In this document: positions 1 to 64,000 of the stretch, in pieces | Position numbering within the stretch: position 1 is the first letter of the stretch | How the letters are laid out: the number at the start of each line of letters is the position of its first letter | Source of the DNA: Candidatus Hydrogenedentota bacterium | Lineage (GTDB): Bacteria > Hydrogenedentota > Hydrogenedentia > Hydrogenedentales > SLHB01 | Reading direction: 5' to 3' | Length of the DNA stretch: 64,000 bases | Assembly: GCA_045863295.1 (NCBI GenBank) | Contig: BTWA01000003.1 | Coordinates: forward strand, 115,158-179,157 | Notes under the pieces: generated by a model | The model's database searches: none | Seen by the model: only the letters and a program-made list of their open reading frames with translations | What the model was told of the DNA's origin: nothing | Made by a program: the position numbers and the translations under genes

Positions 1-302
1 GCGTCAAAAAAACGTCGAGCAGGCCGGCTTGCTTCAGGGACAGCAATGGCACGCCCGGAAATTCCCCTTCGCACCGGATGGACAAACGCACGCCCATTTC
101 CTCGGCGTCTCGTAGCAGACCGTTCATTCGGTCGATGGTGTGTACATTGACCAGCACATCGACTTTCTCCGCATTGAACACGATACGATTGAGGCGCAGC
201 CAGCGCTTCACATCGATCGCGGAAAAAGCCGATCCTCGGTGGTTTTGCAGGACGACTAACCCGCGCACAGGGGCAATTCGCTGTTCGTCGACTATCAGGG
301 AC
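1..302 (-). CDS. Partial CDS (5' part; gene runs off the window start), hypothetical protein
   Basis: The minus-strand frame is open from an in-frame stop at 342-344 down to position 1. It is absent from the ORF track because there is no stop inside the window. A GTG start is possible at 302. GC3 is about 68%, typical of local genes. The translation ...VRGLVVLQNHRGSAFSAIDVKRWLRLNRIVFNAEKVDVLVNVHTIDRMNGLLRDAEEMGVRLSIRCEGEF... is not low-complexity. Confidence 0.3.
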
Positions 303-517
303 ACGATATCGTAATCCGATCCGGCAGTTTTTGTTTTGAGAGCTCACGCGCACGAGGCGCAGCCAGTCGGGCAATGATAGTCGCACCGGGGAAAAGTGTC
401 AAAAGTTTACCTGTTCTATGGTAGAGTTTTCGCGTTGAACGGCATGTACAGGGGTCTTAGACTTGAAGTTACACAATGCGTGCGCGTTCTTCTCGCGATT
501 GATGGGGTTGAAAGCCG

Positions 518-1147
518 ATGAAGCTTGCGGTTGCCTTATCCATATTGTTCATGGCGTTTGTAGCCGTTGCTTTCGACGCCTCGGCCCACGAGGAACTGGA
601 GCGGTATATCCAGCAACGAGTGATGGCGGAGGTCTCGCGCGAGAACATTGACTTTACGTTGGAGATCTTGTTCACGAGTCCCGCTTCCGTGAGGGAGCGT
701 AAGCGTATCGACGCGAATCATGATGGCGCTTTGGACAAGGCGGAGCGCAAGGCGTATCTGGAAAGCGCGCTGACGAAGTTGGAATCCGATGTTCGTTTTC
801 AAATTGACATGGAGGCCGTGAACATTGTTCCTCTGGGGGAACCAGAACTGGATCTGCTGGATTCAAAGGATATGGAGGCGCACCCGCATGTGTTGCGGTT
901 TCGATTTTTTGCGCGCACGCCGGGGTCGTTTCGGGGGGGCAGCGTGTTGCAGTTGGATTCGCGGTTGTTTGTGGACGAGCCGTGTTTGGTGTCTGTGTCC
1001 GTGCAGGGCAAAGGCGGCATTCAGATGAGCGTATCGCCGACGGAGGGACTCAAACGGGCGGCCGAGGATGAAGAGGGCATTTGCCTTCTCAAGGCGACTT
1101 GCCGGTACATTCGTTTGACAAAAAGCACTTCGGGGGAAGAGCCATGA
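518..1147 (+). CDS. Secreted hypothetical protein with a canonical EF-hand calcium-binding loop (DANHDGALDKAE)
   Basis: N-terminal signal peptide MKLAVALSILFMAFVAVAFDASA. The EF-hand loop matches D-x-N-x-D-G-x-L-x-x-x-E. The stop (1145-1147) overlaps the ATG (1144-1146) of the next gene as ATGA, which suggests translational coupling. Confidence 0.5.
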   Translation: MKLAVALSILFMAFVAVAFDASAHEELERYIQQRVMAEVSRENIDFTLEILFTSPASVRERKRIDANHDGALDKAERKAYLESALTKLESDVRFQIDMEAVNIVPLGEPELDLLDSKDMEAHPHVLRFRFFARTPGSFRGGSVLQLDSRLFVDEPCLVSVSVQGKGGIQMSVSPTEGLKRAAEDEEGICLLKATCRYIRLTKSTSGEEP

Positions 1148-3291
1148 AGCAATTTCTGATCGTGACGTTGTTCGCATTCGCCGTGGCGCACGGCCAGGAA
1201 ATGGAGGCGCTACCGGGCGCTCCGGAGATGGCGGGCGCGCTTGTGAAACAGCATGGGTATCTGTTTGGCGCCCCGGTATCGGCGGAGGCGGATGCCTCGA
1301 ATCGGGATTGGCAAGAAATACAGCAGGCGTCGCGCCGAGCGACCAGCGAAGAACAGAAGGCCGAAGTGGCGACACGGCGGGCCGCCGCGGCGGATGCGCT
1401 CGTGAAGTTGCTGGAGTCGTGTCCGGAAAAGTATGACTTGGCATTCACGGGGATGGAGACGACATTGCCGCCGCTGGCGCCGGCACGGTTTCCGGGCGAC
1501 TCCGCCGCATTCCTGTTTCGCGTGGCAACGGGCGATGGACCCGCTCGGTGTCTTGTGTTGGACTTCGATCTTTCGGAGCATTCCCATCTCCCGCAATTTC
1601 CGGTGGAAGTGGCGCCCGGTTGCACAACGTGGGTACTGGTTTCGTTGCGGCGGTTGCCGCAATTGACGACGCACTGGTCGTTCGAATTTCGCGTTGCGGG
1701 CCTTCCCACGACCTCACTTCCACTAACCCTGAAGGCATCGGATCACGGCACGCTGAAACTGTCGGTACTCTCGGATGACGATGGCAAGGTTTCCCCCGCC
1801 ATGATTCGATTGACCTGGAAGACCGATGGCAGCGATGTGCGTCCGGGCGGGGCATTGGATTTCAGTCCGCAGTTCGACAAACAGGGGAACCATACCGGCG
1901 CGCGGCGCGCGAACCTGCCGGGCAAGCTCGCGGGAGCGTATTGGTGCATACCGGGCGCCATTTCCATGTCGGTCGCGCCGGGCGAATACGACGTAGTGGT
2001 CCTTCGCGGGGTTGAGCACGTGGCGGTATACGACACGGTGACCGTGCCAGAGGGAGGCATGGCCGAGCGGACGTACCGGCCCCGGCGCTGGGTGAATATG
2101 CCGAAGGCGGGGTGGTACTCCGGCGACGACCATGTGCACTCGCAGATCTTGAGCGATGCGGATGCGGACGCGACCATGACCTGGATACAGGCTGAAGATG
2201 TGCATCTGGCCAATGTGGTCAAGATGGGCGATATCAACCGGACGTGGTTCGAGCAGCGGGGCTTCGGCAAGAACTACAGGGTAATCGACGGCGACTATAT
2301 TCTCTCGCCGGGGCAGGAGTGTCCACGCACGCATAACGAATTGGGCCACACGCTGGCGATGAACATCAAGAACATGATCCGGGACACGGATCGCTATTAT
2401 TTGTACGACACGGTTTTCGACGAAGTGCACCGGCAAGGGGGATTATCGGGCTATGCCCATGTGAACGCGGGGCTGTTTCACGTGCATCGCGACATGAGCA
2501 TGAACATTCCCAAGGAAAAGATCGATTTTGTGGAGTTGCTCCAATTCGCGGACATGAGCACGGATCTCTACTACGAGTTCCTGAATACCGGGTTTCCGGT
2601 CACCGCGTCGGCGGGGAGCGATGTGCCGTGGGGCGGGACTGTGGGCGAAGTACGGGTATTTGCCTACGTGGGCAAGAAGCGGTTTACCGCGGATCGCTGG
2701 TTTGAGGCAGTGCGGCGGGGAAATACGTTTGTGACCAACGGCATCATGCTGGATTTTACCGTGGATGGCGCGTTGCCCGGAGACACGCTGAAGGTCGGCA
2801 ATGGGGATTCGGTGCGCGTGAAGGCCCGCGCGTGGGGCGATCCGGAACGGGATGTGCCTTCCAAGCTGGATGTGATGGTGCATGGCGCGGCGGTGAAGAC
2901 GGTCGAATCCAGCGATCCGAGACAGGCTGAACTCGCGATCGAATTCGAATTGCCCGCCGCGAACGGGTTCTGGATTGCAGCGCGCGCGGAAGGCGCGGAC
3001 GGGTCCCGCGCACACACGACGCCGGTATATGTGATCCGGGACGGTCTGCGGTTCTGGAAATATGATGCGCTGGATGAGTTGATCGCCAAGCGCGAAGCGA
3101 GCCTCGCGGAAATAGAGCAGATCGTGGCCGAGGCGACGCAGGGGAACAGTCCGCGGATTCCCATGGGGCCGCGTCCGGCGGAGTTGCTGGCGCAACAAGG
3201 TCCGGCGTTGCTGGAAAGAGTGGAAGCGGCCAAGGCTATCTATGCGGAGCTGCGCGCAGCAAAGGAGGCCGAGGCGGCGTTACGGGAGTGA
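1144..3291 (+). CDS. Secreted PHP-domain (CehA/McbA-like) metallohydrolase family protein with a long coiled-coil C-terminal tail
   Basis: MKQFLIVTLFAFAVAHG signal peptide. GWYSGDDHVHSQ metal-binding motif typical of PHP/CehA-type hydrolases. An N-terminal beta-sandwich-like region precedes it. Paralogous to the 12245-13756 protein (shared GWWCGDLHVH / EY..LNTG..V..SAGS blocks). Confidence 0.6.
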   Translation: MKQFLIVTLFAFAVAHGQEMEALPGAPEMAGALVKQHGYLFGAPVSAEADASNRDWQEIQQASRRATSEEQKAEVATRRAAAADALVKLLESCPEKYDLAFTGMETTLPPLAPARFPGDSAAFLFRVATGDGPARCLVLDFDLSEHSHLPQFPVEVAPGCTTWVLVSLRRLPQLTTHWSFEFRVAGLPTTSLPLTLKASDHGTLKLSVLSDDDGKVSPAMIRLTWKTDGSDVRPGGALDFSPQFDKQGNHTGARRANLPGKLAGAYWCIPGAISMSVAPGEYDVVVLRGVEHVAVYDTVTVPEGGMAERTYRPRRWVNMPKAGWYSGDDHVHSQILSDADADATMTWIQAEDVHLANVVKMGDINRTWFEQRGFGKNYRVIDGDYILSPGQECPRTHNELGHTLAMNIKNMIRDTDRYYLYDTVFDEVHRQGGLSGYAHVNAGLFHVHRDMSMNIPKEKIDFVELLQFADMSTDLYYEFLNTGFPVTASAGSDVPWGGTVGEVRVFAYVGKKRFTADRWFEAVRRGNTFVTNGIMLDFTVDGALPGDTLKVGNGDSVRVKARAWGDPERDVPSKLDVMVHGAAVKTVESSDPRQAELAIEFELPAANGFWIAARAEGADGSRAHTTPVYVIRDGLRFWKYDALDELIAKREASLAEIEQIVAEATQGNSPRIPMGPRPAELLAQQGPALLERVEAAKAIYAELRAAKEAEAALRE

Positions 3292-3330
3292 GGCGGCGGG
3301 AGTGCGGGCCGGAAATCTGTGATGCTTTGG

Positions 3331-3385
3331 TCCACGGGCTTGTGGCCCGTGACTATTCCCATTTTGTCCCCATTCGGGGACATGG
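3331..3385. terminator. Two GC-rich hairpins in a convergent intergenic region (likely bidirectional terminators)
   Basis: cacgggc-ttgtg-gcccgtg (3333-3351) and tgtcccc-attc-ggggaca (3365-3382) lie between the ends of the 1144-3291 (+) and 3441-4772 (-) genes. Confidence 0.35.
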
Positions 3386-3440
3386 CGCGCACTGAATTTC
3401 GGGGCGTACACAACTTCTAGAATGGCATGTTCGCATGGCA

Positions 3441-4772
3441 TTACGACAAGCCCAGTTCCGCGGCGAGATCGAGCACGGTGAATCGATTGCGAATGTAGCG
3501 GGCGCGGGAGAGCGCGTTCTGGTATTCGTTCAATGGCATGGCGGTATCTTCGGGGGTAACGGGACCGCCCGCGTCGCGGATGGCCTGTTCGACGAGGGTG
3601 GAAGACAACAGGTCGCGCGACACGCTTTCACGAATGGCGGCATGGCTTGAAGCAAACCTAGCGATTTCGATTTCGATGTCTTCCGTAGACCGCGCTTTTT
3701 CGCTCCATTGTTTGATGACTTCCTGGCCGACGGCTTCGCCCCAGTCGTCGAACGCCCATTGCTTGACTTGGTCCATGGACGGCTGGCTGGCGGCGAGGGT
3801 CTTGGCGTCGAGCGATGCAGGATCGAGTTCGCAAATGCGCTCCCAGAGCCGCAGGCAATGCAGCGTCGCCACGCCCACCTGCACGCCGTGGAGATCGTGC
3901 GTGGACCCGTAGAGCGCGGACTTCATGTCGATGTAGTGCGAAATGAGGTGTTCGCCGCCTGACGCGGGCGCCGACGAACCGGCCACCAGCATCGACAGGC
4001 CGGAGAGGATAAGCGCCTCGAGCAACACGCCGATGGCCTGCGCGTCGCCTTGGCCGATGGCGGCGGCCGAGTCCAGCGTCTCTTGCAGGATGCCCTCGTA
4101 GAATTGCAGCGCTTTCTCGTCGTAGTACTCGTCGCGCAGCATGTGGGCGGTGCGCCAATCGGCGCCCGCGGAACATTTGGAGAGATAATCGGCGAGTCCG
4201 GAGGCGGCCATGCGGGGCGGCGCTTTGCAAACGATATCCGGATCGGCAAAGACGGCGAGGGCGGGTGTGCAGGGTATGGTGCGCTTGAGGCCGCGCAGCT
4301 TCACGGCGGTGATGCCGGAGGTATAGCCGTTCATGGAGGCGGCGGTGGCAAACAGCACGACCGGCTTTTTGAGGTCGCTGCCGGCCTGTTTGGCGAGATC
4401 GCACACAGTACCGGATCCCACGCCGACGATGGCGTCCACGGAATCGCATGCTTTCGCAAGATCCTTCGCACGTTCCATGGTGGCATCGAGATGGGGGTCG
4501 TCGAAAGAGAATTCCTGTATTTGGACCCCCGCGGCGTTTAATGCAAGCAATACGGGATCCATTGCCGCGAGCCGGGTGTGCGGATCGGATACGGCCATGA
4601 CGCGCGGCAGGCCTTTATCTCGAATGAACTTGCCCATTTCCGGGGCGGCATCGGGGCCGATGTGGCACTTGGCGATGGGAAACAGACCTGAACGATCGTA
4701 GGCGAGTTTCAATAAACTGCCGACTTCATACATGCGGGTGGCTCCGGTAGTCAGGTTTGCGAGAACGCCCAA
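3441..4772 (-). CDS. Iron-containing alcohol dehydrogenase superfamily protein, glycerol-1-phosphate dehydrogenase (G1PDH/AraM)-like
   Basis: GVGSGTVCDLAKQAG nucleotide-binding glycine motif of the DHQS-like/Fe-ADH fold. Length 443 aa. Exact specificity cannot be assigned from sequence. Confidence 0.6.
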   Translation of the reverse strand: MGVLANLTTGATRMYEVGSLLKLAYDRSGLFPIAKCHIGPDAAPEMGKFIRDKGLPRVMAVSDPHTRLAAMDPVLLALNAAGVQIQEFSFDDPHLDATMERAKDLAKACDSVDAIVGVGSGTVCDLAKQAGSDLKKPVVLFATAASMNGYTSGITAVKLRGLKRTIPCTPALAVFADPDIVCKAPPRMAASGLADYLSKCSAGADWRTAHMLRDEYYDEKALQFYEGILQETLDSAAAIGQGDAQAIGVLLEALILSGLSMLVAGSSAPASGGEHLISHYIDMKSALYGSTHDLHGVQVGVATLHCLRLWERICELDPASLDAKTLAASQPSMDQVKQWAFDDWGEAVGQEVIKQWSEKARSTEDIEIEIARFASSHAAIRESVSRDLLSSTLVEQAIRDAGGPVTPEDTAMPLNEYQNALSRARYIRNRFTVLDLAAELGLS

Positions 4773-4908
4773 TGGCGGACCATCCTAAGCCAGCAGGGGC
4801 GCGGGGAACAAAATCCGGTTTGCCGTGTCCTTGCGGCGTTGTGTTGCGCCCGGTACCATAGTGTCTTGGCGGCTGCAACGTGACGTAGAAAAATCAAAGG
4901 ATGAGTCC

Positions 4909-5703
4909 ATGCCCATTACCCAACTTTCCAGCGAACAGTTGGCGCAATACCAGCGCGACGGTTACCTCTTGATCGAGGGGCATTTCGATCGCGACGAGAC
5001 CGAATTGTTGCTCAACATTGCCAAGGCCGACAAGGCCTTGATCGACGGCGCGACGGGCAAGAAGGACACGTCGGGCAACATCACGAAATTGACGTTGCGC
5101 AACGCCCTTTTTGACGACACGTACAGCGCTATAGTGCGGTCGGAGCGTGTTGTGAACATCATGGAACAGCTACTCGGCGGCGAAGTCTATCATTATCACC
5201 ATAAGATGATGCTGAAGGAGCCGCGTGTGGGCGGGGCGTGGGAATGGCATCAGGATTACGGGTATTGGTACGACAACGGATGCCTGTTTCCGTACATGGC
5301 GAGTTGCATGATCGCGGTGGATCGGGCCAACAAGGAGAACGGTTGCCTGCAAGTAATTCGCGGGTCGCACCAGATGGGACGCGTGAATCACATGCGCATC
5401 GCAGAGCAGACCGGCGCGGATCCCGAGCGCGTGGAGCAGGCGCTCAAACGGATGGAACTTGTTTATTGCGAGATGGAGCCGGGCACAGCGCTTTTCTTTG
5501 ACGGCAATTTGCTGCACCGTTCCGACATGAATGCGAGCGAGCATTCGCGCTGGTCGTTGATCTGTTGTTACAACGCGGCACGGAACGACCCATACAAGAA
5601 GCACCACCACCCCAATTATTCCTACTTGGAGAAGTGGCCGGATAGCCGCGTGAAGGAAAAGGCGCTGCAGGAGTGGTCGGCCATGCAGGCCGCGACGGCC
5701 TGA
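4909..5703 (+). CDS. Phytanoyl-CoA dioxygenase (PhyH) family Fe(II)/2-oxoglutarate oxygenase
   Basis: [10 protein letters not shown]...[13 protein letters not shown] pattern of the PhyH family (HxD...H facial triad). The internal ATG at 4909 is preceded by aagga. The ORF is in the track as 4825-5703. Confidence 0.7.
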
Positions 5704-5706
5704 CGT

Positions 5707-6630
5707 ATGGCGAGGACGCCGTATGGAATTGGCGTAGACTTGGGCGGCAGCCGGATCAAAGCAGCCGCGGTGGACGAGGACGGGCGCGTCGTCGAGCAGC
5801 GAATTGTTCCCACGTTCGAAAGGTATGCCTCCAGTAGCGATTCGGTTCCGGTTTGGGCAGGGGGAACCGCCGATCTGGTGAGTACGCTGGAGTCGGCCGT
5901 AGGGTACCGTGCGTCACGCATCGGGCTGGCTGCGCCGGGCCTGGCCGCGGCGGACGGGCGATCGGTCGCGTTTCTTCCCGGACGGTTGGAGGGGCTGGAG
6001 GGATTCGACTGGACAGCCTTTCTGGGCCGCGACGCCGTCACGCCGGTGATGAACGATGCGCAGGCGGCGCTGTTGGGAGAGATGTGGATTGGCGCGGGCC
6101 GGGGCCTTCAAGACGCGATTCTGCTGACTCTGGGCACAGGGGTGGGTGGAGCGATTATGTCGGGCGGCCGGGTTTTGCATGGTGCGATTGGGCGCGCGGG
6201 TCATCTGGGTCATATCTGCCTCGATGTTCATGGCGCGCCCGGTATTACCAACATCCCGGGGAGTTTGGAAGAAGCCATTGGCGAGTGTTCGATATTGCGG
6301 CGAAGCAAGGGCCGTTTTGAGTCCACCCGATTGCTTGTCGATGCGGCGCGGGGTGGCGACGCGGAGGCGGCGCGCTGGTGGTCCGAGTCGGTTCGGTCGC
6401 TTGCCTGCGCGATTGCGTCGTACATCAACATACTCGATCCTCAAACCGTTATACTGGGCGGAGGCAACGCGCAACTTGGGGCGGCGTTGTTCGATCCGTT
6501 GTCACTTGAGTTGGATTCCATGGAATGGCGGCCCGGTGGGCATTGCACGCCGGTGATTCCGGCGGCGCTTGGGGAATTGGCCGGCGCGATCGGCGCGGCC
6601 CGGAACGCCATGTTGCATGGACTGCATTGA
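5707..6630 (+). CDS. ROK family sugar kinase (no N-terminal HTH, so a kinase rather than a repressor)
   Basis: N-terminus GIGVDLGGSRIKAAAVDEDG (ATPase phosphate-1 motif). GHLGH motif of ROK proteins. The cysteine-rich Zn motif is atypical. Confidence 0.7.
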   Translation: MARTPYGIGVDLGGSRIKAAAVDEDGRVVEQRIVPTFERYASSSDSVPVWAGGTADLVSTLESAVGYRASRIGLAAPGLAAADGRSVAFLPGRLEGLEGFDWTAFLGRDAVTPVMNDAQAALLGEMWIGAGRGLQDAILLTLGTGVGGAIMSGGRVLHGAIGRAGHLGHICLDVHGAPGITNIPGSLEEAIGECSILRRSKGRFESTRLLVDAARGGDAEAARWWSESVRSLACAIASYINILDPQTVILGGGNAQLGAALFDPLSLELDSMEWRPGGHCTPVIPAALGELAGAIGAARNAMLHGLH

Positions 6631-6650
6631 TTTCATGGAGAGGCCGTTGC

Positions 6651-7730
6651 ATGTCGAAAACGTGGCGTATCGCCGGGATCAATTTTGACCACTCGCACAT
6701 GGGCGACAATTTGCGCATGGCGCATGAGCATCCGCAGGCGGAGATAGTGGGTGTCTGTCATTCGGAGCCGGGTGCGATGGAGCCCACGATCGCAGCGCTT
6801 TCCATTGCGCGGGATCGCGTGTTTACGGACTATCGGGAATGCATCGAGAAGACCAAGCCCGACATCGTGGTGTTGTGCCCGGCGACCGCCTACCACGCGG
6901 AATGGGTTGAGAACGTTGCACCTTTCGGCACGGCCATTCTGCTGGAGAAGCCGTTTGCGTCGACGCTTGGGGAAGCGGACCGGATTCTGGCGGTAACTGA
7001 GTCGAACGGAAATGTATTGGCCATCAACTGGCCGTTGCGCTGGTATCCGAGCCATGTCACGGCGAAACGCCTGGTGGACGAAGGGACTGTCGGCGACGTG
7101 ACCGAGGTTCACTACTACGACGGCAACCGAGGACCGCTTTGGCATGTTGCCGACAAGATTACAACCGATTCGGCCTACGTGGCGCGGGAGAAGTCGAAGA
7201 GTTGGTTTTATCAGCGGTCCGCGGGCGGCGGATCGCTGCTGGACTATCTTGGGTATGGCACGACTTTGGGCACCTGGTATCACGGAGGCAAAGCGCCGTT
7301 GGAAGTGACGACTGTGGTCGATGAGCCCGCGGATTTGGAGGTGGATGAACACAGCATCACGGTGGCGCGGTACTCGTGCGGGCTCTCCAAATTTGAAACG
7401 CGCTGGGGCACGTTCAGCGATCCCTGGACGCATCAGCCGCAGCCCAAGTGCGGTTTCGTGATCAAGGGGACTTTGGGTACGATCAGCAGCTACGACTACG
7501 AGCCCAGTATCCGTGTACAGACCGCGGATCGGCCGGAAGGTTTTGATTTGCCGGTGGACCCGTTGCGTCCGCCGTATCAGAACCCGGTGCAGTACTTGAT
7601 TCAATGCCTGGGTGCGGGGAGCCCCGTGGAGGGTCCACTTTCGCCCGCGATGTGCCGCGTAGGTCAACAAATTGTGGACACCGCAGTGCTGAGCGCGCGA
7701 GAAAAGCGAACCGTGGCGTTGTTGCCCTAG
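6651..7730 (+). CDS. Gfo/Idh/MocA family NAD(P)-dependent oxidoreductase
   Basis: N-terminal Rossmann block WRIAGINFDHSHMG...EIVGVCH and EKP motif. Start chosen at the ATG at 6651, preceded by ggagagg. Confidence 0.75.
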   Translation: MSKTWRIAGINFDHSHMGDNLRMAHEHPQAEIVGVCHSEPGAMEPTIAALSIARDRVFTDYRECIEKTKPDIVVLCPATAYHAEWVENVAPFGTAILLEKPFASTLGEADRILAVTESNGNVLAINWPLRWYPSHVTAKRLVDEGTVGDVTEVHYYDGNRGPLWHVADKITTDSAYVAREKSKSWFYQRSAGGGSLLDYLGYGTTLGTWYHGGKAPLEVTTVVDEPADLEVDEHSITVARYSCGLSKFETRWGTFSDPWTHQPQPKCGFVIKGTLGTISSYDYEPSIRVQTADRPEGFDLPVDPLRPPYQNPVQYLIQCLGAGSPVEGPLSPAMCRVGQQIVDTAVLSAREKRTVALLP

Positions 7731-7939
7731 CCCGGATATTTCACGACTTTGTCCAATTAACTGTGTACCAACAATTCAATCGGCTTGTTACCAAAACTGG
7801 CGCACCTACAGTGTGCAAGTGAAACATCCTCAGCGTTTCAAGCTCTAGGAATTCTGTGTGAGCAATTTGCACCACGGAGACTGTACTTCAGTCTTCCACG
7901 CACGAATCAAGCGTGGTGCATAATGCGGGTTAGCGCCTC

Positions 7940-9208
7940 TTACTTGGCGACGGGTTCGAGCACGTCGGAATCCGCTGGCACGATTGCCTCGCCACCGCCC
8001 ACGACGACAACGCCGTTTGGCGTCACGTGATACCGTTTGCGATCTTCGTCGAGGTCGTAGCCGATGACGGCATTTGCGGGGATTTCCACGTTCTTCTCGA
8101 TGATGGCCCGTCGAATACGGGCGTGTCTTCCAACCGTTGCGCCGGGAAACAGGATGGATTCGCGCACGCTGGAATAGCTGTTGACGCGCACGTCGGGACC
8201 GAGCACGGACCGCTTCACGATGCCGCCGCTGATGATGCAGCCGGCGCTGACGATTGAGTCCACGGCCGCGCCGTACCGCACCCCCTCCTGGGCGAAGACA
8301 AACTTTGCTGGAGGCGAGGCCGGTATAAGCGTATGAATGGGCCAATTGCGATCATAGAGATTAAACATGGGATCGACCTGGACCAGATCCATGTTTGCTT
8401 CCCAGTATGAATCGAGCGTGCCGACGTCGCGCCAGTATTGGGCTTCCTTTCTGTTCTCATCCTGAAACATGTAGGCGAATACGCGATTCTTTCCAATCAT
8501 GCCAGGGATGACGTCGCGGCCAAAATCGTGCGTGCTGCGGCGCTCGTGATCTTCCCGGCAGGCTTTCTTGAGCACCTCGGTACTGAATACGTAAATGCCC
8601 ATGGAGGCGAGGGCACTGTCCGGACGGCCTGGCGCGGGCGTGGGGTGCGAAGGTTTTTCCTCGAAGCCGGTCACCTGACCCGTAAAGTCCACTTCCAACA
8701 CGCCGAACCGGTGCGCGTCGCGCAGCGGCATTTGAATGGTGGCCACCGTGACGTCGGCCTTGTTTCGCCGGTGGTGTTCGACCATACGGGCGTAATCCAT
8801 TTTATAAATGTGATCGCCCGCGAGTATGAGCACTTCGCGCGGCTGTACGGGGTCGATCGAGTAGAGATTCTGGTAAATGGCATCCGCGGTGCCTTGATAC
8901 CAGTCATCGCCGACACGTTTTTGCGCGGAGATGACCTCAATAAACTCACCCAACGCGGGGTGGAGCATGTTCCAGCCTTGCCGAATGTGGCGGCTCAGAC
9001 TTAAATGTTTGTATTGAACAAGCACGAGAATGCGCCGGCATTGGGAATTGATGCAGTTGGACAGCGTGAAATCGATAAGCCTGTAGATGCCGCCAAAGGG
9101 GACGGCGGGTTTCGCCCGGTTGAGCGTGAGCGGATAAAGCCGTTCACCGACGCCGCCGGCCAACACCACGGCAAGGACATCTTTCATTGTGGCGTGGAGG
9201 CTAAGCAT
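7940..9208 (-). CDS. glgC: Glucose-1-phosphate adenylyltransferase
   Basis: LAVVLAGGVGERLYPLTLNRAKPAVPFGG N-terminal signature and full-length similarity to GlgC. C-terminal left-handed beta-helix region present. Confidence 0.85.
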   Translation of the reverse strand: MLSLHATMKDVLAVVLAGGVGERLYPLTLNRAKPAVPFGGIYRLIDFTLSNCINSQCRRILVLVQYKHLSLSRHIRQGWNMLHPALGEFIEVISAQKRVGDDWYQGTADAIYQNLYSIDPVQPREVLILAGDHIYKMDYARMVEHHRRNKADVTVATIQMPLRDAHRFGVLEVDFTGQVTGFEEKPSHPTPAPGRPDSALASMGIYVFSTEVLKKACREDHERRSTHDFGRDVIPGMIGKNRVFAYMFQDENRKEAQYWRDVGTLDSYWEANMDLVQVDPMFNLYDRNWPIHTLIPASPPAKFVFAQEGVRYGAAVDSIVSAGCIISGGIVKRSVLGPDVRVNSYSSVRESILFPGATVGRHARIRRAIIEKNVEIPANAVIGYDLDEDRKRYHVTPNGVVVVGGGEAIVPADSDVLEPVAK

Positions 9209-9836
9209 GTAAGTCCTCCCAGCCGATAAAGGCGCGGCATGGAGCGCCATCCGCCCCCTCAAGGGGCAGAGGCAACACGGTGAACCAGCAGTCACCCGCC
9301 GGCACGCCCATGAGACGCAGCCCTTCCACTATCAATACGTTGTTCTGCAAGAGGATGTGATGCGTTGGCTGGCCGGGCTGTTTGTAGGGGGCGACGGACA
9401 ACGCATCCACACCCACAAGGCGAACGCCCTCGTCCACCATACGCTGTGCGGCATCCGGATCCAACGCAACATAATCGGTCCGGAAAGGGTCTGAAGGAAA
9501 CGAGGAATTATCTGTTTTGATTAGAATTCGGGGCGGCAGATTCGCCTTGCCCAAGTCTTCCGCGGTGACGATCACTTTTCCTGTGCAGTCGATGACTGCC
9601 GCTTCTCCGAAGAACAGGTTTTTCGGTACCTGGTCAAGACGCGCGCCGTCATTTTCAAAATGCCAGGGTGCATCCACGTGGGAACCACAGTGGGTGCTCA
9701 ACGTGATGGCGGAAACGTTAGTTGACGCGCCATTGTCGATACGGGAACTGGGTGCGATAGAATACGGCACGTCGCCGGGCCATACGGTCATCCCTTCGCG
9801 AATTGGAATGCTGACATCGTGCCAAACGAGGCCCAT
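9201..9836 (-). CDS. Cyclase family protein (kynurenine formamidase-like metal-dependent hydrolase)
   Basis: HCGSHVDAPWHF motif characteristic of putative cyclases/arylformamidases. Start at MGLVWHD inside the track ORF 9201-9911. Confidence 0.7.
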   Translation of the reverse strand: MGLVWHDVSIPIREGMTVWPGDVPYSIAPSSRIDNGASTNVSAITLSTHCGSHVDAPWHFENDGARLDQVPKNLFFGEAAVIDCTGKVIVTAEDLGKANLPPRILIKTDNSSFPSDPFRTDYVALDPDAAQRMVDEGVRLVGVDALSVAPYKQPGQPTHHILLQNNVLIVEGLRLMGVPAGDCWFTVLPLPLEGADGAPCRAFIGWEDLHA

Positions 9837-10067
9837 AGAAGGCCGCCCCCCTTTCGAATGCGGGCAAGTTGCGCCGAGGTTGCCATACCAGGGGTATCTT
9901 GCAGGAAACACGATCCGAGCGACGTGACCGAATAAGGGCCGCGCCTGTCAAATCCCATATAACCCAGATGAATTATGCCACACGATTGTGATTTTGTCAG
10001 TAGGAATTCACCGCAAATGACCATACGATTTATTGGTATGCCTGTTCGAGGAGTTCGCCCTGCGGCA

Positions 10068-10454
10068 TCAAGGACCGCTTTTCCGCTTTTCCAGGGCGTC
10101 GACAGACTTGGCTAAGAGCGCCACCTCCTGAGCCAATGTGCGGTTTCGTTCTGACAGGCGCGATATTACTACGGTAAAGCTCAGCACGATACCGAGTGTG
10201 AAGATGAAATACATTGCGAACAAGAGCGTCAGATACTGGAAGTGCAGCCAGTTGGACACCGCCACGATGATATTCGGAAAGACTCCAACCACAAGCCCTG
10301 CCCCAGACGTAACCAGCCACAACAAGGCGTAGCGTTCCTTGAGGTAGCCGCGCCTGACCAGTTCCAGTACCGCTGCCAGTAATGCCAGGCTCAACAGCAG
10401 CAAGCCGATTCGGTGTGCGGGATGGATACCCATGAGTTGGTATTCAGGTGGCAT
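10068..10454 (-). CDS. DUF2304 family small membrane protein (common partner of polyprenol-phosphate GT2)
   Basis: LLSLALLAAVLELVRRGYLKERYALLWL matches the DUF2304 pattern. A GGAGA SD lies 5 nt upstream of the ATG at 10454. It is the last gene of the glycan operon. Confidence 0.6.
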   Translation of the reverse strand: MPPEYQLMGIHPAHRIGLLLLSLALLAAVLELVRRGYLKERYALLWLVTSGAGLVVGVFPNIIVAVSNWLHFQYLTLLFAMYFIFTLGIVLSFTVVISRLSERNRTLAQEVALLAKSVDALEKRKSGP

Positions 10455-11172
10455 CGGTATCTCCGGGTCGTGCCGTGTATTTCCGGAACACATCGATGAA
10501 GATGGCCAATCCGACTTTGACCATATAGTACACGGCCCGCAGAGGCGTAATGGACGTGCGGCCGCCTTGGCGCGGGTTCATATCCACCGGTACTTCGACA
10601 GCGCGCAGGCCGTGTTTGTGCAGAATAACCAGCGCCTCCGCCTCGGGGTAGTCGTCGGGATAATGGTGGGCGAAGACTTTTAGCGCCTTCCGGTTGGCGG
10701 CGCGGAACCCGCTTGTGGTGTCGGTGATGCCTCCACCGACTACGGTATCTACCAGCCGGGACAGCATCGATTTGCCGATGCGCCGGAACACCGAAGGGGT
10801 GTATTCGGAATCGGCGACGAATCGCGAGCCAATCACCAGATCACAGTCTCCCTGTTCCAGCCGCGACAGTAGTCGCGGAATCTGATGCGCTGGGTGTTGA
10901 CCGTCGGCGTCGCATTGTATGGCGACGTCGAATCCCTCACGGACGGCATATTTGAATCCGGTTTGCACCGCGCTGCCAATCCCCATGTTGAACGGCAGTC
11001 GAATCAAGTTGACGCCATCCATGCTCCGCACAATGGCCGCAGTCGCGTCCGCCGATCCGTCATCTATTACAAGGATAGCGCCATTGGGGACGTGCGCTTT
11101 CAGTGAAGCTACAACATCTGCAATGGTATCTGCTTCGTTGTACGCGGGAATAATAATTAGAATCCGCATCAT
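10444..11172 (-). CDS. GT2 family polyprenol-phosphate glycosyltransferase (DPM1/GtrB/ArnC-like)
   Basis: ILIIIPAYNEADTI...VIDDGSAD...DAD signature DxD motifs. About 240 aa, soluble-type GT2. Its ATG overlaps the TGA of the upstream gene (ATGA at 11169-11172). Confidence 0.8.
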   Translation of the reverse strand: MMRILIIIPAYNEADTIADVVASLKAHVPNGAILVIDDGSADATAAIVRSMDGVNLIRLPFNMGIGSAVQTGFKYAVREGFDVAIQCDADGQHPAHQIPRLLSRLEQGDCDLVIGSRFVADSEYTPSVFRRIGKSMLSRLVDTVVGGGITDTTSGFRAANRKALKVFAHHYPDDYPEAEALVILHKHGLRAVEVPVDMNPRQGGRTSITPLRAVYYMVKVGLAIFIDVFRKYTARPGDTDAT

Positions 11173-12236
11173 GATCGGCGTTCCCGAACAAACGTCCCAT
11201 AGTAGGCCAGGCCGGCAATCAGGCCGAGTCCGCGCGCAACATCGCGGAAGAAGTATAGCGGCCACGCCCAAAAAGTACCGAGGTACTTATACTCGTTCTG
11301 GGCATTATGCATCATGACGTTTCTCTGCAATCGATATCGCACGCGAGAAAAAAAGATAGAAACCGGAAGCATCACCACGATACACGCAAGCACCGCGAGT
11401 TTGCCAAAGGCACCAATTGGAGATTCCAGATCGAACGCTCTCCCGGCTATCTCAACACTGACAGACACTATAACGAGCAAATAGAAGAATAGCTCTAAAA
11501 TGGCCGCGGGCGGCGCCCACAATTCGGCCTTGCCCGCGTATTGATCGCCGCTGCGCCGGTTCGGGTGATTCACGTAAATCTTCACCCGCCAGAAACCGTG
11601 CCGCGCCTGAGTGCGCAGGTAGTTCCACATTTTGTCGGGGTGATGATGGGCCACACGAGCCTCTTTTATAAACCGCAAGATACCGCCGTTGTCCTGCAAC
11701 CGGTAGGCGAGATCATTATCCTCGCCGGAAGCCTTTTTGAATGTTTCGTCGAAACCTCCGGCGAGATCATACGCGGACTTGAGATAGGCCACGTTGAATG
11801 AACCCAGGAAGTCGACCTCCGTTTCGAACAGAGCATGCCTATACTCTATTTCGGCCTGTATCAGGCCCGCGAGCACGCTTTCCGGATTGGCAATGGTATA
11901 GGTGCCACCGACTCCGACGACGCCCTCGCCAAATCCGCTGACCAAATGCTCAATCCAATCAGTTTCCGGTATGCAGTCGCTGTCGGTAAACGCGATGATG
12001 TCGCTATCCGCGATTCTGGATCCGTGATTGCGCGCGGCAGCCGGCCCTCCATTTTCCTGATAGATGTACGTTACCGGAAAGCTCTTGGATACGTCTGCTG
12101 TATCGTCGGTGGATCCGTCGTCAACGACGATGACATCGTCGATGGGATAGGACTGGTTCAAACAAGCGTCGATACACGCCGCTATCGTACTTCCGGCATT
12201 ATATGCGGGGATTATAATCGCTACGGTTGGCTGCAC
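11169..12236 (-). CDS. GT2 family glycosyltransferase with a C-terminal transmembrane region
   Basis: VAIIIPAYNAGSTI...VVDDGSTDDT...TDSD motifs. Hydrophobic C-terminal segments. Confidence 0.8.
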   Translation of the reverse strand: MQPTVAIIIPAYNAGSTIAACIDACLNQSYPIDDVIVVDDGSTDDTADVSKSFPVTYIYQENGGPAAARNHGSRIADSDIIAFTDSDCIPETDWIEHLVSGFGEGVVGVGGTYTIANPESVLAGLIQAEIEYRHALFETEVDFLGSFNVAYLKSAYDLAGGFDETFKKASGEDNDLAYRLQDNGGILRFIKEARVAHHHPDKMWNYLRTQARHGFWRVKIYVNHPNRRSGDQYAGKAELWAPPAAILELFFYLLVIVSVSVEIAGRAFDLESPIGAFGKLAVLACIVVMLPVSIFFSRVRYRLQRNVMMHNAQNEYKYLGTFWAWPLYFFRDVARGLGLIAGLAYYGTFVRERRS

Positions 12237-12244
12237 GCCTTCCC

Positions 12245-13756
12245 CTACTTTGCGTTTGCGTCGTCAACGCGCTGGCTCCAGAATGCTTCGGCCTTGTTGT
12301 GATACGCGATTACCTCGGCAAGTTTTTCCGGATCGTCGTGCTTTACTCTTTCCCGGCGCTCGCGAGTCCAATCGAGAAAGAATTGCGCGGATTCGCGGCT
12401 GACACGACGGGGATTCTCGCCGATCTCCACATAAAAGGGTGCCGAGGAGGCGAAACGAAATGTATGTTGAACATCCGCGATAACCCGCACAAGAAACCAA
12501 CCGCTGTCTTCAAATGCGACAGACGCCAAAAATCCATCAGCGGCGACATCCTCCCTCGCGACGGTATGGGTTACTCGCCCGTTTTTTACAATTTCTATCG
12601 TGGTGTACGGGTCTCGCGCGATAATTTCCGCGGACACATCCACACTCAGGGGGGAGGCGGACTTAAACACATGTCCCGGCAATTCGCCGCTGGCGGCTGC
12701 CAACAGCAAGGGTCCGTTCGTGACGAAACTTCTCCCGGCAAGCAGCCCCTTCCACCACTTCTCATAAGTCAACTCGCCATCCAATTGCACATAAACGCGG
12801 TTGTATCCCACGGGATTGGGCAGCACACCGGACGCACTTCCGGCGGAGGGCGGTACGCGCAATCCGGTGTTGAGCAGGTGGTAGTAGATTTCCTGCGTCC
12901 ATGTGCCGTTGCCTCGAGGCGCTGGCAGGCGAACGGCATCGCGCGGTTTACCCCACGCTTCGCTTTCGTACATGCCGCCGCGGCACATATGGTTATTTGC
13001 AAGCCCTATGGAATCGCCGTGGCCCATGGCCAGCGCGGTCGGCACATCCCACCAGAATGGCTTTTCGATATCGATGTAAGTCTCCCGCTCATCGGCCACG
13101 CGTTCGAGAAAGGACATAGGTGAGGGCCATTCCCGGTCGGCTTTGGAAATCTCAAGAGGTTCTGTCCGGTTGAAGTAGAGAAAGGCGCCGCCTTCCCGCT
13201 CGTCTTCACCTCCCATTATGTGGTAGTAGCGATTGCCGGCGAGCTTCCGGAGTAGGGGTTCTTGAGGCGCGGTATCGCCCCACAGATTTTTTGCATTCCA
13301 CCAGGTAATGAATGGGGCTATGTACAGGTCTTCTGATTGCATTAGCAATTCGGCATGTTCGATGGGCCTGTGAACGTGGAGATCGCCGCACCACCACCCG
13401 CGAGAGGCCATGTTCGCCATCCGGTTCAGCGAAGCGACCACATCCTGTTTGCCTCCTCCGGCGAGTTCAAACGTGCCGGACACGGCACGATACTCCGGTC
13501 CCCGGTCTATTTCGTACGAATACGATCCGGGCGGCACATCGAGCGCGGCGGTGCCGTCGCACGAAAAATGATCGTGCCACCAAGGATAGCTTTCTACTTT
13601 GACCGGCTTGTGCTCCGCATCCCAGAGGTGAATGCGACACGGGATGGCTTGGTCATTTTCCGTGACCCGAAAAGTTACTATTTCCGCAAAGAGACACGCG
13701 GGCCCGGCCATTAGCGCTGCCGCCATGCAAAGAGCGATTCTTTCCATCATTGACAT
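12245..13756 (-). CDS. Secreted PHP-domain (CehA/McbA-like) metallohydrolase family protein embedded in the glycan operon
   Basis: Signal peptide. VPPGSYSYEIDRGPEY beta-sandwich followed by GWWCGDLHVHRP metal-binding motif. Paralog of 1144-3291. 9 nt from the downstream GT2. Confidence 0.6.
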   Translation of the reverse strand: MSMMERIALCMAAALMAGPACLFAEIVTFRVTENDQAIPCRIHLWDAEHKPVKVESYPWWHDHFSCDGTAALDVPPGSYSYEIDRGPEYRAVSGTFELAGGGKQDVVASLNRMANMASRGWWCGDLHVHRPIEHAELLMQSEDLYIAPFITWWNAKNLWGDTAPQEPLLRKLAGNRYYHIMGGEDEREGGAFLYFNRTEPLEISKADREWPSPMSFLERVADERETYIDIEKPFWWDVPTALAMGHGDSIGLANNHMCRGGMYESEAWGKPRDAVRLPAPRGNGTWTQEIYYHLLNTGLRVPPSAGSASGVLPNPVGYNRVYVQLDGELTYEKWWKGLLAGRSFVTNGPLLLAAASGELPGHVFKSASPLSVDVSAEIIARDPYTTIEIVKNGRVTHTVAREDVAADGFLASVAFEDSGWFLVRVIADVQHTFRFASSAPFYVEIGENPRRVSRESAQFFLDWTRERRERVKHDDPEKLAEVIAYHNKAEAFWSQRVDDANAK

Positions 13757-13842
13757 ACCCCTCGCACCGCTACCCTGGACATTCCCATAACAATATCATA
13801 CGCCGTTTAACCGAGCCGTGCTAAACCGATGGCCGAAGTATA

Positions 13843-14337
13843 CTAACGCGAACGCGCAAGGTTCATGGCCACTTGTGCCACCGCGGACTGTATGGAGCGC
13901 ACCAGGGGAACAGTGGCCGGCTCGTAGTCTGTTTTAGCCGGAAGGGGGTTGGCGAGCGCTTCCGCCAAATCATCCATGTGTACAATCATTCGGCCCCAGC
14001 CACGCCGCGCCACGGCTTGCGCCAAATCCAACTGATGATCGTCCATATGCTCATTGTGTTTTTTCAGGCGCGGCACCACAATAAGGGGACGCGAGGCCTG
14101 CATGGCCTCAATGACACATCCGATGCCCGCATGAGCGACAATGACCCGGGCTTCCCGCTGCAGCGCTACAATTTCTTGTCTGGGTTTGAACCGGAAATGT
14201 TCGCAGTGAACGGGCACGGTTTCCCCCATGCCGATCTGGCAAATGATTCGTTCGCCCGTGGATTGGGCGATGTCGTCCATCTTGCGAATGAGCCGCGCGA
14301 AATCGAGAAACATGGTGCCGACGGTGACATAGATCAT
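13843..14337 (-). CDS. Alg13-like glycosyltransferase subunit (GT28 C-terminal domain, PssE/Cps14G-like)
   Basis: MIYVTVGTMFLDF...VIVAHAGIGCVIEA...PLIVVPR pattern of Alg13/EpsF-type subunits. ATG overlaps the Alg14 stop (ATGA at 14334-14337). Confidence 0.7.
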   Translation of the reverse strand: MIYVTVGTMFLDFARLIRKMDDIAQSTGERIICQIGMGETVPVHCEHFRFKPRQEIVALQREARVIVAHAGIGCVIEAMQASRPLIVVPRLKKHNEHMDDHQLDLAQAVARRGWGRMIVHMDDLAEALANPLPAKTDYEPATVPLVRSIQSAVAQVAMNLARSR

Positions 14338-14825
14338 GGATTTGATCCCCGCCATTCGTCCACCAGACTGCCTTTGAATAACGCTTTGGGCCCGTACACG
14401 GGCTGCAATTCCGGCCATTGCACGTAGAACCAGTCGGCCAGGTGATACATAATGCGGCCGGTAAACGAGGGTCTTGTCACTTGGGCGCCGCATTCGACGT
14501 AGATAACCGGCGTGCGAAAGAACAGTTTTCCAATCACGACGGCGGGAATAGCAATTTCCGCACCGGTTGAGACAATCAAATTGGGCTTTTCCTTACGAAA
14601 TATTCGCCACACGCGCACGAGGTTTTTCGCCATTTCGATGGGATTGCGCGCCATGTTTGGAATCCGGTAGGCGGGATCCAAATGGCGGGTTGTGTCTGCG
14701 TCGTAACAGAAGTAAAACGTCCGATGCCCGTCGAAGGCCCCGAGCAATTGCAGCATTTCGGTGAGATGGCCGCCATGCGAGCATACAAGACAAATGGAAA
14801 GACGAGGCAGCGCCGAGTCCGTCAT
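14334..14825 (-). CDS. Alg14-like glycosyltransferase membrane-anchoring subunit (PssD/Cps14F-like)
   Basis: ICLVCSHGGHLTEMLQL...LIVSTGAEIAIPAV pattern of Alg14. Forms the bipartite UDP-sugar transferase with the adjacent Alg13-like gene. Confidence 0.7.
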   Translation of the reverse strand: MTDSALPRLSICLVCSHGGHLTEMLQLLGAFDGHRTFYFCYDADTTRHLDPAYRIPNMARNPIEMAKNLVRVWRIFRKEKPNLIVSTGAEIAIPAVVIGKLFFRTPVIYVECGAQVTRPSFTGRIMYHLADWFYVQWPELQPVYGPKALFKGSLVDEWRGSNP

Positions 14826-15811
14826 GGCGTCGCGCCGTCCCCGCGAAAGGGTTGCGGATTGGGGGTTGGCCGCGCATTACCGGGGATAGGGGTAAGCAAT
14901 CCTTTTAAAATGCCCCACGAGTAGGGCCATATAATAATCCATCGGGCAATCCACCGGGGAGCGGCCTTGGAAATACTGTTGAACTGAACCGTCAAGTAGG
15001 CGAACGTGGCGATCAGGGGCAATGCAGCGGTCGCGAGTCCTATCAACGGATTCAAAAATGCGAGAGCGATACCGGAAAGAAAGGTGGCCGCAAGAATAGG
15101 AATGACGAGGGTATACCACCACAAGCCTTCATACCACCCGGCCGCGCGCAACATGACGACGATATCTTTCCCCATCATCACGGCTTTGCGCCAGAGTCCC
15201 TTTAACCGTGTTTCGTAGTGGTGGTGCACCGCGGCATCCGCTTCAAACCAGATTTTCCACCCGGCCTTTCTCAGTGCCATGGACACATAGACATCTTCGG
15301 CTGCGCTGTGACCCGGCAGGCGGAGCCACCCCCCCACCTCGGCCAGTGCTGCCATTCGAAATGCGCTGTTACCCCCTATGACGCCGTCGGTCTCGCCCGT
15401 ATCCCGGGTCTCCACAAGAAACCACATGTGATGGAGCCACGCCGCAAGATTGCGGGGCCCGATCGGAGGGTGGCGGCCGGTAACTGCCGCGACGTCCGCC
15501 CGGGAGTCCAGGACCTGTTTCATTCGTTCGACCCATACTGGCGCGAGCACGCAGTCGGCGTCGGTGAACGCGAGGTATTCGGTGCGGCATTCCGCGAGAA
15601 CCGCATTGCGCGCTTCGTACAACCCGGTGGCGTCGCTTGCGATTACCCGTGCACCGAAGGAACTTGCCACGGCAGCGGTTGGGTCGCTCAGGTTGTCGAC
15701 CGCGACAATGATTGCCTCGGGCGGGACCGTTTGCTCGGCGATGCTACGCAGGCAATTACCGATGATGCTTTCGGCGTTGCGCGCACAAATGGCCAGGGTC
15801 AAGGAAGGCAT
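14822..15811 (-). CDS. GT2 family glycosyltransferase with a C-terminal membrane domain (first gene of the operon)
   Basis: LTLAICARNAESII...VDNLSDPT...TDADC motifs. Multiple C-terminal TM segments. Stop overlaps the Alg14 ATG (ATGA). Confidence 0.75.
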   Translation of the reverse strand: MPSLTLAICARNAESIIGNCLRSIAEQTVPPEAIIVAVDNLSDPTAAVASSFGARVIASDATGLYEARNAVLAECRTEYLAFTDADCVLAPVWVERMKQVLDSRADVAAVTGRHPPIGPRNLAAWLHHMWFLVETRDTGETDGVIGGNSAFRMAALAEVGGWLRLPGHSAAEDVYVSMALRKAGWKIWFEADAAVHHHYETRLKGLWRKAVMMGKDIVVMLRAAGWYEGLWWYTLVIPILAATFLSGIALAFLNPLIGLATAALPLIATFAYLTVQFNSISKAAPRWIARWIIIWPYSWGILKGLLTPIPGNARPTPNPQPFRGDGATP

Positions 15812-15954
15812 GCGATTCCTTTCAGGACATAGTTCCCACACGACTGCGCATTGAGCGTAGCATACGGCGTGGCAACGGGTGCGGCAACCGGCCTTGACTG
15901 GCTGAGCGCAAATTGTCTACTTTGGCCGCCTTGGGTCTGTTCTGTGCACTGTGG

Positions 15955-16026
15955 GCCCCGGTAGTTCAATGGATAGAACGAGTCCCTCCTAAGGACTAAA
16001 TCTGGGTTCGATTCCCGGCCGGGGCA
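15955..16026 (+). tRNA. tRNA-Arg (anticodon CCT)
   Basis: Manual cloverleaf. Acceptor GCCCCGG/CCGGGGC, D-arm GTTC-AATGGATA-GAAC, anticodon arm AGTCC-CTCCTAA-GGACT (anticodon CCT), T-arm CTGGG-TTCGATT-CCCGG, discriminator A. No encoded CCA. Confidence 0.8.
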
Positions 16027-16092
16027 TATAGCATAAGTTATTTTAACTAAATAGCTTGCCTCGAAAGTGCCTGAGTTTTTCGCAATCGATTC

Positions 16093-16122
16093 TTGACAGA
16101 AAAACTCGAAAAAGCCATAATC
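16093..16122 (+). promoter_or_regulatory. Sigma70-like promoter candidate in the AT-rich spacer after the tRNA
   Basis: TTGACA (16093-16098), 18-nt spacer, ATAATC (16117-16122). The local region is distinctly AT-rich relative to the window. Confidence 0.3.
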
Positions 16123-16173
16123 TAATGTAGAGAAATAGGACTGCGAACTGATTGCCCAGCGCGAAAGGGCGCT

Positions 16174-16824
16174 GTGTGTCGTGAGTGCATTGTCTTGGTC
16201 ACCATGCGTGGCAAGGTATGTACGCGCGGTATGGGAAGTGGTGTCATGGGCGTTCGAATCGGCGATAGCGCACAACGCTTGGAAGCGTTTCGATTCGCGT
16301 CGTTCAATACGGCGGGAGCGGCCGCACCGCGCGCTTCGGAAGCAGCCATTCCAACGGTTGGGTTTGGTTCCAGGTCCAACGAATCCGGTGCGGCGTCCAC
16401 GCTTTTTCCTGAGGAGCGCCCGGAACCGCAGCGCGTTGGATTTGGCACGGGAACCGTGTCAGCGCCGGCAGCGGCATTGCGCACGCTGGATCGGAATCTT
16501 GCGGAAGCGGAGAAAATCGTCCCCACCTTTGAAGAACTTCAGCAGGAAGTCCGGGACCGGATTACTCGCGAGCAGGAACGTTTGGCGCGGGAAAATCCGC
16601 CCACGAGTTCTCCGGCAACGTTTGACTTGCGCGAGGCCACGACCAGAGCTTCGGATACAGCGCGCGGATTTGTAAACGGTTTGAACGATGCGGCCGGCAC
16701 TGCGCGGGCGCGATTGCAAGGCGAGACACCGCCGGAAACCAATCGCATCGATGTACGCGTGGGCAGCGAGCAGGTTGCGCTGACGCGATCGACACAAACC
16801 CCCGCTTTTGAATTTTTTGCCTGA
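16174..16824 (+). CDS. Hypothetical protein (Ala/Glu/Arg-rich, no recognisable domain)
   Basis: Longest ORF in the region with moderate GC3. Several overlapping ORFs on both strands compete, so the call is weak. Confidence 0.3.
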   Translation: MCRECIVLVTMRGKVCTRGMGSGVMGVRIGDSAQRLEAFRFASFNTAGAAAPRASEAAIPTVGFGSRSNESGAASTLFPEERPEPQRVGFGTGTVSAPAAALRTLDRNLAEAEKIVPTFEELQQEVRDRITREQERLARENPPTSSPATFDLREATTRASDTARGFVNGLNDAAGTARARLQGETPPETNRIDVRVGSEQVALTRSTQTPAFEFFA

Positions 16825-16944
16825 CATCCCCTTTTCGTTTCACTTCTTCGATTGCAGTACACTTGTGGAATGTCCCACGTGTGAATTCTATTCTGCTAGA
16901 CTCCAAGAATCGAGGGATACCGGGTGGTCGTTTTGAAGACTTCG

Positions 16945-17340
16945 ATGCGCTATCTGATGGCCGTGTTGTTCGTTGCGGCAGGCGCAAATCATTTCATCAA
17001 TCCCGATTTCTATATCCAGATCATGCCGACGTACCTGCCGTTCCCTCGCGCACTGGTATTGTTGAGCGGCCTCACAGAGATTGCGGGCGGCGTTATGCTG
17101 TGCTTTCGCAAGACGGCTGTGGTTGGAGCATGGAGCATAGTGGCGATGTTGGTTGTGTTTTTTCTGGTGCACATCGACATGATCATTCACGCGGATCGGT
17201 ATCCGAGCATGCCCATGTGGGGCCTTGTACTGCGGTTGTTGTTGCAGTTTCTTTTGATTGCGTGGGCATGTTGGTTTACCCGGCCCGTATCCAATGCCGC
17301 TGCGACAATTTTCGATCGGCAAGCAAAGCAGGAGCAGTAA
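16945..17340 (+). CDS. DoxX family membrane protein
   Basis: MRYLMAVLFVAAGANHF...LLSGLTEIAGGVMLCF has three to four TM helices in the DoxX/SURF4 pattern. Confidence 0.6.
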   Translation: MRYLMAVLFVAAGANHFINPDFYIQIMPTYLPFPRALVLLSGLTEIAGGVMLCFRKTAVVGAWSIVAMLVVFFLVHIDMIIHADRYPSMPMWGLVLRLLLQFLLIAWACWFTRPVSNAAATIFDRQAKQEQ

Positions 17341-17345
17341 GAGAC

Positions 17346-17729
17346 ATGAGTCGAAATGGGTTTCTGGCGGTGTCGGGGGTATTGGGCGCACTGGCGGTCG
17401 GTCTGGGGGCGTTTGGGGCGCACGGACTCAAGGATCGCTTGTCCACGGAAATGCTGGCCGTTTGGCACACGGCCGTGCAGTATCATTTTTACCATGCAAT
17501 TGCGATGCTGGCCGTGGCTGCGGGCGTGGCTGGATTGTGGAAACAACCCTTGACCGGTTGGGCGTGCTGGGCGTGGACCTTGGGCATCGTCGTTTTCTCC
17601 GGCAGTCTGTATGCCCTTGCGCTGACTGGAATCAAGATACTAGGCGCGATTACCCCGTTTGGCGGCGTGGCCTTTATTGCGGGATGGGTATTGATTGCCA
17701 TTGCCGGCTGGAAAGCTTCTCTGGAGTAG
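17346..17729 (+). CDS. DUF423 family membrane protein
   Basis: LAVSGVLGALAVGLGAFGAHGL...YHFYHAIAML pattern typical of DUF423 (YgdD-like). Starts 6 nt after the DoxX stop. Confidence 0.65.
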   Translation: MSRNGFLAVSGVLGALAVGLGAFGAHGLKDRLSTEMLAVWHTAVQYHFYHAIAMLAVAAGVAGLWKQPLTGWACWAWTLGIVVFSGSLYALALTGIKILGAITPFGGVAFIAGWVLIAIAGWKASLE

Positions 17730-17819
17730 AGTCGACAGCGGGCTGTGGTATAGTGGTGTGTAGAATGTTATTCGGTCGAGCGTAAGTGGATTGAACCCGG
17801 TTTTACGCAAGGAGGCGTT

Positions 17820-17975
17820 ATGGCGGGAAGTAGTCCAAGCCCAGGCACCGTTGCCATCTTCTGGGGAGTCTTTCAGACCCTGATTCTCGTGGCGCAATTG
17901 GTTCAAGGGGTCGAGATCAATTGCGAATGCAATGACGAAGACGAGCAGAAAACAGAGGCGGCGCCGGCGAGTTAG
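17820..17975 (+). CDS. Small 51-aa membrane protein candidate (one TM helix plus acidic Cys-containing tail). Not in the ORF track.
   Basis: Perfect SD AAGGAGG 5 nt upstream of the ATG. TAGAAT -10-like hexamer at 17763-17768. Translation MAGSSPSPGTVAIFWGVFQTLILVAQLVQGVEINCECNDEDEQKTEAAPAS. The stop overlaps the convergent arfB stop. Confidence 0.4.
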   Translation: MAGSSPSPGTVAIFWGVFQTLILVAQLVQGVEINCECNDEDEQKTEAAPAS

Positions 17976-18295
17976 TCATCCGAGATTTTACCCCTGGCCG
18001 ATTTCACGCTCGATCGGCGCTTTTTTGAATCGAGCCGCCTTTCCACCGACCCTTTGGTCGGTCTGGTTGCACGCCGTCTCTTTCGCTTGCGATTTAGTGC
18101 CGCAAGCCGCTTCTCCAATTCGGCGATGGCCTCTTCACGATTGCGCGTTTGCGATCGCTCACCTTTGGCCACCACGGTAATCCCCGTGGGAATGTGATGA
18201 ACGCGAACAGCCGTTTCCGTCACATTGCGGTGCTGTCCGCCGGGGCCGCCGCTGCGGAAGAAGGTCACTTCGATATCGTTTGGGTCGATTGCCAT
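17972..18295 (-). CDS. arfB: Peptidyl-tRNA hydrolase ArfB (alternative ribosome-rescue factor)
   Basis: GGQ motif in RSGGPGGQHRNVTETAVRVHH and a basic C-terminal tail. About 107 aa from MAIDPND. Confidence 0.75.
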   Translation of the reverse strand: MAIDPNDIEVTFFRSGGPGGQHRNVTETAVRVHHIPTGITVVAKGERSQTRNREEAIAELEKRLAALNRKRKRRRATRPTKGSVERRLDSKKRRSSVKSARGKISDD

Positions 18296-18402
18296 AACCG
18301 AATCGTACCATTGCGCGAAGCGGGTTGCCAAAAATGACGGGCCGTGTGGTACAGTGTGGCGCACTTGGGGTCAAGGCAACCCGCATTGGAGACGAATGTG
18401 TT

Positions 18403-19269
18403 ATGAAGGGCATTATTCTGGCTGGCGGATCGGGCACTCGGTTGCATCCGATTACCCTGGGCATCAGCAAACAACTGATGCCTATCTACGACAAGCCGAT
18501 GATCTATTACCCGTTGTCGACGCTGATGTTTGCGGGCATTCGGGATATCCTCATCATTTCGACTCCCCACGATTTGCCTTTCTTTAGGCGACTCCTGGGG
18601 GATGGCAAGCCGCTGGGGTGTACGTTTTCGTACGCGGAGCAGGCCGTGCCGAATGGACTGGCGCAGGCGTTTGTGATCGGCGAGGAATTTGTGGGTGACG
18701 ACAAAGTGGCGCTGATCCTGGGCGACAATATTTTTTACGGCATGGGTTTGGGAAAGCATATGCGGTCGTACTCGGATCCCGATGGCGGCGTGGTGTTCGC
18801 GTATCACGTGTCGGATCCGGAGCGGTATGGCGTGGTGGATTTCGATGCGACGGGCAAGGTGCTGTCGATCGAGGAGAAACCGGCGAAACCGAAATCGAAC
18901 TATGCAGTCCCAGGGCTTTATTTCTACGACAACAGTGTGGTCGAGATTGCAAAGAATTTGAAGCCGTCCGCTCGAGGCGAATACGAAATCACGGATGTGA
19001 ATAAACATTATCTTGCCATGGGCAAGTTGAAGGTGGGTATTCTCGAACGGGGTACGGCGTGGTTGGATACGGGCACGTTTGAGTCATTGATGCAGGCGGC
19101 GCAGTTTGTGCAGGTGATTGAAGACCGGCAGGCCCTGAAGATCGGCTGCATCGAAGAGGCGGCGTATCGAATGGGGTTCATTGATGCGGCGCAAATGAAA
19201 GCGTTGGCGGAACCGCTGCGGAAGTCGGGGTATGGGGACTATTTGCTGAAGTGTTTGGATCATAAGTAA
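18403..19269 (+). CDS. rfbA: Glucose-1-phosphate thymidylyltransferase
   Basis: [39 protein letters not shown] is the RmlA signature. Full-length 288 aa. Confidence 0.85.
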
Positions 19270-19289
19270 TAGTTGCGGGGTGGTTGGCT

Positions 19290-19525
19290 TTGAGTCGCAC
19301 CCCCAAACGAGTTTGGGGGTGGCACATGAGTCCCGGAGGGACGGCCGAAAATAGCCCAGCACTTCGCGTGCTGGGTAATTAACGGATAAAAATCTTCGAG
19401 TCCCGGAGGGACGATAGAAATGGCGTTGCGTTCTGTCGTCCCTCCGGGACTCGCTTCTTCTTGTACTCTGAACCCAGCCTTGGAAAGGCTGGGCTATTTT
19501 CTATTGTCCCTGCCGGGACTCAATT
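19290..19525. repeat. Nested inverted-repeat element with four copies of a 16-nt motif GAGTCCCGGAGGGACG (two direct, two inverted) and flanking hairpins
   Basis: Direct copies at 19328-19343 and 19398-19413. Inverted copies at 19437-19452 and 19505-19522 (2 mismatches). Outer inverted pair aaaatagcccag (19349-19360) / ctgggctatttt (19489-19500). Additional hairpins cacccccaaac-gag-gtttgggggtg and cccagcac-ttcg-gtgctggg. Confidence 0.55.
19472..19502 (+). terminator. Rho-independent terminator-like hairpin with T-tract (within the repeat element)
   Basis: agcccagcc-ttggaaa-ggctgggct followed by atttt. Located about 200 nt downstream of rfbA. Confidence 0.45.
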
Positions 19526-19954
19526 CGCTGAGGGTCCTCCGAAGCGCTCTTCGTGGACGTCGCCATTGCGGCCGAAGTAGAGCACGCGCGCGCCGGAGAT
19601 GAATACAGTGTAGCCAATGCAACCTGCCTCCATCGTACGTTGAAGAAACTCCTGGTAGTAGATCTCCCCGCGTTGGATTGCGCGCACGGCGGATTCGACG
19701 CCAACGGCGTTGAAGGTTTCCGCAACGGTGGCATCAGGGTGGGCCAACGTTAACGTCGTGGCCGCGCCGCTGGGGAGATAGTACGTGCCCACATGGCACG
19801 AGTAGTCGATGTGGTACCGTTCGAGGCCGATGGCCTGCAGTGATTGCACAACTTCGGGGAATGTGGTCTCTCCGCGCAAGGATTGATTCGCGCAGTTTAC
19901 AATTACGGCCAATTGTTCTGTGTTCATTGGGGGATTCCTGTAGTTGGTGCTCAT
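19520..19954 (-). CDS. DUF1398-like conserved hypothetical protein co-transcribed with MarR
   Basis: 144-aa ORF. Its ATG overlaps the MarR stop (ATGA at 19951-19954). Family assignment is from memory of the YSCHVGTYY-type pattern and is uncertain. Confidence 0.5.
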   Translation of the reverse strand: MSTNYRNPPMNTEQLAVIVNCANQSLRGETTFPEVVQSLQAIGLERYHIDYSCHVGTYYLPSGAATTLTLAHPDATVAETFNAVGVESAVRAIQRGEIYYQEFLQRTMEAGCIGYTVFISGARVLYFGRNGDVHEERFGGPSAN

Positions 19955-20409
19955 GTTGTAGGCACGTCTTTCCAGCCGTGAAGTCGTACGAGGTCCGTTA
20001 ACAGTTCTTTCAACTCGGCACGTTGCGCCTTGGAAAGATGGCCAAAAAACTCTTCTTCATTCGCATCAGCCAAGGCCGCGAGCCGCGGCACGAGGCGTTT
20101 GCCCGCGGCCGTAAGCGCAACGGTGTGAAAACGCTGATCACTCCGCACCTCACCGCGCGCGACAAGGCCTTTGACGATTAAGCGGTCCGTCAGCTTCGAA
20201 ATGGCGCCCCGCGTCATGCCCAATACGTCGGCGATGGCGCTGGGATTGGTCTTGCCGTGCCGCAACAGTTCGCGAAGCACTACCCACTCCGCGACCGTCA
20301 CTCCGCAGGCCTCGACCTTCAGCTTGAAGGCATGCGAGACGTGGTTGGACACGAACCGGAGCCAGTATCCAAGGTGATCGTCGAGTTGGCTGATGGGTTT
20401 TGTTTTCAT
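19951..20409 (-). CDS. MarR family transcriptional regulator
   Basis: Winged-helix block LRELLRHGKTNPSAIADVLGMTRGAISKLTDRLIVKGLVAR. About 150 aa from the ATG at 20409. A GTG at 20529 would add 40 aa, so the start is uncertain. Confidence 0.7.
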   Translation of the reverse strand: MKTKPISQLDDHLGYWLRFVSNHVSHAFKLKVEACGVTVAEWVVLRELLRHGKTNPSAIADVLGMTRGAISKLTDRLIVKGLVARGEVRSDQRFHTVALTAAGKRLVPRLAALADANEEEFFGHLSKAQRAELKELLTDLVRLHGWKDVPTT

Positions 20410-20509
20410 GGCGGCCCATATAGTTTCCAAGGCAACTATATCATGGTAATCGAACAAAGTAAAGACACGATCTGGCCGGGGTTGGAGACCTGCGGTCGCG
20501 CCGGTATCG

Positions 20510-20530
20510 GGGTCAGTAGATCGCGACACA
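20510..20530. repeat. Left copy of a ~21-nt direct repeat (GATCGCGACACAACTGCGGGG) flanking the hicAB cassette
   Basis: 19/21 identical to 21145-21165 (GACCGCGACACAGCTGCGGGG). Confidence 0.45.
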
Positions 20531-20630
20531 ACTGCGGGGCAATAAGGAAGGGTATGAGTAGTACCAATAACGATGGTGGTAAGTGTCGCATGTGGATAAT
20601 CGGACCACCGCTGGCACCTCTTTTGAACTA

Positions 20631-20848
20631 GAGAATATCTATGAACTCATCGATGGTAATACCCGCTGAGCGGAGAATGCCATGCAAGGTACCCCGGTCG
20701 AGCTCTTTGTGGTTTGGGACGGCGACTTACGTTTTGGGTGACTGCCTTACGAGAATGATGTGGCTTCTCGCTGACGGGCAATTCCGAATTCGACCTTCTT
20801 CAGAGCTGTGATGCATTTTTTGCCGGAGACGACCGGCAAAGCGGTCAT
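20631..20848 (-). pseudogene. hicA: hicA toxin pseudogene (HicA/YcfA mRNA interferase disrupted by a 1-nt frameshift and an in-frame TAA)
   Basis: Three-frame reading gives MTALPVVSGKKCITALKKVEFGIARQ / (frameshift) RSHIILVRQSPKT * VAVPNHKELDRGTLHGILRSAGITIDEFIDIL. This matches the HicA consensus GF..RQ.GSH...P....VP.H.KEL..GTL..IL.QAGI. The ATG overlaps the hicB stop. Confidence 0.6.
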
Positions 20849-21045
20849 ACGCTGGTCACCTCAAGATGGTCTTCAGGCACCGGTTCCCCGCGCTCGTTCA
20901 GCACTTCGATGTAGAGGTCAATTACTTCACGAATGTTGACCAATGCTTGGTCTCGTGTTTCGCCCTGGCGGATGCAGCCGGGCAGGCTTGGGCATTCGAC
21001 GACCCAGTAGCCGTCTTCGCCGGGGTATAGATTTACTTTACGCAT
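20845..21045 (-). CDS. hicB: HicB family antitoxin (single N-terminal RNase-H-like domain, no DNA-binding domain)
   Basis: MRKVNLYPGEDGYWVVECPSLPGCIRQGETRDQALVNIREVIDLYIEVLNERGEPVPED matches the UPF0150/HicB core. 66 aa from the internal ATG. Confidence 0.7.
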   Translation of the reverse strand: MRKVNLYPGEDGYWVVECPSLPGCIRQGETRDQALVNIREVIDLYIEVLNERGEPVPEDHLEVTSV

Positions 21046-21142
21046 GCTGGCGCTCCTGCCGTAGTCCCTGCATACACCTCCGCAACGGAGATGGAGACCT
21101 TCGGTCGGGCGCATAGCAGGGTCGGGAGACCCTGCCACAACA

Positions 21143-21206
21143 ACTTTTGGGGAGACCGCGACACAGCTGCGGGGACCGCGACACGACCACGAAGACCGCG
21201 ATACGA
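21143..21206. repeat. Three tandem ~20-nt units with core GACCGCGA(C/T)AC immediately upstream of hicB
   Basis: Units start at 21145, 21164 and 21184. The first unit matches the single left copy at 20510-20530. Confidence 0.45.
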
Positions 21207-21233
21207 CTGCATGGATATATGCTGCCGCGATGC

Positions 21234-22712
21234 TTACGCAAGCAACTGCGGCACGAGTTTGCCGGCAACATCGGTGAGGCGGAAGTCGCGGCCTTGGTAG
21301 CGGTAGGTGAGTTGCTCGTGGTTGATGCCGAACAGGTGCAAGAGCGTGGCGTGGAGATCGTTGACGTGGACGGGGTCTTTGACGATGTTCCAGCCGATTT
21401 CATCCGTTTCGCCGATGATTTGGCCGCCTTTTATGCCGCCGCCGGCCATCCACATGCTGAAGGCGAAGGGGTGGTGATCGCGGCCCGTGTTGGGCGCGCG
21501 GCCGACACGGTTTTCGCCCAATGGCGTGCGGCCGAATTCGGCGCCAAACACCACGAGTGTTTCGTCGAGCAGGCCGCGTTGCTTGAGATCTTTCAACAAG
21601 GCCGCGATGGGTTGATCGCACATCATGCAATTGAACGCAAGGCGATCATCGATGTCTTCGTGGTGATCCCATGTAGCGTGGTAGATATTGATGAAGCGCA
21701 CGCCGCGTTCCACGAGGCGCCGCGCAAGAAGGCAGTTCGAGGCAAATGAATTGAATTCGTCGGGGCCGCCGTTGCGGAATTTTTTCCAATGATCGCCTTC
21801 GGTGCGGTTCACACCGTACATTTCGAGCGTGGCGTCGCTTTCATCGGACAGATCGATCAGATCAGGCGCTTCCAACTGCATTCGGCCCGCGAGTTCGTAG
21901 GACGCGATCTTGGCCATGATCTCGGGGTCGTGCGTTTGGTTGTATCGCATCTGATTTAAATCGCGAATCGCGTCAAGCCCCGCGCGCTGGCAATCGTGCG
22001 GCAAATCGGCGGGGTTGCTGAGGTAGAGCACCGGGTCGCCCTGGTTGCGGAAGAGCACGCCTTCGTAGTTCGACGGCAGAAATCCGCTCGTCCAGTTCGA
22101 TGCGCCGCCGCTCGTGCCGCGGCCTGAATTCAACACAACGTAGCCCGGCAGGTTTTCGGATTCGCAACCCAGGCCGTAGTTGATCCAGGATCCCATCGTG
22201 GGCCGGCCGAAGGTGGGCACGCCAGTGTTCATCATCAATTGGCCGGGGTGATGGTTGAACGCTTCCGTGTGCATGGATCGCACCAGCGCAATGTCGTCGG
22301 CGCACGTGGCGGTATGCGGCAGAAGGTCCGACAAATCCATGCCGCATTGCCCGTGCTTCTTGAACACGCGGTTGCAGCCCTTGAGCACGGCCGTTTCTTT
22401 TTGAATGAACGCGAAGCGTACCTTTTCCACCATGGAGTCCGGCAACGGCTGGCCGTCCAACTCGTTCAATTTGGGTTTGGGATCGAAGAGATCGATTTGG
22501 CTGGGCGCGCCTTCCATGAAGAAAAAGATGCAGGCTTTGGCCTTCGCGGGGAAGTGAGGCGTTTTGGGTGCGAGTGGATTCACGGCGTCCGCGTGTGCCA
22601 ACAAGCCGTCGCTCATGAGTAGATTGGCCAGTGCGATTCCGCCAATGCCGCTCGCGGCAGAGGTCAGAAAGTGACGCCGGGATTGAAGCCTTTGTTCTTC
22701 GAATGGATGCAT
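21234..22712 (-). CDS. DUF1501 domain protein (sulfatase-like fold) with Tat signal
   Basis: N-terminal RRHFLTSAASGIGGIALANLL twin-arginine signal. DUF1501 body. Pairs with the upstream PSD1 protein as is typical in Planctomycetota. Confidence 0.8.
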   Translation of the reverse strand: MHPFEEQRLQSRRHFLTSAASGIGGIALANLLMSDGLLAHADAVNPLAPKTPHFPAKAKACIFFFMEGAPSQIDLFDPKPKLNELDGQPLPDSMVEKVRFAFIQKETAVLKGCNRVFKKHGQCGMDLSDLLPHTATCADDIALVRSMHTEAFNHHPGQLMMNTGVPTFGRPTMGSWINYGLGCESENLPGYVVLNSGRGTSGGASNWTSGFLPSNYEGVLFRNQGDPVLYLSNPADLPHDCQRAGLDAIRDLNQMRYNQTHDPEIMAKIASYELAGRMQLEAPDLIDLSDESDATLEMYGVNRTEGDHWKKFRNGGPDEFNSFASNCLLARRLVERGVRFINIYHATWDHHEDIDDRLAFNCMMCDQPIAALLKDLKQRGLLDETLVVFGAEFGRTPLGENRVGRAPNTGRDHHPFAFSMWMAGGGIKGGQIIGETDEIGWNIVKDPVHVNDLHATLLHLFGINHEQLTYRYQGRDFRLTDVAGKLVPQLLA

Positions 22713-22727
22713 CGATGCGGTACCTCG

Positions 22728-25700
22728 CTATTCCCGCGTTACAAATTCGTTCAGATTCATAATAACCCGCGCCAGCGCCACGTGGGCGGCGGTGTCGCAC
22801 GCGTTGGGATCGTCCGGTTTCAACCCGCCGGCAAATTGCGCCACCATTTCGCCGCCGCTGGCGAATGCCTGGCGTTGCTCGTTCAGAAAATCCACCAGCC
22901 GTTGAATCTCTTCCTCGGCGGGTTTCCGGCCCAAACAGGCGCGAAAAGCGTATTCAACGCGATCGCGGTCGTTGGGCTGGCCCGTCGCCAAGGTCTTTTT
23001 TCCGAGGGCCTGGGCGCACTCGAACAACACGGGATCGTTTAAGCGGTTCAACGCCTGAAGCGGCGTGTTTGATCGGTTCCGCGCGATCGCGGTCGTGTTC
23101 GAATTTGGGCAATCGAAATTCATGAGCATGGGATAGGGCACGGTGCGTTGAAAGAAGATGTACAGGCCGCGCCGGTATTTTTCCGGTCCGTTGTCCACCG
23201 CCCACTTTACCGAGTTGGCATAGCCCAGATCGGCAATCCCCTCGGGCATGTACGGCCTTACACTTGGACCCCCGACTTCAAGATTGATCAAACCGCTCGC
23301 GGCGAGATTAATGTCTCGAATGACTTCCGCCTCCACGCGGAACGTGTTTTGCCGGGCGAGGAGTTTATTTTCGGCATCCGACTCGGCCAGTTCAGTCCGG
23401 TAGTGCGACGACTGCCGGTACGTGGCAGACGAAGTGATCAAGCGAATGGCATTTTTCACGCTCCAACCCTGCGCCATGAATTCGGTGGCGAGCCAATCCA
23501 ACAATTCGGGGTGGGTGGGCTTTTCGCCCCGCACGCCAAAGTCCTCGGGGGTGCGCACCAGTCCTTCGCCGAACAGCACGCTCCACATGCGATTCACCTG
23601 CACGCGCGCGGTGAGCGGGTTTGCCGGGTCGATAATCCAGCGTGCAAGGTCAAGACGATCGGGCCGTTCGCCGCGCGCCTTAAACGGGTGTAATACGGCC
23701 ATAGTGCCGGCCTGCACTTCTTCGCCGGGCGAAAGGAAATCGCCTCGCTGATGGATGAATGTCTTGGGCGGTTCAGGGTTTTCCGCCAATGCCTGCGCCT
23801 TTGTGTCGGGCTCTTTGGGGAGCGCTGCGCGCAAAGCGTCCAACGTGGCAATGAGCCTTTTGATGTTCGGCTCGTTACGGCCGAAGTATTCAAGCACGGC
23901 CTTCTGCTGCACCTCAGTTCTTTGATCGGAAGGTGTACGCAGCGCCACATGTACATCATCCGGATACGGGAGCGCGGATGGCGGCGTCTTTGAATAGGAC
24001 AACCGAAAACGGCCGATATTGTGCTCGCGACCGTAATTGAAATCCATGACGAACGTCAGGACGGTGCCGTCGGTCTGGCCCACGTCCTTGTTTACGGCAA
24101 AGGTCGCAGTACGATTCTCGTTCATGTTTTCAGCGCGATAGATTGCCCAGCCCGTGTTGAGATCGCCATCAATGGCATTGGCTGCACGCAAATCGTTTTG
24201 TTCAAAATCCGCCACTGGCTCGGACAGTTCATACTTCGTCTGTTTCGCCGGGTTGGGAATGGGCGATGCGTAGACCGCAAACTCACTCAGCACGAAATTT
24301 CCATTGTGGGCGCGGCCCGGGCCATTTCCCGGCAGGCTGGGATCCGTGAGGGCTTCAATGCGGAAGCCTTTGATGCCGGTCTCTTGCGTCCGCACCACGA
24401 CGGTATATTTATCGCGTCCCGATGCCGGGCCGGTGACCAGGATAGACTTGTCTTCCTGCACGGCAAAGCTCGACCCCGATGCGGACAGAAAGCCCGAAGG
24501 TTCGAGTGCGGTCCAGCCCTGATCGGGCACCTCGAGAGATGCTTCCCATTCCGCGAGCTTTCCGGCGAGGGCTTCTCGCTGCTCCAGAATCTGCTTCTCG
24601 ACCGACGCGATTTCCTTTTCGATTTGCGCTTTTGCCTGCACGTAGGTGGCCATTTCCCCATCGCGCAATGCGGGGATGTCTTGTTCCATGGCCGTATTGA
24701 AAAACGAGTACATCTGGTAGTACTCGCGTTGGGTGATGGGATCGTATTTGTGCGTATGGCACTCAGCACAGGCCATGGTCAGGCCCATTAAGGCGGATGC
24801 CGTTGTATTGATGCGATCTTTGGCTTGCGCCACTCGAAACTCTTCTTGATCGACACCGCCTTCGCGATTTGTCAGGGTGTTCCGGTGAAATCCCGTTGCC
24901 ATGCGTTGCTCGGTGGTTGCATTAGGGAGCAAATCGCCTGCCAGTTGTTCAACGATGAATTGGTCGTAGGGCATGTCGCGGTTGATGGAATCGATTACCC
25001 AGTCCCGGTACCGGTATGCGAATGGTCGTGGCGAGTCCTTTTCGTAGCCATCGCTGTCCGCATAGCGCGCCAAGTCCAGCCAATGCCTCCCCCACCGTTC
25101 GCCGAAGTGCTCAGAGGCCAACAGGCGGTTGATCAGGCTTTCGTAGGCATACGGGTTGGTGTCGTTCACAAAGGCGTCGACGTCTTCAGGGGTCGGCAAC
25201 AGGCCAAGCAGATCAAGATACAGGCGCCGGATCAATGTGGGACGATCCGCCTCGGGGGCGGGTGAGATCCCCGCAGCCTCAAGCCGTGCAAGGACGAAGT
25301 TGTCAATGGGGTTCCGTGTCCAGTCCGGGCGGCTCACGCCGGGGACAGTCGGATGTGCAATAGGTTGATACGCCCAATGGTCACTGACAACCCGGGCATC
25401 GCCTTCGTCCTCGGGCCAAAGGGCGCCCTGGTCGATCCAGGACTTGACGAGCGCGACCTGATCAGCGCTGAGCGGTTCGCCCTTGGGGGGCATGATGTCT
25501 TCGGGCCTCGCCCCACTTATCCTTTGGAACAGATCGCTATTTGCGCTGTCGGATGCTACCAGCACGGGTCCGGAATCTCCTCCGCGCATGGCATCGGCCT
25601 TGTGGTCGAGACGCAGCCCGGACTGCTGCTTTTCAGGACCGTGGCACGAGATGCATTTGGCGGCGAAGATTGGGGCGATGTCTCGTTGAAAGTCGACCAT

Positions 25701-25811
25701 ACCGGTGGGCGCGGCTGTTGCGTTTTCCGGAGGAGTATCGCCGCTCGACCAACTGGCTAGTGTGAAAGCGGTTAGACACCAAATACTTGCAGGCCACATG
25801 ACGCTCTTCAT
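22728..25811 (-). CDS. PSD1/PSCyt1 planctomycete cytochrome c domain protein with DUF1549 and DUF1553
   Basis: CISCHGPEKQQSGLRL...IMPP heme-binding motif of PSCyt1. 1027 aa. Signal peptide. Confidence 0.8.
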   Translation of the reverse strand: MKSVMWPASIWCLTAFTLASWSSGDTPPENATAAPTGMVDFQRDIAPIFAAKCISCHGPEKQQSGLRLDHKADAMRGGDSGPVLVASDSANSDLFQRISGARPEDIMPPKGEPLSADQVALVKSWIDQGALWPEDEGDARVVSDHWAYQPIAHPTVPGVSRPDWTRNPIDNFVLARLEAAGISPAPEADRPTLIRRLYLDLLGLLPTPEDVDAFVNDTNPYAYESLINRLLASEHFGERWGRHWLDLARYADSDGYEKDSPRPFAYRYRDWVIDSINRDMPYDQFIVEQLAGDLLPNATTEQRMATGFHRNTLTNREGGVDQEEFRVAQAKDRINTTASALMGLTMACAECHTHKYDPITQREYYQMYSFFNTAMEQDIPALRDGEMATYVQAKAQIEKEIASVEKQILEQREALAGKLAEWEASLEVPDQGWTALEPSGFLSASGSSFAVQEDKSILVTGPASGRDKYTVVVRTQETGIKGFRIEALTDPSLPGNGPGRAHNGNFVLSEFAVYASPIPNPAKQTKYELSEPVADFEQNDLRAANAIDGDLNTGWAIYRAENMNENRTATFAVNKDVGQTDGTVLTFVMDFNYGREHNIGRFRLSYSKTPPSALPYPDDVHVALRTPSDQRTEVQQKAVLEYFGRNEPNIKRLIATLDALRAALPKEPDTKAQALAENPEPPKTFIHQRGDFLSPGEEVQAGTMAVLHPFKARGERPDRLDLARWIIDPANPLTARVQVNRMWSVLFGEGLVRTPEDFGVRGEKPTHPELLDWLATEFMAQGWSVKNAIRLITSSATYRQSSHYRTELAESDAENKLLARQNTFRVEAEVIRDINLAASGLINLEVGGPSVRPYMPEGIADLGYANSVKWAVDNGPEKYRRGLYIFFQRTVPYPMLMNFDCPNSNTTAIARNRSNTPLQALNRLNDPVLFECAQALGKKTLATGQPNDRDRVEYAFRACLGRKPAEEEIQRLVDFLNEQRQAFASGGEMVAQFAGGLKPDDPNACDTAAHVALARVIMNLNEFVTRE

Positions 25812-25951
25812 GGACGCCCTCTACTTTCAATCGCATGAAGCAACACAGCACCGGACACGACTGGCCATTTTAGCATACGGGGCAAAATCCGGCAAAGCGA
25901 TGGAAGCAATGGGCGCCATGGCCTGTTACACAATTCACACTGTTGAAGAAC

Positions 25952-27541
25952 TCAAATCTCTGCCAAGCTTGTGCCGAGTGGCGATAGCGAAATGGTCCTT
26001 TCGGCTTCCCGGTAGCGCAGTGTCACGGCCTCAGCTTGTTCCGACAGATTCCATAGCAGCACGCGTTGGGCAGTGGGGTACCAGGCGCACACCACCGGTT
26101 TGTGGTCCATAACGACGGGAACATCGTGCAATTGGGGCAACGTGCGGTCTTTTAGAGCGTATACCCGGTCCAATTCCTCTGGCAAGGATTCCAACTCGGG
26201 TACAGAGGACGAGATGCGAGAGATGAGTTGAGTTCCTGGCGATTTGATGGCGCCACGTTGCACCGCCCGGGCGTCGGCATCTCCCAGAAAGGTCCAGCCA
26301 TCGGCAGCCAGTTCGCCAGTCACTTCGAAGGGAATCCCCGAGGCGAGAAACAGACTGTAGGGCTTGTCCTCACCTACATACCGCTCGGCTTCACCATGAA
26401 AATGCTTGAAAGGACCGTGCGGTGCGTGCCCGGCGACTTTTTCGTGTACCCTCTTTTGTTCTGCTATGGCGGGTGCCAGCACTGGCCAATACGATTCCGG
26501 AATCGGGGGCAGACCGGACATGAACAGGGTGTGCCGGACATCGGCAATTGTGGATACGGCGAGTTTGGCCGCCATATTTTTCGCGGATAGACTGTTCTCC
26601 GGGAAAATAGTCGTCTCGCTGAAAGCATCTTCCGGTTCAACATGCCTGCGATGAAACAGTGCGCTGAAGAGTTCGTCCGTCTTGCCCTTTACCGGCGAAA
26701 AGCCTGCATCGTTGAACATGAGTTCGCCCACGCGAAAATGGGTATCGGCGTAGTCCTTGAGACGAATGCCGGCTTTTTCCGATCCGAGGTACATTACCAT
26801 AATCGATACCGTCATCGGAGCCGCCGCGGCTTGCTGCGTTCGAAACGAGGCGGTCAATTCATCGCAGGTGAATTCCACCCACGCGCGAACTATCGGCGAA
26901 AGATCACGCGCGCGCACGTCGGCGAGGAGTGCATGCCATTGTGAATCCGAATAGCCGTGTAGATTCAAGAAGCGTTGTTTATGGTCACCGCAAAAGCAGC
27001 CGCCAATGACTCCGGGCCCTACCGCCAATCGAAAGTCATCGTCGAGAAAAGCCTCGCGAAAGCCCTGTGCCCGAAGCAACTTCAGGGCATCCGCATTTTC
27101 CGCCGTGGCCGGTTCGTGGAGAGATGTTCCGCTGAACTGTTTCCCGTCCGGCTTGGATGCCATCTGCCAGTGGGCAGGCGGGGTCAGGGGTACGGTCTGC
27201 TCCCCGGTGGAACCCAGGGAGTCGCCGGGATGTCCCAACGGCACCGTGGCGACTTCGGCTTGCAGGCCCGCCGCGAGGATCTTTTTGCGCCACTCGCCCA
27301 GTGCTTCGGGTAACCAGGGCCAGTGGCCGTAGAAATAACCGGCAATCCAGACCGTACCGATCCCTGCGTCGCGGTAGACCTGCAGGAGATGGGGATGCCG
27401 GGTAAGGGTGTCAATGTTGGAGCAGATATGAAAGTCGCGACCGCCTTGTGTCGAAGATGAATTGGCGTTTAACGCGGAAGGCAACAGCCATGGAATTGTG
27501 CCCGAAAGGTGCAAAAAGTCTCGACGAGACAGGCGGCGCAT
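25952..27541 (-). CDS. Tat-signal secreted hypothetical protein (529 aa)
   Basis: MRRLSRRDFLHLSG twin-arginine motif. No confidently recognisable catalytic domain. Confidence 0.6.
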   Translation of the reverse strand: MRRLSRRDFLHLSGTIPWLLPSALNANSSSTQGGRDFHICSNIDTLTRHPHLLQVYRDAGIGTVWIAGYFYGHWPWLPEALGEWRKKILAAGLQAEVATVPLGHPGDSLGSTGEQTVPLTPPAHWQMASKPDGKQFSGTSLHEPATAENADALKLLRAQGFREAFLDDDFRLAVGPGVIGGCFCGDHKQRFLNLHGYSDSQWHALLADVRARDLSPIVRAWVEFTCDELTASFRTQQAAAAPMTVSIMVMYLGSEKAGIRLKDYADTHFRVGELMFNDAGFSPVKGKTDELFSALFHRRHVEPEDAFSETTIFPENSLSAKNMAAKLAVSTIADVRHTLFMSGLPPIPESYWPVLAPAIAEQKRVHEKVAGHAPHGPFKHFHGEAERYVGEDKPYSLFLASGIPFEVTGELAADGWTFLGDADARAVQRGAIKSPGTQLISRISSSVPELESLPEELDRVYALKDRTLPQLHDVPVVMDHKPVVCAWYPTAQRVLLWNLSEQAEAVTLRYREAERTISLSPLGTSLAEI

Positions 27542-27630
27542 AAGGAATCTCCCAGGGGGGCAGGCTGACTTACCTCAGCATCACACAACACATTGCCGGT
27601 TCAGGTCAAATTCGAAGGTGTGGCGTTCAC

Positions 27631-27667
27631 AAACGAAAAGTGGCCTCCCCCGCGAGCGGGGGAGGCC
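27631..27667 (-). terminator. Rho-independent terminator downstream of the BON gene
   Basis: Perfect 10-bp GC stem ggcctccccc-gcgagc-gggggaggcc (27642-27667) followed on the minus strand by cttttcgttt. Confidence 0.6.
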
Positions 27668-27709
27668 TATGTCAAAAGCACGCTCCAAACGGACTTAAGT
27701 TAGAGTCCA

Positions 27710-28531
27710 TCAAGCGCCCTCAAGAACCAATTCATTGGTCACTGCCGAGATCCCGTCCGTCACTTTCGCGATGGATTCCGCGAGGTCTTTCTGATGTACG
27801 GTGGCCACTTTTCCGGTCAACACGCAGACTCCGTGGTCCACTTCGACGTCGATGTCGTAGATGCTAAGGTCTTTGCTCCACATAATGGAACTCTCCACCA
27901 TCTTCTCTGCGAACTCATCCGAAATTTCAGTAGTTACGGTCTCCGTGACCGTATCGGCCTCTGCGGCCACTTGCGTTTTTCCTACGGTGAGTTGCGAGTC
28001 TACTGCACCCACTCCTGAAGTATCGGAGACTATCTTCTCAACGGTTTCCTTCTTTTCCGGACTCTCCACGTCCCCTTTCAGGGTCACTTCTCCCGCGTTC
28101 ACATCGATATTCAACAGGGCGTCGTCAATGCCGCTGTGATAAGCGAGGCGGCGCCGGATTCGCGAGTTTAGTGCGGCGTCTTCGACGCTCTGGCGCCATT
28201 CCGCGTTTGTCGTGTTGATCTCCACGGAGCGATCGACGTTCAGGTTGTTCACGACAGATTTCACGTCCTTTACGGTCAACGCCAGACGCTCGGCAAGATC
28301 CTTGTCTGCTTCTTCTTGCACCGTGCCTGTGAGGGAGACTACACCTTCGTTTGTGGTGGTATTGATCTTAAAAGGATTCAGATCTCCATTCAGCAGGAAC
28401 ATGGTCTCGATGCGCGCGGTGATGACCGTATCCTTCAGGGGTTGATCGCTGTTCGGTGTCTGCGCACCGGCACTTGCAACGCATAGGCTGAGGACCAGCA
28501 CGGCAATTGCCGCGATTGGCAAGGTCTTCAT
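27710..28531 (-). CDS. BON domain-containing periplasmic protein (OsmY-like, three BON repeats)
   Basis: Signal peptide. Repeated ...V.V.V..GVV.LTG.V....DK..AE..A..V.GV..V.N.L.V blocks. Confidence 0.7.
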   Translation of the reverse strand: MKTLPIAAIAVLVLSLCVASAGAQTPNSDQPLKDTVITARIETMFLLNGDLNPFKINTTTNEGVVSLTGTVQEEADKDLAERLALTVKDVKSVVNNLNVDRSVEINTTNAEWRQSVEDAALNSRIRRRLAYHSGIDDALLNIDVNAGEVTLKGDVESPEKKETVEKIVSDTSGVGAVDSQLTVGKTQVAAEADTVTETVTTEISDEFAEKMVESSIMWSKDLSIYDIDVEVDHGVCVLTGKVATVHQKDLAESIAKVTDGISAVTNELVLEGA

Positions 28532-28706
28532 GGCAGTACTCCCAAGTTTTGTGAATGGCCTGCATTGATCCGAACGTCTGAGGTCTCATCCGGACCGCTT
28601 GGTTAGACTATAGAACCTGGGACACTTTCCGGGCATCGGAGAAAGGACTGTTCGTGTGTAGGATGAGGGCTATACCCAATCATTTGGGCGAAAATTCAGG
28701 CAGGAT

Positions 28707-30368
28707 TCATTCGCCGGACACGATGAGATCGAATTTCATCCGGTTGTACTGCCGCCGGTAAAACGTGTTTGTCACCAGACCCAGCAAAGTAAGGCCTGTA
28801 ATGCAACCTGCGGACACCCACGCATTTGGAACGGCAACGGCGCCGACGGCCAACGCAAATGCCATAACCGTGGACAGCACCAGGGCAAAGGTGTGTAACC
28901 GGAATCGCTGAGTATCATTCGTGCCGGACGATACACAGAAAATAAACACAATCGGTTGTGCTGCCGCCGCGACGAGCTGGATTTTGACCGGCATCCACGC
29001 CGCACCGTCCGGCACTTTGGCTGAATAGAGTGAGAGAATGAATCCGGTTGCGGCGGCCACAGGCAGTGCCAACAGACACCGGTATAGATTGTATTTCATG
29101 AACACGGATCGAAACTGGTCATAGCCAATCGGAAGGTGCGCATAGGCCGGCACCTTTACCCCGAAATTCTGTATCGCATTTGTTCCTGGCCAGCTTCCAC
29201 CCAGCCAAGGCAGTAATGAAAACCCGCCGGCCACAAACAACATGGAACCAACCCAGATAAGCCAGTTGATATTGGAAAGAACCAATGGGAAACCCGCGGC
29301 AATACATACGACACCCACGGTGAGTTTTCTCGATATTTCCGGCTTGCCGCACAACATGAACTCCACCACGACCCTTTCTTCCTCGGTCATCCATCGGCCC
29401 ACAACGCGGTCGAGAAAGGGGAGATCGTGCCAATTCATGGATACGCTGAGCGTGTTTTCCCGGATTTCGTCTTCTAATCCGTTCCGTATTTCATCCGGTT
29501 GATACGGATAATCCAAGACTTCGTCTTGTTCTTCGTTAATGTCTTCTCCCGCGAAGAAGTCCCAAACCGGTGACACGTACGTTGCTTGCATTCTTCTCCA
29601 CATTTGCACCGCAGCGGCTAGCAACAGAGCAATGGGTAGGGCAAAGTACATGCCTGTTGCATCGCCTTCGATAAGACTCTTCTGAATCAGGGTGTCGACC
29701 CAACCGTTGGGCAGAATGCGCGAGGTCCAGGGGTATGCCCGTTCAAGGTAGTGGTTTAGATCGGATGCGAGCGTGCCGCGGGCTACGATGAGCGATATGC
29801 CCAGGGCAACTACCGAAAGTGACACATAGAAAGCAACGCGAAGCAATTGAAGAAACACCAGCGCAATGGAAAGTGCGGTGACAATCGCTGCATGCAGCGC
29901 GAGGATAAATGGAAAAGCGAGCCAATACGTGTCGGGCGCGCTGGTGGAAACCCCAAATGCGATGAGCGGCGCCGCGACAAAAGCGAACATCAGTGTAGCC
30001 TGCCGAATGCCTACTTTCATTTGGCGTTTATACACTTCTCTGTCTGGGATGGGCAGGAGACTTAGGGCCGCAAGATCGTAAGACTGGTAGATCTGGTTCC
30101 AAAACAAACCGCCTTGGATCCATGCAATCAAAATGCCGTACAGCGCCAGCGCGGTTGACGCAGGCAATCCTGCTTCGATGCGAGTGGCAAAGATGCTGTA
30201 AATAACCATGAATACGCAGCAGAGAAAGAAGGCGATCGACGCCAAAATCTTCGCCTTTTCCGAGCGGCCGGAATTCATACGGGCGCGTTCCGCGCGCAGT
30301 CCGGGATCGGCATTGACGCGTTCGCGCACGAGGCGGCGCAGGGCCCGCTCGATCGATCGTTCTGTCAC
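28707..30368 (-). CDS. Polytopic membrane protein (553 aa), putative permease partner of the upstream ABC ATPase
   Basis: At least 10 predicted TM segments. Its ATG overlaps the ATPase stop (ATGA at 30365-30368). No family assignment. Confidence 0.55.
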   Translation of the reverse strand: MTERSIERALRRLVRERVNADPGLRAERARMNSGRSEKAKILASIAFFLCCVFMVIYSIFATRIEAGLPASTALALYGILIAWIQGGLFWNQIYQSYDLAALSLLPIPDREVYKRQMKVGIRQATLMFAFVAAPLIAFGVSTSAPDTYWLAFPFILALHAAIVTALSIALVFLQLLRVAFYVSLSVVALGISLIVARGTLASDLNHYLERAYPWTSRILPNGWVDTLIQKSLIEGDATGMYFALPIALLLAAAVQMWRRMQATYVSPVWDFFAGEDINEEQDEVLDYPYQPDEIRNGLEDEIRENTLSVSMNWHDLPFLDRVVGRWMTEEERVVVEFMLCGKPEISRKLTVGVVCIAAGFPLVLSNINWLIWVGSMLFVAGGFSLLPWLGGSWPGTNAIQNFGVKVPAYAHLPIGYDQFRSVFMKYNLYRCLLALPVAAATGFILSLYSAKVPDGAAWMPVKIQLVAAAAQPIVFIFCVSSGTNDTQRFRLHTFALVLSTVMAFALAVGAVAVPNAWVSAGCITGLTLLGLVTNTFYRRQYNRMKFDLIVSGE

Positions 30369-31102
30369 GGCGGGTCTTCCTCGCTCAATTGTTGAAAGAT
30401 ATCCGCGAGCGATCCGGTTCCGCCTGTTTCACGATCTCGAAGCCGATCGATGGAATCGAAGGCGTAAACCTGTCCTTTGTGCAATACACAAATACGGTCG
30501 GAGAAGGTCTCCACGATTTCCAGTATCTGTGTGGTGTAGAGAATTGTGCTGCCACGATTGGCGGCCGCCTGCGCGTGCCGACGGAAGGCCGCGATTCCCG
30601 CTGGATCCATGCCCGAGGCGAAAGGCTCGTCGAGTAGCCACAGTTCAGGATCGACGGCAAGCAACGCCACGAGAGCCGCCTTGTAGCGTTGGCCGCGGGA
30701 CAGTTTGTTGAATGGCACTTCGGCCAGGGGAAGCAGGTCGAATTCGGCCAGCAAGTCGGCCACCCGGCTACCCGAGCCTGCATCATCACGCCGGTACAGC
30801 CGAAGGGTAAGGGCGATTTGGCGAAGTATGGGCCACTCTTCGATGACGACGGGGAAATCGGGAAGCACATTCAGCCGCCGCCGGAGATCCATGCGGTCAC
30901 GCGTGAACAAGTCCCCATCCAGCATCACTTGTCCGCGGTCGGGGGCGAGTATGCCGGAGAGGCAACGCAAGAGCGTGGTCTTACCCGCCCCGTTGTTGCC
31001 GAGAACGGCTACGATCTGGCCGGGAGCGATTTCCAGGTTGACGTTGTCGAGCGCATAGATCTTTCTAAATCGCTTGGTAACGCCGAGGAACTCGATCTTC
31101 AT
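30365..31102 (-). CDS. ABC transporter ATP-binding protein
   Basis: Walker A GNNGAGKTTLL, signature LSRGQRYKAAL, Walker B LWLLDEP. Confidence 0.8.
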   Translation of the reverse strand: MKIEFLGVTKRFRKIYALDNVNLEIAPGQIVAVLGNNGAGKTTLLRCLSGILAPDRGQVMLDGDLFTRDRMDLRRRLNVLPDFPVVIEEWPILRQIALTLRLYRRDDAGSGSRVADLLAEFDLLPLAEVPFNKLSRGQRYKAALVALLAVDPELWLLDEPFASGMDPAGIAAFRRHAQAAANRGSTILYTTQILEIVETFSDRICVLHKGQVYAFDSIDRLRDRETGGTGSLADIFQQLSEEDPP

Positions 31103-31135
31103 GCGCGCAGTCCGCTCCCTGGATGAGCGCTTTTA

Positions 31136-32866
31136 TCATGCCTTGTCACGGGGGCTTTTGCCGGCATCGGTTTTGGACTCTGCCTTGCCGTCTCCGTCGG
31201 ACTTCACATCGTCGTTAACAGGCTTCATCTTCACGAGATAATCCGGCATTTCCACGCCGGCGATGTCGCGCATGACGTCGAGCATAGGCGGCAGGCTGCG
31301 CGCGAAGTTCTGCAGGAAGTTGGAGGTAGCACTGTGTCCGTTCTGGCTGCCGCCTTCCCAAACCACGACCTTGTCAAACTTGATGTTGGAGATGGCTTTC
31401 GCGGAGGCTTGCGCCAGCCCGTCGAGGTGTTCGAGCATCAGCATCTGGAATGCCTCGTTCGATCCGCCGCATGCGTCGATGATCTTTCGCAAACCTTCGC
31501 CCTTTTTGGCCAGCTTTTCGTATTCGCCCTTGGCTTCGGCTTCCAATTTGGCAAAAATGGCGCGGGCTTCGCCTTCTGCTTCAATGCGGCGCTTCTCGGC
31601 TTCGGCTTCCGCATTTACGATGGTTTGCGCTTTTTCAGCCTTGGCCGGCGCTTCCAATTCAGCGCGGCGCTCGGCTTCGATACGCTCGGCTTCGGCAAGC
31701 GCGGCCTTGGCCATGGCGCGGTTTTGCGCTTCGAGCACGGCGGCTTCCGCCTCGCGCTTTTTCGATTCGCCGGTTTGATAGGCCTCGGCCTGTTTCACTT
31801 GGAGTTCGGCATTGGACGCCGCGACGAGAGCGCGGGATTTGTTTTCGCCTTCGATGGCGGCCGCGTCGGCTTGCGCGATGGCGATACGTTTCTCGCGGTC
31901 GGCCGATTTTTCGCCGGTGACCGCCGTGGCGTCGGCTTCCGCGACCGAGATACGCATTTGCCGCTCGGCATCTTTTTCGCCTTTGACCGCATGGGCATTG
32001 GCCTCGGCGACGGAAATACGCATGGCGCGTTCGGCTTCTTTTACCTGTGTCTCGCGTTCGTAGGCCGCGCGTTGTTCGCCGATGGCCTGTTCTTTCTGCA
32101 ATTCGGCGATGCGAACGGCTTGTTCCCGTTGCGCTTCCCGTATACCGACTTCTTTCAACTTGGTCGCATCGGCCACTTTGACATATTTCTCGCGTTCCGC
32201 ATCGGCCACGCGCACTTCGCCGAGTTTCTCCTGTTCGGCGACGTCGCCGCGGGCCTGTTGCACAGCCTGGGAAGCGGCCTTTTGCCCGATCGCTTCGATG
32301 TATCCAGCGGTATCGGTGATATCGGTGATGTTGACGTTAATCAGCACAAGGCCAATTTTCCGCAATTCCGGTTCCATGGACTCCTGAATACTGTGCAGGA
32401 ACTTCTCGCGGTCGCGGTTGATTTCCTGAATGCTCATGGATGCAATTACCTGGCGCAATTGGCCGAGAATGATGTCTTCCGCCTGCTTCTTGACTTCCAT
32501 GCCGTTCAGACCCAACAAACGGATCGCCGCGTTTTGCATGGCTTCTGGTTCCGTGCCAATCGCGACGGTAAACACACTGGGCACATTGACGCGGATATTT
32601 TCGATCGATAGGGCATCTTTCAGCGGTACTTCAATCTGAATGGGTTCGAGACTGAGCCAACCATAGTCTTGTATGAGCGGGATTATGAACGCCGCGCCGC
32701 CGTGCACGCAACGGGCCGCCTGGCCGGTGCGTACCTGGCCATAAATGACCAGCACCTGGTTGCTGGGGCAACGTTTGTAACGGGTGGCGAGCATGAGCAC
32801 AAAGCCCACAAACAGCACCACAAGTGCAAGCACAATGGCGGCGACCCAAATGTTGTCGAACGGCAT
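31136..32866 (-). CDS. Flotillin family (SPFH/band-7) protein with internal 24-aa tandem repeats
   Basis: N-terminal TM, then SPFH domain, then a long Ala/Glu-rich coiled coil with MRISVAEA.A.AV.GEK repeats. Confidence 0.8.
   Translation of the reverse strand: MPFDNIWVAAIVLALVVLFVGFVLMLATRYKRCPSNQVLVIYGQVRTGQAARCVHGGAAFIIPLIQDYGWLSLEPIQIEVPLKDALSIENIRVNVPSVFTVAIGTEPEAMQNAAIRLLGLNGMEVKKQAEDIILGQLRQVIASMSIQEINRDREKFLHSIQESMEPELRKIGLVLINVNITDITDTAGYIEAIGQKAASQAVQQARGDVAEQEKLGEVRVADAEREKYVKVADATKLKEVGIREAQREQAVRIAELQKEQAIGEQRAAYERETQVKEAERAMRISVAEANAHAVKGEKDAERQMRISVAEADATAVTGEKSADREKRIAIAQADAAAIEGENKSRALVAASNAELQVKQAEAYQTGESKKREAEAAVLEAQNRAMAKAALAEAERIEAERRAELEAPAKAEKAQTIVNAEAEAEKRRIEAEGEARAIFAKLEAEAKGEYEKLAKKGEGLRKIIDACGGSNEAFQMLMLEHLDGLAQASAKAISNIKFDKVVVWEGGSQNGHSATSNFLQNFARSLPPMLDVMRDIAGVEMPDYLVKMKPVNDDVKSDGDGKAESKTDAGKSPRDKA
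31849..32059. repeat. Coding tandem repeat (about 3 x 72 nt) inside the flotillin gene
   Basis: Visible as a 24-aa periodicity in both the real frame and the antisense-strand frames. Confidence 0.5.
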
Positions 32867-32915
32867 GACAGGCTACCTCTGGTTGATTGGTGATCGGACT
32901 GCGATTGCCCTGCAA

Positions 32916-33479
32916 TTAAAGGTACGCCAGATCCCGGTCATTCGAGGACTCGACCAGGAGCGTATCGGGCCCCGCGACCCCCACGATCTCCACCATTGAG
33001 CCGGTGGGCAAATCGGTTTCCCCTTCCGTTACTGCGGTGTATTCGAGCGTGCGGTCTTGCACGGTGACCGTCACTTTACCTTTGCCTTTTTGAGATCCGG
33101 GCACGCTGAGGTATACCACCGCAGTACGGCCGATGGCGTTCTCAATGCGGGCGGTGCCTTCGGACTGCAGCGACATCAGCAGGCGCATGATCCACGCGAC
33201 CAGTACCATGGCGAATGCGCCGCCGGTGAGCCCGGTCAAGATGGAAAAGCCGGTGCCCAAACCGGTTTCCGAGGCCGCAAGCCCTCCCAGTCCGAAGAAT
33301 GTAACGGCCGCGACAAGGGCTTTGAAGCTAAGTACGCCAAAAAACCAAGATGAATCGTGGCTGAGATCGTGGCCATCGCCAATATCGTGGTCGCCGCCCA
33401 AACCGGCCACCATGAGAAGGAGTTGCACGACCAGTATCGCACCGCCGCCCAGACCGCAAATCAAGAACAACGTCGTCAT
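32916..33479 (-). CDS. NfeD family membrane protein (flotillin-associated, YqiJ/YuaF-like)
   Basis: N-terminal multi-TM region and C-terminal OB-fold beta domain. Immediately upstream of the flotillin gene in the canonical order. Confidence 0.7.
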   Translation of the reverse strand: MTTLFLICGLGGGAILVVQLLLMVAGLGGDHDIGDGHDLSHDSSWFFGVLSFKALVAAVTFFGLGGLAASETGLGTGFSILTGLTGGAFAMVLVAWIMRLLMSLQSEGTARIENAIGRTAVVYLSVPGSQKGKGKVTVTVQDRTLEYTAVTEGETDLPTGSMVEIVGVAGPDTLLVESSNDRDLAYL

Positions 33480-33648
33480 TGCGTTAACCCCCCAAGTCCG
33501 CAGGTTACGCCATCAAGCATAACAATAGGACAGGAAATCCGCGAATTCAAGGGTTCCCGGCACACACTATCGTCCATCATCTCACGGGTTTATGCGCACC
33601 GGCGAGCATCGATACGCCGCACCCGTCGAATCCCATTCGACTGCAACC

Positions 33649-35385
33649 CTAACGTCCCCAACGCTGTATCAAGGGGTGTCGAATCTCGGTGCTCGCGTTA
33701 TCGATGGCTTGGTAGCGCTTCTTTCCTTTGTCGAGGTAGAACGGAATAAAGGCCATCTTTTCAAGGTAGGTGGACCCCGGCTCCACCTGGATAAGGGGAC
33801 CTCGCTGATAGTCGCTAAACGGATAGACAAGGCCGCGGGTGAAGTAGGTGAGGGGGATTTGCCAGAAGTGATGGTAGTACAAATAGAATGCGCGGCGGTG
33901 AAGGGTCGCCTCGCCCCGCTCCACACTGAACGCTTGCGACGATTCGATGGCCGTGCCTACACCGTATCCCTTGGCTTCGTTCGTTAGTGCCAGCCATGGC
34001 ACGTCGTGCTCCACGCGGGTTGCCCATTCATCCTGCCAGTTCGGGCCGTGCATGGTGCGATTGATACGAAGTTTGCCGGTGCGTTCACGCCAGACGAAGT
34101 GGTCCACCAGGTGCGAGTCCAGCACAATTTCACCGTTGCGTATGGCGGAGGCATTCAGCCAGTCCCGTACTTCCAGCACGGTGGTTGTATCAACATACGG
34201 AACGCCCGCATAAAACGTATAGGTGACCGAGGCATACACCTGGGGGGTCCATTCGGGCATGCGCCCGCGATTGGTTACGCGGAACATGAGCGGGCCGCGC
34301 GTGCTGACGGTGGTCTGTTCGGGCGGATCCCAGGCGAATGTGTGCCCCCACTTCCCGTTGTCGGAGAAGGAATCCGGATTCCAATGGACCGCGGCACTCA
34401 TCGAGTTGGTAAGCAGCGGCGCATCCACCTCGTCGCGGCCTTTCAATTGAAACGACGCGATTTGCCCTGACTTGTCGTCGAGATCGACAATGAAGTATTC
34501 GTTCTCCACGACGGCGCCCAGCGATTCTCCCGTCACTTTCATATCGGCCTCGGCCGGCTTCAGGGTCTCTGCGTCTGGATTGTCATAGAGAAACACGTAG
34601 GTCTCTGATTCTTTCGCGTCCACTTTCGCGAAAAAAACCGTATCAACCGACTTGGATGGATGCTTCAAGTAGTCCGTATTGGCGGTACCGGTGGGGGTGC
34701 CTTCAAATTCCTTTGGATTGAACACTTGAAACGGGACGGGAATCAACGCGCCGCTTTCCTTGTCCACACGCACAATGCGAAGCTCCCTGGCAAGATCCGC
34801 ACAATCTTCCGCGCGCACGGCAATAGTACATTCGACCGGCTCATTTTCGCGTGCCAGCCCGGCCTCTTCATGCAATACGACAGATTGATACCGTTTCCAG
34901 CCGGTTGTGACGCCGCCCGTTTCCGGTGCGCGCGCCGCAAACGTCTTCAATACGGTCTGCGATCCGGCTTCATTGGTGTAAGTGATTTGAACGTGGATCT
35001 GTACTTCCTCACCGCTGTGCCAGGCCGAGCGCGTAACCAGGACGACATTTTTTGCTGTGGCGCTATCACGCGTTATCCAACCGGATTGGACGTGAGAGAA
35101 GCCGTCTCTAAAGAGGTAAAATGAATCTGACGCAGTACGGTTTACATGTACGGAGGCAACCGTTGCCGAAGTCCCCTCCGTCCAGTCGCCCAACGGAACG
35201 ACGATTTCGTAGTACGGATACTCCGAGGTTGGCGCGACAAACGTAATCTCATCAACATCTTTTGGGTCGTATGGCGTGTTGTACAGCACATTGCCATCGC
35301 CCACATCGCGGCCCACTTCGACGGAGGCCGGCTTCGCCCACGCGACTGCCGAAATCAGCAACATACTCAGGATTATGCGATGCAT
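33649..35385 (-). CDS. Large secreted protein of unknown function, paralog A
   Basis: Signal peptide MHRIILSMLLISAVAWA. Shares LHE.AGL.RE.EPV, VHWNPD, PW.AL.N..KG.G and LVYPF blocks with the adjacent 35440-37635 protein. Confidence 0.55.
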   Translation of the reverse strand: MHRIILSMLLISAVAWAKPASVEVGRDVGDGNVLYNTPYDPKDVDEITFVAPTSEYPYYEIVVPLGDWTEGTSATVASVHVNRTASDSFYLFRDGFSHVQSGWITRDSATAKNVVLVTRSAWHSGEEVQIHVQITYTNEAGSQTVLKTFAARAPETGGVTTGWKRYQSVVLHEEAGLARENEPVECTIAVRAEDCADLARELRIVRVDKESGALIPVPFQVFNPKEFEGTPTGTANTDYLKHPSKSVDTVFFAKVDAKESETYVFLYDNPDAETLKPAEADMKVTGESLGAVVENEYFIVDLDDKSGQIASFQLKGRDEVDAPLLTNSMSAAVHWNPDSFSDNGKWGHTFAWDPPEQTTVSTRGPLMFRVTNRGRMPEWTPQVYASVTYTFYAGVPYVDTTTVLEVRDWLNASAIRNGEIVLDSHLVDHFVWRERTGKLRINRTMHGPNWQDEWATRVEHDVPWLALTNEAKGYGVGTAIESSQAFSVERGEATLHRRAFYLYYHHFWQIPLTYFTRGLVYPFSDYQRGPLIQVEPGSTYLEKMAFIPFYLDKGKKRYQAIDNASTEIRHPLIQRWGR

Positions 35386-35439
35386 ACATAAACCTCTCAT
35401 AGGGTTGACAGTCATTGTACGGCCACAGCTTCGCGACGA

Positions 35440-37635
35440 TTACTCTTTGTGTTCACTGCCATCTGTTCGGACGCCCACGCCTTCGTCGAACGGCATTGTG
35501 AGAATGGGCATAACCCAAACCGCGGGTGTGCGAGCATCAGTTCCCATCCACTCCGTAATGTCCAGTGGATTGTTCAGCTTGGTGCATAGCACTTTGATAT
35601 CCGCAAAGGGATCATCGCCATTGGCGAAACGGAATGGTACCCATGCCATTCTTTCATAATAAAAGCTGCCCTTACGCACTGGCATCATGCGTGTAAAGTT
35701 CATCCCGCCAAACGGATAAACGAGTGGGCGTGACCAATAGATCCAAGGTCCATTCTGGACGTAGTAGTAGGGTTGAGTGAGGCTGGGTTCCTTGGCATAC
35801 CTATTGCCGCATTCGAAAGCGAGTGAGATTTGCGCAAATCCGACGCCTTTCTCCCGGTTAATCAGTGCCATCCAAGGCGTGTCGGCCGGAATCTCGAGCG
35901 CGTGAATCGGGTGCTTCCGGGACGTCTCAACATCCAGGGTGCCGACATGGCCAAGCGGATCTTGCCAAACAAATTCATTTAACACGGCGTGGTTGAATAC
36001 AAGTTCGCCATTGCGCACCGCCTGAACAAACTGTTCCGCTTGCACTTCCATCAAAGAAGTCATGACAGTGTAAGGCTGTTGAGCATAGAATTCATAGGAA
36101 ACGGCCGCGTGAACATTGTCAATGAATGGCATGGCCGCGTGACGTTCGGTGCGATGCATAATTGGGCCGGTCTTCTGGTCCATTGCGGGCTTTTCCCAAT
36201 CGCTTATGTGGACCCAGGGCTTGGGCGGCGGGTAAAAATCCGGATTCCAGTGTACGGCACCGTTGGTTTCCAGTTTGTGCTCCAATAACACCGGATCCCC
36301 GTTACCCAAAACCGTTACCTGCTCGACAGAGCCGCTGTTCACCGAGAGAAAATACCGGAACCACTTGTTTTCCACCGTCTGGCTCAGACCCTCGCCGCCG
36401 GTGATTTTCAGATCGCTATCATATGCCGGCGCTTCGGCCTTGGGATTTCCATACACGACGTAGTAGATCCGCTCTTCATACGGAAGCACATCCGCCAGAA
36501 ACACTAACTCAACCGTGGTCGTTGCATCGTACCGGTGCAGCCGCTCCTTGGTCTCCGGGTCAATTTCGACAATGGCCAGTACTTTCTCGTCTCGCCAGGT
36601 CTCTACGTTCTTCACCTGCACTGGCGCCATCACGTAGCCGTCGGAGCCAGCCTTTGGATTGGTGGGATCGTAGGTGACTATGCGAATTTCCTTTGCCGGA
36701 TCGGTGATGTCATCGGCAAATAGTCCCAGCGCAAGGTGGACCGGCTCGCCCTCGCGCCGGAGCCCGGCGGTCTCATGCAGCTTAATGGACACAAAATGCG
36801 GCCAGTCGGCATTCCAATAGCCGCCGCTGGCCGGCGCCGTGCCCTCAGCCTCGTACGTCGACTCCGCACCCGACTTGTCTTTCCAAGTGACTTTAACTGC
36901 GTGCTTCGACCCGTTGGTCCAGGTCACCGGGGCCACCACACGAAAATTGCGGTTGCCCCCGATGTGGCCGGTATAGCTTTCTCCTTCGGGAATCTCGGAT
37001 GCGGCCTTTTTCTCCGGGTGCTCCATACCTTCATTAAAGTAGCGCGCATCGCGGTTCCACACGCCGTCCACCTCCACGCGCGTGACCTCGCCGGGCTGTA
37101 CAATTTCCTTGGGCACGTTGAATGTAACATGATGATACGGGAATTCCGGCGAGGGTCCGCCGAATCCTACCGAAGTGGCTCCGTAGGACTCGGGCGCGGC
37201 TGCATTTACCGCGAAGTGCACGGGCGTGCCCTTCTCGCTTGTGCCGTCCACAGCGACTTCGTACGGTTTGCCCGGTTGCCATTGGCTGTAGGCATAGATG
37301 GCGAACGGCTCGGTGCCATGCACGACGCGATGCTTATTCATGATTCCCAGGTTCAGGACAATGAAGCGCTCGGCGGGACTGCCGTTGATGGTGACTTTGT
37401 CCACCTTGAAGGGATCGGTTTTGGGCATGGCGAACTCAGCAACCAGATCGTACGGCATGCGGTCCAGTTGGTTGACGCCTTGAAACTGCAGCGAGTCGGG
37501 TTTGGCGGGTGCGCCGTCTTCCCCGTATCCCGACGGCCGGGGATGCAATACCGGATTAGCCGCGACGGCGGCGGCGCACAGGCAGAAAAACATCGTTGCA
37601 ATGAGCGCATCTCTTAGAATACGCACCTTCCGCAT
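35440..37635 (-). CDS. Large secreted protein of unknown function, paralog B
   Basis: Signal peptide. Conserved C-terminal about 350 aa shared with paralog A. Unique N-terminal about 250 aa. Confidence 0.55.
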   Translation of the reverse strand: MRKVRILRDALIATMFFCLCAAAVAANPVLHPRPSGYGEDGAPAKPDSLQFQGVNQLDRMPYDLVAEFAMPKTDPFKVDKVTINGSPAERFIVLNLGIMNKHRVVHGTEPFAIYAYSQWQPGKPYEVAVDGTSEKGTPVHFAVNAAAPESYGATSVGFGGPSPEFPYHHVTFNVPKEIVQPGEVTRVEVDGVWNRDARYFNEGMEHPEKKAASEIPEGESYTGHIGGNRNFRVVAPVTWTNGSKHAVKVTWKDKSGAESTYEAEGTAPASGGYWNADWPHFVSIKLHETAGLRREGEPVHLALGLFADDITDPAKEIRIVTYDPTNPKAGSDGYVMAPVQVKNVETWRDEKVLAIVEIDPETKERLHRYDATTTVELVFLADVLPYEERIYYVVYGNPKAEAPAYDSDLKITGGEGLSQTVENKWFRYFLSVNSGSVEQVTVLGNGDPVLLEHKLETNGAVHWNPDFYPPPKPWVHISDWEKPAMDQKTGPIMHRTERHAAMPFIDNVHAAVSYEFYAQQPYTVMTSLMEVQAEQFVQAVRNGELVFNHAVLNEFVWQDPLGHVGTLDVETSRKHPIHALEIPADTPWMALINREKGVGFAQISLAFECGNRYAKEPSLTQPYYYVQNGPWIYWSRPLVYPFGGMNFTRMMPVRKGSFYYERMAWVPFRFANGDDPFADIKVLCTKLNNPLDITEWMGTDARTPAVWVMPILTMPFDEGVGVRTDGSEHKE

Positions 37636-37892
37636 GGTGGTTCCTCCCAAGTCGATCGGTCAGTTAAGTGGGTTCGATGCACGCGAACCGCTTCTTGCGC
37701 ACGCATAACCATAGCGCGATGCAAACGCACTGTCAAAGCCCAAACTTGACAGGGGGACCACGGAGAAGCGATACTGTTTTTATTGCGTGGGCGAGTATGG
37801 GCACGCATGCCCGGATAGATTCGATCCGGGTTCTGGTCCGCAGGACCTGCCTTCATTTCATACGGGACCAAACTCCTGCAAGGAGAGTAGTT

Positions 37893-38795
37893 ATGTCTCG
37901 TCCCCTGATTTCAGTGTGTCTCAATACCTATCGGCGGCCGATGGTGTACGATTGTTTGCAGTCTATACAAAGCCAAGTCTTGCCGCCGGAGGTCAGCCTC
38001 GAAATTGTGATTTCCGACAATGATGCGGACGGATCCGGCCGCGAACATGTGGATCGCTTTCGATCGGAAGGCGGGCTGCCCGTTTCGTACGCCGTAGTGC
38101 CGGAGAAAAACATTGCGGTCGCGCGCAATGATGCATTACGGCGCGCGCAAGGAGATTGGATTGCATTCATTGACGACGATGAAACGGCCGATTCAAATTG
38201 GTTGAACACGCTTTACACCTACGCCTTGGAAACCGGCGCGGATGTGGTGCTGGGATCTGTGAAAGCTCATTATCACGCGGGTGCACCCTCCTGGTTTGTT
38301 CGCGCGGATCCTATGTCGAAATGTTGGGGGCCCAAAGGCACCCGGATGTTCACGGGTTCGACCTGCAACGCCTTTGTGCGGCGCGCGGCGTTGGATCGGC
38401 TGGACGGCTATTTCGATCCCACGCTGGGAATTGTCGGAGGCGATGACGCCGATTTGTTCGCACGTCTTGCCCGTACCGGTGCTGTCATCCTGATGTGCCC
38501 GGATGCGAGAGTGTTCGAAGACACCCCCCCTGCCCGCACGACACTGGACTATCAGCGGCGCCGGGCATTGCGCGTGGGTCAGACCTATGCGCGCATCATG
38601 TTAAAAAGTCGCACTCCGGCAGCGGCCGCCTGGTTCTATGCCAATGCTTGGATTCGATGGGTGGTGCTGGCCGTTTCAACGCCCGTCATCCGGCCGTTTC
38701 GCCGCGACGTGGGACTGCGTCTGCAAATAATCTCCTGGCGGAACGCCGGCAAGATTCGTGAATTGCTTGGCCGGGAAATTGTACAGATGTACTGA
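37893..38795 (+). CDS. GT2 family glycosyltransferase
   Basis: ISVCLNTYRRP...VISDNDADGS...IDDDE motifs. AAGGAG SD 7 nt upstream of the ATG at 37893. Confidence 0.75.
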   Translation: MSRPLISVCLNTYRRPMVYDCLQSIQSQVLPPEVSLEIVISDNDADGSGREHVDRFRSEGGLPVSYAVVPEKNIAVARNDALRRAQGDWIAFIDDDETADSNWLNTLYTYALETGADVVLGSVKAHYHAGAPSWFVRADPMSKCWGPKGTRMFTGSTCNAFVRRAALDRLDGYFDPTLGIVGGDDADLFARLARTGAVILMCPDARVFEDTPPARTTLDYQRRRALRVGQTYARIMLKSRTPAAAAWFYANAWIRWVVLAVSTPVIRPFRRDVGLRLQIISWRNAGKIRELLGREIVQMY

Positions 38796-38859
38796 TTCCG
38801 TGGTGGTCCCGTTGATACACTAGGTTTGGCTGCCAATACGTATACCGGGAACCTCCGTC

Positions 38860-40311
38860 ATGTCCGATCCAATTCCGTCTGTTGCCGCCATTCTGATGGC
38901 GGAAGGCGACCCTGACAGAATCCTCCTCGTCCGAAGAAATCTTGTGCTCCGGTTTATGGGGGGATTCCACGTCTTCCCGGGAGGGCGCATCGAAGCTCAG
39001 GAAAGTACGCTGAATGTCGACGCGGCAGACCATGCCGGACACGCGGCCGCGATCCATGCCGTAGCGCGAGAAGTATTCGAGGAGACTGGTATTCTTTGCA
39101 CGCGCGGCCCGAGGCCGCCGGCAGAAGAACTTCACGATATGCGGGTAAAACTATTGGCAGAGGCCATTACGTTTGACGATGTTCTCCTTCGCTCCTCTCT
39201 TCGAATACACGCGGCGGATTTCAGACCTGCGGGCCGCTGGGTTACGCCACCGTTCATGCCTATTCGTTTCGACACACAATACTTTTTGTATAGCTGCGAG
39301 ACGCCGGCCGATGTGCAAATCATTGAAGGCGAAATCATCGACTTTGGTTGGTACTCTCCAGAGGAGGCGCGCACATTGTGGCAGAAGGGAAGCATAAAAC
39401 TGCCGCACCCGGTGGCTTTCGCATTGCGCCAATTGTCGCTTCGCGACCGGCCGGATCTCTTGGACCGGCTCTGTGAGACCTCCGTGAGCAAAGATTCAAG
39501 TATCGGACGCATTGAAACACGCAGAGGAATTCACGTATTACCGCTGGAAACATCGGGCTTGCCCCCGGCCACGCATACGAATTGCGTCCTTGTGGGCGAA
39601 GATGATCTGTTTGTAATCGATCCGGGACCGGGTCCGGGATCTGGGCGTATAGGTTTGCTTGATCAGCTTGACCAACTGTGCCGCAACGGCGCCCGAATAC
39701 ATGCCGTACTGCTCACCCACGGCCACCCCGATCATGTGGGATCAGCGGAATGGGTAAAGGCTCACTGCGGGGCTCCTATATGGGCACACCGGAACACGAG
39801 GCTCAGTTTCGCGCCTGATCGATACCTCGAAGACGGCGACGTGATTCCATTGGCCGGAGATCCGGGATGGCGGCTACGCTGCCTTCACACACCGGGTCAT
39901 GATCCGGGTCATCTCTGCTTTTTCGAAGAGTCCACTCGAACGGTCATTGCGGGGGATTTGGTTTCCGGTCACGGATCCGTGGTCATTGCGCCGGACAACG
40001 GAGGTGAGATGACGGCCTATCTGGCAAGTCTTCGACGCGTACAGGCAATCGCGGCCAAACTGATCATTCCCGCGCACGGATTCCCCATAGGCAAGCCCGA
40101 TGAATTTATCCTGAATACCCTAGACCATCGGCTCACTCGGGAAGCGAGGATAAAGGCCGCCCTGGACGGCGGTCTCGAAACGGAAGAGGCCCTGTTGGCA
40201 GAGGCATACAAGGATGTTCACGAATCGTTGTGGCCGCTGGCGCGACAGAGTCTTCGCGCCCACCTTGCACGTCTGCGGGCGAACACGGTTGAACAAAAAA
40301 GCCCGGATTGA
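38860..40311 (+). CDS. NUDIX hydrolase fused to an MBL-fold metallo-hydrolase
   Basis: NUDIX box GGRIEAQES...REVFEETGI in the N-terminal half. HGHPDHVGS plus downstream His/Asp residues of the metallo-beta-lactamase fold in the C-terminal half. Confidence 0.7.
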   Translation: MSDPIPSVAAILMAEGDPDRILLVRRNLVLRFMGGFHVFPGGRIEAQESTLNVDAADHAGHAAAIHAVAREVFEETGILCTRGPRPPAEELHDMRVKLLAEAITFDDVLLRSSLRIHAADFRPAGRWVTPPFMPIRFDTQYFLYSCETPADVQIIEGEIIDFGWYSPEEARTLWQKGSIKLPHPVAFALRQLSLRDRPDLLDRLCETSVSKDSSIGRIETRRGIHVLPLETSGLPPATHTNCVLVGEDDLFVIDPGPGPGSGRIGLLDQLDQLCRNGARIHAVLLTHGHPDHVGSAEWVKAHCGAPIWAHRNTRLSFAPDRYLEDGDVIPLAGDPGWRLRCLHTPGHDPGHLCFFEESTRTVIAGDLVSGHGSVVIAPDNGGEMTAYLASLRRVQAIAAKLIIPAHGFPIGKPDEFILNTLDHRLTREARIKAALDGGLETEEALLAEAYKDVHESLWPLARQSLRAHLARLRANTVEQKSPD

Positions 40312-40353
40312 TCGTCAATCCGGGCTTGTCCTGGCCAACGACTTGTTCTTACC

Positions 40354-42495
40354 TCACGACGGCGCCGGCACGGGTTCCGCAGCCGGCAACTCGGGCGCGG
40401 GCGCCGAGCTTTCATCCAATACCGGTGTCAAGGGGCGGCTGCCGCGGCGGCCTTGGAACATGAGCAAATCGCCATCGATTGCGAGTTCGAACTGCTGCCC
40501 GCCGATGTCCATTTTTACTTTGCCATCGATAACCTCGTATTTACCTTTCGGGCCGCGATTGAAGATCACGACGCCGTCTTCCTTGAAGTCAAGGCGCATT
40601 CGGTCACCGCGGCGCCATGTCGTACCAACAATGGTTTGTGCATCCAACATGATACCGGTATGAATGATAGGCTCATCCGGCTGTTGGCGGCGTTCGCGGG
40701 GCGGGTTCTGAGCGACTATTGGCGAGTCCGGATCGAAGGTGTACATCATGTAGCCGATAAACATTTCCTCGTACGTCTGTTCGCCAAAGTACACCGTCGC
40801 CGAGGGATCGGGATTTTGCGGGTTGCGCGGGGAGTTGTCAAACGCTCCGGTCGCAATGATGCGCGTGCCACCCGGCAAATGCTTTGGCTCTTTTAGTTGG
40901 TATAACGTTTGCCAATTGAAATCGTAGTTGGGCACGGACAGCAACACTTCCGACGTACCGTCGGGATACTGCGCCTCATACTGAAAGCGCTTGCCACGGT
41001 AGTGCATGTGCGGCGACATTGCCCACAAGACCGAATCACGTTCTATCAGGTGGCCGGCCTCAGTGGGGGCATCGTGACTTCCCGCAGGAATTTCAAAACG
41101 GGTATTGGATGCGGCACGCGTGGCCAGCACGCGATCCGGCACGCCTTCGTGAAAATAAAGGGCCATTTGCGGCCGATCGATTTCTTCTTTGCCGGTAGCG
41201 GTGTAGTGCAGTTGGAAATAGAACTTGGTGCCGGCCGGCAGGTATTTGCCCGAATTCTCGGGGAATGCGTGTGGCTCCATACCGGGCACGTATCCCGCGA
41301 AGAAACCGTTCAAGCCGCTGTCCGGATCGGTCTGCTGGTCTTGCTTTTCCGGTGGAAACAGCTCAAACACCAGTATATGGTGCGCGACTTCACGGTTGCT
41401 CGGCCGCACTTCGACCGCACGAACCCACTTGTCTTCCTCTAAGCCCGAAGGCACTTCAATGTAACGGTAGTCAAAGACGCCGGTGGACGATACCTGCTGG
41501 TCTTCCGGTAGTGATATCACCATATCCGGCTCGCCCAATTTCCATTCCGTCACGGGCATATCGGCCACGGATTCCAGCGGATCGATTTCTCCGTCGGCCG
41601 GCGAGCCCGCATCGATCCAGGCGACAAACTTCCGCAATTCGGCCGGAGTCAGAGCGCGATCATTTCCGAATTCGCCATGCTTGGGATCGGCGTGCCAAGG
41701 CGGCATCCGTTTGGACATCACCGCCTCCTTGATGGTGGGACCCCACGTTTTTACGCGCTGATGGCTTGAGAATGAAAATGGACCCACGTTGCCGGGGCTG
41801 TGACACGCAACACACTTGCCCTGCACAATGGGCACGATATCCTGCGTGTACGATACGTCTTTCACCGCCGCCGCAAAGAAGATTTTGCAGCCCTTCACCG
41901 GCGTTGACTTGACCTTGATCTCCTCGCCCTTCAGCAGCGCCTGGATTGCATCGTCCAGCCAGGTTTCGGTGGGCTCGGGTTTACGGGCCGTATAGTCGAT
42001 GCTGTCGTCGATCGCCCCGCGGTAGAGAATTGCCCAATCCTTTGGATTGATTAGGATGGCTTCGCAGGTCCGCTCGACGCCAAGCGACTTCACCACCAAT
42101 TGCGCTTCATCAAGCAGGATGGGGATATCTATGCCGAATTCCTTCGCTTCGCTCGCCACGTCTTCCCGTGTGTCGAGCGGGTTGCCGTTCAACATAAGGA
42201 AAACGACGCCCTCGGGGGCATATTTGTCACGCAGGGCTTTCAAAGCCGGCACGCTTTTTTGCGCAATCGGGCAGCCATTACCCGTGGTATACAGCACAAT
42301 GGCTTTTGAATCCGCTCCGTACCGGTGCAACTCATGCGACTGACCGAGATGATCCATGAGCCGGAAATTCTCGGCCTTCGCGGGTTTGGCGGTTTCGGCG
42401 GGCGTTTCGCTGTCGTGCTGCGCCCATGCGTACGAAACCATCACTCCAATGGCCAGAAAGGTTCCGGCAACTCCGAAAACAACTGCGCGAATCAT
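40354..42495 (-). CDS. Redoxin-like / planctomycete cytochrome c (CxxCH) / type-II copper monooxygenase (PHM/DBH-like) three-domain secreted protein, paralog 1
   Basis: Signal peptide. Thioredoxin-fold block (no CxxC). CVACHSPGNVGPF...RMPPWHAD...FVAWIDAG PSCyt-like haem domain. Cu sites HHILVF...QLHY (H-H...H) and PHMHYRG...EEMFIGYMMY (H-x-H...M). Confidence 0.7.
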   Translation of the reverse strand: MIRAVVFGVAGTFLAIGVMVSYAWAQHDSETPAETAKPAKAENFRLMDHLGQSHELHRYGADSKAIVLYTTGNGCPIAQKSVPALKALRDKYAPEGVVFLMLNGNPLDTREDVASEAKEFGIDIPILLDEAQLVVKSLGVERTCEAILINPKDWAILYRGAIDDSIDYTARKPEPTETWLDDAIQALLKGEEIKVKSTPVKGCKIFFAAAVKDVSYTQDIVPIVQGKCVACHSPGNVGPFSFSSHQRVKTWGPTIKEAVMSKRMPPWHADPKHGEFGNDRALTPAELRKFVAWIDAGSPADGEIDPLESVADMPVTEWKLGEPDMVISLPEDQQVSSTGVFDYRYIEVPSGLEEDKWVRAVEVRPSNREVAHHILVFELFPPEKQDQQTDPDSGLNGFFAGYVPGMEPHAFPENSGKYLPAGTKFYFQLHYTATGKEEIDRPQMALYFHEGVPDRVLATRAASNTRFEIPAGSHDAPTEAGHLIERDSVLWAMSPHMHYRGKRFQYEAQYPDGTSEVLLSVPNYDFNWQTLYQLKEPKHLPGGTRIIATGAFDNSPRNPQNPDPSATVYFGEQTYEEMFIGYMMYTFDPDSPIVAQNPPRERRQQPDEPIIHTGIMLDAQTIVGTTWRRGDRMRLDFKEDGVVIFNRGPKGKYEVIDGKVKMDIGGQQFELAIDGDLLMFQGRRGSRPLTPVLDESSAPAPELPAAEPVPAPS

Positions 42496-42531
42496 GGCCC
42501 ACTCCCTGGTTACGCTTGTGGCATCCAACGC

Positions 42532-44547
42532 CTATTGGATACGCGGTACTGGCTCGCCGTCATCATACGTCAACTGATCGCCGTTGATTAAAAGGTCGTA
42601 TTCATTCCCCAACACTTTCATTACAACACGCTGTCCGTCAAACCACCAGCGGCCGCGGATGCCTTTGTTCACCTGAAGCTTGCCTTCCGCGTTGAATGTG
42701 AATTTGTAGCGGCCGCTTTGCCAGACCGTGCCGACAATATTTTCCTCGGTGATGGGAATTCCCGTGCGGATGGATTCAATTACTTCCTTCTCTTTATCCA
42801 CCTTTACCGGTGCGTCGGGATCAAACGAGTAGTCCAGATACCCAATGAACATCTCGTCGAACGTCTGGTCGCCAAAATACACCGTTGTCGTCGGATCCGG
42901 GTTGTTTGGATTGCGCACTGAATTGTCGAATCCGCCGGAGGCATGAATTACCGTGCCGGCCGGTAGCTTCTTCGGTTTCTGCAATTCGTAGATGTGCTGC
43001 CAATTGAAGTCATAGGCAGGCACCGACAACAACAGCTCGCGCTTGCCGTTGGGGTACTCGGCTTCGTACTTGAACCACTTGCCGCGAAGGTGCATGTGGG
43101 GAATCAGTTTGTGCAACGTGGCGTCGCGGTCGACCGTAAACTCCGCCGTGGTCGTGCTGTTGTAGTCGCCCGGCAGAATCTCAAAATCGATATTGTTCGC
43201 CGCGCGGGTCACAAACTCCCTCGCAGGCGGCGTATCGTGAAAATATAGCGCCATTTGAGTACGTTCATGCTCTTCCTTGCCAGTCGCGGTGTAGTGATTC
43301 TGAAAAACAAAACGGGATCCGGCAGGCAAGAACTTGCCGGAATCCTTGGGATATACCTGGGGATGGAACCCCGGTACATAGCCCGCGAAGAATCCCTCCA
43401 ATCCGCCGTCGTTATCGTCGTCTTCGTCATCGTCCTCATTTTCGCGCCGGTTGGGTTCGCTGAGAAATACCAGCACGTGGTGAGTTACTTGCCGGTTGTT
43501 CGTGCGCACTTCGACCGCGCGCACCCACTTGTCTTCCGTAAGTCCGGAAGGCACGCCAAAGTAGCGATAGTCGAATACACCCGACGCGGGTATCACTTGA
43601 TCCTCGGGCAATTCGACCAGCAAGTCCGGTTCACCAAGCGACCACGCCGGCATTTCCATGTCTTCCACCGCTTCGAGCGGATCGACATCGCCATCCTTGG
43701 GCGCGCCCGCATCAAGCCATGCAAGCACGGTGCGGGTTTCCTTCGCAGACAAATCCCGCGCATTCGAAAATGCCCCAACCTCTTCGTCCGCGTGCCACGG
43801 CGGCATACGTTGAGTCATCAGGACTTCTTCGATCATCGGGCCCCAGGTTTGTACGCGGCGATGGCTGGAGAAACTGAATGGGCCAATATTGCCCGGACTG
43901 TGGCAACTTACACACTTGTTCTCGATGATCGGAACAATGTCGTTGACATACGAAACCTCTTGAGGCAACGGCTGGTACTTGATGGCCGTACCGTTGCTGG
44001 CTTCGCCTGACGTCACTTCTTTCCCTGCGATTACGGCCTCCAAAGCCGCCTTTAGCCCTGCTGCGGCACCACGATAGACAATTCCGCACTCTTTAGGTTC
44101 CACCACCAGGGCCTCTCCATTGCGCTCGAAGCCAAGACGGCGGGAGACCATTTGCGATTCGTCCATCAGAATTGGCAATGCCACACCCGCATCCGCAACG
44201 ATGTCGGCCACGTGACCGCGCTTTTCCCGCTTGTTCGCGTCCAGAAAAAGGAAGACTACGCCTTGTTGGCCCAGTTCCTGGTGAAGGGCATTCAAGTTGG
44301 GCAGGTCAGCGCGAGACGTGTCGCACTTGGTCGAGAAGGAGTAGATAACAATGGCTTTCGCATCGGCGCAGTAGCGTGAAAGTTGATGCGCCTCGCCGTT
44401 CTGATCAATTAATAGGAAATCAGGGGCTTTGTTTGGCTTTACGCCGGGGTCGGCCTGTTCAACGTTTTGCCCCGCGGCAGTCAGAGCCAGCACCATCGTC
44501 AGCAGCACGTTCGTCACCCAAATCTTTCCAGCAAACCTTGACCGCAT
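42532..44547 (-). CDS. Redoxin-like / cytochrome c / PHM-like copper monooxygenase three-domain protein, paralog 2
   Basis: Same architecture. CVSCHSPGNIGPF...RMPPWHAD. THHVLVF...QNHY and PHMHLRG...DEMFIGYLDY. AAGAGG SD 9 nt upstream of the chosen ATG (44547). Confidence 0.7.
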   Translation of the reverse strand: MRSRFAGKIWVTNVLLTMVLALTAAGQNVEQADPGVKPNKAPDFLLIDQNGEAHQLSRYCADAKAIVIYSFSTKCDTSRADLPNLNALHQELGQQGVVFLFLDANKREKRGHVADIVADAGVALPILMDESQMVSRRLGFERNGEALVVEPKECGIVYRGAAAGLKAALEAVIAGKEVTSGEASNGTAIKYQPLPQEVSYVNDIVPIIENKCVSCHSPGNIGPFSFSSHRRVQTWGPMIEEVLMTQRMPPWHADEEVGAFSNARDLSAKETRTVLAWLDAGAPKDGDVDPLEAVEDMEMPAWSLGEPDLLVELPEDQVIPASGVFDYRYFGVPSGLTEDKWVRAVEVRTNNRQVTHHVLVFLSEPNRRENEDDDEDDDNDGGLEGFFAGYVPGFHPQVYPKDSGKFLPAGSRFVFQNHYTATGKEEHERTQMALYFHDTPPAREFVTRAANNIDFEILPGDYNSTTTAEFTVDRDATLHKLIPHMHLRGKWFKYEAEYPNGKRELLLSVPAYDFNWQHIYELQKPKKLPAGTVIHASGGFDNSVRNPNNPDPTTTVYFGDQTFDEMFIGYLDYSFDPDAPVKVDKEKEVIESIRTGIPITEENIVGTVWQSGRYKFTFNAEGKLQVNKGIRGRWWFDGQRVVMKVLGNEYDLLINGDQLTYDDGEPVPRIQ

Positions 44548-44949
44548 GATAGCCATCCTCTTGTCATTACCTACCGGTGGGTACGAATTCGCTTGACAGG
44601 CTCCCTTCGAAGGAACCCCTGTCGACCGGATTGGCACAACCTCGCACAAATTCGAATTGCATGGATATTCGGCAATCGGCACATCGCGCAGAAATGCCGC
44701 AAATTACTGATACGAATACCTTTACGGAATAAGCTCCGTTCACCATGAGAGCGGGGGCGACCATGCCACTACGAGGCCGGTCCCCGCCAAGCTACGACGA
44801 TTCCACAGCTAGACGATACACGATACTGGTCTTTTTGACAAGGTACAAGAAACAGTCCTGCCCTTCACTTCCATGCATTCATTGGACGCAGGAAACCAAG
44901 TAAAGGTTTGGAAAATTTTGGAGTGATTGCCACAAACACGTGTGGATAG

Positions 44950-45825
44950 TCAGTCGCCGATGCCAACAAGCGTGAGCGCTCTGGATATGGCTTCAAACCG
45001 GGCCGGCAGATATCCGGCCGGGTCCCCGTCCACCTGCATGGGGACGGGGCTGTTCGATGCGCTGCTCAGTTCGACCACCGCGCCCTTTATGTAAGTTATC
45101 GACCGCAATGATGTGAAACCGGGGAAAAACGCGCGAAGCGCGAGCCAGGCGAGTCGCAGCGGTCGCGGCTCACGAATGATGCAAACATCCAGCAGGCCGT
45201 CATCAGTAACGGCCGCGGGCGTGAACGGGATGATTCCGGCCGTGTACCTGCAGTTGCCGATGATGACATAGCCCGCATTTGATTCAATCTCCATTCCATC
45301 CACGACAACACGAATAGGAGCGGGCTCGAATGTGAATGCCGTCTTCAGCGTGGGCAGAATCCATGCGAGCAGTCCGAGTTTCTTGCCCCGGTGTGCATGA
45401 ATTACATTCACCACGGCGGCATCGAATCCAGCGCCGGCTCCCATCAAGAAGCGATGTCCGTTGGCGGATCCCAAATCCAGAACGCGGCGCTTTCCGGACA
45501 CAATCCTCTCCGCCAGGACAGCGGGATCGCGCGAAAGCCCATACTCCCGTGCAACGACGTTCGCGGTACCCAATGGCAGTATGGCGAGCGGCACGGCGGT
45601 CCCCGTGAAGCCGTTTACGACTTCGTTGGCCGTGCCGTCTCCGCCAACGGATGCCACGCAGTCGTAGCCATGGGCGGCAGCCGCGGACCGCGCATCGCCC
45701 TGGGCTCGGGTAATCACCGTGTGCGTATCCGCACCGCGACTCCGAAGCTCGCGAGCAAGCTGGTTTGCCGTGAATTCGCCTTTGCCGCCGCCGGCGATGG
45801 GATTGGCAATAATCAGTACGTTCAC
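44950..45825 (-). CDS. Diacylglycerol kinase catalytic-domain family lipid kinase (YegS/DagK-like)
   Basis: NPIAGGGKG...VGGDGTANEV...LPLGTANVVA motifs. Confidence 0.75.
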   Translation of the reverse strand: MNVLIIANPIAGGGKGEFTANQLARELRSRGADTHTVITRAQGDARSAAAAHGYDCVASVGGDGTANEVVNGFTGTAVPLAILPLGTANVVAREYGLSRDPAVLAERIVSGKRRVLDLGSANGHRFLMGAGAGFDAAVVNVIHAHRGKKLGLLAWILPTLKTAFTFEPAPIRVVVDGMEIESNAGYVIIGNCRYTAGIIPFTPAAVTDDGLLDVCIIREPRPLRLAWLALRAFFPGFTSLRSITYIKGAVVELSSASNSPVPMQVDGDPAGYLPARFEAISRALTLVGIGD

Positions 45826-45952
45826 GTCAGCGAATTGCCCCTGTTCGCCAGGTGTGGCGGACTGCCGCTTTGCCAGCCGGATCGTTCATGGCCACATGGA
45901 ACTTTACTCACAGGCAAGTCCCCAACGGCCGTGCCAATCTTCATTCTCATCT

Positions 45953-46777
45953 CTAACGATCCAGCTTGGCCAATTCCTGAAAGAACCAATCCTGTGCTGG
46001 AAATCTCGTATTCATTTTCAAGTAAGCGGTGTGGCCGTCCAGATACACTACATGGATGCCTGTTGAATGATTCCCCGGCCGCTCTATCAACACGGGGATT
46101 TCCGCAGGCGTGGAATCACCCTCGGGCTCCAACCGCAATCGGCGCACGGTTGCGCTGCCGCCCCGCGCGCCAAACTGCGATATCAGGTCGCCGTGAAACG
46201 ACTCGCCCACGGATATCTGTTTTCGGTACGCCTGAAAAAAGGCGCGCGCCTGTTGCGGATTGGCAATTTCATACCCAAAGTAAAAATACGACCGATCATG
46301 ACATTGGACAGGAGGTATGCGTTGGCCGTCCCGGTGCGGTTCGTTCGGACAGGAAAACACCGTCCTGTTGCCATCAAGGCCGGACATCTCCACGGCGGGG
46401 TCGAGTGTAAAATCACCGGCAAAAGACGAAACCGGGGGCAATAGGCCGCCGTTTGCATCCGCCCACTGGGTACAGGCAAGGGCGATGAGAATCATGTTGT
46501 TTTGGCAGGTCGATCGCCGAGCAGGCTCAAGATTAGAGGAAAAGGACGACGTTAAGAGCACCGTGCCAATGATCATGCCCAGGATAATGAAACCCGCGGA
46601 ATAAACAAACGCTTGGCGATCGGCCCATGCGGATTGACCGTTCACGGATTCCGCCGGCGCCGGGCGCCTTGCAATGCGACCTTCTCGCGGTGTTTGACGG
46701 TTCAAGCCACGTTCGCTCGCTTTTCGGAACCCGCACAAACGGTTCGGTACGCCACATACCCCAGTTGGCCGAAACAA
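45953..46777 (-). CDS. DUF1559 (H-X9-DG) domain protein with a degenerate prepilin-like N-terminus
   Basis: C-terminal HSTGIHVVYLDGHTAYL H-X9-DG motif and C.NN...ALA...Y block. The N-terminal hydrophobic helix lacks the GFxxxE prepilin signature. True start uncertain. Confidence 0.6.
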   Translation of the reverse strand: MFRPTGVCGVPNRLCGFRKASERGLNRQTPREGRIARRPAPAESVNGQSAWADRQAFVYSAGFIILGMIIGTVLLTSSFSSNLEPARRSTCQNNMILIALACTQWADANGGLLPPVSSFAGDFTLDPAVEMSGLDGNRTVFSCPNEPHRDGQRIPPVQCHDRSYFYFGYEIANPQQARAFFQAYRKQISVGESFHGDLISQFGARGGSATVRRLRLEPEGDSTPAEIPVLIERPGNHSTGIHVVYLDGHTAYLKMNTRFPAQDWFFQELAKLDR

Positions 46778-46782
46778 CGCGT

Positions 46783-47166
46783 TTAATTCAATGCGTGGGG
46801 AAACAACAACTCGAACGCGCCAATATCCACCTCAAATTCCGCGCCATCGTCCCGGCGCATTGTATACGCACCTTCCATGGTGCCATACGATGTATGGAGC
46901 GGACAGGCGCTCATGTACTCGAAGTGGCGGCCGGGCTCGATGTAGGGCTGTTCTCCAACAACACCTTCGCCTTTGACTTCCTTTTCTTCGCCCAGGGCGT
47001 CCGTGATCACCCAATGGCGTCGCACAAGCTTTGCCGGTTCGTCACCCTCGTTGATTATCTGTATCCGATAGGCAAAAAAGAACCGGTGCTCCGAGGGATT
47101 GGACCGGTCTGGAACGTAGAAGCTCTCAGTGATAACCCGAATGCTTTGTGTGACTGTATCTGACAT
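46783..47166 (-). CDS. apaG: ApaG (DUF525) protein
   Basis: FFFAYRIQIINEGDEPAKLVRRHWVITDALGEEKEVKGEGVVGEQP matches the ApaG family. Confidence 0.7.
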   Translation of the reverse strand: MSDTVTQSIRVITESFYVPDRSNPSEHRFFFAYRIQIINEGDEPAKLVRRHWVITDALGEEKEVKGEGVVGEQPYIEPGRHFEYMSACPLHTSYGTMEGAYTMRRDDGAEFEVDIGAFELLFPHALN

Positions 47167-47249
47167 TTCTTGCCTGCAACCCAATGGAGTATGTCTCTAC
47201 ACCATATTCTATCAGAAGGGGTTGGGGGAGGCACAAGCGGAAGGGCGGG

Positions 47250-47837
47250 TCAGATCGTGCCGCGCCGCCGGAAACCGGGATCGCGGTAGGCGGCCCGTAA
47301 CGCGTTGGAAACGCTTTCAATCTGTGCTTCCAGGTCGGTTACGTCCTTGGATTCAGGATCCACTTTGCGGGCGGCCTCGGCCTGTTCCTTGCACTTTTGC
47401 ACTAATGCTTCAATGAGCGTGAACGGATTGAGCCCTGACGGTGCGCCGTTGTCGAGTATGAACAACAACTGACGCAGATGAACTTTCGCAATGTCGATGT
47501 GGCAAATGAGTTCAAAGTATTGGCTGGAAAACCGGGGTATAGGGCTGGGGCCGCCCGTTCGCTTATAAATCGCCAGCGCGGTCTCAAGCTCGCCTTGAGC
47601 CACCATCAGCCAGCGGTTGTCCGAAGAACTCAAGTAACACCAGCCAAGGTAATAGTGGCCCCCAGCGTGGTGAGGCTGTTCCAGGAGTAGTTGTTTCAGA
47701 ATTGGGATGGCTTCGTCGAAACGTGTTTCAAGGCACAGGTATTCCGCTTCAGCCAGCAGATCCCGTTTCGGTTGTGACTGACAAGCGGCGGCCCCAATCG
47801 CTATCAGGACCGCCGCCGTAACTCTCTTAATTGCCAT
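47250..47837 (-). CDS. TPR-like lipoprotein
   Basis: Lipobox IGAAAC. HYYLGWCYL TPR-like helix pair. Confidence 0.5.
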   Translation of the reverse strand: MAIKRVTAAVLIAIGAAACQSQPKRDLLAEAEYLCLETRFDEAIPILKQLLLEQPHHAGGHYYLGWCYLSSSDNRWLMVAQGELETALAIYKRTGGPSPIPRFSSQYFELICHIDIAKVHLRQLLFILDNGAPSGLNPFTLIEALVQKCKEQAEAARKVDPESKDVTDLEAQIESVSNALRAAYRDPGFRRRGTI

Positions 47838-49215
47838 TGTTCCAACGAGGCTGGATACGGAAGAATCCGGTGCGTGGCCCAAACCGGCAGAATACCGTGA
47901 TCTCCGTGGGCTTCGCTTCGGTCACTTTCGCGAGCGCTGCCTCGAACTCTTCAATCGTGGTAACCGGATGCCCCCCGAAATTCATGATAATCATGCCCGC
48001 GCGCAATCCGGCAAGCTGGCCATAACTGCCGGACTCAACCCGCCGGATAATGACGCCTTGAACATCGTTGCTCAAATTGAGCATGAGCCTGACATCCGTC
48101 GTCAGTTCCCGCACAGTCAGCCCAAATACTGTGTCTTCGAATTCCACGGCGTCTCGCGAGGACTTGGGCCGTTCGGTTAACGTCACCGACACGTCCATCG
48201 GCGCACCTTCGCGAAGCAGCTTCACGGGAACAGCTTTGCCGATTCCCGCGTCGCGTATTACCTTGGTAAAGGCCAGGATCTCCCGATCCAGTTTTGCACG
48301 TACAGGAATCTCATTAAATGTCGTGATAACGTCGCCTGCCTGAAGCCCGGCCACGGCGGCCGGCGAGTCGGCAATGACGGTGCTGACCACCACGCCTCCT
48401 TCTTTGGGCAGGTTCCAGTATTCAGCCATGTCATCCGTTAAAGGCTGTGTAAACACGCCGAGAAACGCGTCGTCTTCCTGCGCATCCAGTGTTTCCTTGC
48501 CGGGAGGATTGTCGATGTAGTGTTGAAACAAAGCCGACTGATAGACAAGGGGATGGCCGCTGCGGATGTACAAATCGCCGCCCTCGTTCGTGGAAAGGTC
48601 AAACCCAACCACGCCGACAACATTGCCGGATGCGTTCACCACAGGCCCCCCGACGTAACCGAACACAATCCGTTCGTCGAGGCAATAGGTGCGGCGCGGC
48701 TTTTCAAGCACGGCCGTCACCCGGCGTTCGACAATCGAAGTGGTGTAATCAAGGCTTTCGCCCATCAAACCGATGATCAAGAGCGGTTCGCCCAGATCGA
48801 GGCCGCCCGGCGCAAATCGAACATGCGGCAGATTCAAGGCTTCGTTGGAAACAATCCGAAGAAAGCAGACGTTAATATCCTCCGGTTTCCGAAGCGCCTC
48901 TGCGTCGTATTCGCGCTCGCTTTCCCCTTGCCCTACAACTACCTTGATATTGAACGGCTGGGAATTCTCGAGTTGCATGTGGCCATGCGCCATGACCAGC
49001 CCATCCGCGCTCACGATGAGTCCCGCGGCTCGCGTGTTGCGCTTGCTGACCTGGCCCGACGCCGGATTCGTCACTTCCGACGAATACGTGATCATGCACA
49101 CAGACGGCGCAACTTTGTCGTAACTCGACGCAACAAACTCCTGGGAAAACACTTGCGCACCGCTCACTGCCGCGAGGGCAAGGCATAGGGTCAGTCCGAC
49201 GATGCTACTTCTCAT
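47827..49215 (-). CDS. HtrA/DegP-like trypsin-fold serine protease with two PDZ domains
   Basis: Signal peptide, trypsin-like core and two PDZ-like C-terminal domains (GLQAGDVI, GLRAGMII). Confidence 0.7.
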   Translation of the reverse strand: MRSSIVGLTLCLALAAVSGAQVFSQEFVASSYDKVAPSVCMITYSSEVTNPASGQVSKRNTRAAGLIVSADGLVMAHGHMQLENSQPFNIKVVVGQGESEREYDAEALRKPEDINVCFLRIVSNEALNLPHVRFAPGGLDLGEPLLIIGLMGESLDYTTSIVERRVTAVLEKPRRTYCLDERIVFGYVGGPVVNASGNVVGVVGFDLSTNEGGDLYIRSGHPLVYQSALFQHYIDNPPGKETLDAQEDDAFLGVFTQPLTDDMAEYWNLPKEGGVVVSTVIADSPAAVAGLQAGDVITTFNEIPVRAKLDREILAFTKVIRDAGIGKAVPVKLLREGAPMDVSVTLTERPKSSRDAVEFEDTVFGLTVRELTTDVRLMLNLSNDVQGVIIRRVESGSYGQLAGLRAGMIIMNFGGHPVTTIEEFEAALAKVTEAKPTEITVFCRFGPRTGFFRIQPRWNNGN

Positions 49216-50605
49216 TCAATTGATCTCCCGGCACAGTCGCTGGCACTTCCGCTTGATCCGCGGCGTCCGCCTCGGCTTCTTCTTCGCCTTCTGCCACCTG
49301 CTTCACGAGCACAAATCGAATCAGCGATCCGCGCTTGACCGTCAGCATTGTCAGTTTTGTCTTCTGTTCGACCCGTTGGGTATACATCTCTTTGAAACCG
49401 CTGAGCGAGGGTACTTCCACCCCGTCTACCGTGAGAATGATGTCGCCTTCGCGTAGACCGGCATTGGCCGCCAGCCCGCCCACCTGCACGCCGGACACAT
49501 AAACGCCCTGTCGTGTCGGCAACTGTGCACGCCGCACCATTTCCGGTGTAAGCTCCGCAAGTGTAAACGCCCACTCGCCCAACTCTTCTTCATCGCCACG
49601 CATGTCGCTGCGTTCGATGGTCGTCGCGGGGATATCCACTTCTTCGCCGGCGCGCCGGACTCGAACTTGAGCTTCCGCGCCTACCGGCAAATCCGCGATG
49701 GCCTTTTCAACCGCCGGCAACGCTTCCTCAAATCGGGCGTGTACGGGTGCCCCGTTTAACGCGACAAGGATGTCGCCCGGGCGAATACCCGCATCGGCCG
49801 CCGGCGATAGCGGATCGACGTCGGCAATCACCACACCCTGCACTTTGGGATCGTCCGTAACGCTGGTCATTGGCTGCAACATCAAGCCCAGCCAACTCCG
49901 TATCACCCGCCCGTCCGCGATGATCTCTTCCACCACTTCGCGTGCGATATCCACGGGAATGGCAAACCCAATGTTGTCCGCGCCGCCCAGTTTGCGTGTA
50001 TTGACGCCAACCACCTCGCCGCGCAAGTTGACCAGCGGCCCTCCACTATTGCCCTGGTTGATGGCCGCGTCGGTCTGAATCCACGTGTTGTACGGGGAAA
50101 TCGTCTCCCCGCTTTCGCCCAGATACCGATCGGTCACACTCACAATGCCGCTCGACACGGACCGCGCAAGACCATGGGGACTACCCAGCGCCAGCACTGT
50201 CTGGCCCGTTTGAAGTGACGACGATTTGCCAAACGGCACGGTCGGGAGGTTATTCCGCTCCGACTCGATCTTGAGCACGGCTATATCCGTATAGCGATCG
50301 GTGCCGACAACTTGTGCGTCCACTTCTTCCCGGTTGGACAACACGCATCGGACAAGGTTGCTATCACCGGCAACGTGCTCGTTGGTAACCACGTAACCGT
50401 CACTCGAAATGATAAATCCGCTGCCAAGCACAACCATGCCCTCGCGGCGCCCGCCGGAAAACACTTCCTTCACCGGACGAATATGTACGATGGCTGGAAG
50501 AACGTTATCTTTTGCGCGAATGACCGCGCGTTCCGACGACGACCCCACGGTGGCGCATCCTGCGCCTAGCACGCATAGGGCGAGTACGACCGCTGTTTGT
50601 TTCAA
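49205..50605 (-). CDS. HtrA/DegP family serine protease lipoprotein with two PDZ domains
   Basis: Catalytic triad context TNEHV, DIAVLKI, GNSGGPL. Lipobox LGAGC. Probable TTG start at 50605 with an AAGGAG SD 7 nt upstream. Confidence 0.75.
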   Translation of the reverse strand: MKQTAVVLALCVLGAGCATVGSSSERAVIRAKDNVLPAIVHIRPVKEVFSGGRREGMVVLGSGFIISSDGYVVTNEHVAGDSNLVRCVLSNREEVDAQVVGTDRYTDIAVLKIESERNNLPTVPFGKSSSLQTGQTVLALGSPHGLARSVSSGIVSVTDRYLGESGETISPYNTWIQTDAAINQGNSGGPLVNLRGEVVGVNTRKLGGADNIGFAIPVDIAREVVEEIIADGRVIRSWLGLMLQPMTSVTDDPKVQGVVIADVDPLSPAADAGIRPGDILVALNGAPVHARFEEALPAVEKAIADLPVGAEAQVRVRRAGEEVDIPATTIERSDMRGDEEELGEWAFTLAELTPEMVRRAQLPTRQGVYVSGVQVGGLAANAGLREGDIILTVDGVEVPSLSGFKEMYTQRVEQKTKLTMLTVKRGSLIRFVLVKQVAEGEEEAEADAADQAEVPATVPGDQLNEK

Positions 50606-50844
50606 ACCAATGCTCCTTGCCGTGTGGCGACCGGTTGGCCCCACGCACTCCTGACCAGGCGAAACCATGACCGTCATGGAAGACGCGCCATTATACAGAC
50701 GCGCCCGCACCGGACAAACCATGCCGGGCGGGGTGCTATTCCATTCGTCCAAGCGCTAAAATCATGTCACGGCGAGGCCGGGTCACGCGCGACCCCTGCC
50801 CCGGCCGCAAACCGCCACAGGATACCTTACAACCGGAGCGCACA

Positions 50845-51426
50845 ATGCCTAAGTCCAGCCCAAAACCTGTTTCACGGTGCGAATGGCCGAAGTCCGAGCT
50901 TGATATTCTGTATCACGACACCGAATGGGGCGTCCCCGTGCACGACGACACTCGCCTTTTCGAGGCCTTCACACTCGGTGGCGCGCAGGCAGGCTTGAGT
51001 TGGTCCACCATTCTCAAGCGGCGGGAAGGATATCGCGAAGCGTTCCATCGGTTCGACATCGCCAAAGTCGCCCGCATGGGGCCAAAAGACGTCGAACGCC
51101 TCATGCTCGACACACGAATCATACGAAACCGGTTAAAAATTGAATCCACCTTGACCAACGCCCGTGCGGCCATCAAGGTTATCGAGTCTCACGGATCGCT
51201 CGATCAATATCTGTGGTCGTTTGTCGAAGGGCGACCCATTGTGAACCAATGGAAGTCCTTGAGCGAATTGCCGCCGACTTCGCCCGCCTCCGATGCCATG
51301 AGCAAAGACATGAAAGCGAAGGGGTTTCGGTTTGTGGGGTCCACCATTTGCTACGCGACCATGCAAGGAATCGGCATGATCAACGATCATGTAACGTCGT
51401 GCTTCCGGTACAAAGAACTCCGATGA
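50845..51426 (+). CDS. tag: DNA-3-methyladenine glycosylase I
   Basis: CEWPKSELDILYHDTEWGVPVHDD and the C-terminal Zn-site Cys/His pattern of Tag. Confidence 0.8.
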   Translation: MPKSSPKPVSRCEWPKSELDILYHDTEWGVPVHDDTRLFEAFTLGGAQAGLSWSTILKRREGYREAFHRFDIAKVARMGPKDVERLMLDTRIIRNRLKIESTLTNARAAIKVIESHGSLDQYLWSFVEGRPIVNQWKSLSELPPTSPASDAMSKDMKAKGFRFVGSTICYATMQGIGMINDHVTSCFRYKELR

Positions 51427-52169
51427 ACACGGGTTTTCTGAATCAAGCGGATCATCGCCCATGGCCCATGCCGGATCACCGGTGGGTAATGCGAATGCGC
51501 TGGCACCATCTCCTGTTTATGCATTGGCCTCTTGAGCCCGCGGCTATCCGCGAACGAGTGCCGGCCTGCCTTGAAGTCGATTGTTTCGAAGGGCACGCAT
51601 GGATCGGCGTCGTGCCGTTTGGCATGAGCGACGTGGCATTGCGAAGTCTGCCGCCTTTCCCGGGAGCGGGGACATTTCCCGAAATCAACGTGCGAACCTA
51701 TGTCAAAGTGAACGGAAAACCCGGCGTATACTTCTTTAGCTTGGACGCCGCATCATGGCTTGCAGTGAAGATGGCCCGAGTCACATTCAGACTGCCCTAT
51801 TTTCACGCATCCATCGATCAGCGGAACGAAGCAGGGTCCGTCCGGTACCGGTCGCGCCGATGGAATCCACGAAATCCCAAGGCGAGTTTCGATGCACGGT
51901 ATGGTCCCTCCGGCCCCGTTTACCGAAGCCGGCCTGGTAACCTGGACTACTGGCTGACAGAACGGTATTGCCTCTACACCGTAGACAAGGCAGGACGGGC
52001 TTTTCGGGGCGACATCCATCACATTCCCTGGCCCATTCAGACGGCGCATGCCACGGTGAAGGACAATACCATGCTTGCCCCCCTCGGCCTGCGGGTACCG
52101 GACCTCCCACCCTTGTTGCATTACGCGCACCAACTGGATGTGGTCGCATGGGCCATTCGTCCAGCGTAA
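51423..52169 (+). CDS. DUF2071 (YqjF-like) family protein
   Basis: WHHLLFMHWP...GHAWIGVVPF block. The ATG overlaps the tag stop (ATGA). Confidence 0.65.
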   Translation: MNTGFLNQADHRPWPMPDHRWVMRMRWHHLLFMHWPLEPAAIRERVPACLEVDCFEGHAWIGVVPFGMSDVALRSLPPFPGAGTFPEINVRTYVKVNGKPGVYFFSLDAASWLAVKMARVTFRLPYFHASIDQRNEAGSVRYRSRRWNPRNPKASFDARYGPSGPVYRSRPGNLDYWLTERYCLYTVDKAGRAFRGDIHHIPWPIQTAHATVKDNTMLAPLGLRVPDLPPLLHYAHQLDVVAWAIRPA

Positions 52170-52257
52170 ACCAAAACCTTGCACCGCGCACGGCGCTTCT
52201 CTAGGATAAGCAAACAGTTCGAACGCACGGCGCGTGCGTGACTTGGGAGTCTATACC

Positions 52258-53247
52258 ATGCAGTCGATGAGAACCGGGGCTTTTCTTGCGTTGACATGTG
52301 CCTCCATCGTGCTTTCCTCGTGCAGTGATCCCAACAAAAACAAACTGTATTTCCGGCCCGCAAAGGGCGATTCACGCACGGTGGTCACCGAGTCGAAGAT
52401 GAACATGAAAATGAATCTCATGGGCCAGAGCATGAACGTAACTCACGACCAGTCGCAGCGGCTGGTATTTGACGTCGAAGACGTCTCTCCGGAAGGAATG
52501 GTTACCATCAAGGCCACTTTCGAACGTGGCAAGGTCGCTACGACCAACTCTCTGATGAGCCAGTTGGGGGCGATGACCGGAGGCATGCTTCCCGTGGACG
52601 GCGGCACGGCGGAAGCCAACAAGCTGATTCAGAAGCTGGAAGGCAAGAGCTTTACGGTCAAAGTCGGCCGTGACGGTAAAATGTCCGAAATTTCGGGGCT
52701 GGAGGCGTTAAGCACTGAAATGTTGGCGGGTATGGACACCGCCAGCCCTGCCCAAGCACAGGCCGTGGGATTGGCAAGCGGCATGGTAGATCGCGATACG
52801 TTGCAGCTCGTGCTCCAGAATCTCTTTATCCAGGCACCCGATCTGCCGCTCAAAAACGGAGACACGTTTACCGTCACCGGCTCAAGAGAAGTCGCCGCGA
52901 TGCGAGTCCCGGTGCAATATACCGAGAACTACACTGTCACGGGCTGGGACGACCAGAAGGCGGCCATGTCGGTTACAACCGATACCTCCATCGCCATCTC
53001 CGGCGCCGATGTGGCCAATGCCATGGGGATGGGCGACTCGCCCGCGGGGGGCATGCTGAACATGAGCATGAACCTGAAAGGTACTGCAACGGGCACGCTG
53101 ACAGCGGACCGCGCCACCGGATGGATGACCGTGCGCGACGAGAAAATGAAACTCACCGGCTCGATGGACATCGCCGTGGGCGGACAGAAGATGAATTTGC
53201 CCGTGGACACTGATGTAAACGTACGCGTGGAGACGTTTTCGAAATAG
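52258..53247 (+). CDS. Met-rich lipoprotein of unknown function
   Basis: Lipobox LSSC after signal peptide MQSMRTGAFLALTCASIV. Repeated M-rich segments. Confidence 0.55.
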   Translation: MQSMRTGAFLALTCASIVLSSCSDPNKNKLYFRPAKGDSRTVVTESKMNMKMNLMGQSMNVTHDQSQRLVFDVEDVSPEGMVTIKATFERGKVATTNSLMSQLGAMTGGMLPVDGGTAEANKLIQKLEGKSFTVKVGRDGKMSEISGLEALSTEMLAGMDTASPAQAQAVGLASGMVDRDTLQLVLQNLFIQAPDLPLKNGDTFTVTGSREVAAMRVPVQYTENYTVTGWDDQKAAMSVTTDTSIAISGADVANAMGMGDSPAGGMLNMSMNLKGTATGTLTADRATGWMTVRDEKMKLTGSMDIAVGGQKMNLPVDTDVNVRVETFSK

Positions 53248-53250
53248 CCG

Positions 53251-54291
53251 TTACTTGTCAGGCGACGCCAACATGCCCACGAACACGCGAAAGATGTTCT
53301 GATCGATTTCGTGGCTCATTTCGTCGCGCATAATCGTGAGCGCCTTGTACGTCTGCATGGCCTCTTTATAGGATCGTTTCGTCGTCAGGGCGTCGAACAC
53401 GTCGCAAATCGTGGAAATGCGCACCCATTCCGATATCTTCTTGCCCTGAAGTCCGTCCGGGTATCCATTGCCGTTCAGTTTTTCGTGATGATGCCGCACC
53501 ACATCCAGTGCCATCGGCCCCAATTTCTTTTCGTGCATCAGGATGTCGTATCCATGCACAGGATGCAATCGCATATGCTTCCATTGATCGTCCGTCAGAC
53601 GGCCCTTCGAATTCACGATTTCAGGATCGATACGGCTTTTGCCGATGTCATGCAACAACAACCCTTCGCCAAATTCTCGTAGGAGGGCAGGATCCGTAAG
53701 GCCCATCTTTTGAGCAAGACAGACGCTGTACACATACACGTTTACGCTGTGCGTATACGTGTAATAATCATAGGAAACCAATCCCATCAAATGATGAAAA
53801 GCCCGATTCTCGCTGGCCAAAAACTTGGTCATCTTACCGGCCAATTCCTGGCTCCGTGTCACCAATTCACCCGACCCCGGATTCTCGAATATCCGGCGCA
53901 TTAATCCGGTTGCCGACGAATACAAGACCTTTGATTTGGCCGTAATCGGTACACCTGAATCGCCGAGAATGCTTTCCAGATGCTTTTCGACGTACTGCTG
54001 GTAGACGTCGTGTTCGTCGTCTCGCACCCACATGTGGGAATGGTTCAGCTCCGCCAAACGACCCAATACATCCTGGGTAAAAGGCAGGTGCTTTTCGCGA
54101 AACAATACCGGGGGCAAATCTTCCTGGGTGCGAAGATACAGATCGAAGTTTGTCACCGAATCGACGCGCAGACTCGATATCGGTATTTCGATGTATTTGC
54201 CGCCGGAAATGTGCACTACCCGTGCCACTTCTCCCGTCGGCGCCACTATCACTCGGTCACCCATCGAACTTCCTTCTGCAAAAAGTGACAA
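53251..54291 (-). CDS. HD-GYP domain c-di-GMP phosphodiesterase-like protein
   Basis: HHLMGLV...LLHDIGK...HHEKLNGNGYP motifs of HD-GYP. Confidence 0.75.
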   Translation of the reverse strand: MSLFAEGSSMGDRVIVAPTGEVARVVHISGGKYIEIPISSLRVDSVTNFDLYLRTQEDLPPVLFREKHLPFTQDVLGRLAELNHSHMWVRDDEHDVYQQYVEKHLESILGDSGVPITAKSKVLYSSATGLMRRIFENPGSGELVTRSQELAGKMTKFLASENRAFHHLMGLVSYDYYTYTHSVNVYVYSVCLAQKMGLTDPALLREFGEGLLLHDIGKSRIDPEIVNSKGRLTDDQWKHMRLHPVHGYDILMHEKKLGPMALDVVRHHHEKLNGNGYPDGLQGKKISEWVRISTICDVFDALTTKRSYKEAMQTYKALTIMRDEMSHEIDQNIFRVFVGMLASPDK

Positions 54292-54365
54292 TGCTTTGGG
54301 GGCAGAATTCGTTTCCAGATCCAGGGAGACCCCTGTTCTTGCACCCGCGCATTAGAATACTGTCT

Positions 54366-55475
54366 TTATGTCGGTTTGGCAACCTTGTCAAAGACCGTCG
54401 ACAAGATCGCTTCCACGATCAGATCGGCGGCGTTTGGGTGGGCGATTTGCCGGGCGCAATGCCCCATCAAATGCAGCGACTCCTGATTTCCAAGCAGTCG
54501 GCGGATGGCTGTCTGCAATGCCTCCGCGCTGCATTCGCTTTCCAGCATCAGCATCGCGGCTCCCGCGCGTTCCAACGCGCGCGCATTGTGCTCCTGATGA
54601 TTGTCCGTCGCATGCGGGTAGGGAATAAGGATGGATGGTTTACCCAAACACGCCAATTCCGCCGTGCCTGACGCACCGGAACGGCATACCACCAAATCCG
54701 CTGCCGAGCATGCAACGGCCATGGTATCGATAAAGGCAAAGACATGCACCGGCACAGGCGCGGAATCGGCCGCCTGTCGCGCTACGGCGGCATCCTGCGT
54801 GCCTGTGCCCCATACTATCTGCAACTCATCCCTTTTGAATCGAGGCAGGCATTCCATGATGACACGGTTGATCGACCCCGCACCCTGGCTGCCACCATAC
54901 ACGAGCAGTACCGGCACGTCTTGCCGCAAACCCAGCGCGTCACGAGCCTCTGCCATCGAGGGAGGGGATATAAAATCGGACCGGACCGGATTACCCGTCA
55001 CTTCGGAACGCTCTGCGGGAAATTGGCCCATGGTGTTTGTAAAGCTTAAGAAAATGCGGCTTGCCCGTCGCGCGAGCAATTGATTAGCTACACCCAAACG
55101 CAAGTTCTGTTCGTGCAGAAACGTCGGAAGGCCCATTCGCTGCGCGGCATACACCACCGGCAGCGAAACATAGCCGCCTACACCTAGTACCGCATCCGGT
55201 TGAAAAGTACGAATGTACAAAATGGCTTTACACAGTGACCAGGCCATTTTCACCGTTACCCACAGCTTGCGCAATCCCATGCGGCGGGGCCATCCCTCCA
55301 CCGGCAACGAACGGAACGCAATCGATCGCGCTTTGCAGATGCGCTCCTCGATCGCACCCGCGCGGCCCACCCACTGCACCGACAGACGTGGATCGCGCCG
55401 CTGTAGTTCTTCTATGACCGCCACCGCGGGAAAGGCATGTCCCCCGGTGCCGCCGCCCGTCACCATAATTCGCAT
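54366..55475 (-). CDS. murG: Undecaprenyldiphospho-muramoylpentapeptide beta-N-acetylglucosaminyltransferase
   Basis: MRIMVTGGGTGGHAFPAVAV N-terminus and GT28 architecture. Last gene of the dcw cluster. Confidence 0.85.
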   Translation of the reverse strand: MRIMVTGGGTGGHAFPAVAVIEELQRRDPRLSVQWVGRAGAIEERICKARSIAFRSLPVEGWPRRMGLRKLWVTVKMAWSLCKAILYIRTFQPDAVLGVGGYVSLPVVYAAQRMGLPTFLHEQNLRLGVANQLLARRASRIFLSFTNTMGQFPAERSEVTGNPVRSDFISPPSMAEARDALGLRQDVPVLLVYGGSQGAGSINRVIMECLPRFKRDELQIVWGTGTQDAAVARQAADSAPVPVHVFAFIDTMAVACSAADLVVCRSGASGTAELACLGKPSILIPYPHATDNHQEHNARALERAGAAMLMLESECSAEALQTAIRRLLGNQESLHLMGHCARQIAHPNAADLIVEAILSTVFDKVAKPT

Positions 55476-55492
55476 GGCTGGTTTGCTTTGTG

Positions 55493-56626
55493 TTATGCGG
55501 CAACCGGGCGCCGCGCACTCTCATGCACTTCGCACTGAACCGCAATATTAAACAGTACGCCAACAGACAACATATTGGCTAGCAAGGAAGACCCGCCCTC
55601 GCTGATGAACGGCAGGGCCAAACCCTTGGTGGGAAGTAAACCGGTGACCACCCCCATGTTCAATCCGGCCTGAAGAGTGACCAAAAATACAATACCCGCC
55701 GCCAGCAGAGTGCCGAATGTATCCGGCGCACTCAGTGCAATTCTGCGACCCACCACAAGCAGCGTGACAAATAAAAATACCAGAATGATCGAACCGGCCA
55801 ACCCCATTTCCTCCCCCCAGACCGAAAAAATGAAGTCTGAATGCGCATCCGGAAGAAAATTGAGTTTCTGTTCGCCAGCCCCAAGCCCTTTGCCCCACAT
55901 TGATCCCCGCGCAAACCCGGAGATGGACTCAATCAGTTGCATACCCCCCTCGGACGAACGATATGCCCACGGATCGAACAGAGCTCGCACGCGTTCCAGG
56001 CGATACGGTTCTTGAATAATGGCTGCAATAAATCCCACGATGCCAGGCGTCACTATTAGGCCCAATTGCCAAAGAGGCGCGCCGGCCACAAACAACAGTA
56101 TCATCATGCACGCACCCATAACCACGGGGGTTCCAAGGTCTTGTTGCATGAACACGAGTCCCCCAAACAGTGCGGTCCACAGCACGGCCGGAATAAACAT
56201 CGTAAAGAACCGCACCCCCTTTTCCGAGGAATGCGCCAGCTTGGCCGATAACACGATAATCAATACCAGCTTGGCGAGTTCGGACGCCTGCAACGTGAAC
56301 CCGCCCAAATTGATCCATCTGCGCCCGCCGCGGATTTCTTCGGAAATGAACAGCGTCAATACTAGAAGTCCGATGATCCCGATCACGAGCATGCCTCGAA
56401 CGCCCAAGCGCAAATAATTGTGATAGTCGAACCTCGCGGCAAGTATCATCACGGCGAATCCAACCACCACCTTGATGAGTTGCTCGATCAAGTAGTGCGG
56501 CGACACCGTGCCGTCGAATTCCTTGTTGTCGTACACGTTTACGGAATTCGCGCTGTATACCATCAATGTGCCCAGCAGGATCAAAATGAGCACGACGTTG
56601 AGCAGGATCGTCGTTTCCCGGTTCAT
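55493..56626 (-). CDS. ftsW: FtsW/RodA (SEDS) family peptidoglycan glycosyltransferase
   Basis: Ten-TM SEDS pattern. The ATG at 56626 overlaps the murD stop (ATGA). Confidence 0.8.
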   Translation of the reverse strand: MNRETTILLNVVLILILLGTLMVYSANSVNVYDNKEFDGTVSPHYLIEQLIKVVVGFAVMILAARFDYHNYLRLGVRGMLVIGIIGLLVLTLFISEEIRGGRRWINLGGFTLQASELAKLVLIIVLSAKLAHSSEKGVRFFTMFIPAVLWTALFGGLVFMQQDLGTPVVMGACMMILLFVAGAPLWQLGLIVTPGIVGFIAAIIQEPYRLERVRALFDPWAYRSSEGGMQLIESISGFARGSMWGKGLGAGEQKLNFLPDAHSDFIFSVWGEEMGLAGSIILVFLFVTLLVVGRRIALSAPDTFGTLLAAGIVFLVTLQAGLNMGVVTGLLPTKGLALPFISEGGSSLLANMLSVGVLFNIAVQCEVHESARRPVAA

Positions 56627-57981
56627 GATGCCACCCCTAGACGTTGCATCCGTGCCACGCACTCCTTGAAGACGCGGCCGCGATGTTCAAAATTCTCAAA
56701 CATGTCAAAACTCGCACAAGCGGGCGACAACAACACGGAGTCTCCCGCGGACGCGGCGGCGGCCGCCTTACGCACGGCCTCGTCCATGGACCCCGCATGG
56801 GTCAACGAAACCGCCGCGCCAAACGCCTTTTCCATCTGGAACGCATCGGCACCAATCAGTACAAGGTGCTTGACACGCTCCCGCACGAGATCGGTCAAAA
56901 CGCCGTAATCGGCGCCTTTGCCTTCGCCGCCCGCAATCAGCACGACCGGTTCTTCGAAACTCTCCAATGCCACGCGCAGGCTGTCAATGTTGGTCGATTT
57001 CGAATCGTTGTAGTACTTCACGCCATCCAACACCGCGACATACTCAATGCGATGTTCGACACCGCGAAACGAACGTAACCCCTTGAGCACATCGTCCCAG
57101 GCGAATCCGCCCGCATACATGCACGTTAGCGCGGCCAGCACATTGGACAAATTGTGACGGCCCTTCAGTTGAGTGTCCGTGTGATGGGCCATCGGCTCGT
57201 CGCCAAAAAATATCGTGCCCGCCTTGCTTACCCAGAATCCCGCGTGCAACCGGTTATTGATGCTGAACGACCACTTTATCGACCGGGTTCGGCAGGCCAT
57301 CGCGGCCACGCGCGGATCGTCATAGTTGAACACGGCCGAATCTCCGCTGTGCTGTTTCTCGAAAATGCGCGCCTTGACCGCCGCGTAGGCATCAACGCTG
57401 CCGTGCCGCGCGAGATGGTCGGGAGTCACGTTCAAGACGGAGGCAATCCACGGCCTGAAGGTTTGAACCAATTCCAATTGGTAACTGCTGACCTCCAACA
57501 CCACCATCTCGGGAGCCGGATCCAGCAGCACGGCATCGGAAAACGGCATCTCATTGTTGCCGGCCAATGCAACACGGTATCCGCATGCGGCTACCAGCGA
57601 TCGCAGTAACTCAGTCGTGGTTGTTTTTCCATTCGTGCCCGTAACGGCAATGATCTTCGGACGGCAAAATGGAAACGCCAACTCCAACTCGCTCAGCACA
57701 AGAGCCCCCGACTGCTTCGCCTGTGCAATCAAAGGCAACGCGGGTGGAACACCTGGGCTGGGTATCACGGCAAAGGCATTCTCCGTCGCGCGCGGCGTGT
57801 GCCCGCCGCATTCAAATGCCACCCCGGTTGCGCGCAACGCCTCTTTGAAAGGCTGTAACTTAGCGTCATCCCGGCTTTCCGTGACAAAGGGTTCCGCACC
57901 CTCTCGCAACAAAAGACGTACGGCGGCAAGGGCAGTCCTGCCCAAGCCGACAACGGTCACTCTTTTGCCGCGCAAATTCAT
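56623..57981 (-). CDS. murD: UDP-N-acetylmuramoylalanine--D-glutamate ligase
   Basis: VTVVGLGRTALAAVRLL and GTNGKTTT P-loop. GAGGT SD upstream of the ATG at 57981. Confidence 0.85.
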   Translation of the reverse strand: MNLRGKRVTVVGLGRTALAAVRLLLREGAEPFVTESRDDAKLQPFKEALRATGVAFECGGHTPRATENAFAVIPSPGVPPALPLIAQAKQSGALVLSELELAFPFCRPKIIAVTGTNGKTTTTELLRSLVAACGYRVALAGNNEMPFSDAVLLDPAPEMVVLEVSSYQLELVQTFRPWIASVLNVTPDHLARHGSVDAYAAVKARIFEKQHSGDSAVFNYDDPRVAAMACRTRSIKWSFSINNRLHAGFWVSKAGTIFFGDEPMAHHTDTQLKGRHNLSNVLAALTCMYAGGFAWDDVLKGLRSFRGVEHRIEYVAVLDGVKYYNDSKSTNIDSLRVALESFEEPVVLIAGGEGKGADYGVLTDLVRERVKHLVLIGADAFQMEKAFGAAVSLTHAGSMDEAVRKAAAAASAGDSVLLSPACASFDMFENFEHRGRVFKECVARMQRLGVAS

Positions 57982-57983
57982 GC

Positions 57984-59513
57984 CTACCTCAATTTCAATG
58001 TCGCAAGACTCATCAACGCAAACAATACCGCCAGAATCCAGAAGCGGATGGTCACTTTGGTTTCGGACCAACCCAAAAGTTCAAAATGGTGATGAAGAGG
58101 CGCCATACGGAAAATCCGTTTCTTGCGCAATTTGTACGATGCCACCTGCAGTATCACGCTCCCAGCTTCCATCACAAACAACCCACCCACGACAATCAGC
58201 AGCAACTCCTGCTTCGTCAAAATCGCCATCGTGCCGATGGCGCCGCCCAGCGCCAGCGAACCCGTATCGCCCATGAACACTTCCGCCGGGTGTGAATTGA
58301 ACCAGAGAAAACCCAGCCCGGCGCCCAGCAGCGCCGCGCCAAACACGGTGAGTTCGGTGGCTTCGGGCACATGGATCAAAAACAAATAGGAGGACCAATC
58401 CGCGCGGCTGACGACATAGGCAATGGCCGTGTATGCCATGATGGATACCAGAGACGCCCCAATGGCCAGCCCATCCAAGCCGTCCGTCAAATTCACGGCA
58501 TTCGATGACCCCACCACAATCACCATGACAAACAGGGCGTAGCCAATGCTCAACGGAATCAAAACCATCTTAAGGCCCGGAATCTCCAGCTTCGTGTGCA
58601 GACCCGGATCGAATGGCAGGATTATCGACGGAAACACGTCTTCCATCAGAATGCGATTGATCTGAACCCGCCGCCAGGCCGGCAAATCATCGCCTCCAGC
58701 CACCAACTCGGACACGGCTTGGGCATCGGTCGTGATGCCCGACCATGACTCTTCGCTGTAAAACGCGGGGGAACTCAATGCGTTGTTCACTGCACGCAAC
58801 ACGTCTTCACGATTGGTATTGTATTCTTCCGCGACGGCGGCCGCGGTATGAACCGTTGACGCTCCCGAGTCCGAATTGGGTTCAAGCGCCGGCTCCGCCC
58901 CTTGTGAGGGTCTCACGTAGTTGTCATGAACCAATGCAGCGATGTGCGATTGAGCGCCGTTCGAGGGCTGCGACAGGGCCTCGGTAAATTCGCGCCAATC
59001 CGAGACATCCCTGAGTGAAAGGTGACCCTGGCCATTGGTTATCGGCTCGGAAAAGGTAAGGTACAATCCGAGCGCGAGGCCAATTACGATCTGTCCGGCG
59101 AACTTGCCTTTGGCGGTCAACCCCAAATTCCGTTTCTTCCGCAAGGCCAGATAGTCGTCCAAGAACCCAATCAACCCCAGGGCGCTCAGCATCAACACGG
59201 ATATGATGAGCAACCGGTTGGAAAAGCGGCCCCACAAAAACAGCGCAAATACCGTCGATGTTATAATCAGCGCGCCGCCCATGGTGGGTGTACCGGCCTT
59301 GCCCTTGTGCAATGCATGCAAGTCGGCCACGTGTTCCTGACGGATAAATTGTCCGAATTTTACCGCACGCAGCCACCGGATCATCGCGGGTCCGGCCAAA
59401 AGCGAAATCAAAAAAGCCGTCACAGCCGCCCCGCCGGATCGCACGGTCAAATACGTAAACAAATTGAGTATCGCAAGATCAGGGGTCAGCCATTCCGACA
59501 AATAATAAAACAT
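57984..59513 (-). CDS. mraY: Phospho-N-acetylmuramoyl-pentapeptide transferase carrying a ~140-aa periplasmic-loop insertion
   Basis: KAGTPTMGG, DDYLALRK, NAVNLTDGLDGLA, GDTGSL and HHHFEL motifs are all present. The protein is 509 aa versus about 360 typical. The extra segment lies between the TM after DDxxxK and the TM before NAVNLTDG. Confidence 0.85.
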   Translation of the reverse strand: MFYYLSEWLTPDLAILNLFTYLTVRSGGAAVTAFLISLLAGPAMIRWLRAVKFGQFIRQEHVADLHALHKGKAGTPTMGGALIITSTVFALFLWGRFSNRLLIISVLMLSALGLIGFLDDYLALRKKRNLGLTAKGKFAGQIVIGLALGLYLTFSEPITNGQGHLSLRDVSDWREFTEALSQPSNGAQSHIAALVHDNYVRPSQGAEPALEPNSDSGASTVHTAAAVAEEYNTNREDVLRAVNNALSSPAFYSEESWSGITTDAQAVSELVAGGDDLPAWRRVQINRILMEDVFPSIILPFDPGLHTKLEIPGLKMVLIPLSIGYALFVMVIVVGSSNAVNLTDGLDGLAIGASLVSIMAYTAIAYVVSRADWSSYLFLIHVPEATELTVFGAALLGAGLGFLWFNSHPAEVFMGDTGSLALGGAIGTMAILTKQELLLIVVGGLFVMEAGSVILQVASYKLRKKRIFRMAPLHHHFELLGWSETKVTIRFWILAVLFALMSLATLKLR

Positions 59514-59539
59514 GGTCTCTCAAATTGGGTTGAGTGCGA

Positions 59540-60889
59540 TTATGTCCGTGAAATCCGGGCGCGCAATGCCTCGATAACGCGCTCCATTCGCATCCCTCGC
59601 GACCCTTTTACCAGCAGTCGGTCGCCAGGTTTCAAAACATCATGAAGGGCATCGGCCAGGGCTTCGTGAGTGTCGAAGGTTTGAGCGTGGGGACATCCCG
59701 CCACACGGGCACCCTCGATCGTAGCATACGCAAACGGACCATACGCAAATAGACACATCACGCCGGAACGGCCCGCTTTTTCGCCGATTTGGCGGTGCAT
59801 GGCCTCCGCGTCGGGTCCCAGTTCGAGCATATCTCCAAGCGCCGCCAGCCGCTGGCCACCACCTGGACGCGCCGCCAATCCATCCAGCGCCGCCGCCACG
59901 CTCAGCGGGCTCGCGTTGTAAGTGTCGTCGATGACTTCTATACCGCCGATATCGAGCCGCTTGAATCGCGCGGGATCGCTTGTGGCTTTCTCCAGTGCCT
60001 CCTGGAACTCGGTCACGCCATGCCGCAACCCCACCGCGACTGCAAGCAGTACGTTGGAGATATGCGAAGGGCTCGGTAGCATCAACTCCAATTCGCCGAT
60101 AGGGTCGACCGTCAGTCGAAGTGCCCCCGCGTCCGTGTATTCCCACGATGTCGCGTTGACCGCGCCCCCCGGTCCAAATCCTATCTTCTCTCCCGAGAAC
60201 CGTTCAGCGATTTGCACACACCAAGGGTCGCCTGTGTTCACGTAGAACACGCCGTCTGGAGGCAACGCCTCGGCTATTTCCCCTTTGGTGCGGGCAATGT
60301 TTTCGATGGAACCAAACCCGGCGAGATGCACGGGAGCCACCAACGTGACGGCGGACTCCGTGGGCCTCGAAAGCGCGCATAGCTCCGCGATATTTCCCGT
60401 ATTGGCGGCGCCCATCTCAATGATCGCCGCATCGGTCGCGGCGTCAATTTGCAGTAACGATAATGGACACCCCACTTCGTTATTCAGATTGCCCTGAGTT
60501 TTGACAACCGTCAGGCGAGTACCCAACACCGCGGAAACCAAATCCTTGGATGTCGTTTTTCCGCACGATCCGGTCAGGCCAAACACGAGAGGGTGATGGC
60601 GCATCCGGTGACAGTGAGCAAATCGCTGCAAGGCGGCCTGAGCATTGTCTACAATCACGCACGGACCGCCGCTGAGCCTGGAACTCGCCACCACGGCAAC
60701 GGCACCCTTGGAGAACGCCTCCGCGGCAAAGGCTTCGCCGTCGAAGTTCGGGCCCCGCAACGCAAAGAATACTTGCCCGGACTGCAACTTTCGGGTATCT
60801 GTGGAAACAGACGAAAAAGTCGCAATGGATCCGGTGGAAACTCCTCCCGCCATCGCGGCCAATTCATCGACTGTATACGACCAACCCAA
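59540..60889 (-). CDS. murF: UDP-N-acetylmuramoyl-tripeptide--D-alanyl-D-alanine ligase
   Basis: GLTGSCGKTTSKD P-loop. Mur ligase three-domain length. Confidence 0.8.
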   Translation of the reverse strand: MGWSYTVDELAAMAGGVSTGSIATFSSVSTDTRKLQSGQVFFALRGPNFDGEAFAAEAFSKGAVAVVASSRLSGGPCVIVDNAQAALQRFAHCHRMRHHPLVFGLTGSCGKTTSKDLVSAVLGTRLTVVKTQGNLNNEVGCPLSLLQIDAATDAAIIEMGAANTGNIAELCALSRPTESAVTLVAPVHLAGFGSIENIARTKGEIAEALPPDGVFYVNTGDPWCVQIAERFSGEKIGFGPGGAVNATSWEYTDAGALRLTVDPIGELELMLPSPSHISNVLLAVAVGLRHGVTEFQEALEKATSDPARFKRLDIGGIEVIDDTYNASPLSVAAALDGLAARPGGGQRLAALGDMLELGPDAEAMHRQIGEKAGRSGVMCLFAYGPFAYATIEGARVAGCPHAQTFDTHEALADALHDVLKPGDRLLVKGSRGMRMERVIEALRARISRT

Positions 60890-60891
60890 TG

Positions 60892-62358
60892 TCAGTGTCC
60901 CTGTATCACCGCGATCGCTTCCTCGCGATCGTCGAAGTGCAACTTGGTAGAACCCAAAATCTGGTAATTCTCATGACCTTTGCCCGCAATCAAAACGAGA
61001 TCGCCCGGCCGCGCGCGCGCAATCGCCTCGCGAATCGCTTCGCGCCGATCCACGATCGTCAGGTACTCCTGGTATTTGCTCTTGCCGCTTTGCTGCATGC
61101 CCACTTCTATATCGAGTACGATGGTTTCCGGATCCTCGGTGCGCGGATTGTCCGAAGTGATGATGGCAAAATCGGAAAGCTCACCGGCGACCTTGCCCAT
61201 CTTGGGGCGCTTGCCCTTGTCCCGGTCACCCCCGCAGCCAAACACAACAATGACCCGGCCGCGACACACGCCGCGGGCCGCAAGCAAAACGTTGCGAAGT
61301 CCGTCGTCGGTATGGGCGTAGTCCACCACAATCTTGAACGGCTGACCGGCATTCACCGCGTCAAATCGGCCAGGCACCCGATCAAATGTTCGAATGCCGT
61401 TCTCCACCTGCTCCAAGCCAACACCTTGACCCAGACTGAGCGCAATAGCGCACAAAGCGTTGGATACGTTATGTTGACCAAGCAATCGAAGCTCGATTGA
61501 GGCCTGACCCCAAGGCGACTCCAGCATAAAACGGGTGGCATCTTCGCCATATTTCACATTGACAGCCCGGCAATCGCCGCCCGCCCCGTACGTGTAACAG
61601 GGCACGCGCGACGCGCGAATAAACACATCGGCGCTGGGGTCTTCGCGGTTCACCACCGTAAACCGGTCCCCGCCTTCCATTCCTTCAAATAGAAGTAGTT
61701 TGGCCTTCAAATACGCTTCCATGTTGCCATGATAGTCAAGGTGATCCTGGGTCAGATTGGTAAAAGCAGCGGCGGAAAAATGAATACCCGCCACGCGATG
61801 TTGCTCCAAAGCGATCGAACTCACTTCCATCACCGCATGCGTGACGCCAGCCGCTCGGGCTTCCGCGAAAAATGCCGCCAGGTCCTCGCCCATGGGCGTC
61901 GTGAGCAGAGCCTCCCGGCGTTCCCCCGCGATCTCCTGCCAGACGGTTCCGGCGAACGCCGTCGAGTAACCCGCCGCACCCAGCACATGCTGTGCCATGA
62001 GCGCGGTGCTGGTCTTCCCGTTGGTGCCCGTGATGCCCGAAACCCGAACAGCCTGCGTAGGATGAGAAACGATCGCGTGCGCCAACAAGCCCAGCGCCTG
62101 CCGGGGATGCGGGTGAAAGAAATAGGGAAGGCCACAAAACTCGGCCAACCCCGATCGCGCGCCCAGGATTGCCACCGCGCCACGTTGAGCGGCGTCCGCC
62201 GCAAATTCGTGCCCATCCACCCGGGTTCCTTGCGCCGCGACAAACACCGTACCCGGACGGACACGGTCCGACCGCTCCGTCACGCCGGTTACTTCGGCGT
62301 CGGATCCACAAACGCCTTCACAGCGTAGAAGCAGGGGCAACTGGCGCAGGGTTATCAT
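60892..62358 (-). CDS. murE: UDP-N-acetylmuramoyl-L-alanyl-D-glutamate--2,6-diaminopimelate ligase
   Basis: GITGTNGKTSTA P-loop and DNPR motif near the C-terminus (SDNPRTEDP). Confidence 0.85.
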   Translation of the reverse strand: MITLRQLPLLLRCEGVCGSDAEVTGVTERSDRVRPGTVFVAAQGTRVDGHEFAADAAQRGAVAILGARSGLAEFCGLPYFFHPHPRQALGLLAHAIVSHPTQAVRVSGITGTNGKTSTALMAQHVLGAAGYSTAFAGTVWQEIAGERREALLTTPMGEDLAAFFAEARAAGVTHAVMEVSSIALEQHRVAGIHFSAAAFTNLTQDHLDYHGNMEAYLKAKLLLFEGMEGGDRFTVVNREDPSADVFIRASRVPCYTYGAGGDCRAVNVKYGEDATRFMLESPWGQASIELRLLGQHNVSNALCAIALSLGQGVGLEQVENGIRTFDRVPGRFDAVNAGQPFKIVVDYAHTDDGLRNVLLAARGVCRGRVIVVFGCGGDRDKGKRPKMGKVAGELSDFAIITSDNPRTEDPETIVLDIEVGMQQSGKSKYQEYLTIVDRREAIREAIARARPGDLVLIAGKGHENYQILGSTKLHFDDREEAIAVIQGH

Positions 62359-64000
62359 GATGTTCCGTACGCTTGCTCGAAAATATCAACCGGCACAGGC
62401 GCACATCCTTCAACGGCGCTCCGGCGGGGGGATCCTGGGCAATAAGCCAACCCGTTCCTTGCACATCCCAGCGCAGGCCGGTGGGCACAAGCCGTTCCCA
62501 CACCTGCTGCTTGGTCAGGCCGCGCAGATCCGGCATCACGCCCACCTCTGCGCGCTGCAACTCTTCGGCCACTTCGGGGGAAAGGAATGCCAGACTGTCG
62601 TTTAACGTCGATTCCAGCAACTCCTCCTCCATCCGGGCAACCATCGCATCCGGATCCTCGATCGCGGGTTCGGCGGGCACTTGCACCTCTGCAGGCACGG
62701 TCGGCGCATTGGGAAGTGAAGCCAACTGCACAGGCGCGGGCGCTTCCTTTTCCTGAAATTCTTCTTCCATCGGATCTTCAGGCACCGCCAACCGGATAAG
62801 TGCCTCGCGGACAACCTCTTTAAATATCGGCCCGCAAACATAACCGCCGTAATGGCTCTTACCTTGCGGATTGTGCACCACGATGACGGTCGCAATTCGA
62901 GGCGACGTCACCGGAGCGAAGCCGGCAAACACCGAGTTATACCGGTCGCGGTAATAGCCGCCCGTTTCCAGGTTCGCTATCTGCGCCGTACCCGTCTTGC
63001 CGCCTACGCGGTATTCCGGAATCCGCGCGTATTTGCCCGTGCCGTGAGTAACCACCTGATAACACAATTCCCGCATGGTGTCGGAAGTTTCCTGCGACAT
63101 GATCCGGGTAAATTCTTTCGACTCGCGTTGAAATGTAATCTGGCCGTCCTTGTTCACCGCGCGCGTCACCAGATGCGGCTCGACCAGATATCCGCCGTTG
63201 GCAATCGCGCTGAACGCGCGTCCCAGTTGGAGCATTGTCACCGCTATCTCCTGCCCTATCGGTAACGAAATCGGAGACAGTTTGGACCATTGTTTCTTTG
63301 GCCGGTAAATACCAGGGCTTTCCGCCGGAAGATCTTTACAGGTGCGCTGGCCGAAGCCAAACCGCTGGATCCACTCATTCAACACTTCCGGACCCAGGCG
63401 ATCAGCCACTTTGATAATGCCAATGTTGCTGGATTCCGCAAAGCATTCGGCAAACGTGACCACATTCATCTTGTGTACGTCTTTAATCAACCGGCGGCCG
63501 GCAAACACATATTGGCCGCCTTCGCAGTTTACCGTGGAGTCCAGGGTTACCGCGCCGGTTTCCAAAGCTGCCGCCGCCGTCACGATCTTGAACGCCGATC
63601 CCGGCTCAAATACATCCGTGATCGCGCGGTTTTTTCGTAACTCCGGTGTATATTCGTTAAACACATTTGGGTCGAAGGCGGGAAGACTGGCCAACGCCAG
63701 AATTGCTCCGGTGTGGACATCCATGATGATGCCCATGGCACGCGTCGCTTCGTTCTCTTCCATGGCCTTCTCAAGGGATCGCTCCAGCCCATGCTGAATC
63801 GCCTTGTCCAGCGTCAAATGAATGTCGTCGCCGCCTTCGGGCGCCACGTATTCGAGTGTTTGTGAATTCAAAAGATTGCGATCGCGATCAACCCGCGCTT
63901 TGTGGCGTCCGTCCACGCTGTGGAGGTATTTGTGATAAACCGCCTCCACGCCTTCCACGCCCACCTGTTCCCGGTTCACATAGCCAAGCACATGCGAAGC
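62318..64000 (-). CDS. ftsI: Penicillin-binding protein transpeptidase (FtsI-like) with a C-terminal PASTA domain. Partial: the 5' end lies beyond the window.
   Basis: SxxK-region context, SxN and KTG motifs (GGKTGTA). C-terminal PASTA-like segment. The ORF is open to the window edge. Confidence 0.8.
   Translation of the reverse strand, partial: ASHVLGYVNREQVGVEGVEAVYHKYLHSVDGRHKARVDRDRNLLNSQTLEYVAPEGGDDIHLTLDKAIQHGLERSLEKAMEENEATRAMGIIMDVHTGAILALASLPAFDPNVFNEYTPELRKNRAITDVFEPGSAFKIVTAAAALETGAVTLDSTVNCEGGQYVFAGRRLIKDVHKMNVVTFAECFAESSNIGIIKVADRLGPEVLNEWIQRFGFGQRTCKDLPAESPGIYRPKKQWSKLSPISLPIGQEIAVTMLQLGRAFSAIANGGYLVEPHLVTRAVNKDGQITFQRESKEFTRIMSQETSDTMRELCYQVVTHGTGKYARIPEYRVGGKTGTAQIANLETGGYYRDRYNSVFAGFAPVTSPRIATVIVVHNPQGKSHYGGYVCGPIFKEVVREALIRLAVPEDPMEEEFQEKEAPAPVQLASLPNAPTVPAEVQVPAEPAIEDPDAMVARMEEELLESTLNDSLAFLSPEVAEELQRAEVGVMPDLRGLTKQQVWERLVPTGLRWDVQGTGWLIAQDPPAGAPLKDVRLCRLIFSSKRTEHHDNPAPVAPASTL

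Follow-up and report, generated by a model that had tools for sequence, protein, structure and literature searches.

Two adjacent genes on the minus strand of the window, the whole 64,000-nucleotide stretch of DNA analyzed here, raise the question of what is done by proteins that join a redoxin-like domain and a haem c to a copper domain of the kind found in peptidylglycine alpha-hydroxylating monooxygenase (PHM) and dopamine beta-hydroxylase (DBH). The initial annotation spoke of a planctomycete cytochrome domain; the source is a Candidatus Hydrogenedentota MAG, not a planctomycete. We consider it fairly probable that they are Sec-exported, periplasmic, non-coupled two-copper monooxygenases of the PHM/DBH type, i.e., O2-activating hydroxylases fed by haem c.

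The two open reading frames, 40354..42528 (724 aa, protA) and 42532..44682 (716 aa, protB), are adjacent. The likely start of protA lies 7 nt downstream of a ribosome-binding site (AGGGAG), and that of protB 9 nt downstream of AAGAGG (Table 1). Both starts agree with the NCBI gene models and with the coordinates given initially. Residue numbers below refer to the 724-aa frame for protA and to the 671-aa protein for protB. Only 36 nt separate the stop codon of protB from the start of protA, so the two are probably co-transcribed, and they probably make up an operon of two diverged paralogs. The hairpin terminator sits in the gap facing a convergent NUDIX-MBL gene. The identity of the two proteins, judged by eye to be about 50%, is 47% over 689 aa. 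It reaches 59-61% in the cytochrome and copper domains, 39% in the redoxin, and 30% in the C-terminal domain.

Table 1. Features of the two-gene locus, in positions of the window.
Feature	Coordinates	Strand	Details
protB gene	42532..44547	-	671 aa from ATG 44547; upstream paralog; NCBI AMXMBFR84_06560
protB redoxin domain	43969..44445	-	residues 35-193; motif STKC75; Pfam AhpC-TSA E 1.3e-11 and alignments
protB putative cytochrome c	43669..43968	-	residues 194-293; C212-x-x-C215-H216, M248-P-P-W
protB PHM-like copper domain	42817..43668	-	residues 294-577; CuH H356, H357, H418; CuM H484, H486, M566
protB C-terminal small beta domain	42553..42735	-	about residues 605-665; AF2 strands between 608 and 660
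protA gene	40354..42495	-	713 aa from ATG 42495; downstream paralog; NCBI AMXMBFR84_06550
protA putative signal peptide	42421..42495	-	MIRAVVFGVAGTFLAIGVMVSYAWA followed by Q; residues 12-36; hydrophobic core then AWA-Q (sequence inspection)
protA thioredoxin-fold redoxin domain	41869..42393	-	residues 46-220; motif GNGC86P
protA putative monohaem cytochrome c	41569..41868	-	residues 221-320; C239-x-x-C242-H243, M275-P-P-W-H-A-D
protA CuH N-terminal jelly-roll subdomain	41134..41568	-	residues 321-465; hhalign
protA CuM C-terminal jelly-roll subdomain	40729..41133	-	residues 466-600; Cu2_monoox_C and hhalign
protA C-terminal small beta domain	40429..40638	-	about residues 631-700; AF2
Hairpin terminator	40299..40327	-	13-bp stem then T-run, just 3' of the protA stop

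From the N- to the C-terminus, both proteins consist of a signal peptide, a redoxin, a monohaem cytochrome c, a two-lobed PHM/DBH-type copper domain, and a small beta domain. The proposed fusion of redoxin, haem, and copper modules is real in both, and all the motifs quoted for it were found: HHILVF, QLHY, PHMHYRG, and EEMFIGY in one protein, HHVLVF, QNHY, PHMHLRG, and DEMFIGY in the other, and CxxCH...MPPW in both. The AF2 models of the two proteins have pLDDT of 89.3 and 91.2 and pTM of 0.82 and 0.88. The Pfam models recover this domain order in part. AhpC-TSA/Redoxin scores 39.8 and 45.0 bits in the two proteins (cut-off 26), but Cu2_monoox_C remains just under its cut-off of 23 (22.0 bits in protA, 17.8 in protB), as does Cytochrome_CBB3 in protA (E 3.9e-5, 24.3 bits, cut-off 27); the only match to the CuH subdomain of protA is Cu2_monooxygen, with an E of 0.078. 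Both proteins start with a signal-like sequence, and AF2 predicts a helix at residues 6-35 of protA. Attachment of c-type haem needs an extracytoplasmic location. Sec export to the periplasm is predicted for both proteins.

The copper domain carries the argument for a hydroxylase. In Foldseek searches with the predicted models, the best matches were rat PHM (E 2.9e-14, 279-297 columns, TM 0.60-0.65) and human DBH, which places the C-terminal region in the PHM/DBH fold and not in an unrelated one. Like PHM, the catalytic core of PAM (PDB 1phm, 1opm, 1sdw), the domain has two jelly-roll subdomains. The His and Met ligands are positionally equivalent to those of PHM, as had been claimed. When we aligned a profile of the bacterial copper domains with the rat PHM sequence (confirmed to be identical to 1opm_A) using hhalign, the HH, H, HxH, and M fell on H107/H108, H172, H242/H244, and M314 (E 4.7e-4), and a profile of 23 PHM sequences gave the same pairing (probability 92.5%, E 4.7e-7, 228 columns). 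In protA these are H383, H384, and H441 for CuH, and H507, H509, and M589 for CuM; the Gln beside the third CuH ligand, Q439, corresponds to Q170 of PHM and is kept in 89/95 members. The PHM ligand identities and the Cu-Cu distance of 11 A are those of PMC12164859. The homology is remote, since searching PDB sequences with a profile failed to recover PHM at E<=10, and the sequence identity is 15-18%. Still, the six ligands, the CxxCH, and the haem-domain Met are invariant in 66 homologues, and across members from many phyla the copper ligands are kept in 94-95 of 95 (all 95 for CuH), the CxxCH in 95/95, and the Met in 94/95. R511 of the CuM subdomain is invariant too. Copper and haem binding by protA and protB are predicted from these sequence features.

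The fold and ligand set are identical to those of PHM, the predicted location is periplasmic or secreted, and Y593 of protA lines up with Y318 of PHM, at a position where most members have an aromatic residue. One might thus expect functional PHM orthologues that hydroxylate the C-terminal glycine of secreted bacterial peptides, e.g., in RiPP-like amidation. We find this very unlikely. The two substrate-anchoring residues of PHM are not conserved, the position of R240 being M/S/L and that of N316 I/F/V; in PHM, R240 holds the carboxylate of the substrate (PMC12164859). Beside family members, which lack the PAL partner of PHM, there is no recurrent gene for a PAL/NHL lyase, a precursor peptide, or peptide export. 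The PHM family has eight conserved Cys columns, presumably its disulfides, none of which has a counterpart here, and the motifs MPPWHAD, YDFNWQ, and FDNSxxNPxNPDP are specific to the bacterial proteins. Moreover, every named homologue retrieved with rat PHM was an animal protein, which sets the bacterial family apart as a deep branch of its own. The substrate is probably not a peptide with a C-terminal glycine.

The haem c domain sets the family further apart. PHM belongs to the animal secretory pathway and has no such fusion, whereas the bacterial proteins would be periplasmic and, being fused to haem c, presumably ascorbate-independent. DBH, tyramine beta-monooxygenase, and MOXD1 (PDB 4zel) are also multidomain proteins with an N-terminal accessory domain; in DBH there are a DOMON domain and a dimerisation domain (PMC12164859). 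But DBH, an ascorbate-dependent eukaryotic enzyme, lacks the redoxin and the cytochrome c. The assignment of the haem module to the PSCyt type held only in part: the monohaem CxxCH...MPPW is there, but the resemblance to PSCyt1 is faint. The Pfam PSCyt1 model did not match the domain even at E<=10; a genuine PSCyt1 protein elsewhere in the window reaches 62.6 bits. In the other direction, an HMM of the family's haem domain cross-matched PSCyt1 proteins weakly (E 2.7e-4 to 9e-3), and these were its sole non-family matches below E 0.01. The pattern [FY]xxD[IV]xPIxxxKCxxCH ... MPP ... LxxxExxxxxxWIxxGA is common to the domain and PSCyt1 (PF07635; PSCyt1-PSCyt2-PSD1 protein at 22728..25811), whose partner domains differ.

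In the favored mechanism, a periplasmic one-electron donor, e.g., the respiratory chain or a soluble cytochrome c, would reduce the fused haem, which would stand in for the ascorbate that reduces the eukaryotic enzymes. The haem would pass single electrons to CuH (His3), CuH would relay them to CuM (His2Met), and CuM would activate O2 to hydroxylate a C-H bond of the bound substrate. We infer both the direction of electron flow and the O2-dependent hydroxylation. Analogues, not homologues, exist in the cytochrome c-fused copper nitrite reductases and in the LPMOs fed by the cytochrome domain of cellobiose dehydrogenase: there too a haem domain, either tethered or supplied by a partner, gives single electrons to an extracytoplasmic catalytic copper, but the folds are unrelated and the copper sites are others (T1/T2 cupredoxin and histidine brace, respectively).

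The redoxin had been described as lacking CxxC, which is correct. Across the 66 homologues the domain has one invariant Cys, within [G/A/S]xxC, that had gone unremarked. In protA (GNGC86P) the first Cys of CxxC is missing, and C214, a Thr in protB, is a possible partner for C86; this second Cys is kept in 57/66 homologues. The nearest structural homologues are the stand-alone, uncharacterised PRX-like thioredoxin-fold proteins TTHA0593 (2cvb), SMc02350 (3u5r), and GK (2ywi). They share a C-terminal GC[T/S/K]I motif with the fused domain but have CxxC (CNHCP) and RTPE with a cis-Pro, where the fused domain has [G/A/S]xxC and RT[A/C]E. The redoxin is the least conserved domain of catalytic size and is missing from 61 of 125 sampled family ORFs. 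Given these losses and its absences, an electron chain of the kind first proposed is unlikely to require it.

The databases suggest another view. NCBI and JGI call these proteins "redoxin domain-containing protein" or "peroxiredoxin", and AhpC-TSA/Redoxin is alone among the Pfam models in exceeding its cut-off. The functional unit would then be the redoxin, acting as peroxiredoxin or thiol-disulfide oxidoreductase, while the remainder would serve for binding or as a scaffold, without catalysis; a double jelly roll of the PNGase F type can indeed be non-redox (PMC8812541). The altered CxxC, the lost cis-Pro, and the divergence and frequent absence of the redoxin make this hardly credible, and six invariant metal ligands with an invariant haem motif would be unexpected in a mere scaffold.

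To place the pair in context, we turn to the family, which comprises 13,711 clusters at 50% identity from at least 10 phyla. In 124 of the 124 ORFs with a detectable haem domain, this domain lies directly N-terminal to the copper domain. The conserved core is thus cytochrome c plus copper domain, and the redoxin and C-terminal beta domain vary by lineage. None of the curated NCBIfam models covers this core, and a full-text literature search found no paper on the family or its architecture. In other words, the haem-fused PHM-like proteins are a very large bacterial family for which no published characterisation was found, in line with the initial claim. The neighborhood is indeed unusual at this locus, but it does not accompany the family elsewhere: no family of neighboring genes is recurrent, and the largest real cluster is present in 6 of 82 loci. 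This suggests that the enzyme is self-contained, and the neighbors give no clue to the substrate. Duplication is not a trait of this locus either, as members often occur in tandem arrays of up to 6 copies. The protA/protB pair fits this expansion, which suggests substrate diversification; as first proposed, the two copies may differ in their substrates.

A two-copper protein with His3 and His2Met sites that receives its electrons from haem c might just as well be a small-molecule reductase or oxidase, acting on O2, H2O2, superoxide, or nitrite in detoxification or respiration, with no organic hydroxylation. Its metal sites and haem would be identical to those of a hydroxylase, and the nitrite reductases mentioned above are a precedent for haem c feeding copper. 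According to PDB titles, there are PHM crystals with nitrite, azide, or peroxide bound at CuM. The redoxin Cys occupies the peroxidatic position of peroxiredoxins, with a conserved Arg (R153) and often C214, which would suit an oxidative-stress role, and no gene that supplies a substrate or uses a product is conserved nearby. We nevertheless regard such a role as rather unlikely, because the nearest structural relatives are, by a wide margin, C-H hydroxylases, and the family keeps both the Met ligand of CuM and the relay residue that corresponds to Q170. The arrays are ancient, hold up to 6 diverged paralogs, and keep orthologous positions, which is easier to reconcile with many substrates than with a single small molecule. 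Furthermore, half of the family does without the redoxin, and the Thr of the peroxiredoxin TxxC is missing. In the hydroxylase that we favor, the redoxin and C-terminal beta domains may serve thiol/peroxide chemistry, copper handling, or substrate binding.

The C-terminal beta domain had been overlooked in both proteins. In the AF2 model of protA, residues 637 to 691 contain seven strands (means of 10-residue blocks of pLDDT are 87-96 for residues 621 to 690), and the domain has no Pfam match. In the sampled loci, it is found in members of the Hydrogenedentota type: all 8 copies in Hydrogenedentota-labelled loci and one in a Nitrospiraceae-labelled MAG.

The two paralogous genes lie head-to-tail on the minus strand, within open reading frames (ORFs) spanning 42532..44682 and 40354..42528. 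By ORF inspection, the best start of the downstream paralog (protA) is the ATG at 42495, with AGGGAG 7 nt upstream, and that of the upstream paralog (protB) is the ATG at 44547, with AAGAGG 9 nt upstream. These starts reproduce the gene coordinates of the initial annotation and agree with the NCBI models of the Candidatus Hydrogenedentota MAG, AMXMBFR84_06550 (713 aa, 100% identical) and AMXMBFR84_06560 (671 aa). Residues of protA are numbered here along its 724-aa ORF and those of protB along the 671-aa protein. The genes are separated by 36 nt and a hairpin follows protA, hence the pair looks like a two-gene operon. Both proteins start with a hydrophobic signal-like segment (modelled helices 6-35 in protA and 2-25 in protB). 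They were thought to be duplicates of about 50% identity, as judged by eye, and the computed value is 47% over 689 residues: 59-61% in the core, 39% in the redoxin domain, and 30% in the C-terminal domain. The same MAG encodes a third paralog outside the window (AMXMBFR84_46940, homologue P0055, 633 aa), which has no precomputed Pfam domain and, along 75% of its length, shares 51% identity with protA.

The AlphaFold2 models, built on 66-sequence alignments, have pLDDT 89.3 and pTM 0.82 for protA, and 91.2 and 0.88 for protB. They comprise a thioredoxin-fold domain, a haem domain of three helices, a pair of beta-sandwich domains, and, at the C-terminus, a small beta domain that had been overlooked by the initial annotation. 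When the last ~90-120 residues were searched against Pfam as isolated segments, protA gave no match and protB gave chance-level matches only (E>0.1). The proposed fusion order, i.e., redoxin, then haem, then copper, was recovered by both Pfam and AlphaFold2, the Pfam matches of the cytochrome and copper parts being sub-threshold. The AhpC-TSA/Redoxin match at the N-terminus of both proteins is above the Pfam cut-off. We took Pfam PF01082 and PF03712 (clan CL0612) as the reference for the PHM/DBH class. Cu2_monoox_C (PF03712) reaches 22.0 bits in protA and 17.8 bits in protB, just under the cut-off of 23, and Cu2_monooxygen (PF01082) reaches 13.6 bits, below its cut-off of 30. The latter is the sole match of the N-terminal copper subdomain searched as an isolated segment (E 0.078). 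PF03712 is precomputed on several homologues.

Three independent lines drawn from models and sequence, namely the predicted fold, the sequence profiles, and the register of the ligands, identify the C-terminal half as PHM-like. In the models (pLDDT 89 and 91), this half folds into a pair of jelly-roll beta-sandwich subdomains, one after the other, which share the topology of PHM as assessed with Foldseek. Comparison of the whole model with the PDB gave rat PHM as the best match (E 2.9e-14, 279-297 columns, target TM 0.60-0.65), with human DBH also among the best, and thioredoxin-like proteins were the sole other fold class among the best 60 matches. Using hhalign, a copper-domain profile of 24 sequences aligned with rat PHM (a sequence identical to 1opm_A) with E 4.7e-4, and with a 23-sequence animal PHM profile with a probability of 92.5% (E 4.7e-7, 228 columns). 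In both alignments, VAHH(383,384)ILVF pairs with PHM TVHH(107,108)MLLF, FQLH(441)Y with LQVH(172)Y, PH(507)MH(509)YRG with VH(242)TH(244)HLG, and EEM(589)F with DEM(314)C. The CuH and CuM ligands of PHM (PMC12164859) are exactly those aligned here. The CuH ligands (H383/H384/H441 in protA, H356/H357/H418 in protB) are present in 95/95 members of the family, and the CuM ligands (H507/H509/M589 in protA, H484/H486/M566 in protB) in 94-95 of 95. The PHM/DBH-type copper domain of the initial annotation was thus checked for both fold and ligands: the fold is PHM-like and the His/Met ligands are positionally equivalent.

The relationship is a remote one, since identity is 15-18% and a plain profile search misses PHM: the copper-domain profile returned chance S-layer matches only among the PDB sequences. 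Hence, structure comparison and profile-profile alignment were needed to establish the link. Among 66 full-length homologues, the invariant positions include C86, C239/C242/H243, M275-P-P-W278, H383/H384, H441, H507/H509, and M589. The same core ligand and haem positions are kept in 94-95 of the 95 cytochrome-copper regions compared, which come from 82 loci in many phyla, and the equivalent of PHM Q170 (Q439) in 89/95. The family also has invariant motifs of its own: MPPWHAD, WxxGxPD, PHMHxRG, YDFNWQxxY, and FDNSxxNxxNPDP. One member in locus L066, at 6988..8712 (+), passes the Cu2_monoox_C cut-off (28.6 bits vs 23) and ends in DUF3471. Another representative protein (P0135, 1251 aa) has two copper-domain stretches in one chain and may represent a tandem duplication of the enzyme that became fused.

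One could ask if the protein is a true peptide-amidating enzyme. It shares the metal ligands of PHM, and the equivalent of Y318 alone among the anchors stays aromatic. In contrast, the carboxylate anchor R240 is replaced by M/S/L/T and N316 by I/F/V, and none of the eight Cys columns conserved in the PHM family has an equivalent in the bacterial proteins. With the metal ligands kept and the substrate anchors and Cys columns lost, these would be PHM-type metal centres without peptidylglycine orthology. We thus reject true peptidylglycine specificity, as the R240 and N316 equivalents are not kept, and regard peptide amidation as very improbable. When rat PHM was used as a query, the named matches were animal proteins only.

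The attachment of c-type haem takes place outside the cytoplasm. The haem domain has the features of a class I c-type cytochrome: an invariant CxxCH (C239xxC242H243), an invariant distal M275, and a signal-like sequence at the N-terminus of the protein. PF13442, PF00034, and PF07635 served as the curated cytochrome c references. As an isolated segment, the haem domain matches Cytochrome_CBB3 with E 3.9e-5 (24.3 bits, below the cut-off of 27). It had been described as a PSCyt-type monohaem module. The CxxCH and the Met were borne out, but the membership was not: Pfam PSCyt1 (PF07635) gave no match at E<=10, against 62.6 bits for a positive control, the PSCyt1-PSCyt2-PSD1 protein of the window. 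In a search with the HMM of the family's haem domain, PSCyt1 proteins were the only non-family matches below E 0.01 (E 2.7e-4 to 9e-3), and these fall in the haem helix and in the C-terminal W-I-x-x-G-A helix. Hence, we rejected the PSCyt1 label as membership and keep "PSCyt-like" as a faint resemblance. The control protein adjoins a DUF1501 protein; the pair is typical of Planctomycetota/Verrucomicrobiota and occurs here in a Hydrogenedentota MAG.

To describe the family, i.e., the bacterial proteins with a cytochrome c and a PHM-like copper core, we used several collections. A word-indexed search gave 1,598 homologues at E<=1e-5 among 8,000 candidates scored. With the copper-domain profile, HMMER was run in full over 1.84 billion representatives and matched 13,711 clusters at E<=1e-3, of which 8,610 remain at E<=1e-10 and 3,064 at E<=1e-30. 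The GTDB species genomes hold at least 597 confirmed stretches. The 80 loci taken from them cover, by the taxon labels of the MAG records, Verrucomicrobiota, Planctomycetota, Acidobacteriota, Hydrogenedentota, Nitrospirota, Gammaproteobacteria, Armatimonadota, Myxococcota, Latescibacterota, Gemmatimonadota, and Omnitrophota. Relatives of Planctomicrobium, Chloracidobacterium, Armatimonas, and Bythopirellula are indicated among the carriers. Using HMMs for the four modules, we resolved the architecture of 125 family ORFs. Redoxin, cytochrome, and copper domains occur together in 63 of the 125 ORFs, and 9 of those 63 end in the C-terminal beta domain as well (every one of the eight copies in Hydrogenedentota-labelled loci, plus one in a Nitrospiraceae-labelled MAG). 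Cytochrome and copper domains alone make up 61 of the 125, including all 51 Acidobacteriota copies and the Nitrospirales copies, and some of these members have a C-terminal DUF3471 in place of the Hydrogenedentota-type beta domain. As 61 of the 125 ORFs lack the redoxin and the core is always paired, the invariant unit is the haem c plus the copper domain. The redoxin comes as an optional extra. Among the minimal cytochrome-copper members is a 415-aa protein of the Chloracidobacterium type.

Of 83 loci, 17 have at least two copies within 10 kb. In Blastocatellia, the arrays have up to 6 copies, whose positions are orthologous between species in a crude NJ tree. Arrays of 4-6 consecutive cytochrome-copper paralogs (~3-12 kb within the stretch examined) occur in L052, L066, L077, L060, L048, L059, L078, L069, and L071, all from Acidobacteriota, mainly Blastocatellia and Chloracidobacterium. 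In several array copies, the CuH subdomain contains a long insertion, visible as a splitting of the copper-domain HMM match.

The module at the N-terminus had been called AhpC/TSA-like and devoid of CxxC, and so it is: it combines the thioredoxin fold with the Pfam match above cut-off, and its redox motif is GNGC in protA, STKC in protB, and [G/A/S]xxC across the 66 homologues. Neither CxxC nor the peroxiredoxin P..T..C with its catalytic Thr is present. The 2cvb-type PRX-like proteins have CNHCP and RTPE, whereas here G/A/S takes the place of the first Cys in all 66 homologues and A/C that of the cis-Pro (RT[A/C]E). These changes speak against the domain being either a canonical peroxiredoxin or a thiol-disulfide oxidoreductase of the classical kind. 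Along with C86, a second Cys (C214) is found in 57/66 homologues and is Thr in protB, and the domain may use one-Cys or C86-C214 chemistry. NCBIfam gave far-sub-threshold ResA/TlpA-like matches on the redoxin and none on the cytochrome-copper core. A function centred on the redoxin would fit the Pfam match, and seems hardly credible given the loss of the motif, the absence of the domain in about half of the members, and its 39% identity between protA and protB; we rejected peroxiredoxin or thiol-disulfide oxidoreductase activity as the main function.

PHM, DBH, and TBM are textbook ascorbate-dependent animal enzymes. In the PHM/DBH class, two Cu lie ~11 Å apart, O2 reduction is coupled to C-H hydroxylation, and ascorbate is the reductant. 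During PHM turnover, two single electrons from ascorbate enter at CuH and serve, at CuM, to activate O2 and hydroxylate a C-H bond (PMC12164859). In the bacterial family, the pairing of haem c with the copper domain is invariant, and domain order, fold, and ligand equivalence are also established. We consider it rather likely that the tethered haem c would take the place of ascorbate as reductant, fed by periplasmic cytochromes, that the putative enzyme would hydroxylate a periplasmic or extracellular substrate, and that the variable terminal domains and tandem paralogs would tune specificity or protection. The main rival explanation, which would draw on the same haem-copper pairing, is a haem-fed two-copper reductase or oxidase acting on a small oxidant, and we find it unlikely.

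A 2022 survey of double jelly-roll proteins presents PHM as the branch of the clan that belongs to eukaryotes (PMC8812541), and a 2025 review of PHM does not mention bacterial relatives (PMC12164859). Full-text searches, mainly of non-subscription journals, found no study of bacterial PHM-like or cytochrome-fused enzymes, in line with the initial annotation, which knew of no characterised bacterial enzyme of this architecture. What is new is a huge bacterial family keeping all copper ligands, with a tethered haem c putatively in place of ascorbate; this would give PHM/DBH chemistry a new electron-entry module and a new place in the cell, across a very large bacterial radiation that is still unexplored. 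We tentatively suggest, as a reading that may well prove wrong, that PHM/DBH-type monooxygenases are not a eukaryotic invention but the small tip of a bacterial periplasmic family (>13,000 clusters at 50% identity, at least 10 phyla). This family would be made ascorbate-free by a built-in c-type haem on the respiratory cytochrome pool and, in conserved arrays with as many as 6 paralogs, would have diversified toward the hydroxylation of different extracytoplasmic organic substrates. If true, the evolutionary origin of the enzyme class would be relocated, and a new type of extracytoplasmic copper oxygenase would be at work in the carbon turnover of Verrucomicrobiota, Planctomycetota, Acidobacteriota, Hydrogenedentota, and others. 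The family would also be a natural system, free of ascorbate, in which the passage of electrons from CuH to CuM could be settled. With a spectroscopically visible haem as the point of electron injection, it would bear on two disputed points, the open-to-closed gating model and the non-reductant role of ascorbate. The sources name members "redoxin domain-containing protein", "peroxiredoxin", or "hypothetical protein"; thousands of "redoxin family protein" and "peroxiredoxin" annotations, named after the most dispensable domain, would need correcting.

To study the genetic context, we clustered the 741 ORFs within 6 kb of the family genes in 82 loci. The largest cluster was an antisense-ORF artefact, and no recurrent neighbour family went beyond 6/82 loci. 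The real clusters (at most 6 loci) are PPDK, enoyl-CoA hydratase, DUF1501, sulfatase, luciferase-like monooxygenase, Amidohydro_2, and GFO/IDH, and are for the most part a matter of synteny within one order. Two long-contig homologues lie in contexts unrelated to that of the window. The unusual neighbourhood pointed out initially is real in its content (a GT2, a NUDIX-MBL fusion, and two large secreted paralogs), but its link to the family was not found: these genes were not found near homologues and were rejected as partners. The DUF1559 protein, the YegS/DAGK kinase, ApaG, and the PDZ proteases are not conserved with the family either.

Coordinates of features in the window around and beyond the gene pair
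Feature	Position	Strand	Remark
ORF, 736 aa	1081..3291	+	no Pfam match
DUF1501 protein (492 aa) and PSCyt1-PSCyt2-PSD1 protein	21234..25811	-	adjoining pair
PSCyt1-PSCyt2-PSD1 protein, 1027 aa	22728..25811	-	PSCyt1 positive control
Large secreted-looking protein, 588 aa	33649..35415	-	no Pfam match
Large secreted-looking protein, 736 aa	35440..37650	-	no Pfam match
NUDIX-metallo-beta-lactamase-winged-helix fusion, 483 aa	38860..40311	+	convergent with protA
Hairpin, 13-bp stem and T-run	40327..40299		3' of protA
YegS/DAGK-type lipid kinase	44950..45825	-	upstream of the pair
DUF1559 (prepilin-like, SBP_bac_10) protein	45953..46777	-	upstream of the pair
ApaG	46783..47184
Two HtrA-like PDZ proteases	47827..50752		second called from sequence only

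The two large secreted-looking proteins are tandem paralogs, 30% identical over 563 aa (E 9e-60). Weak relatives of the NUDIX-MBL fusion occur near family genes in two other loci only (L035 and L045). A Tat-signal Amidohydro_2 (PF04909) protein, at 784..2073 (+) in L066 and also in L039, L052, L059, and L077, flanks the Blastocatellia arrays and one Planctomycetaceae locus. The Amidohydro_2 family includes aromatic-acid decarboxylases and lactonases, and this neighbour is a weak lead towards aromatic substrates.
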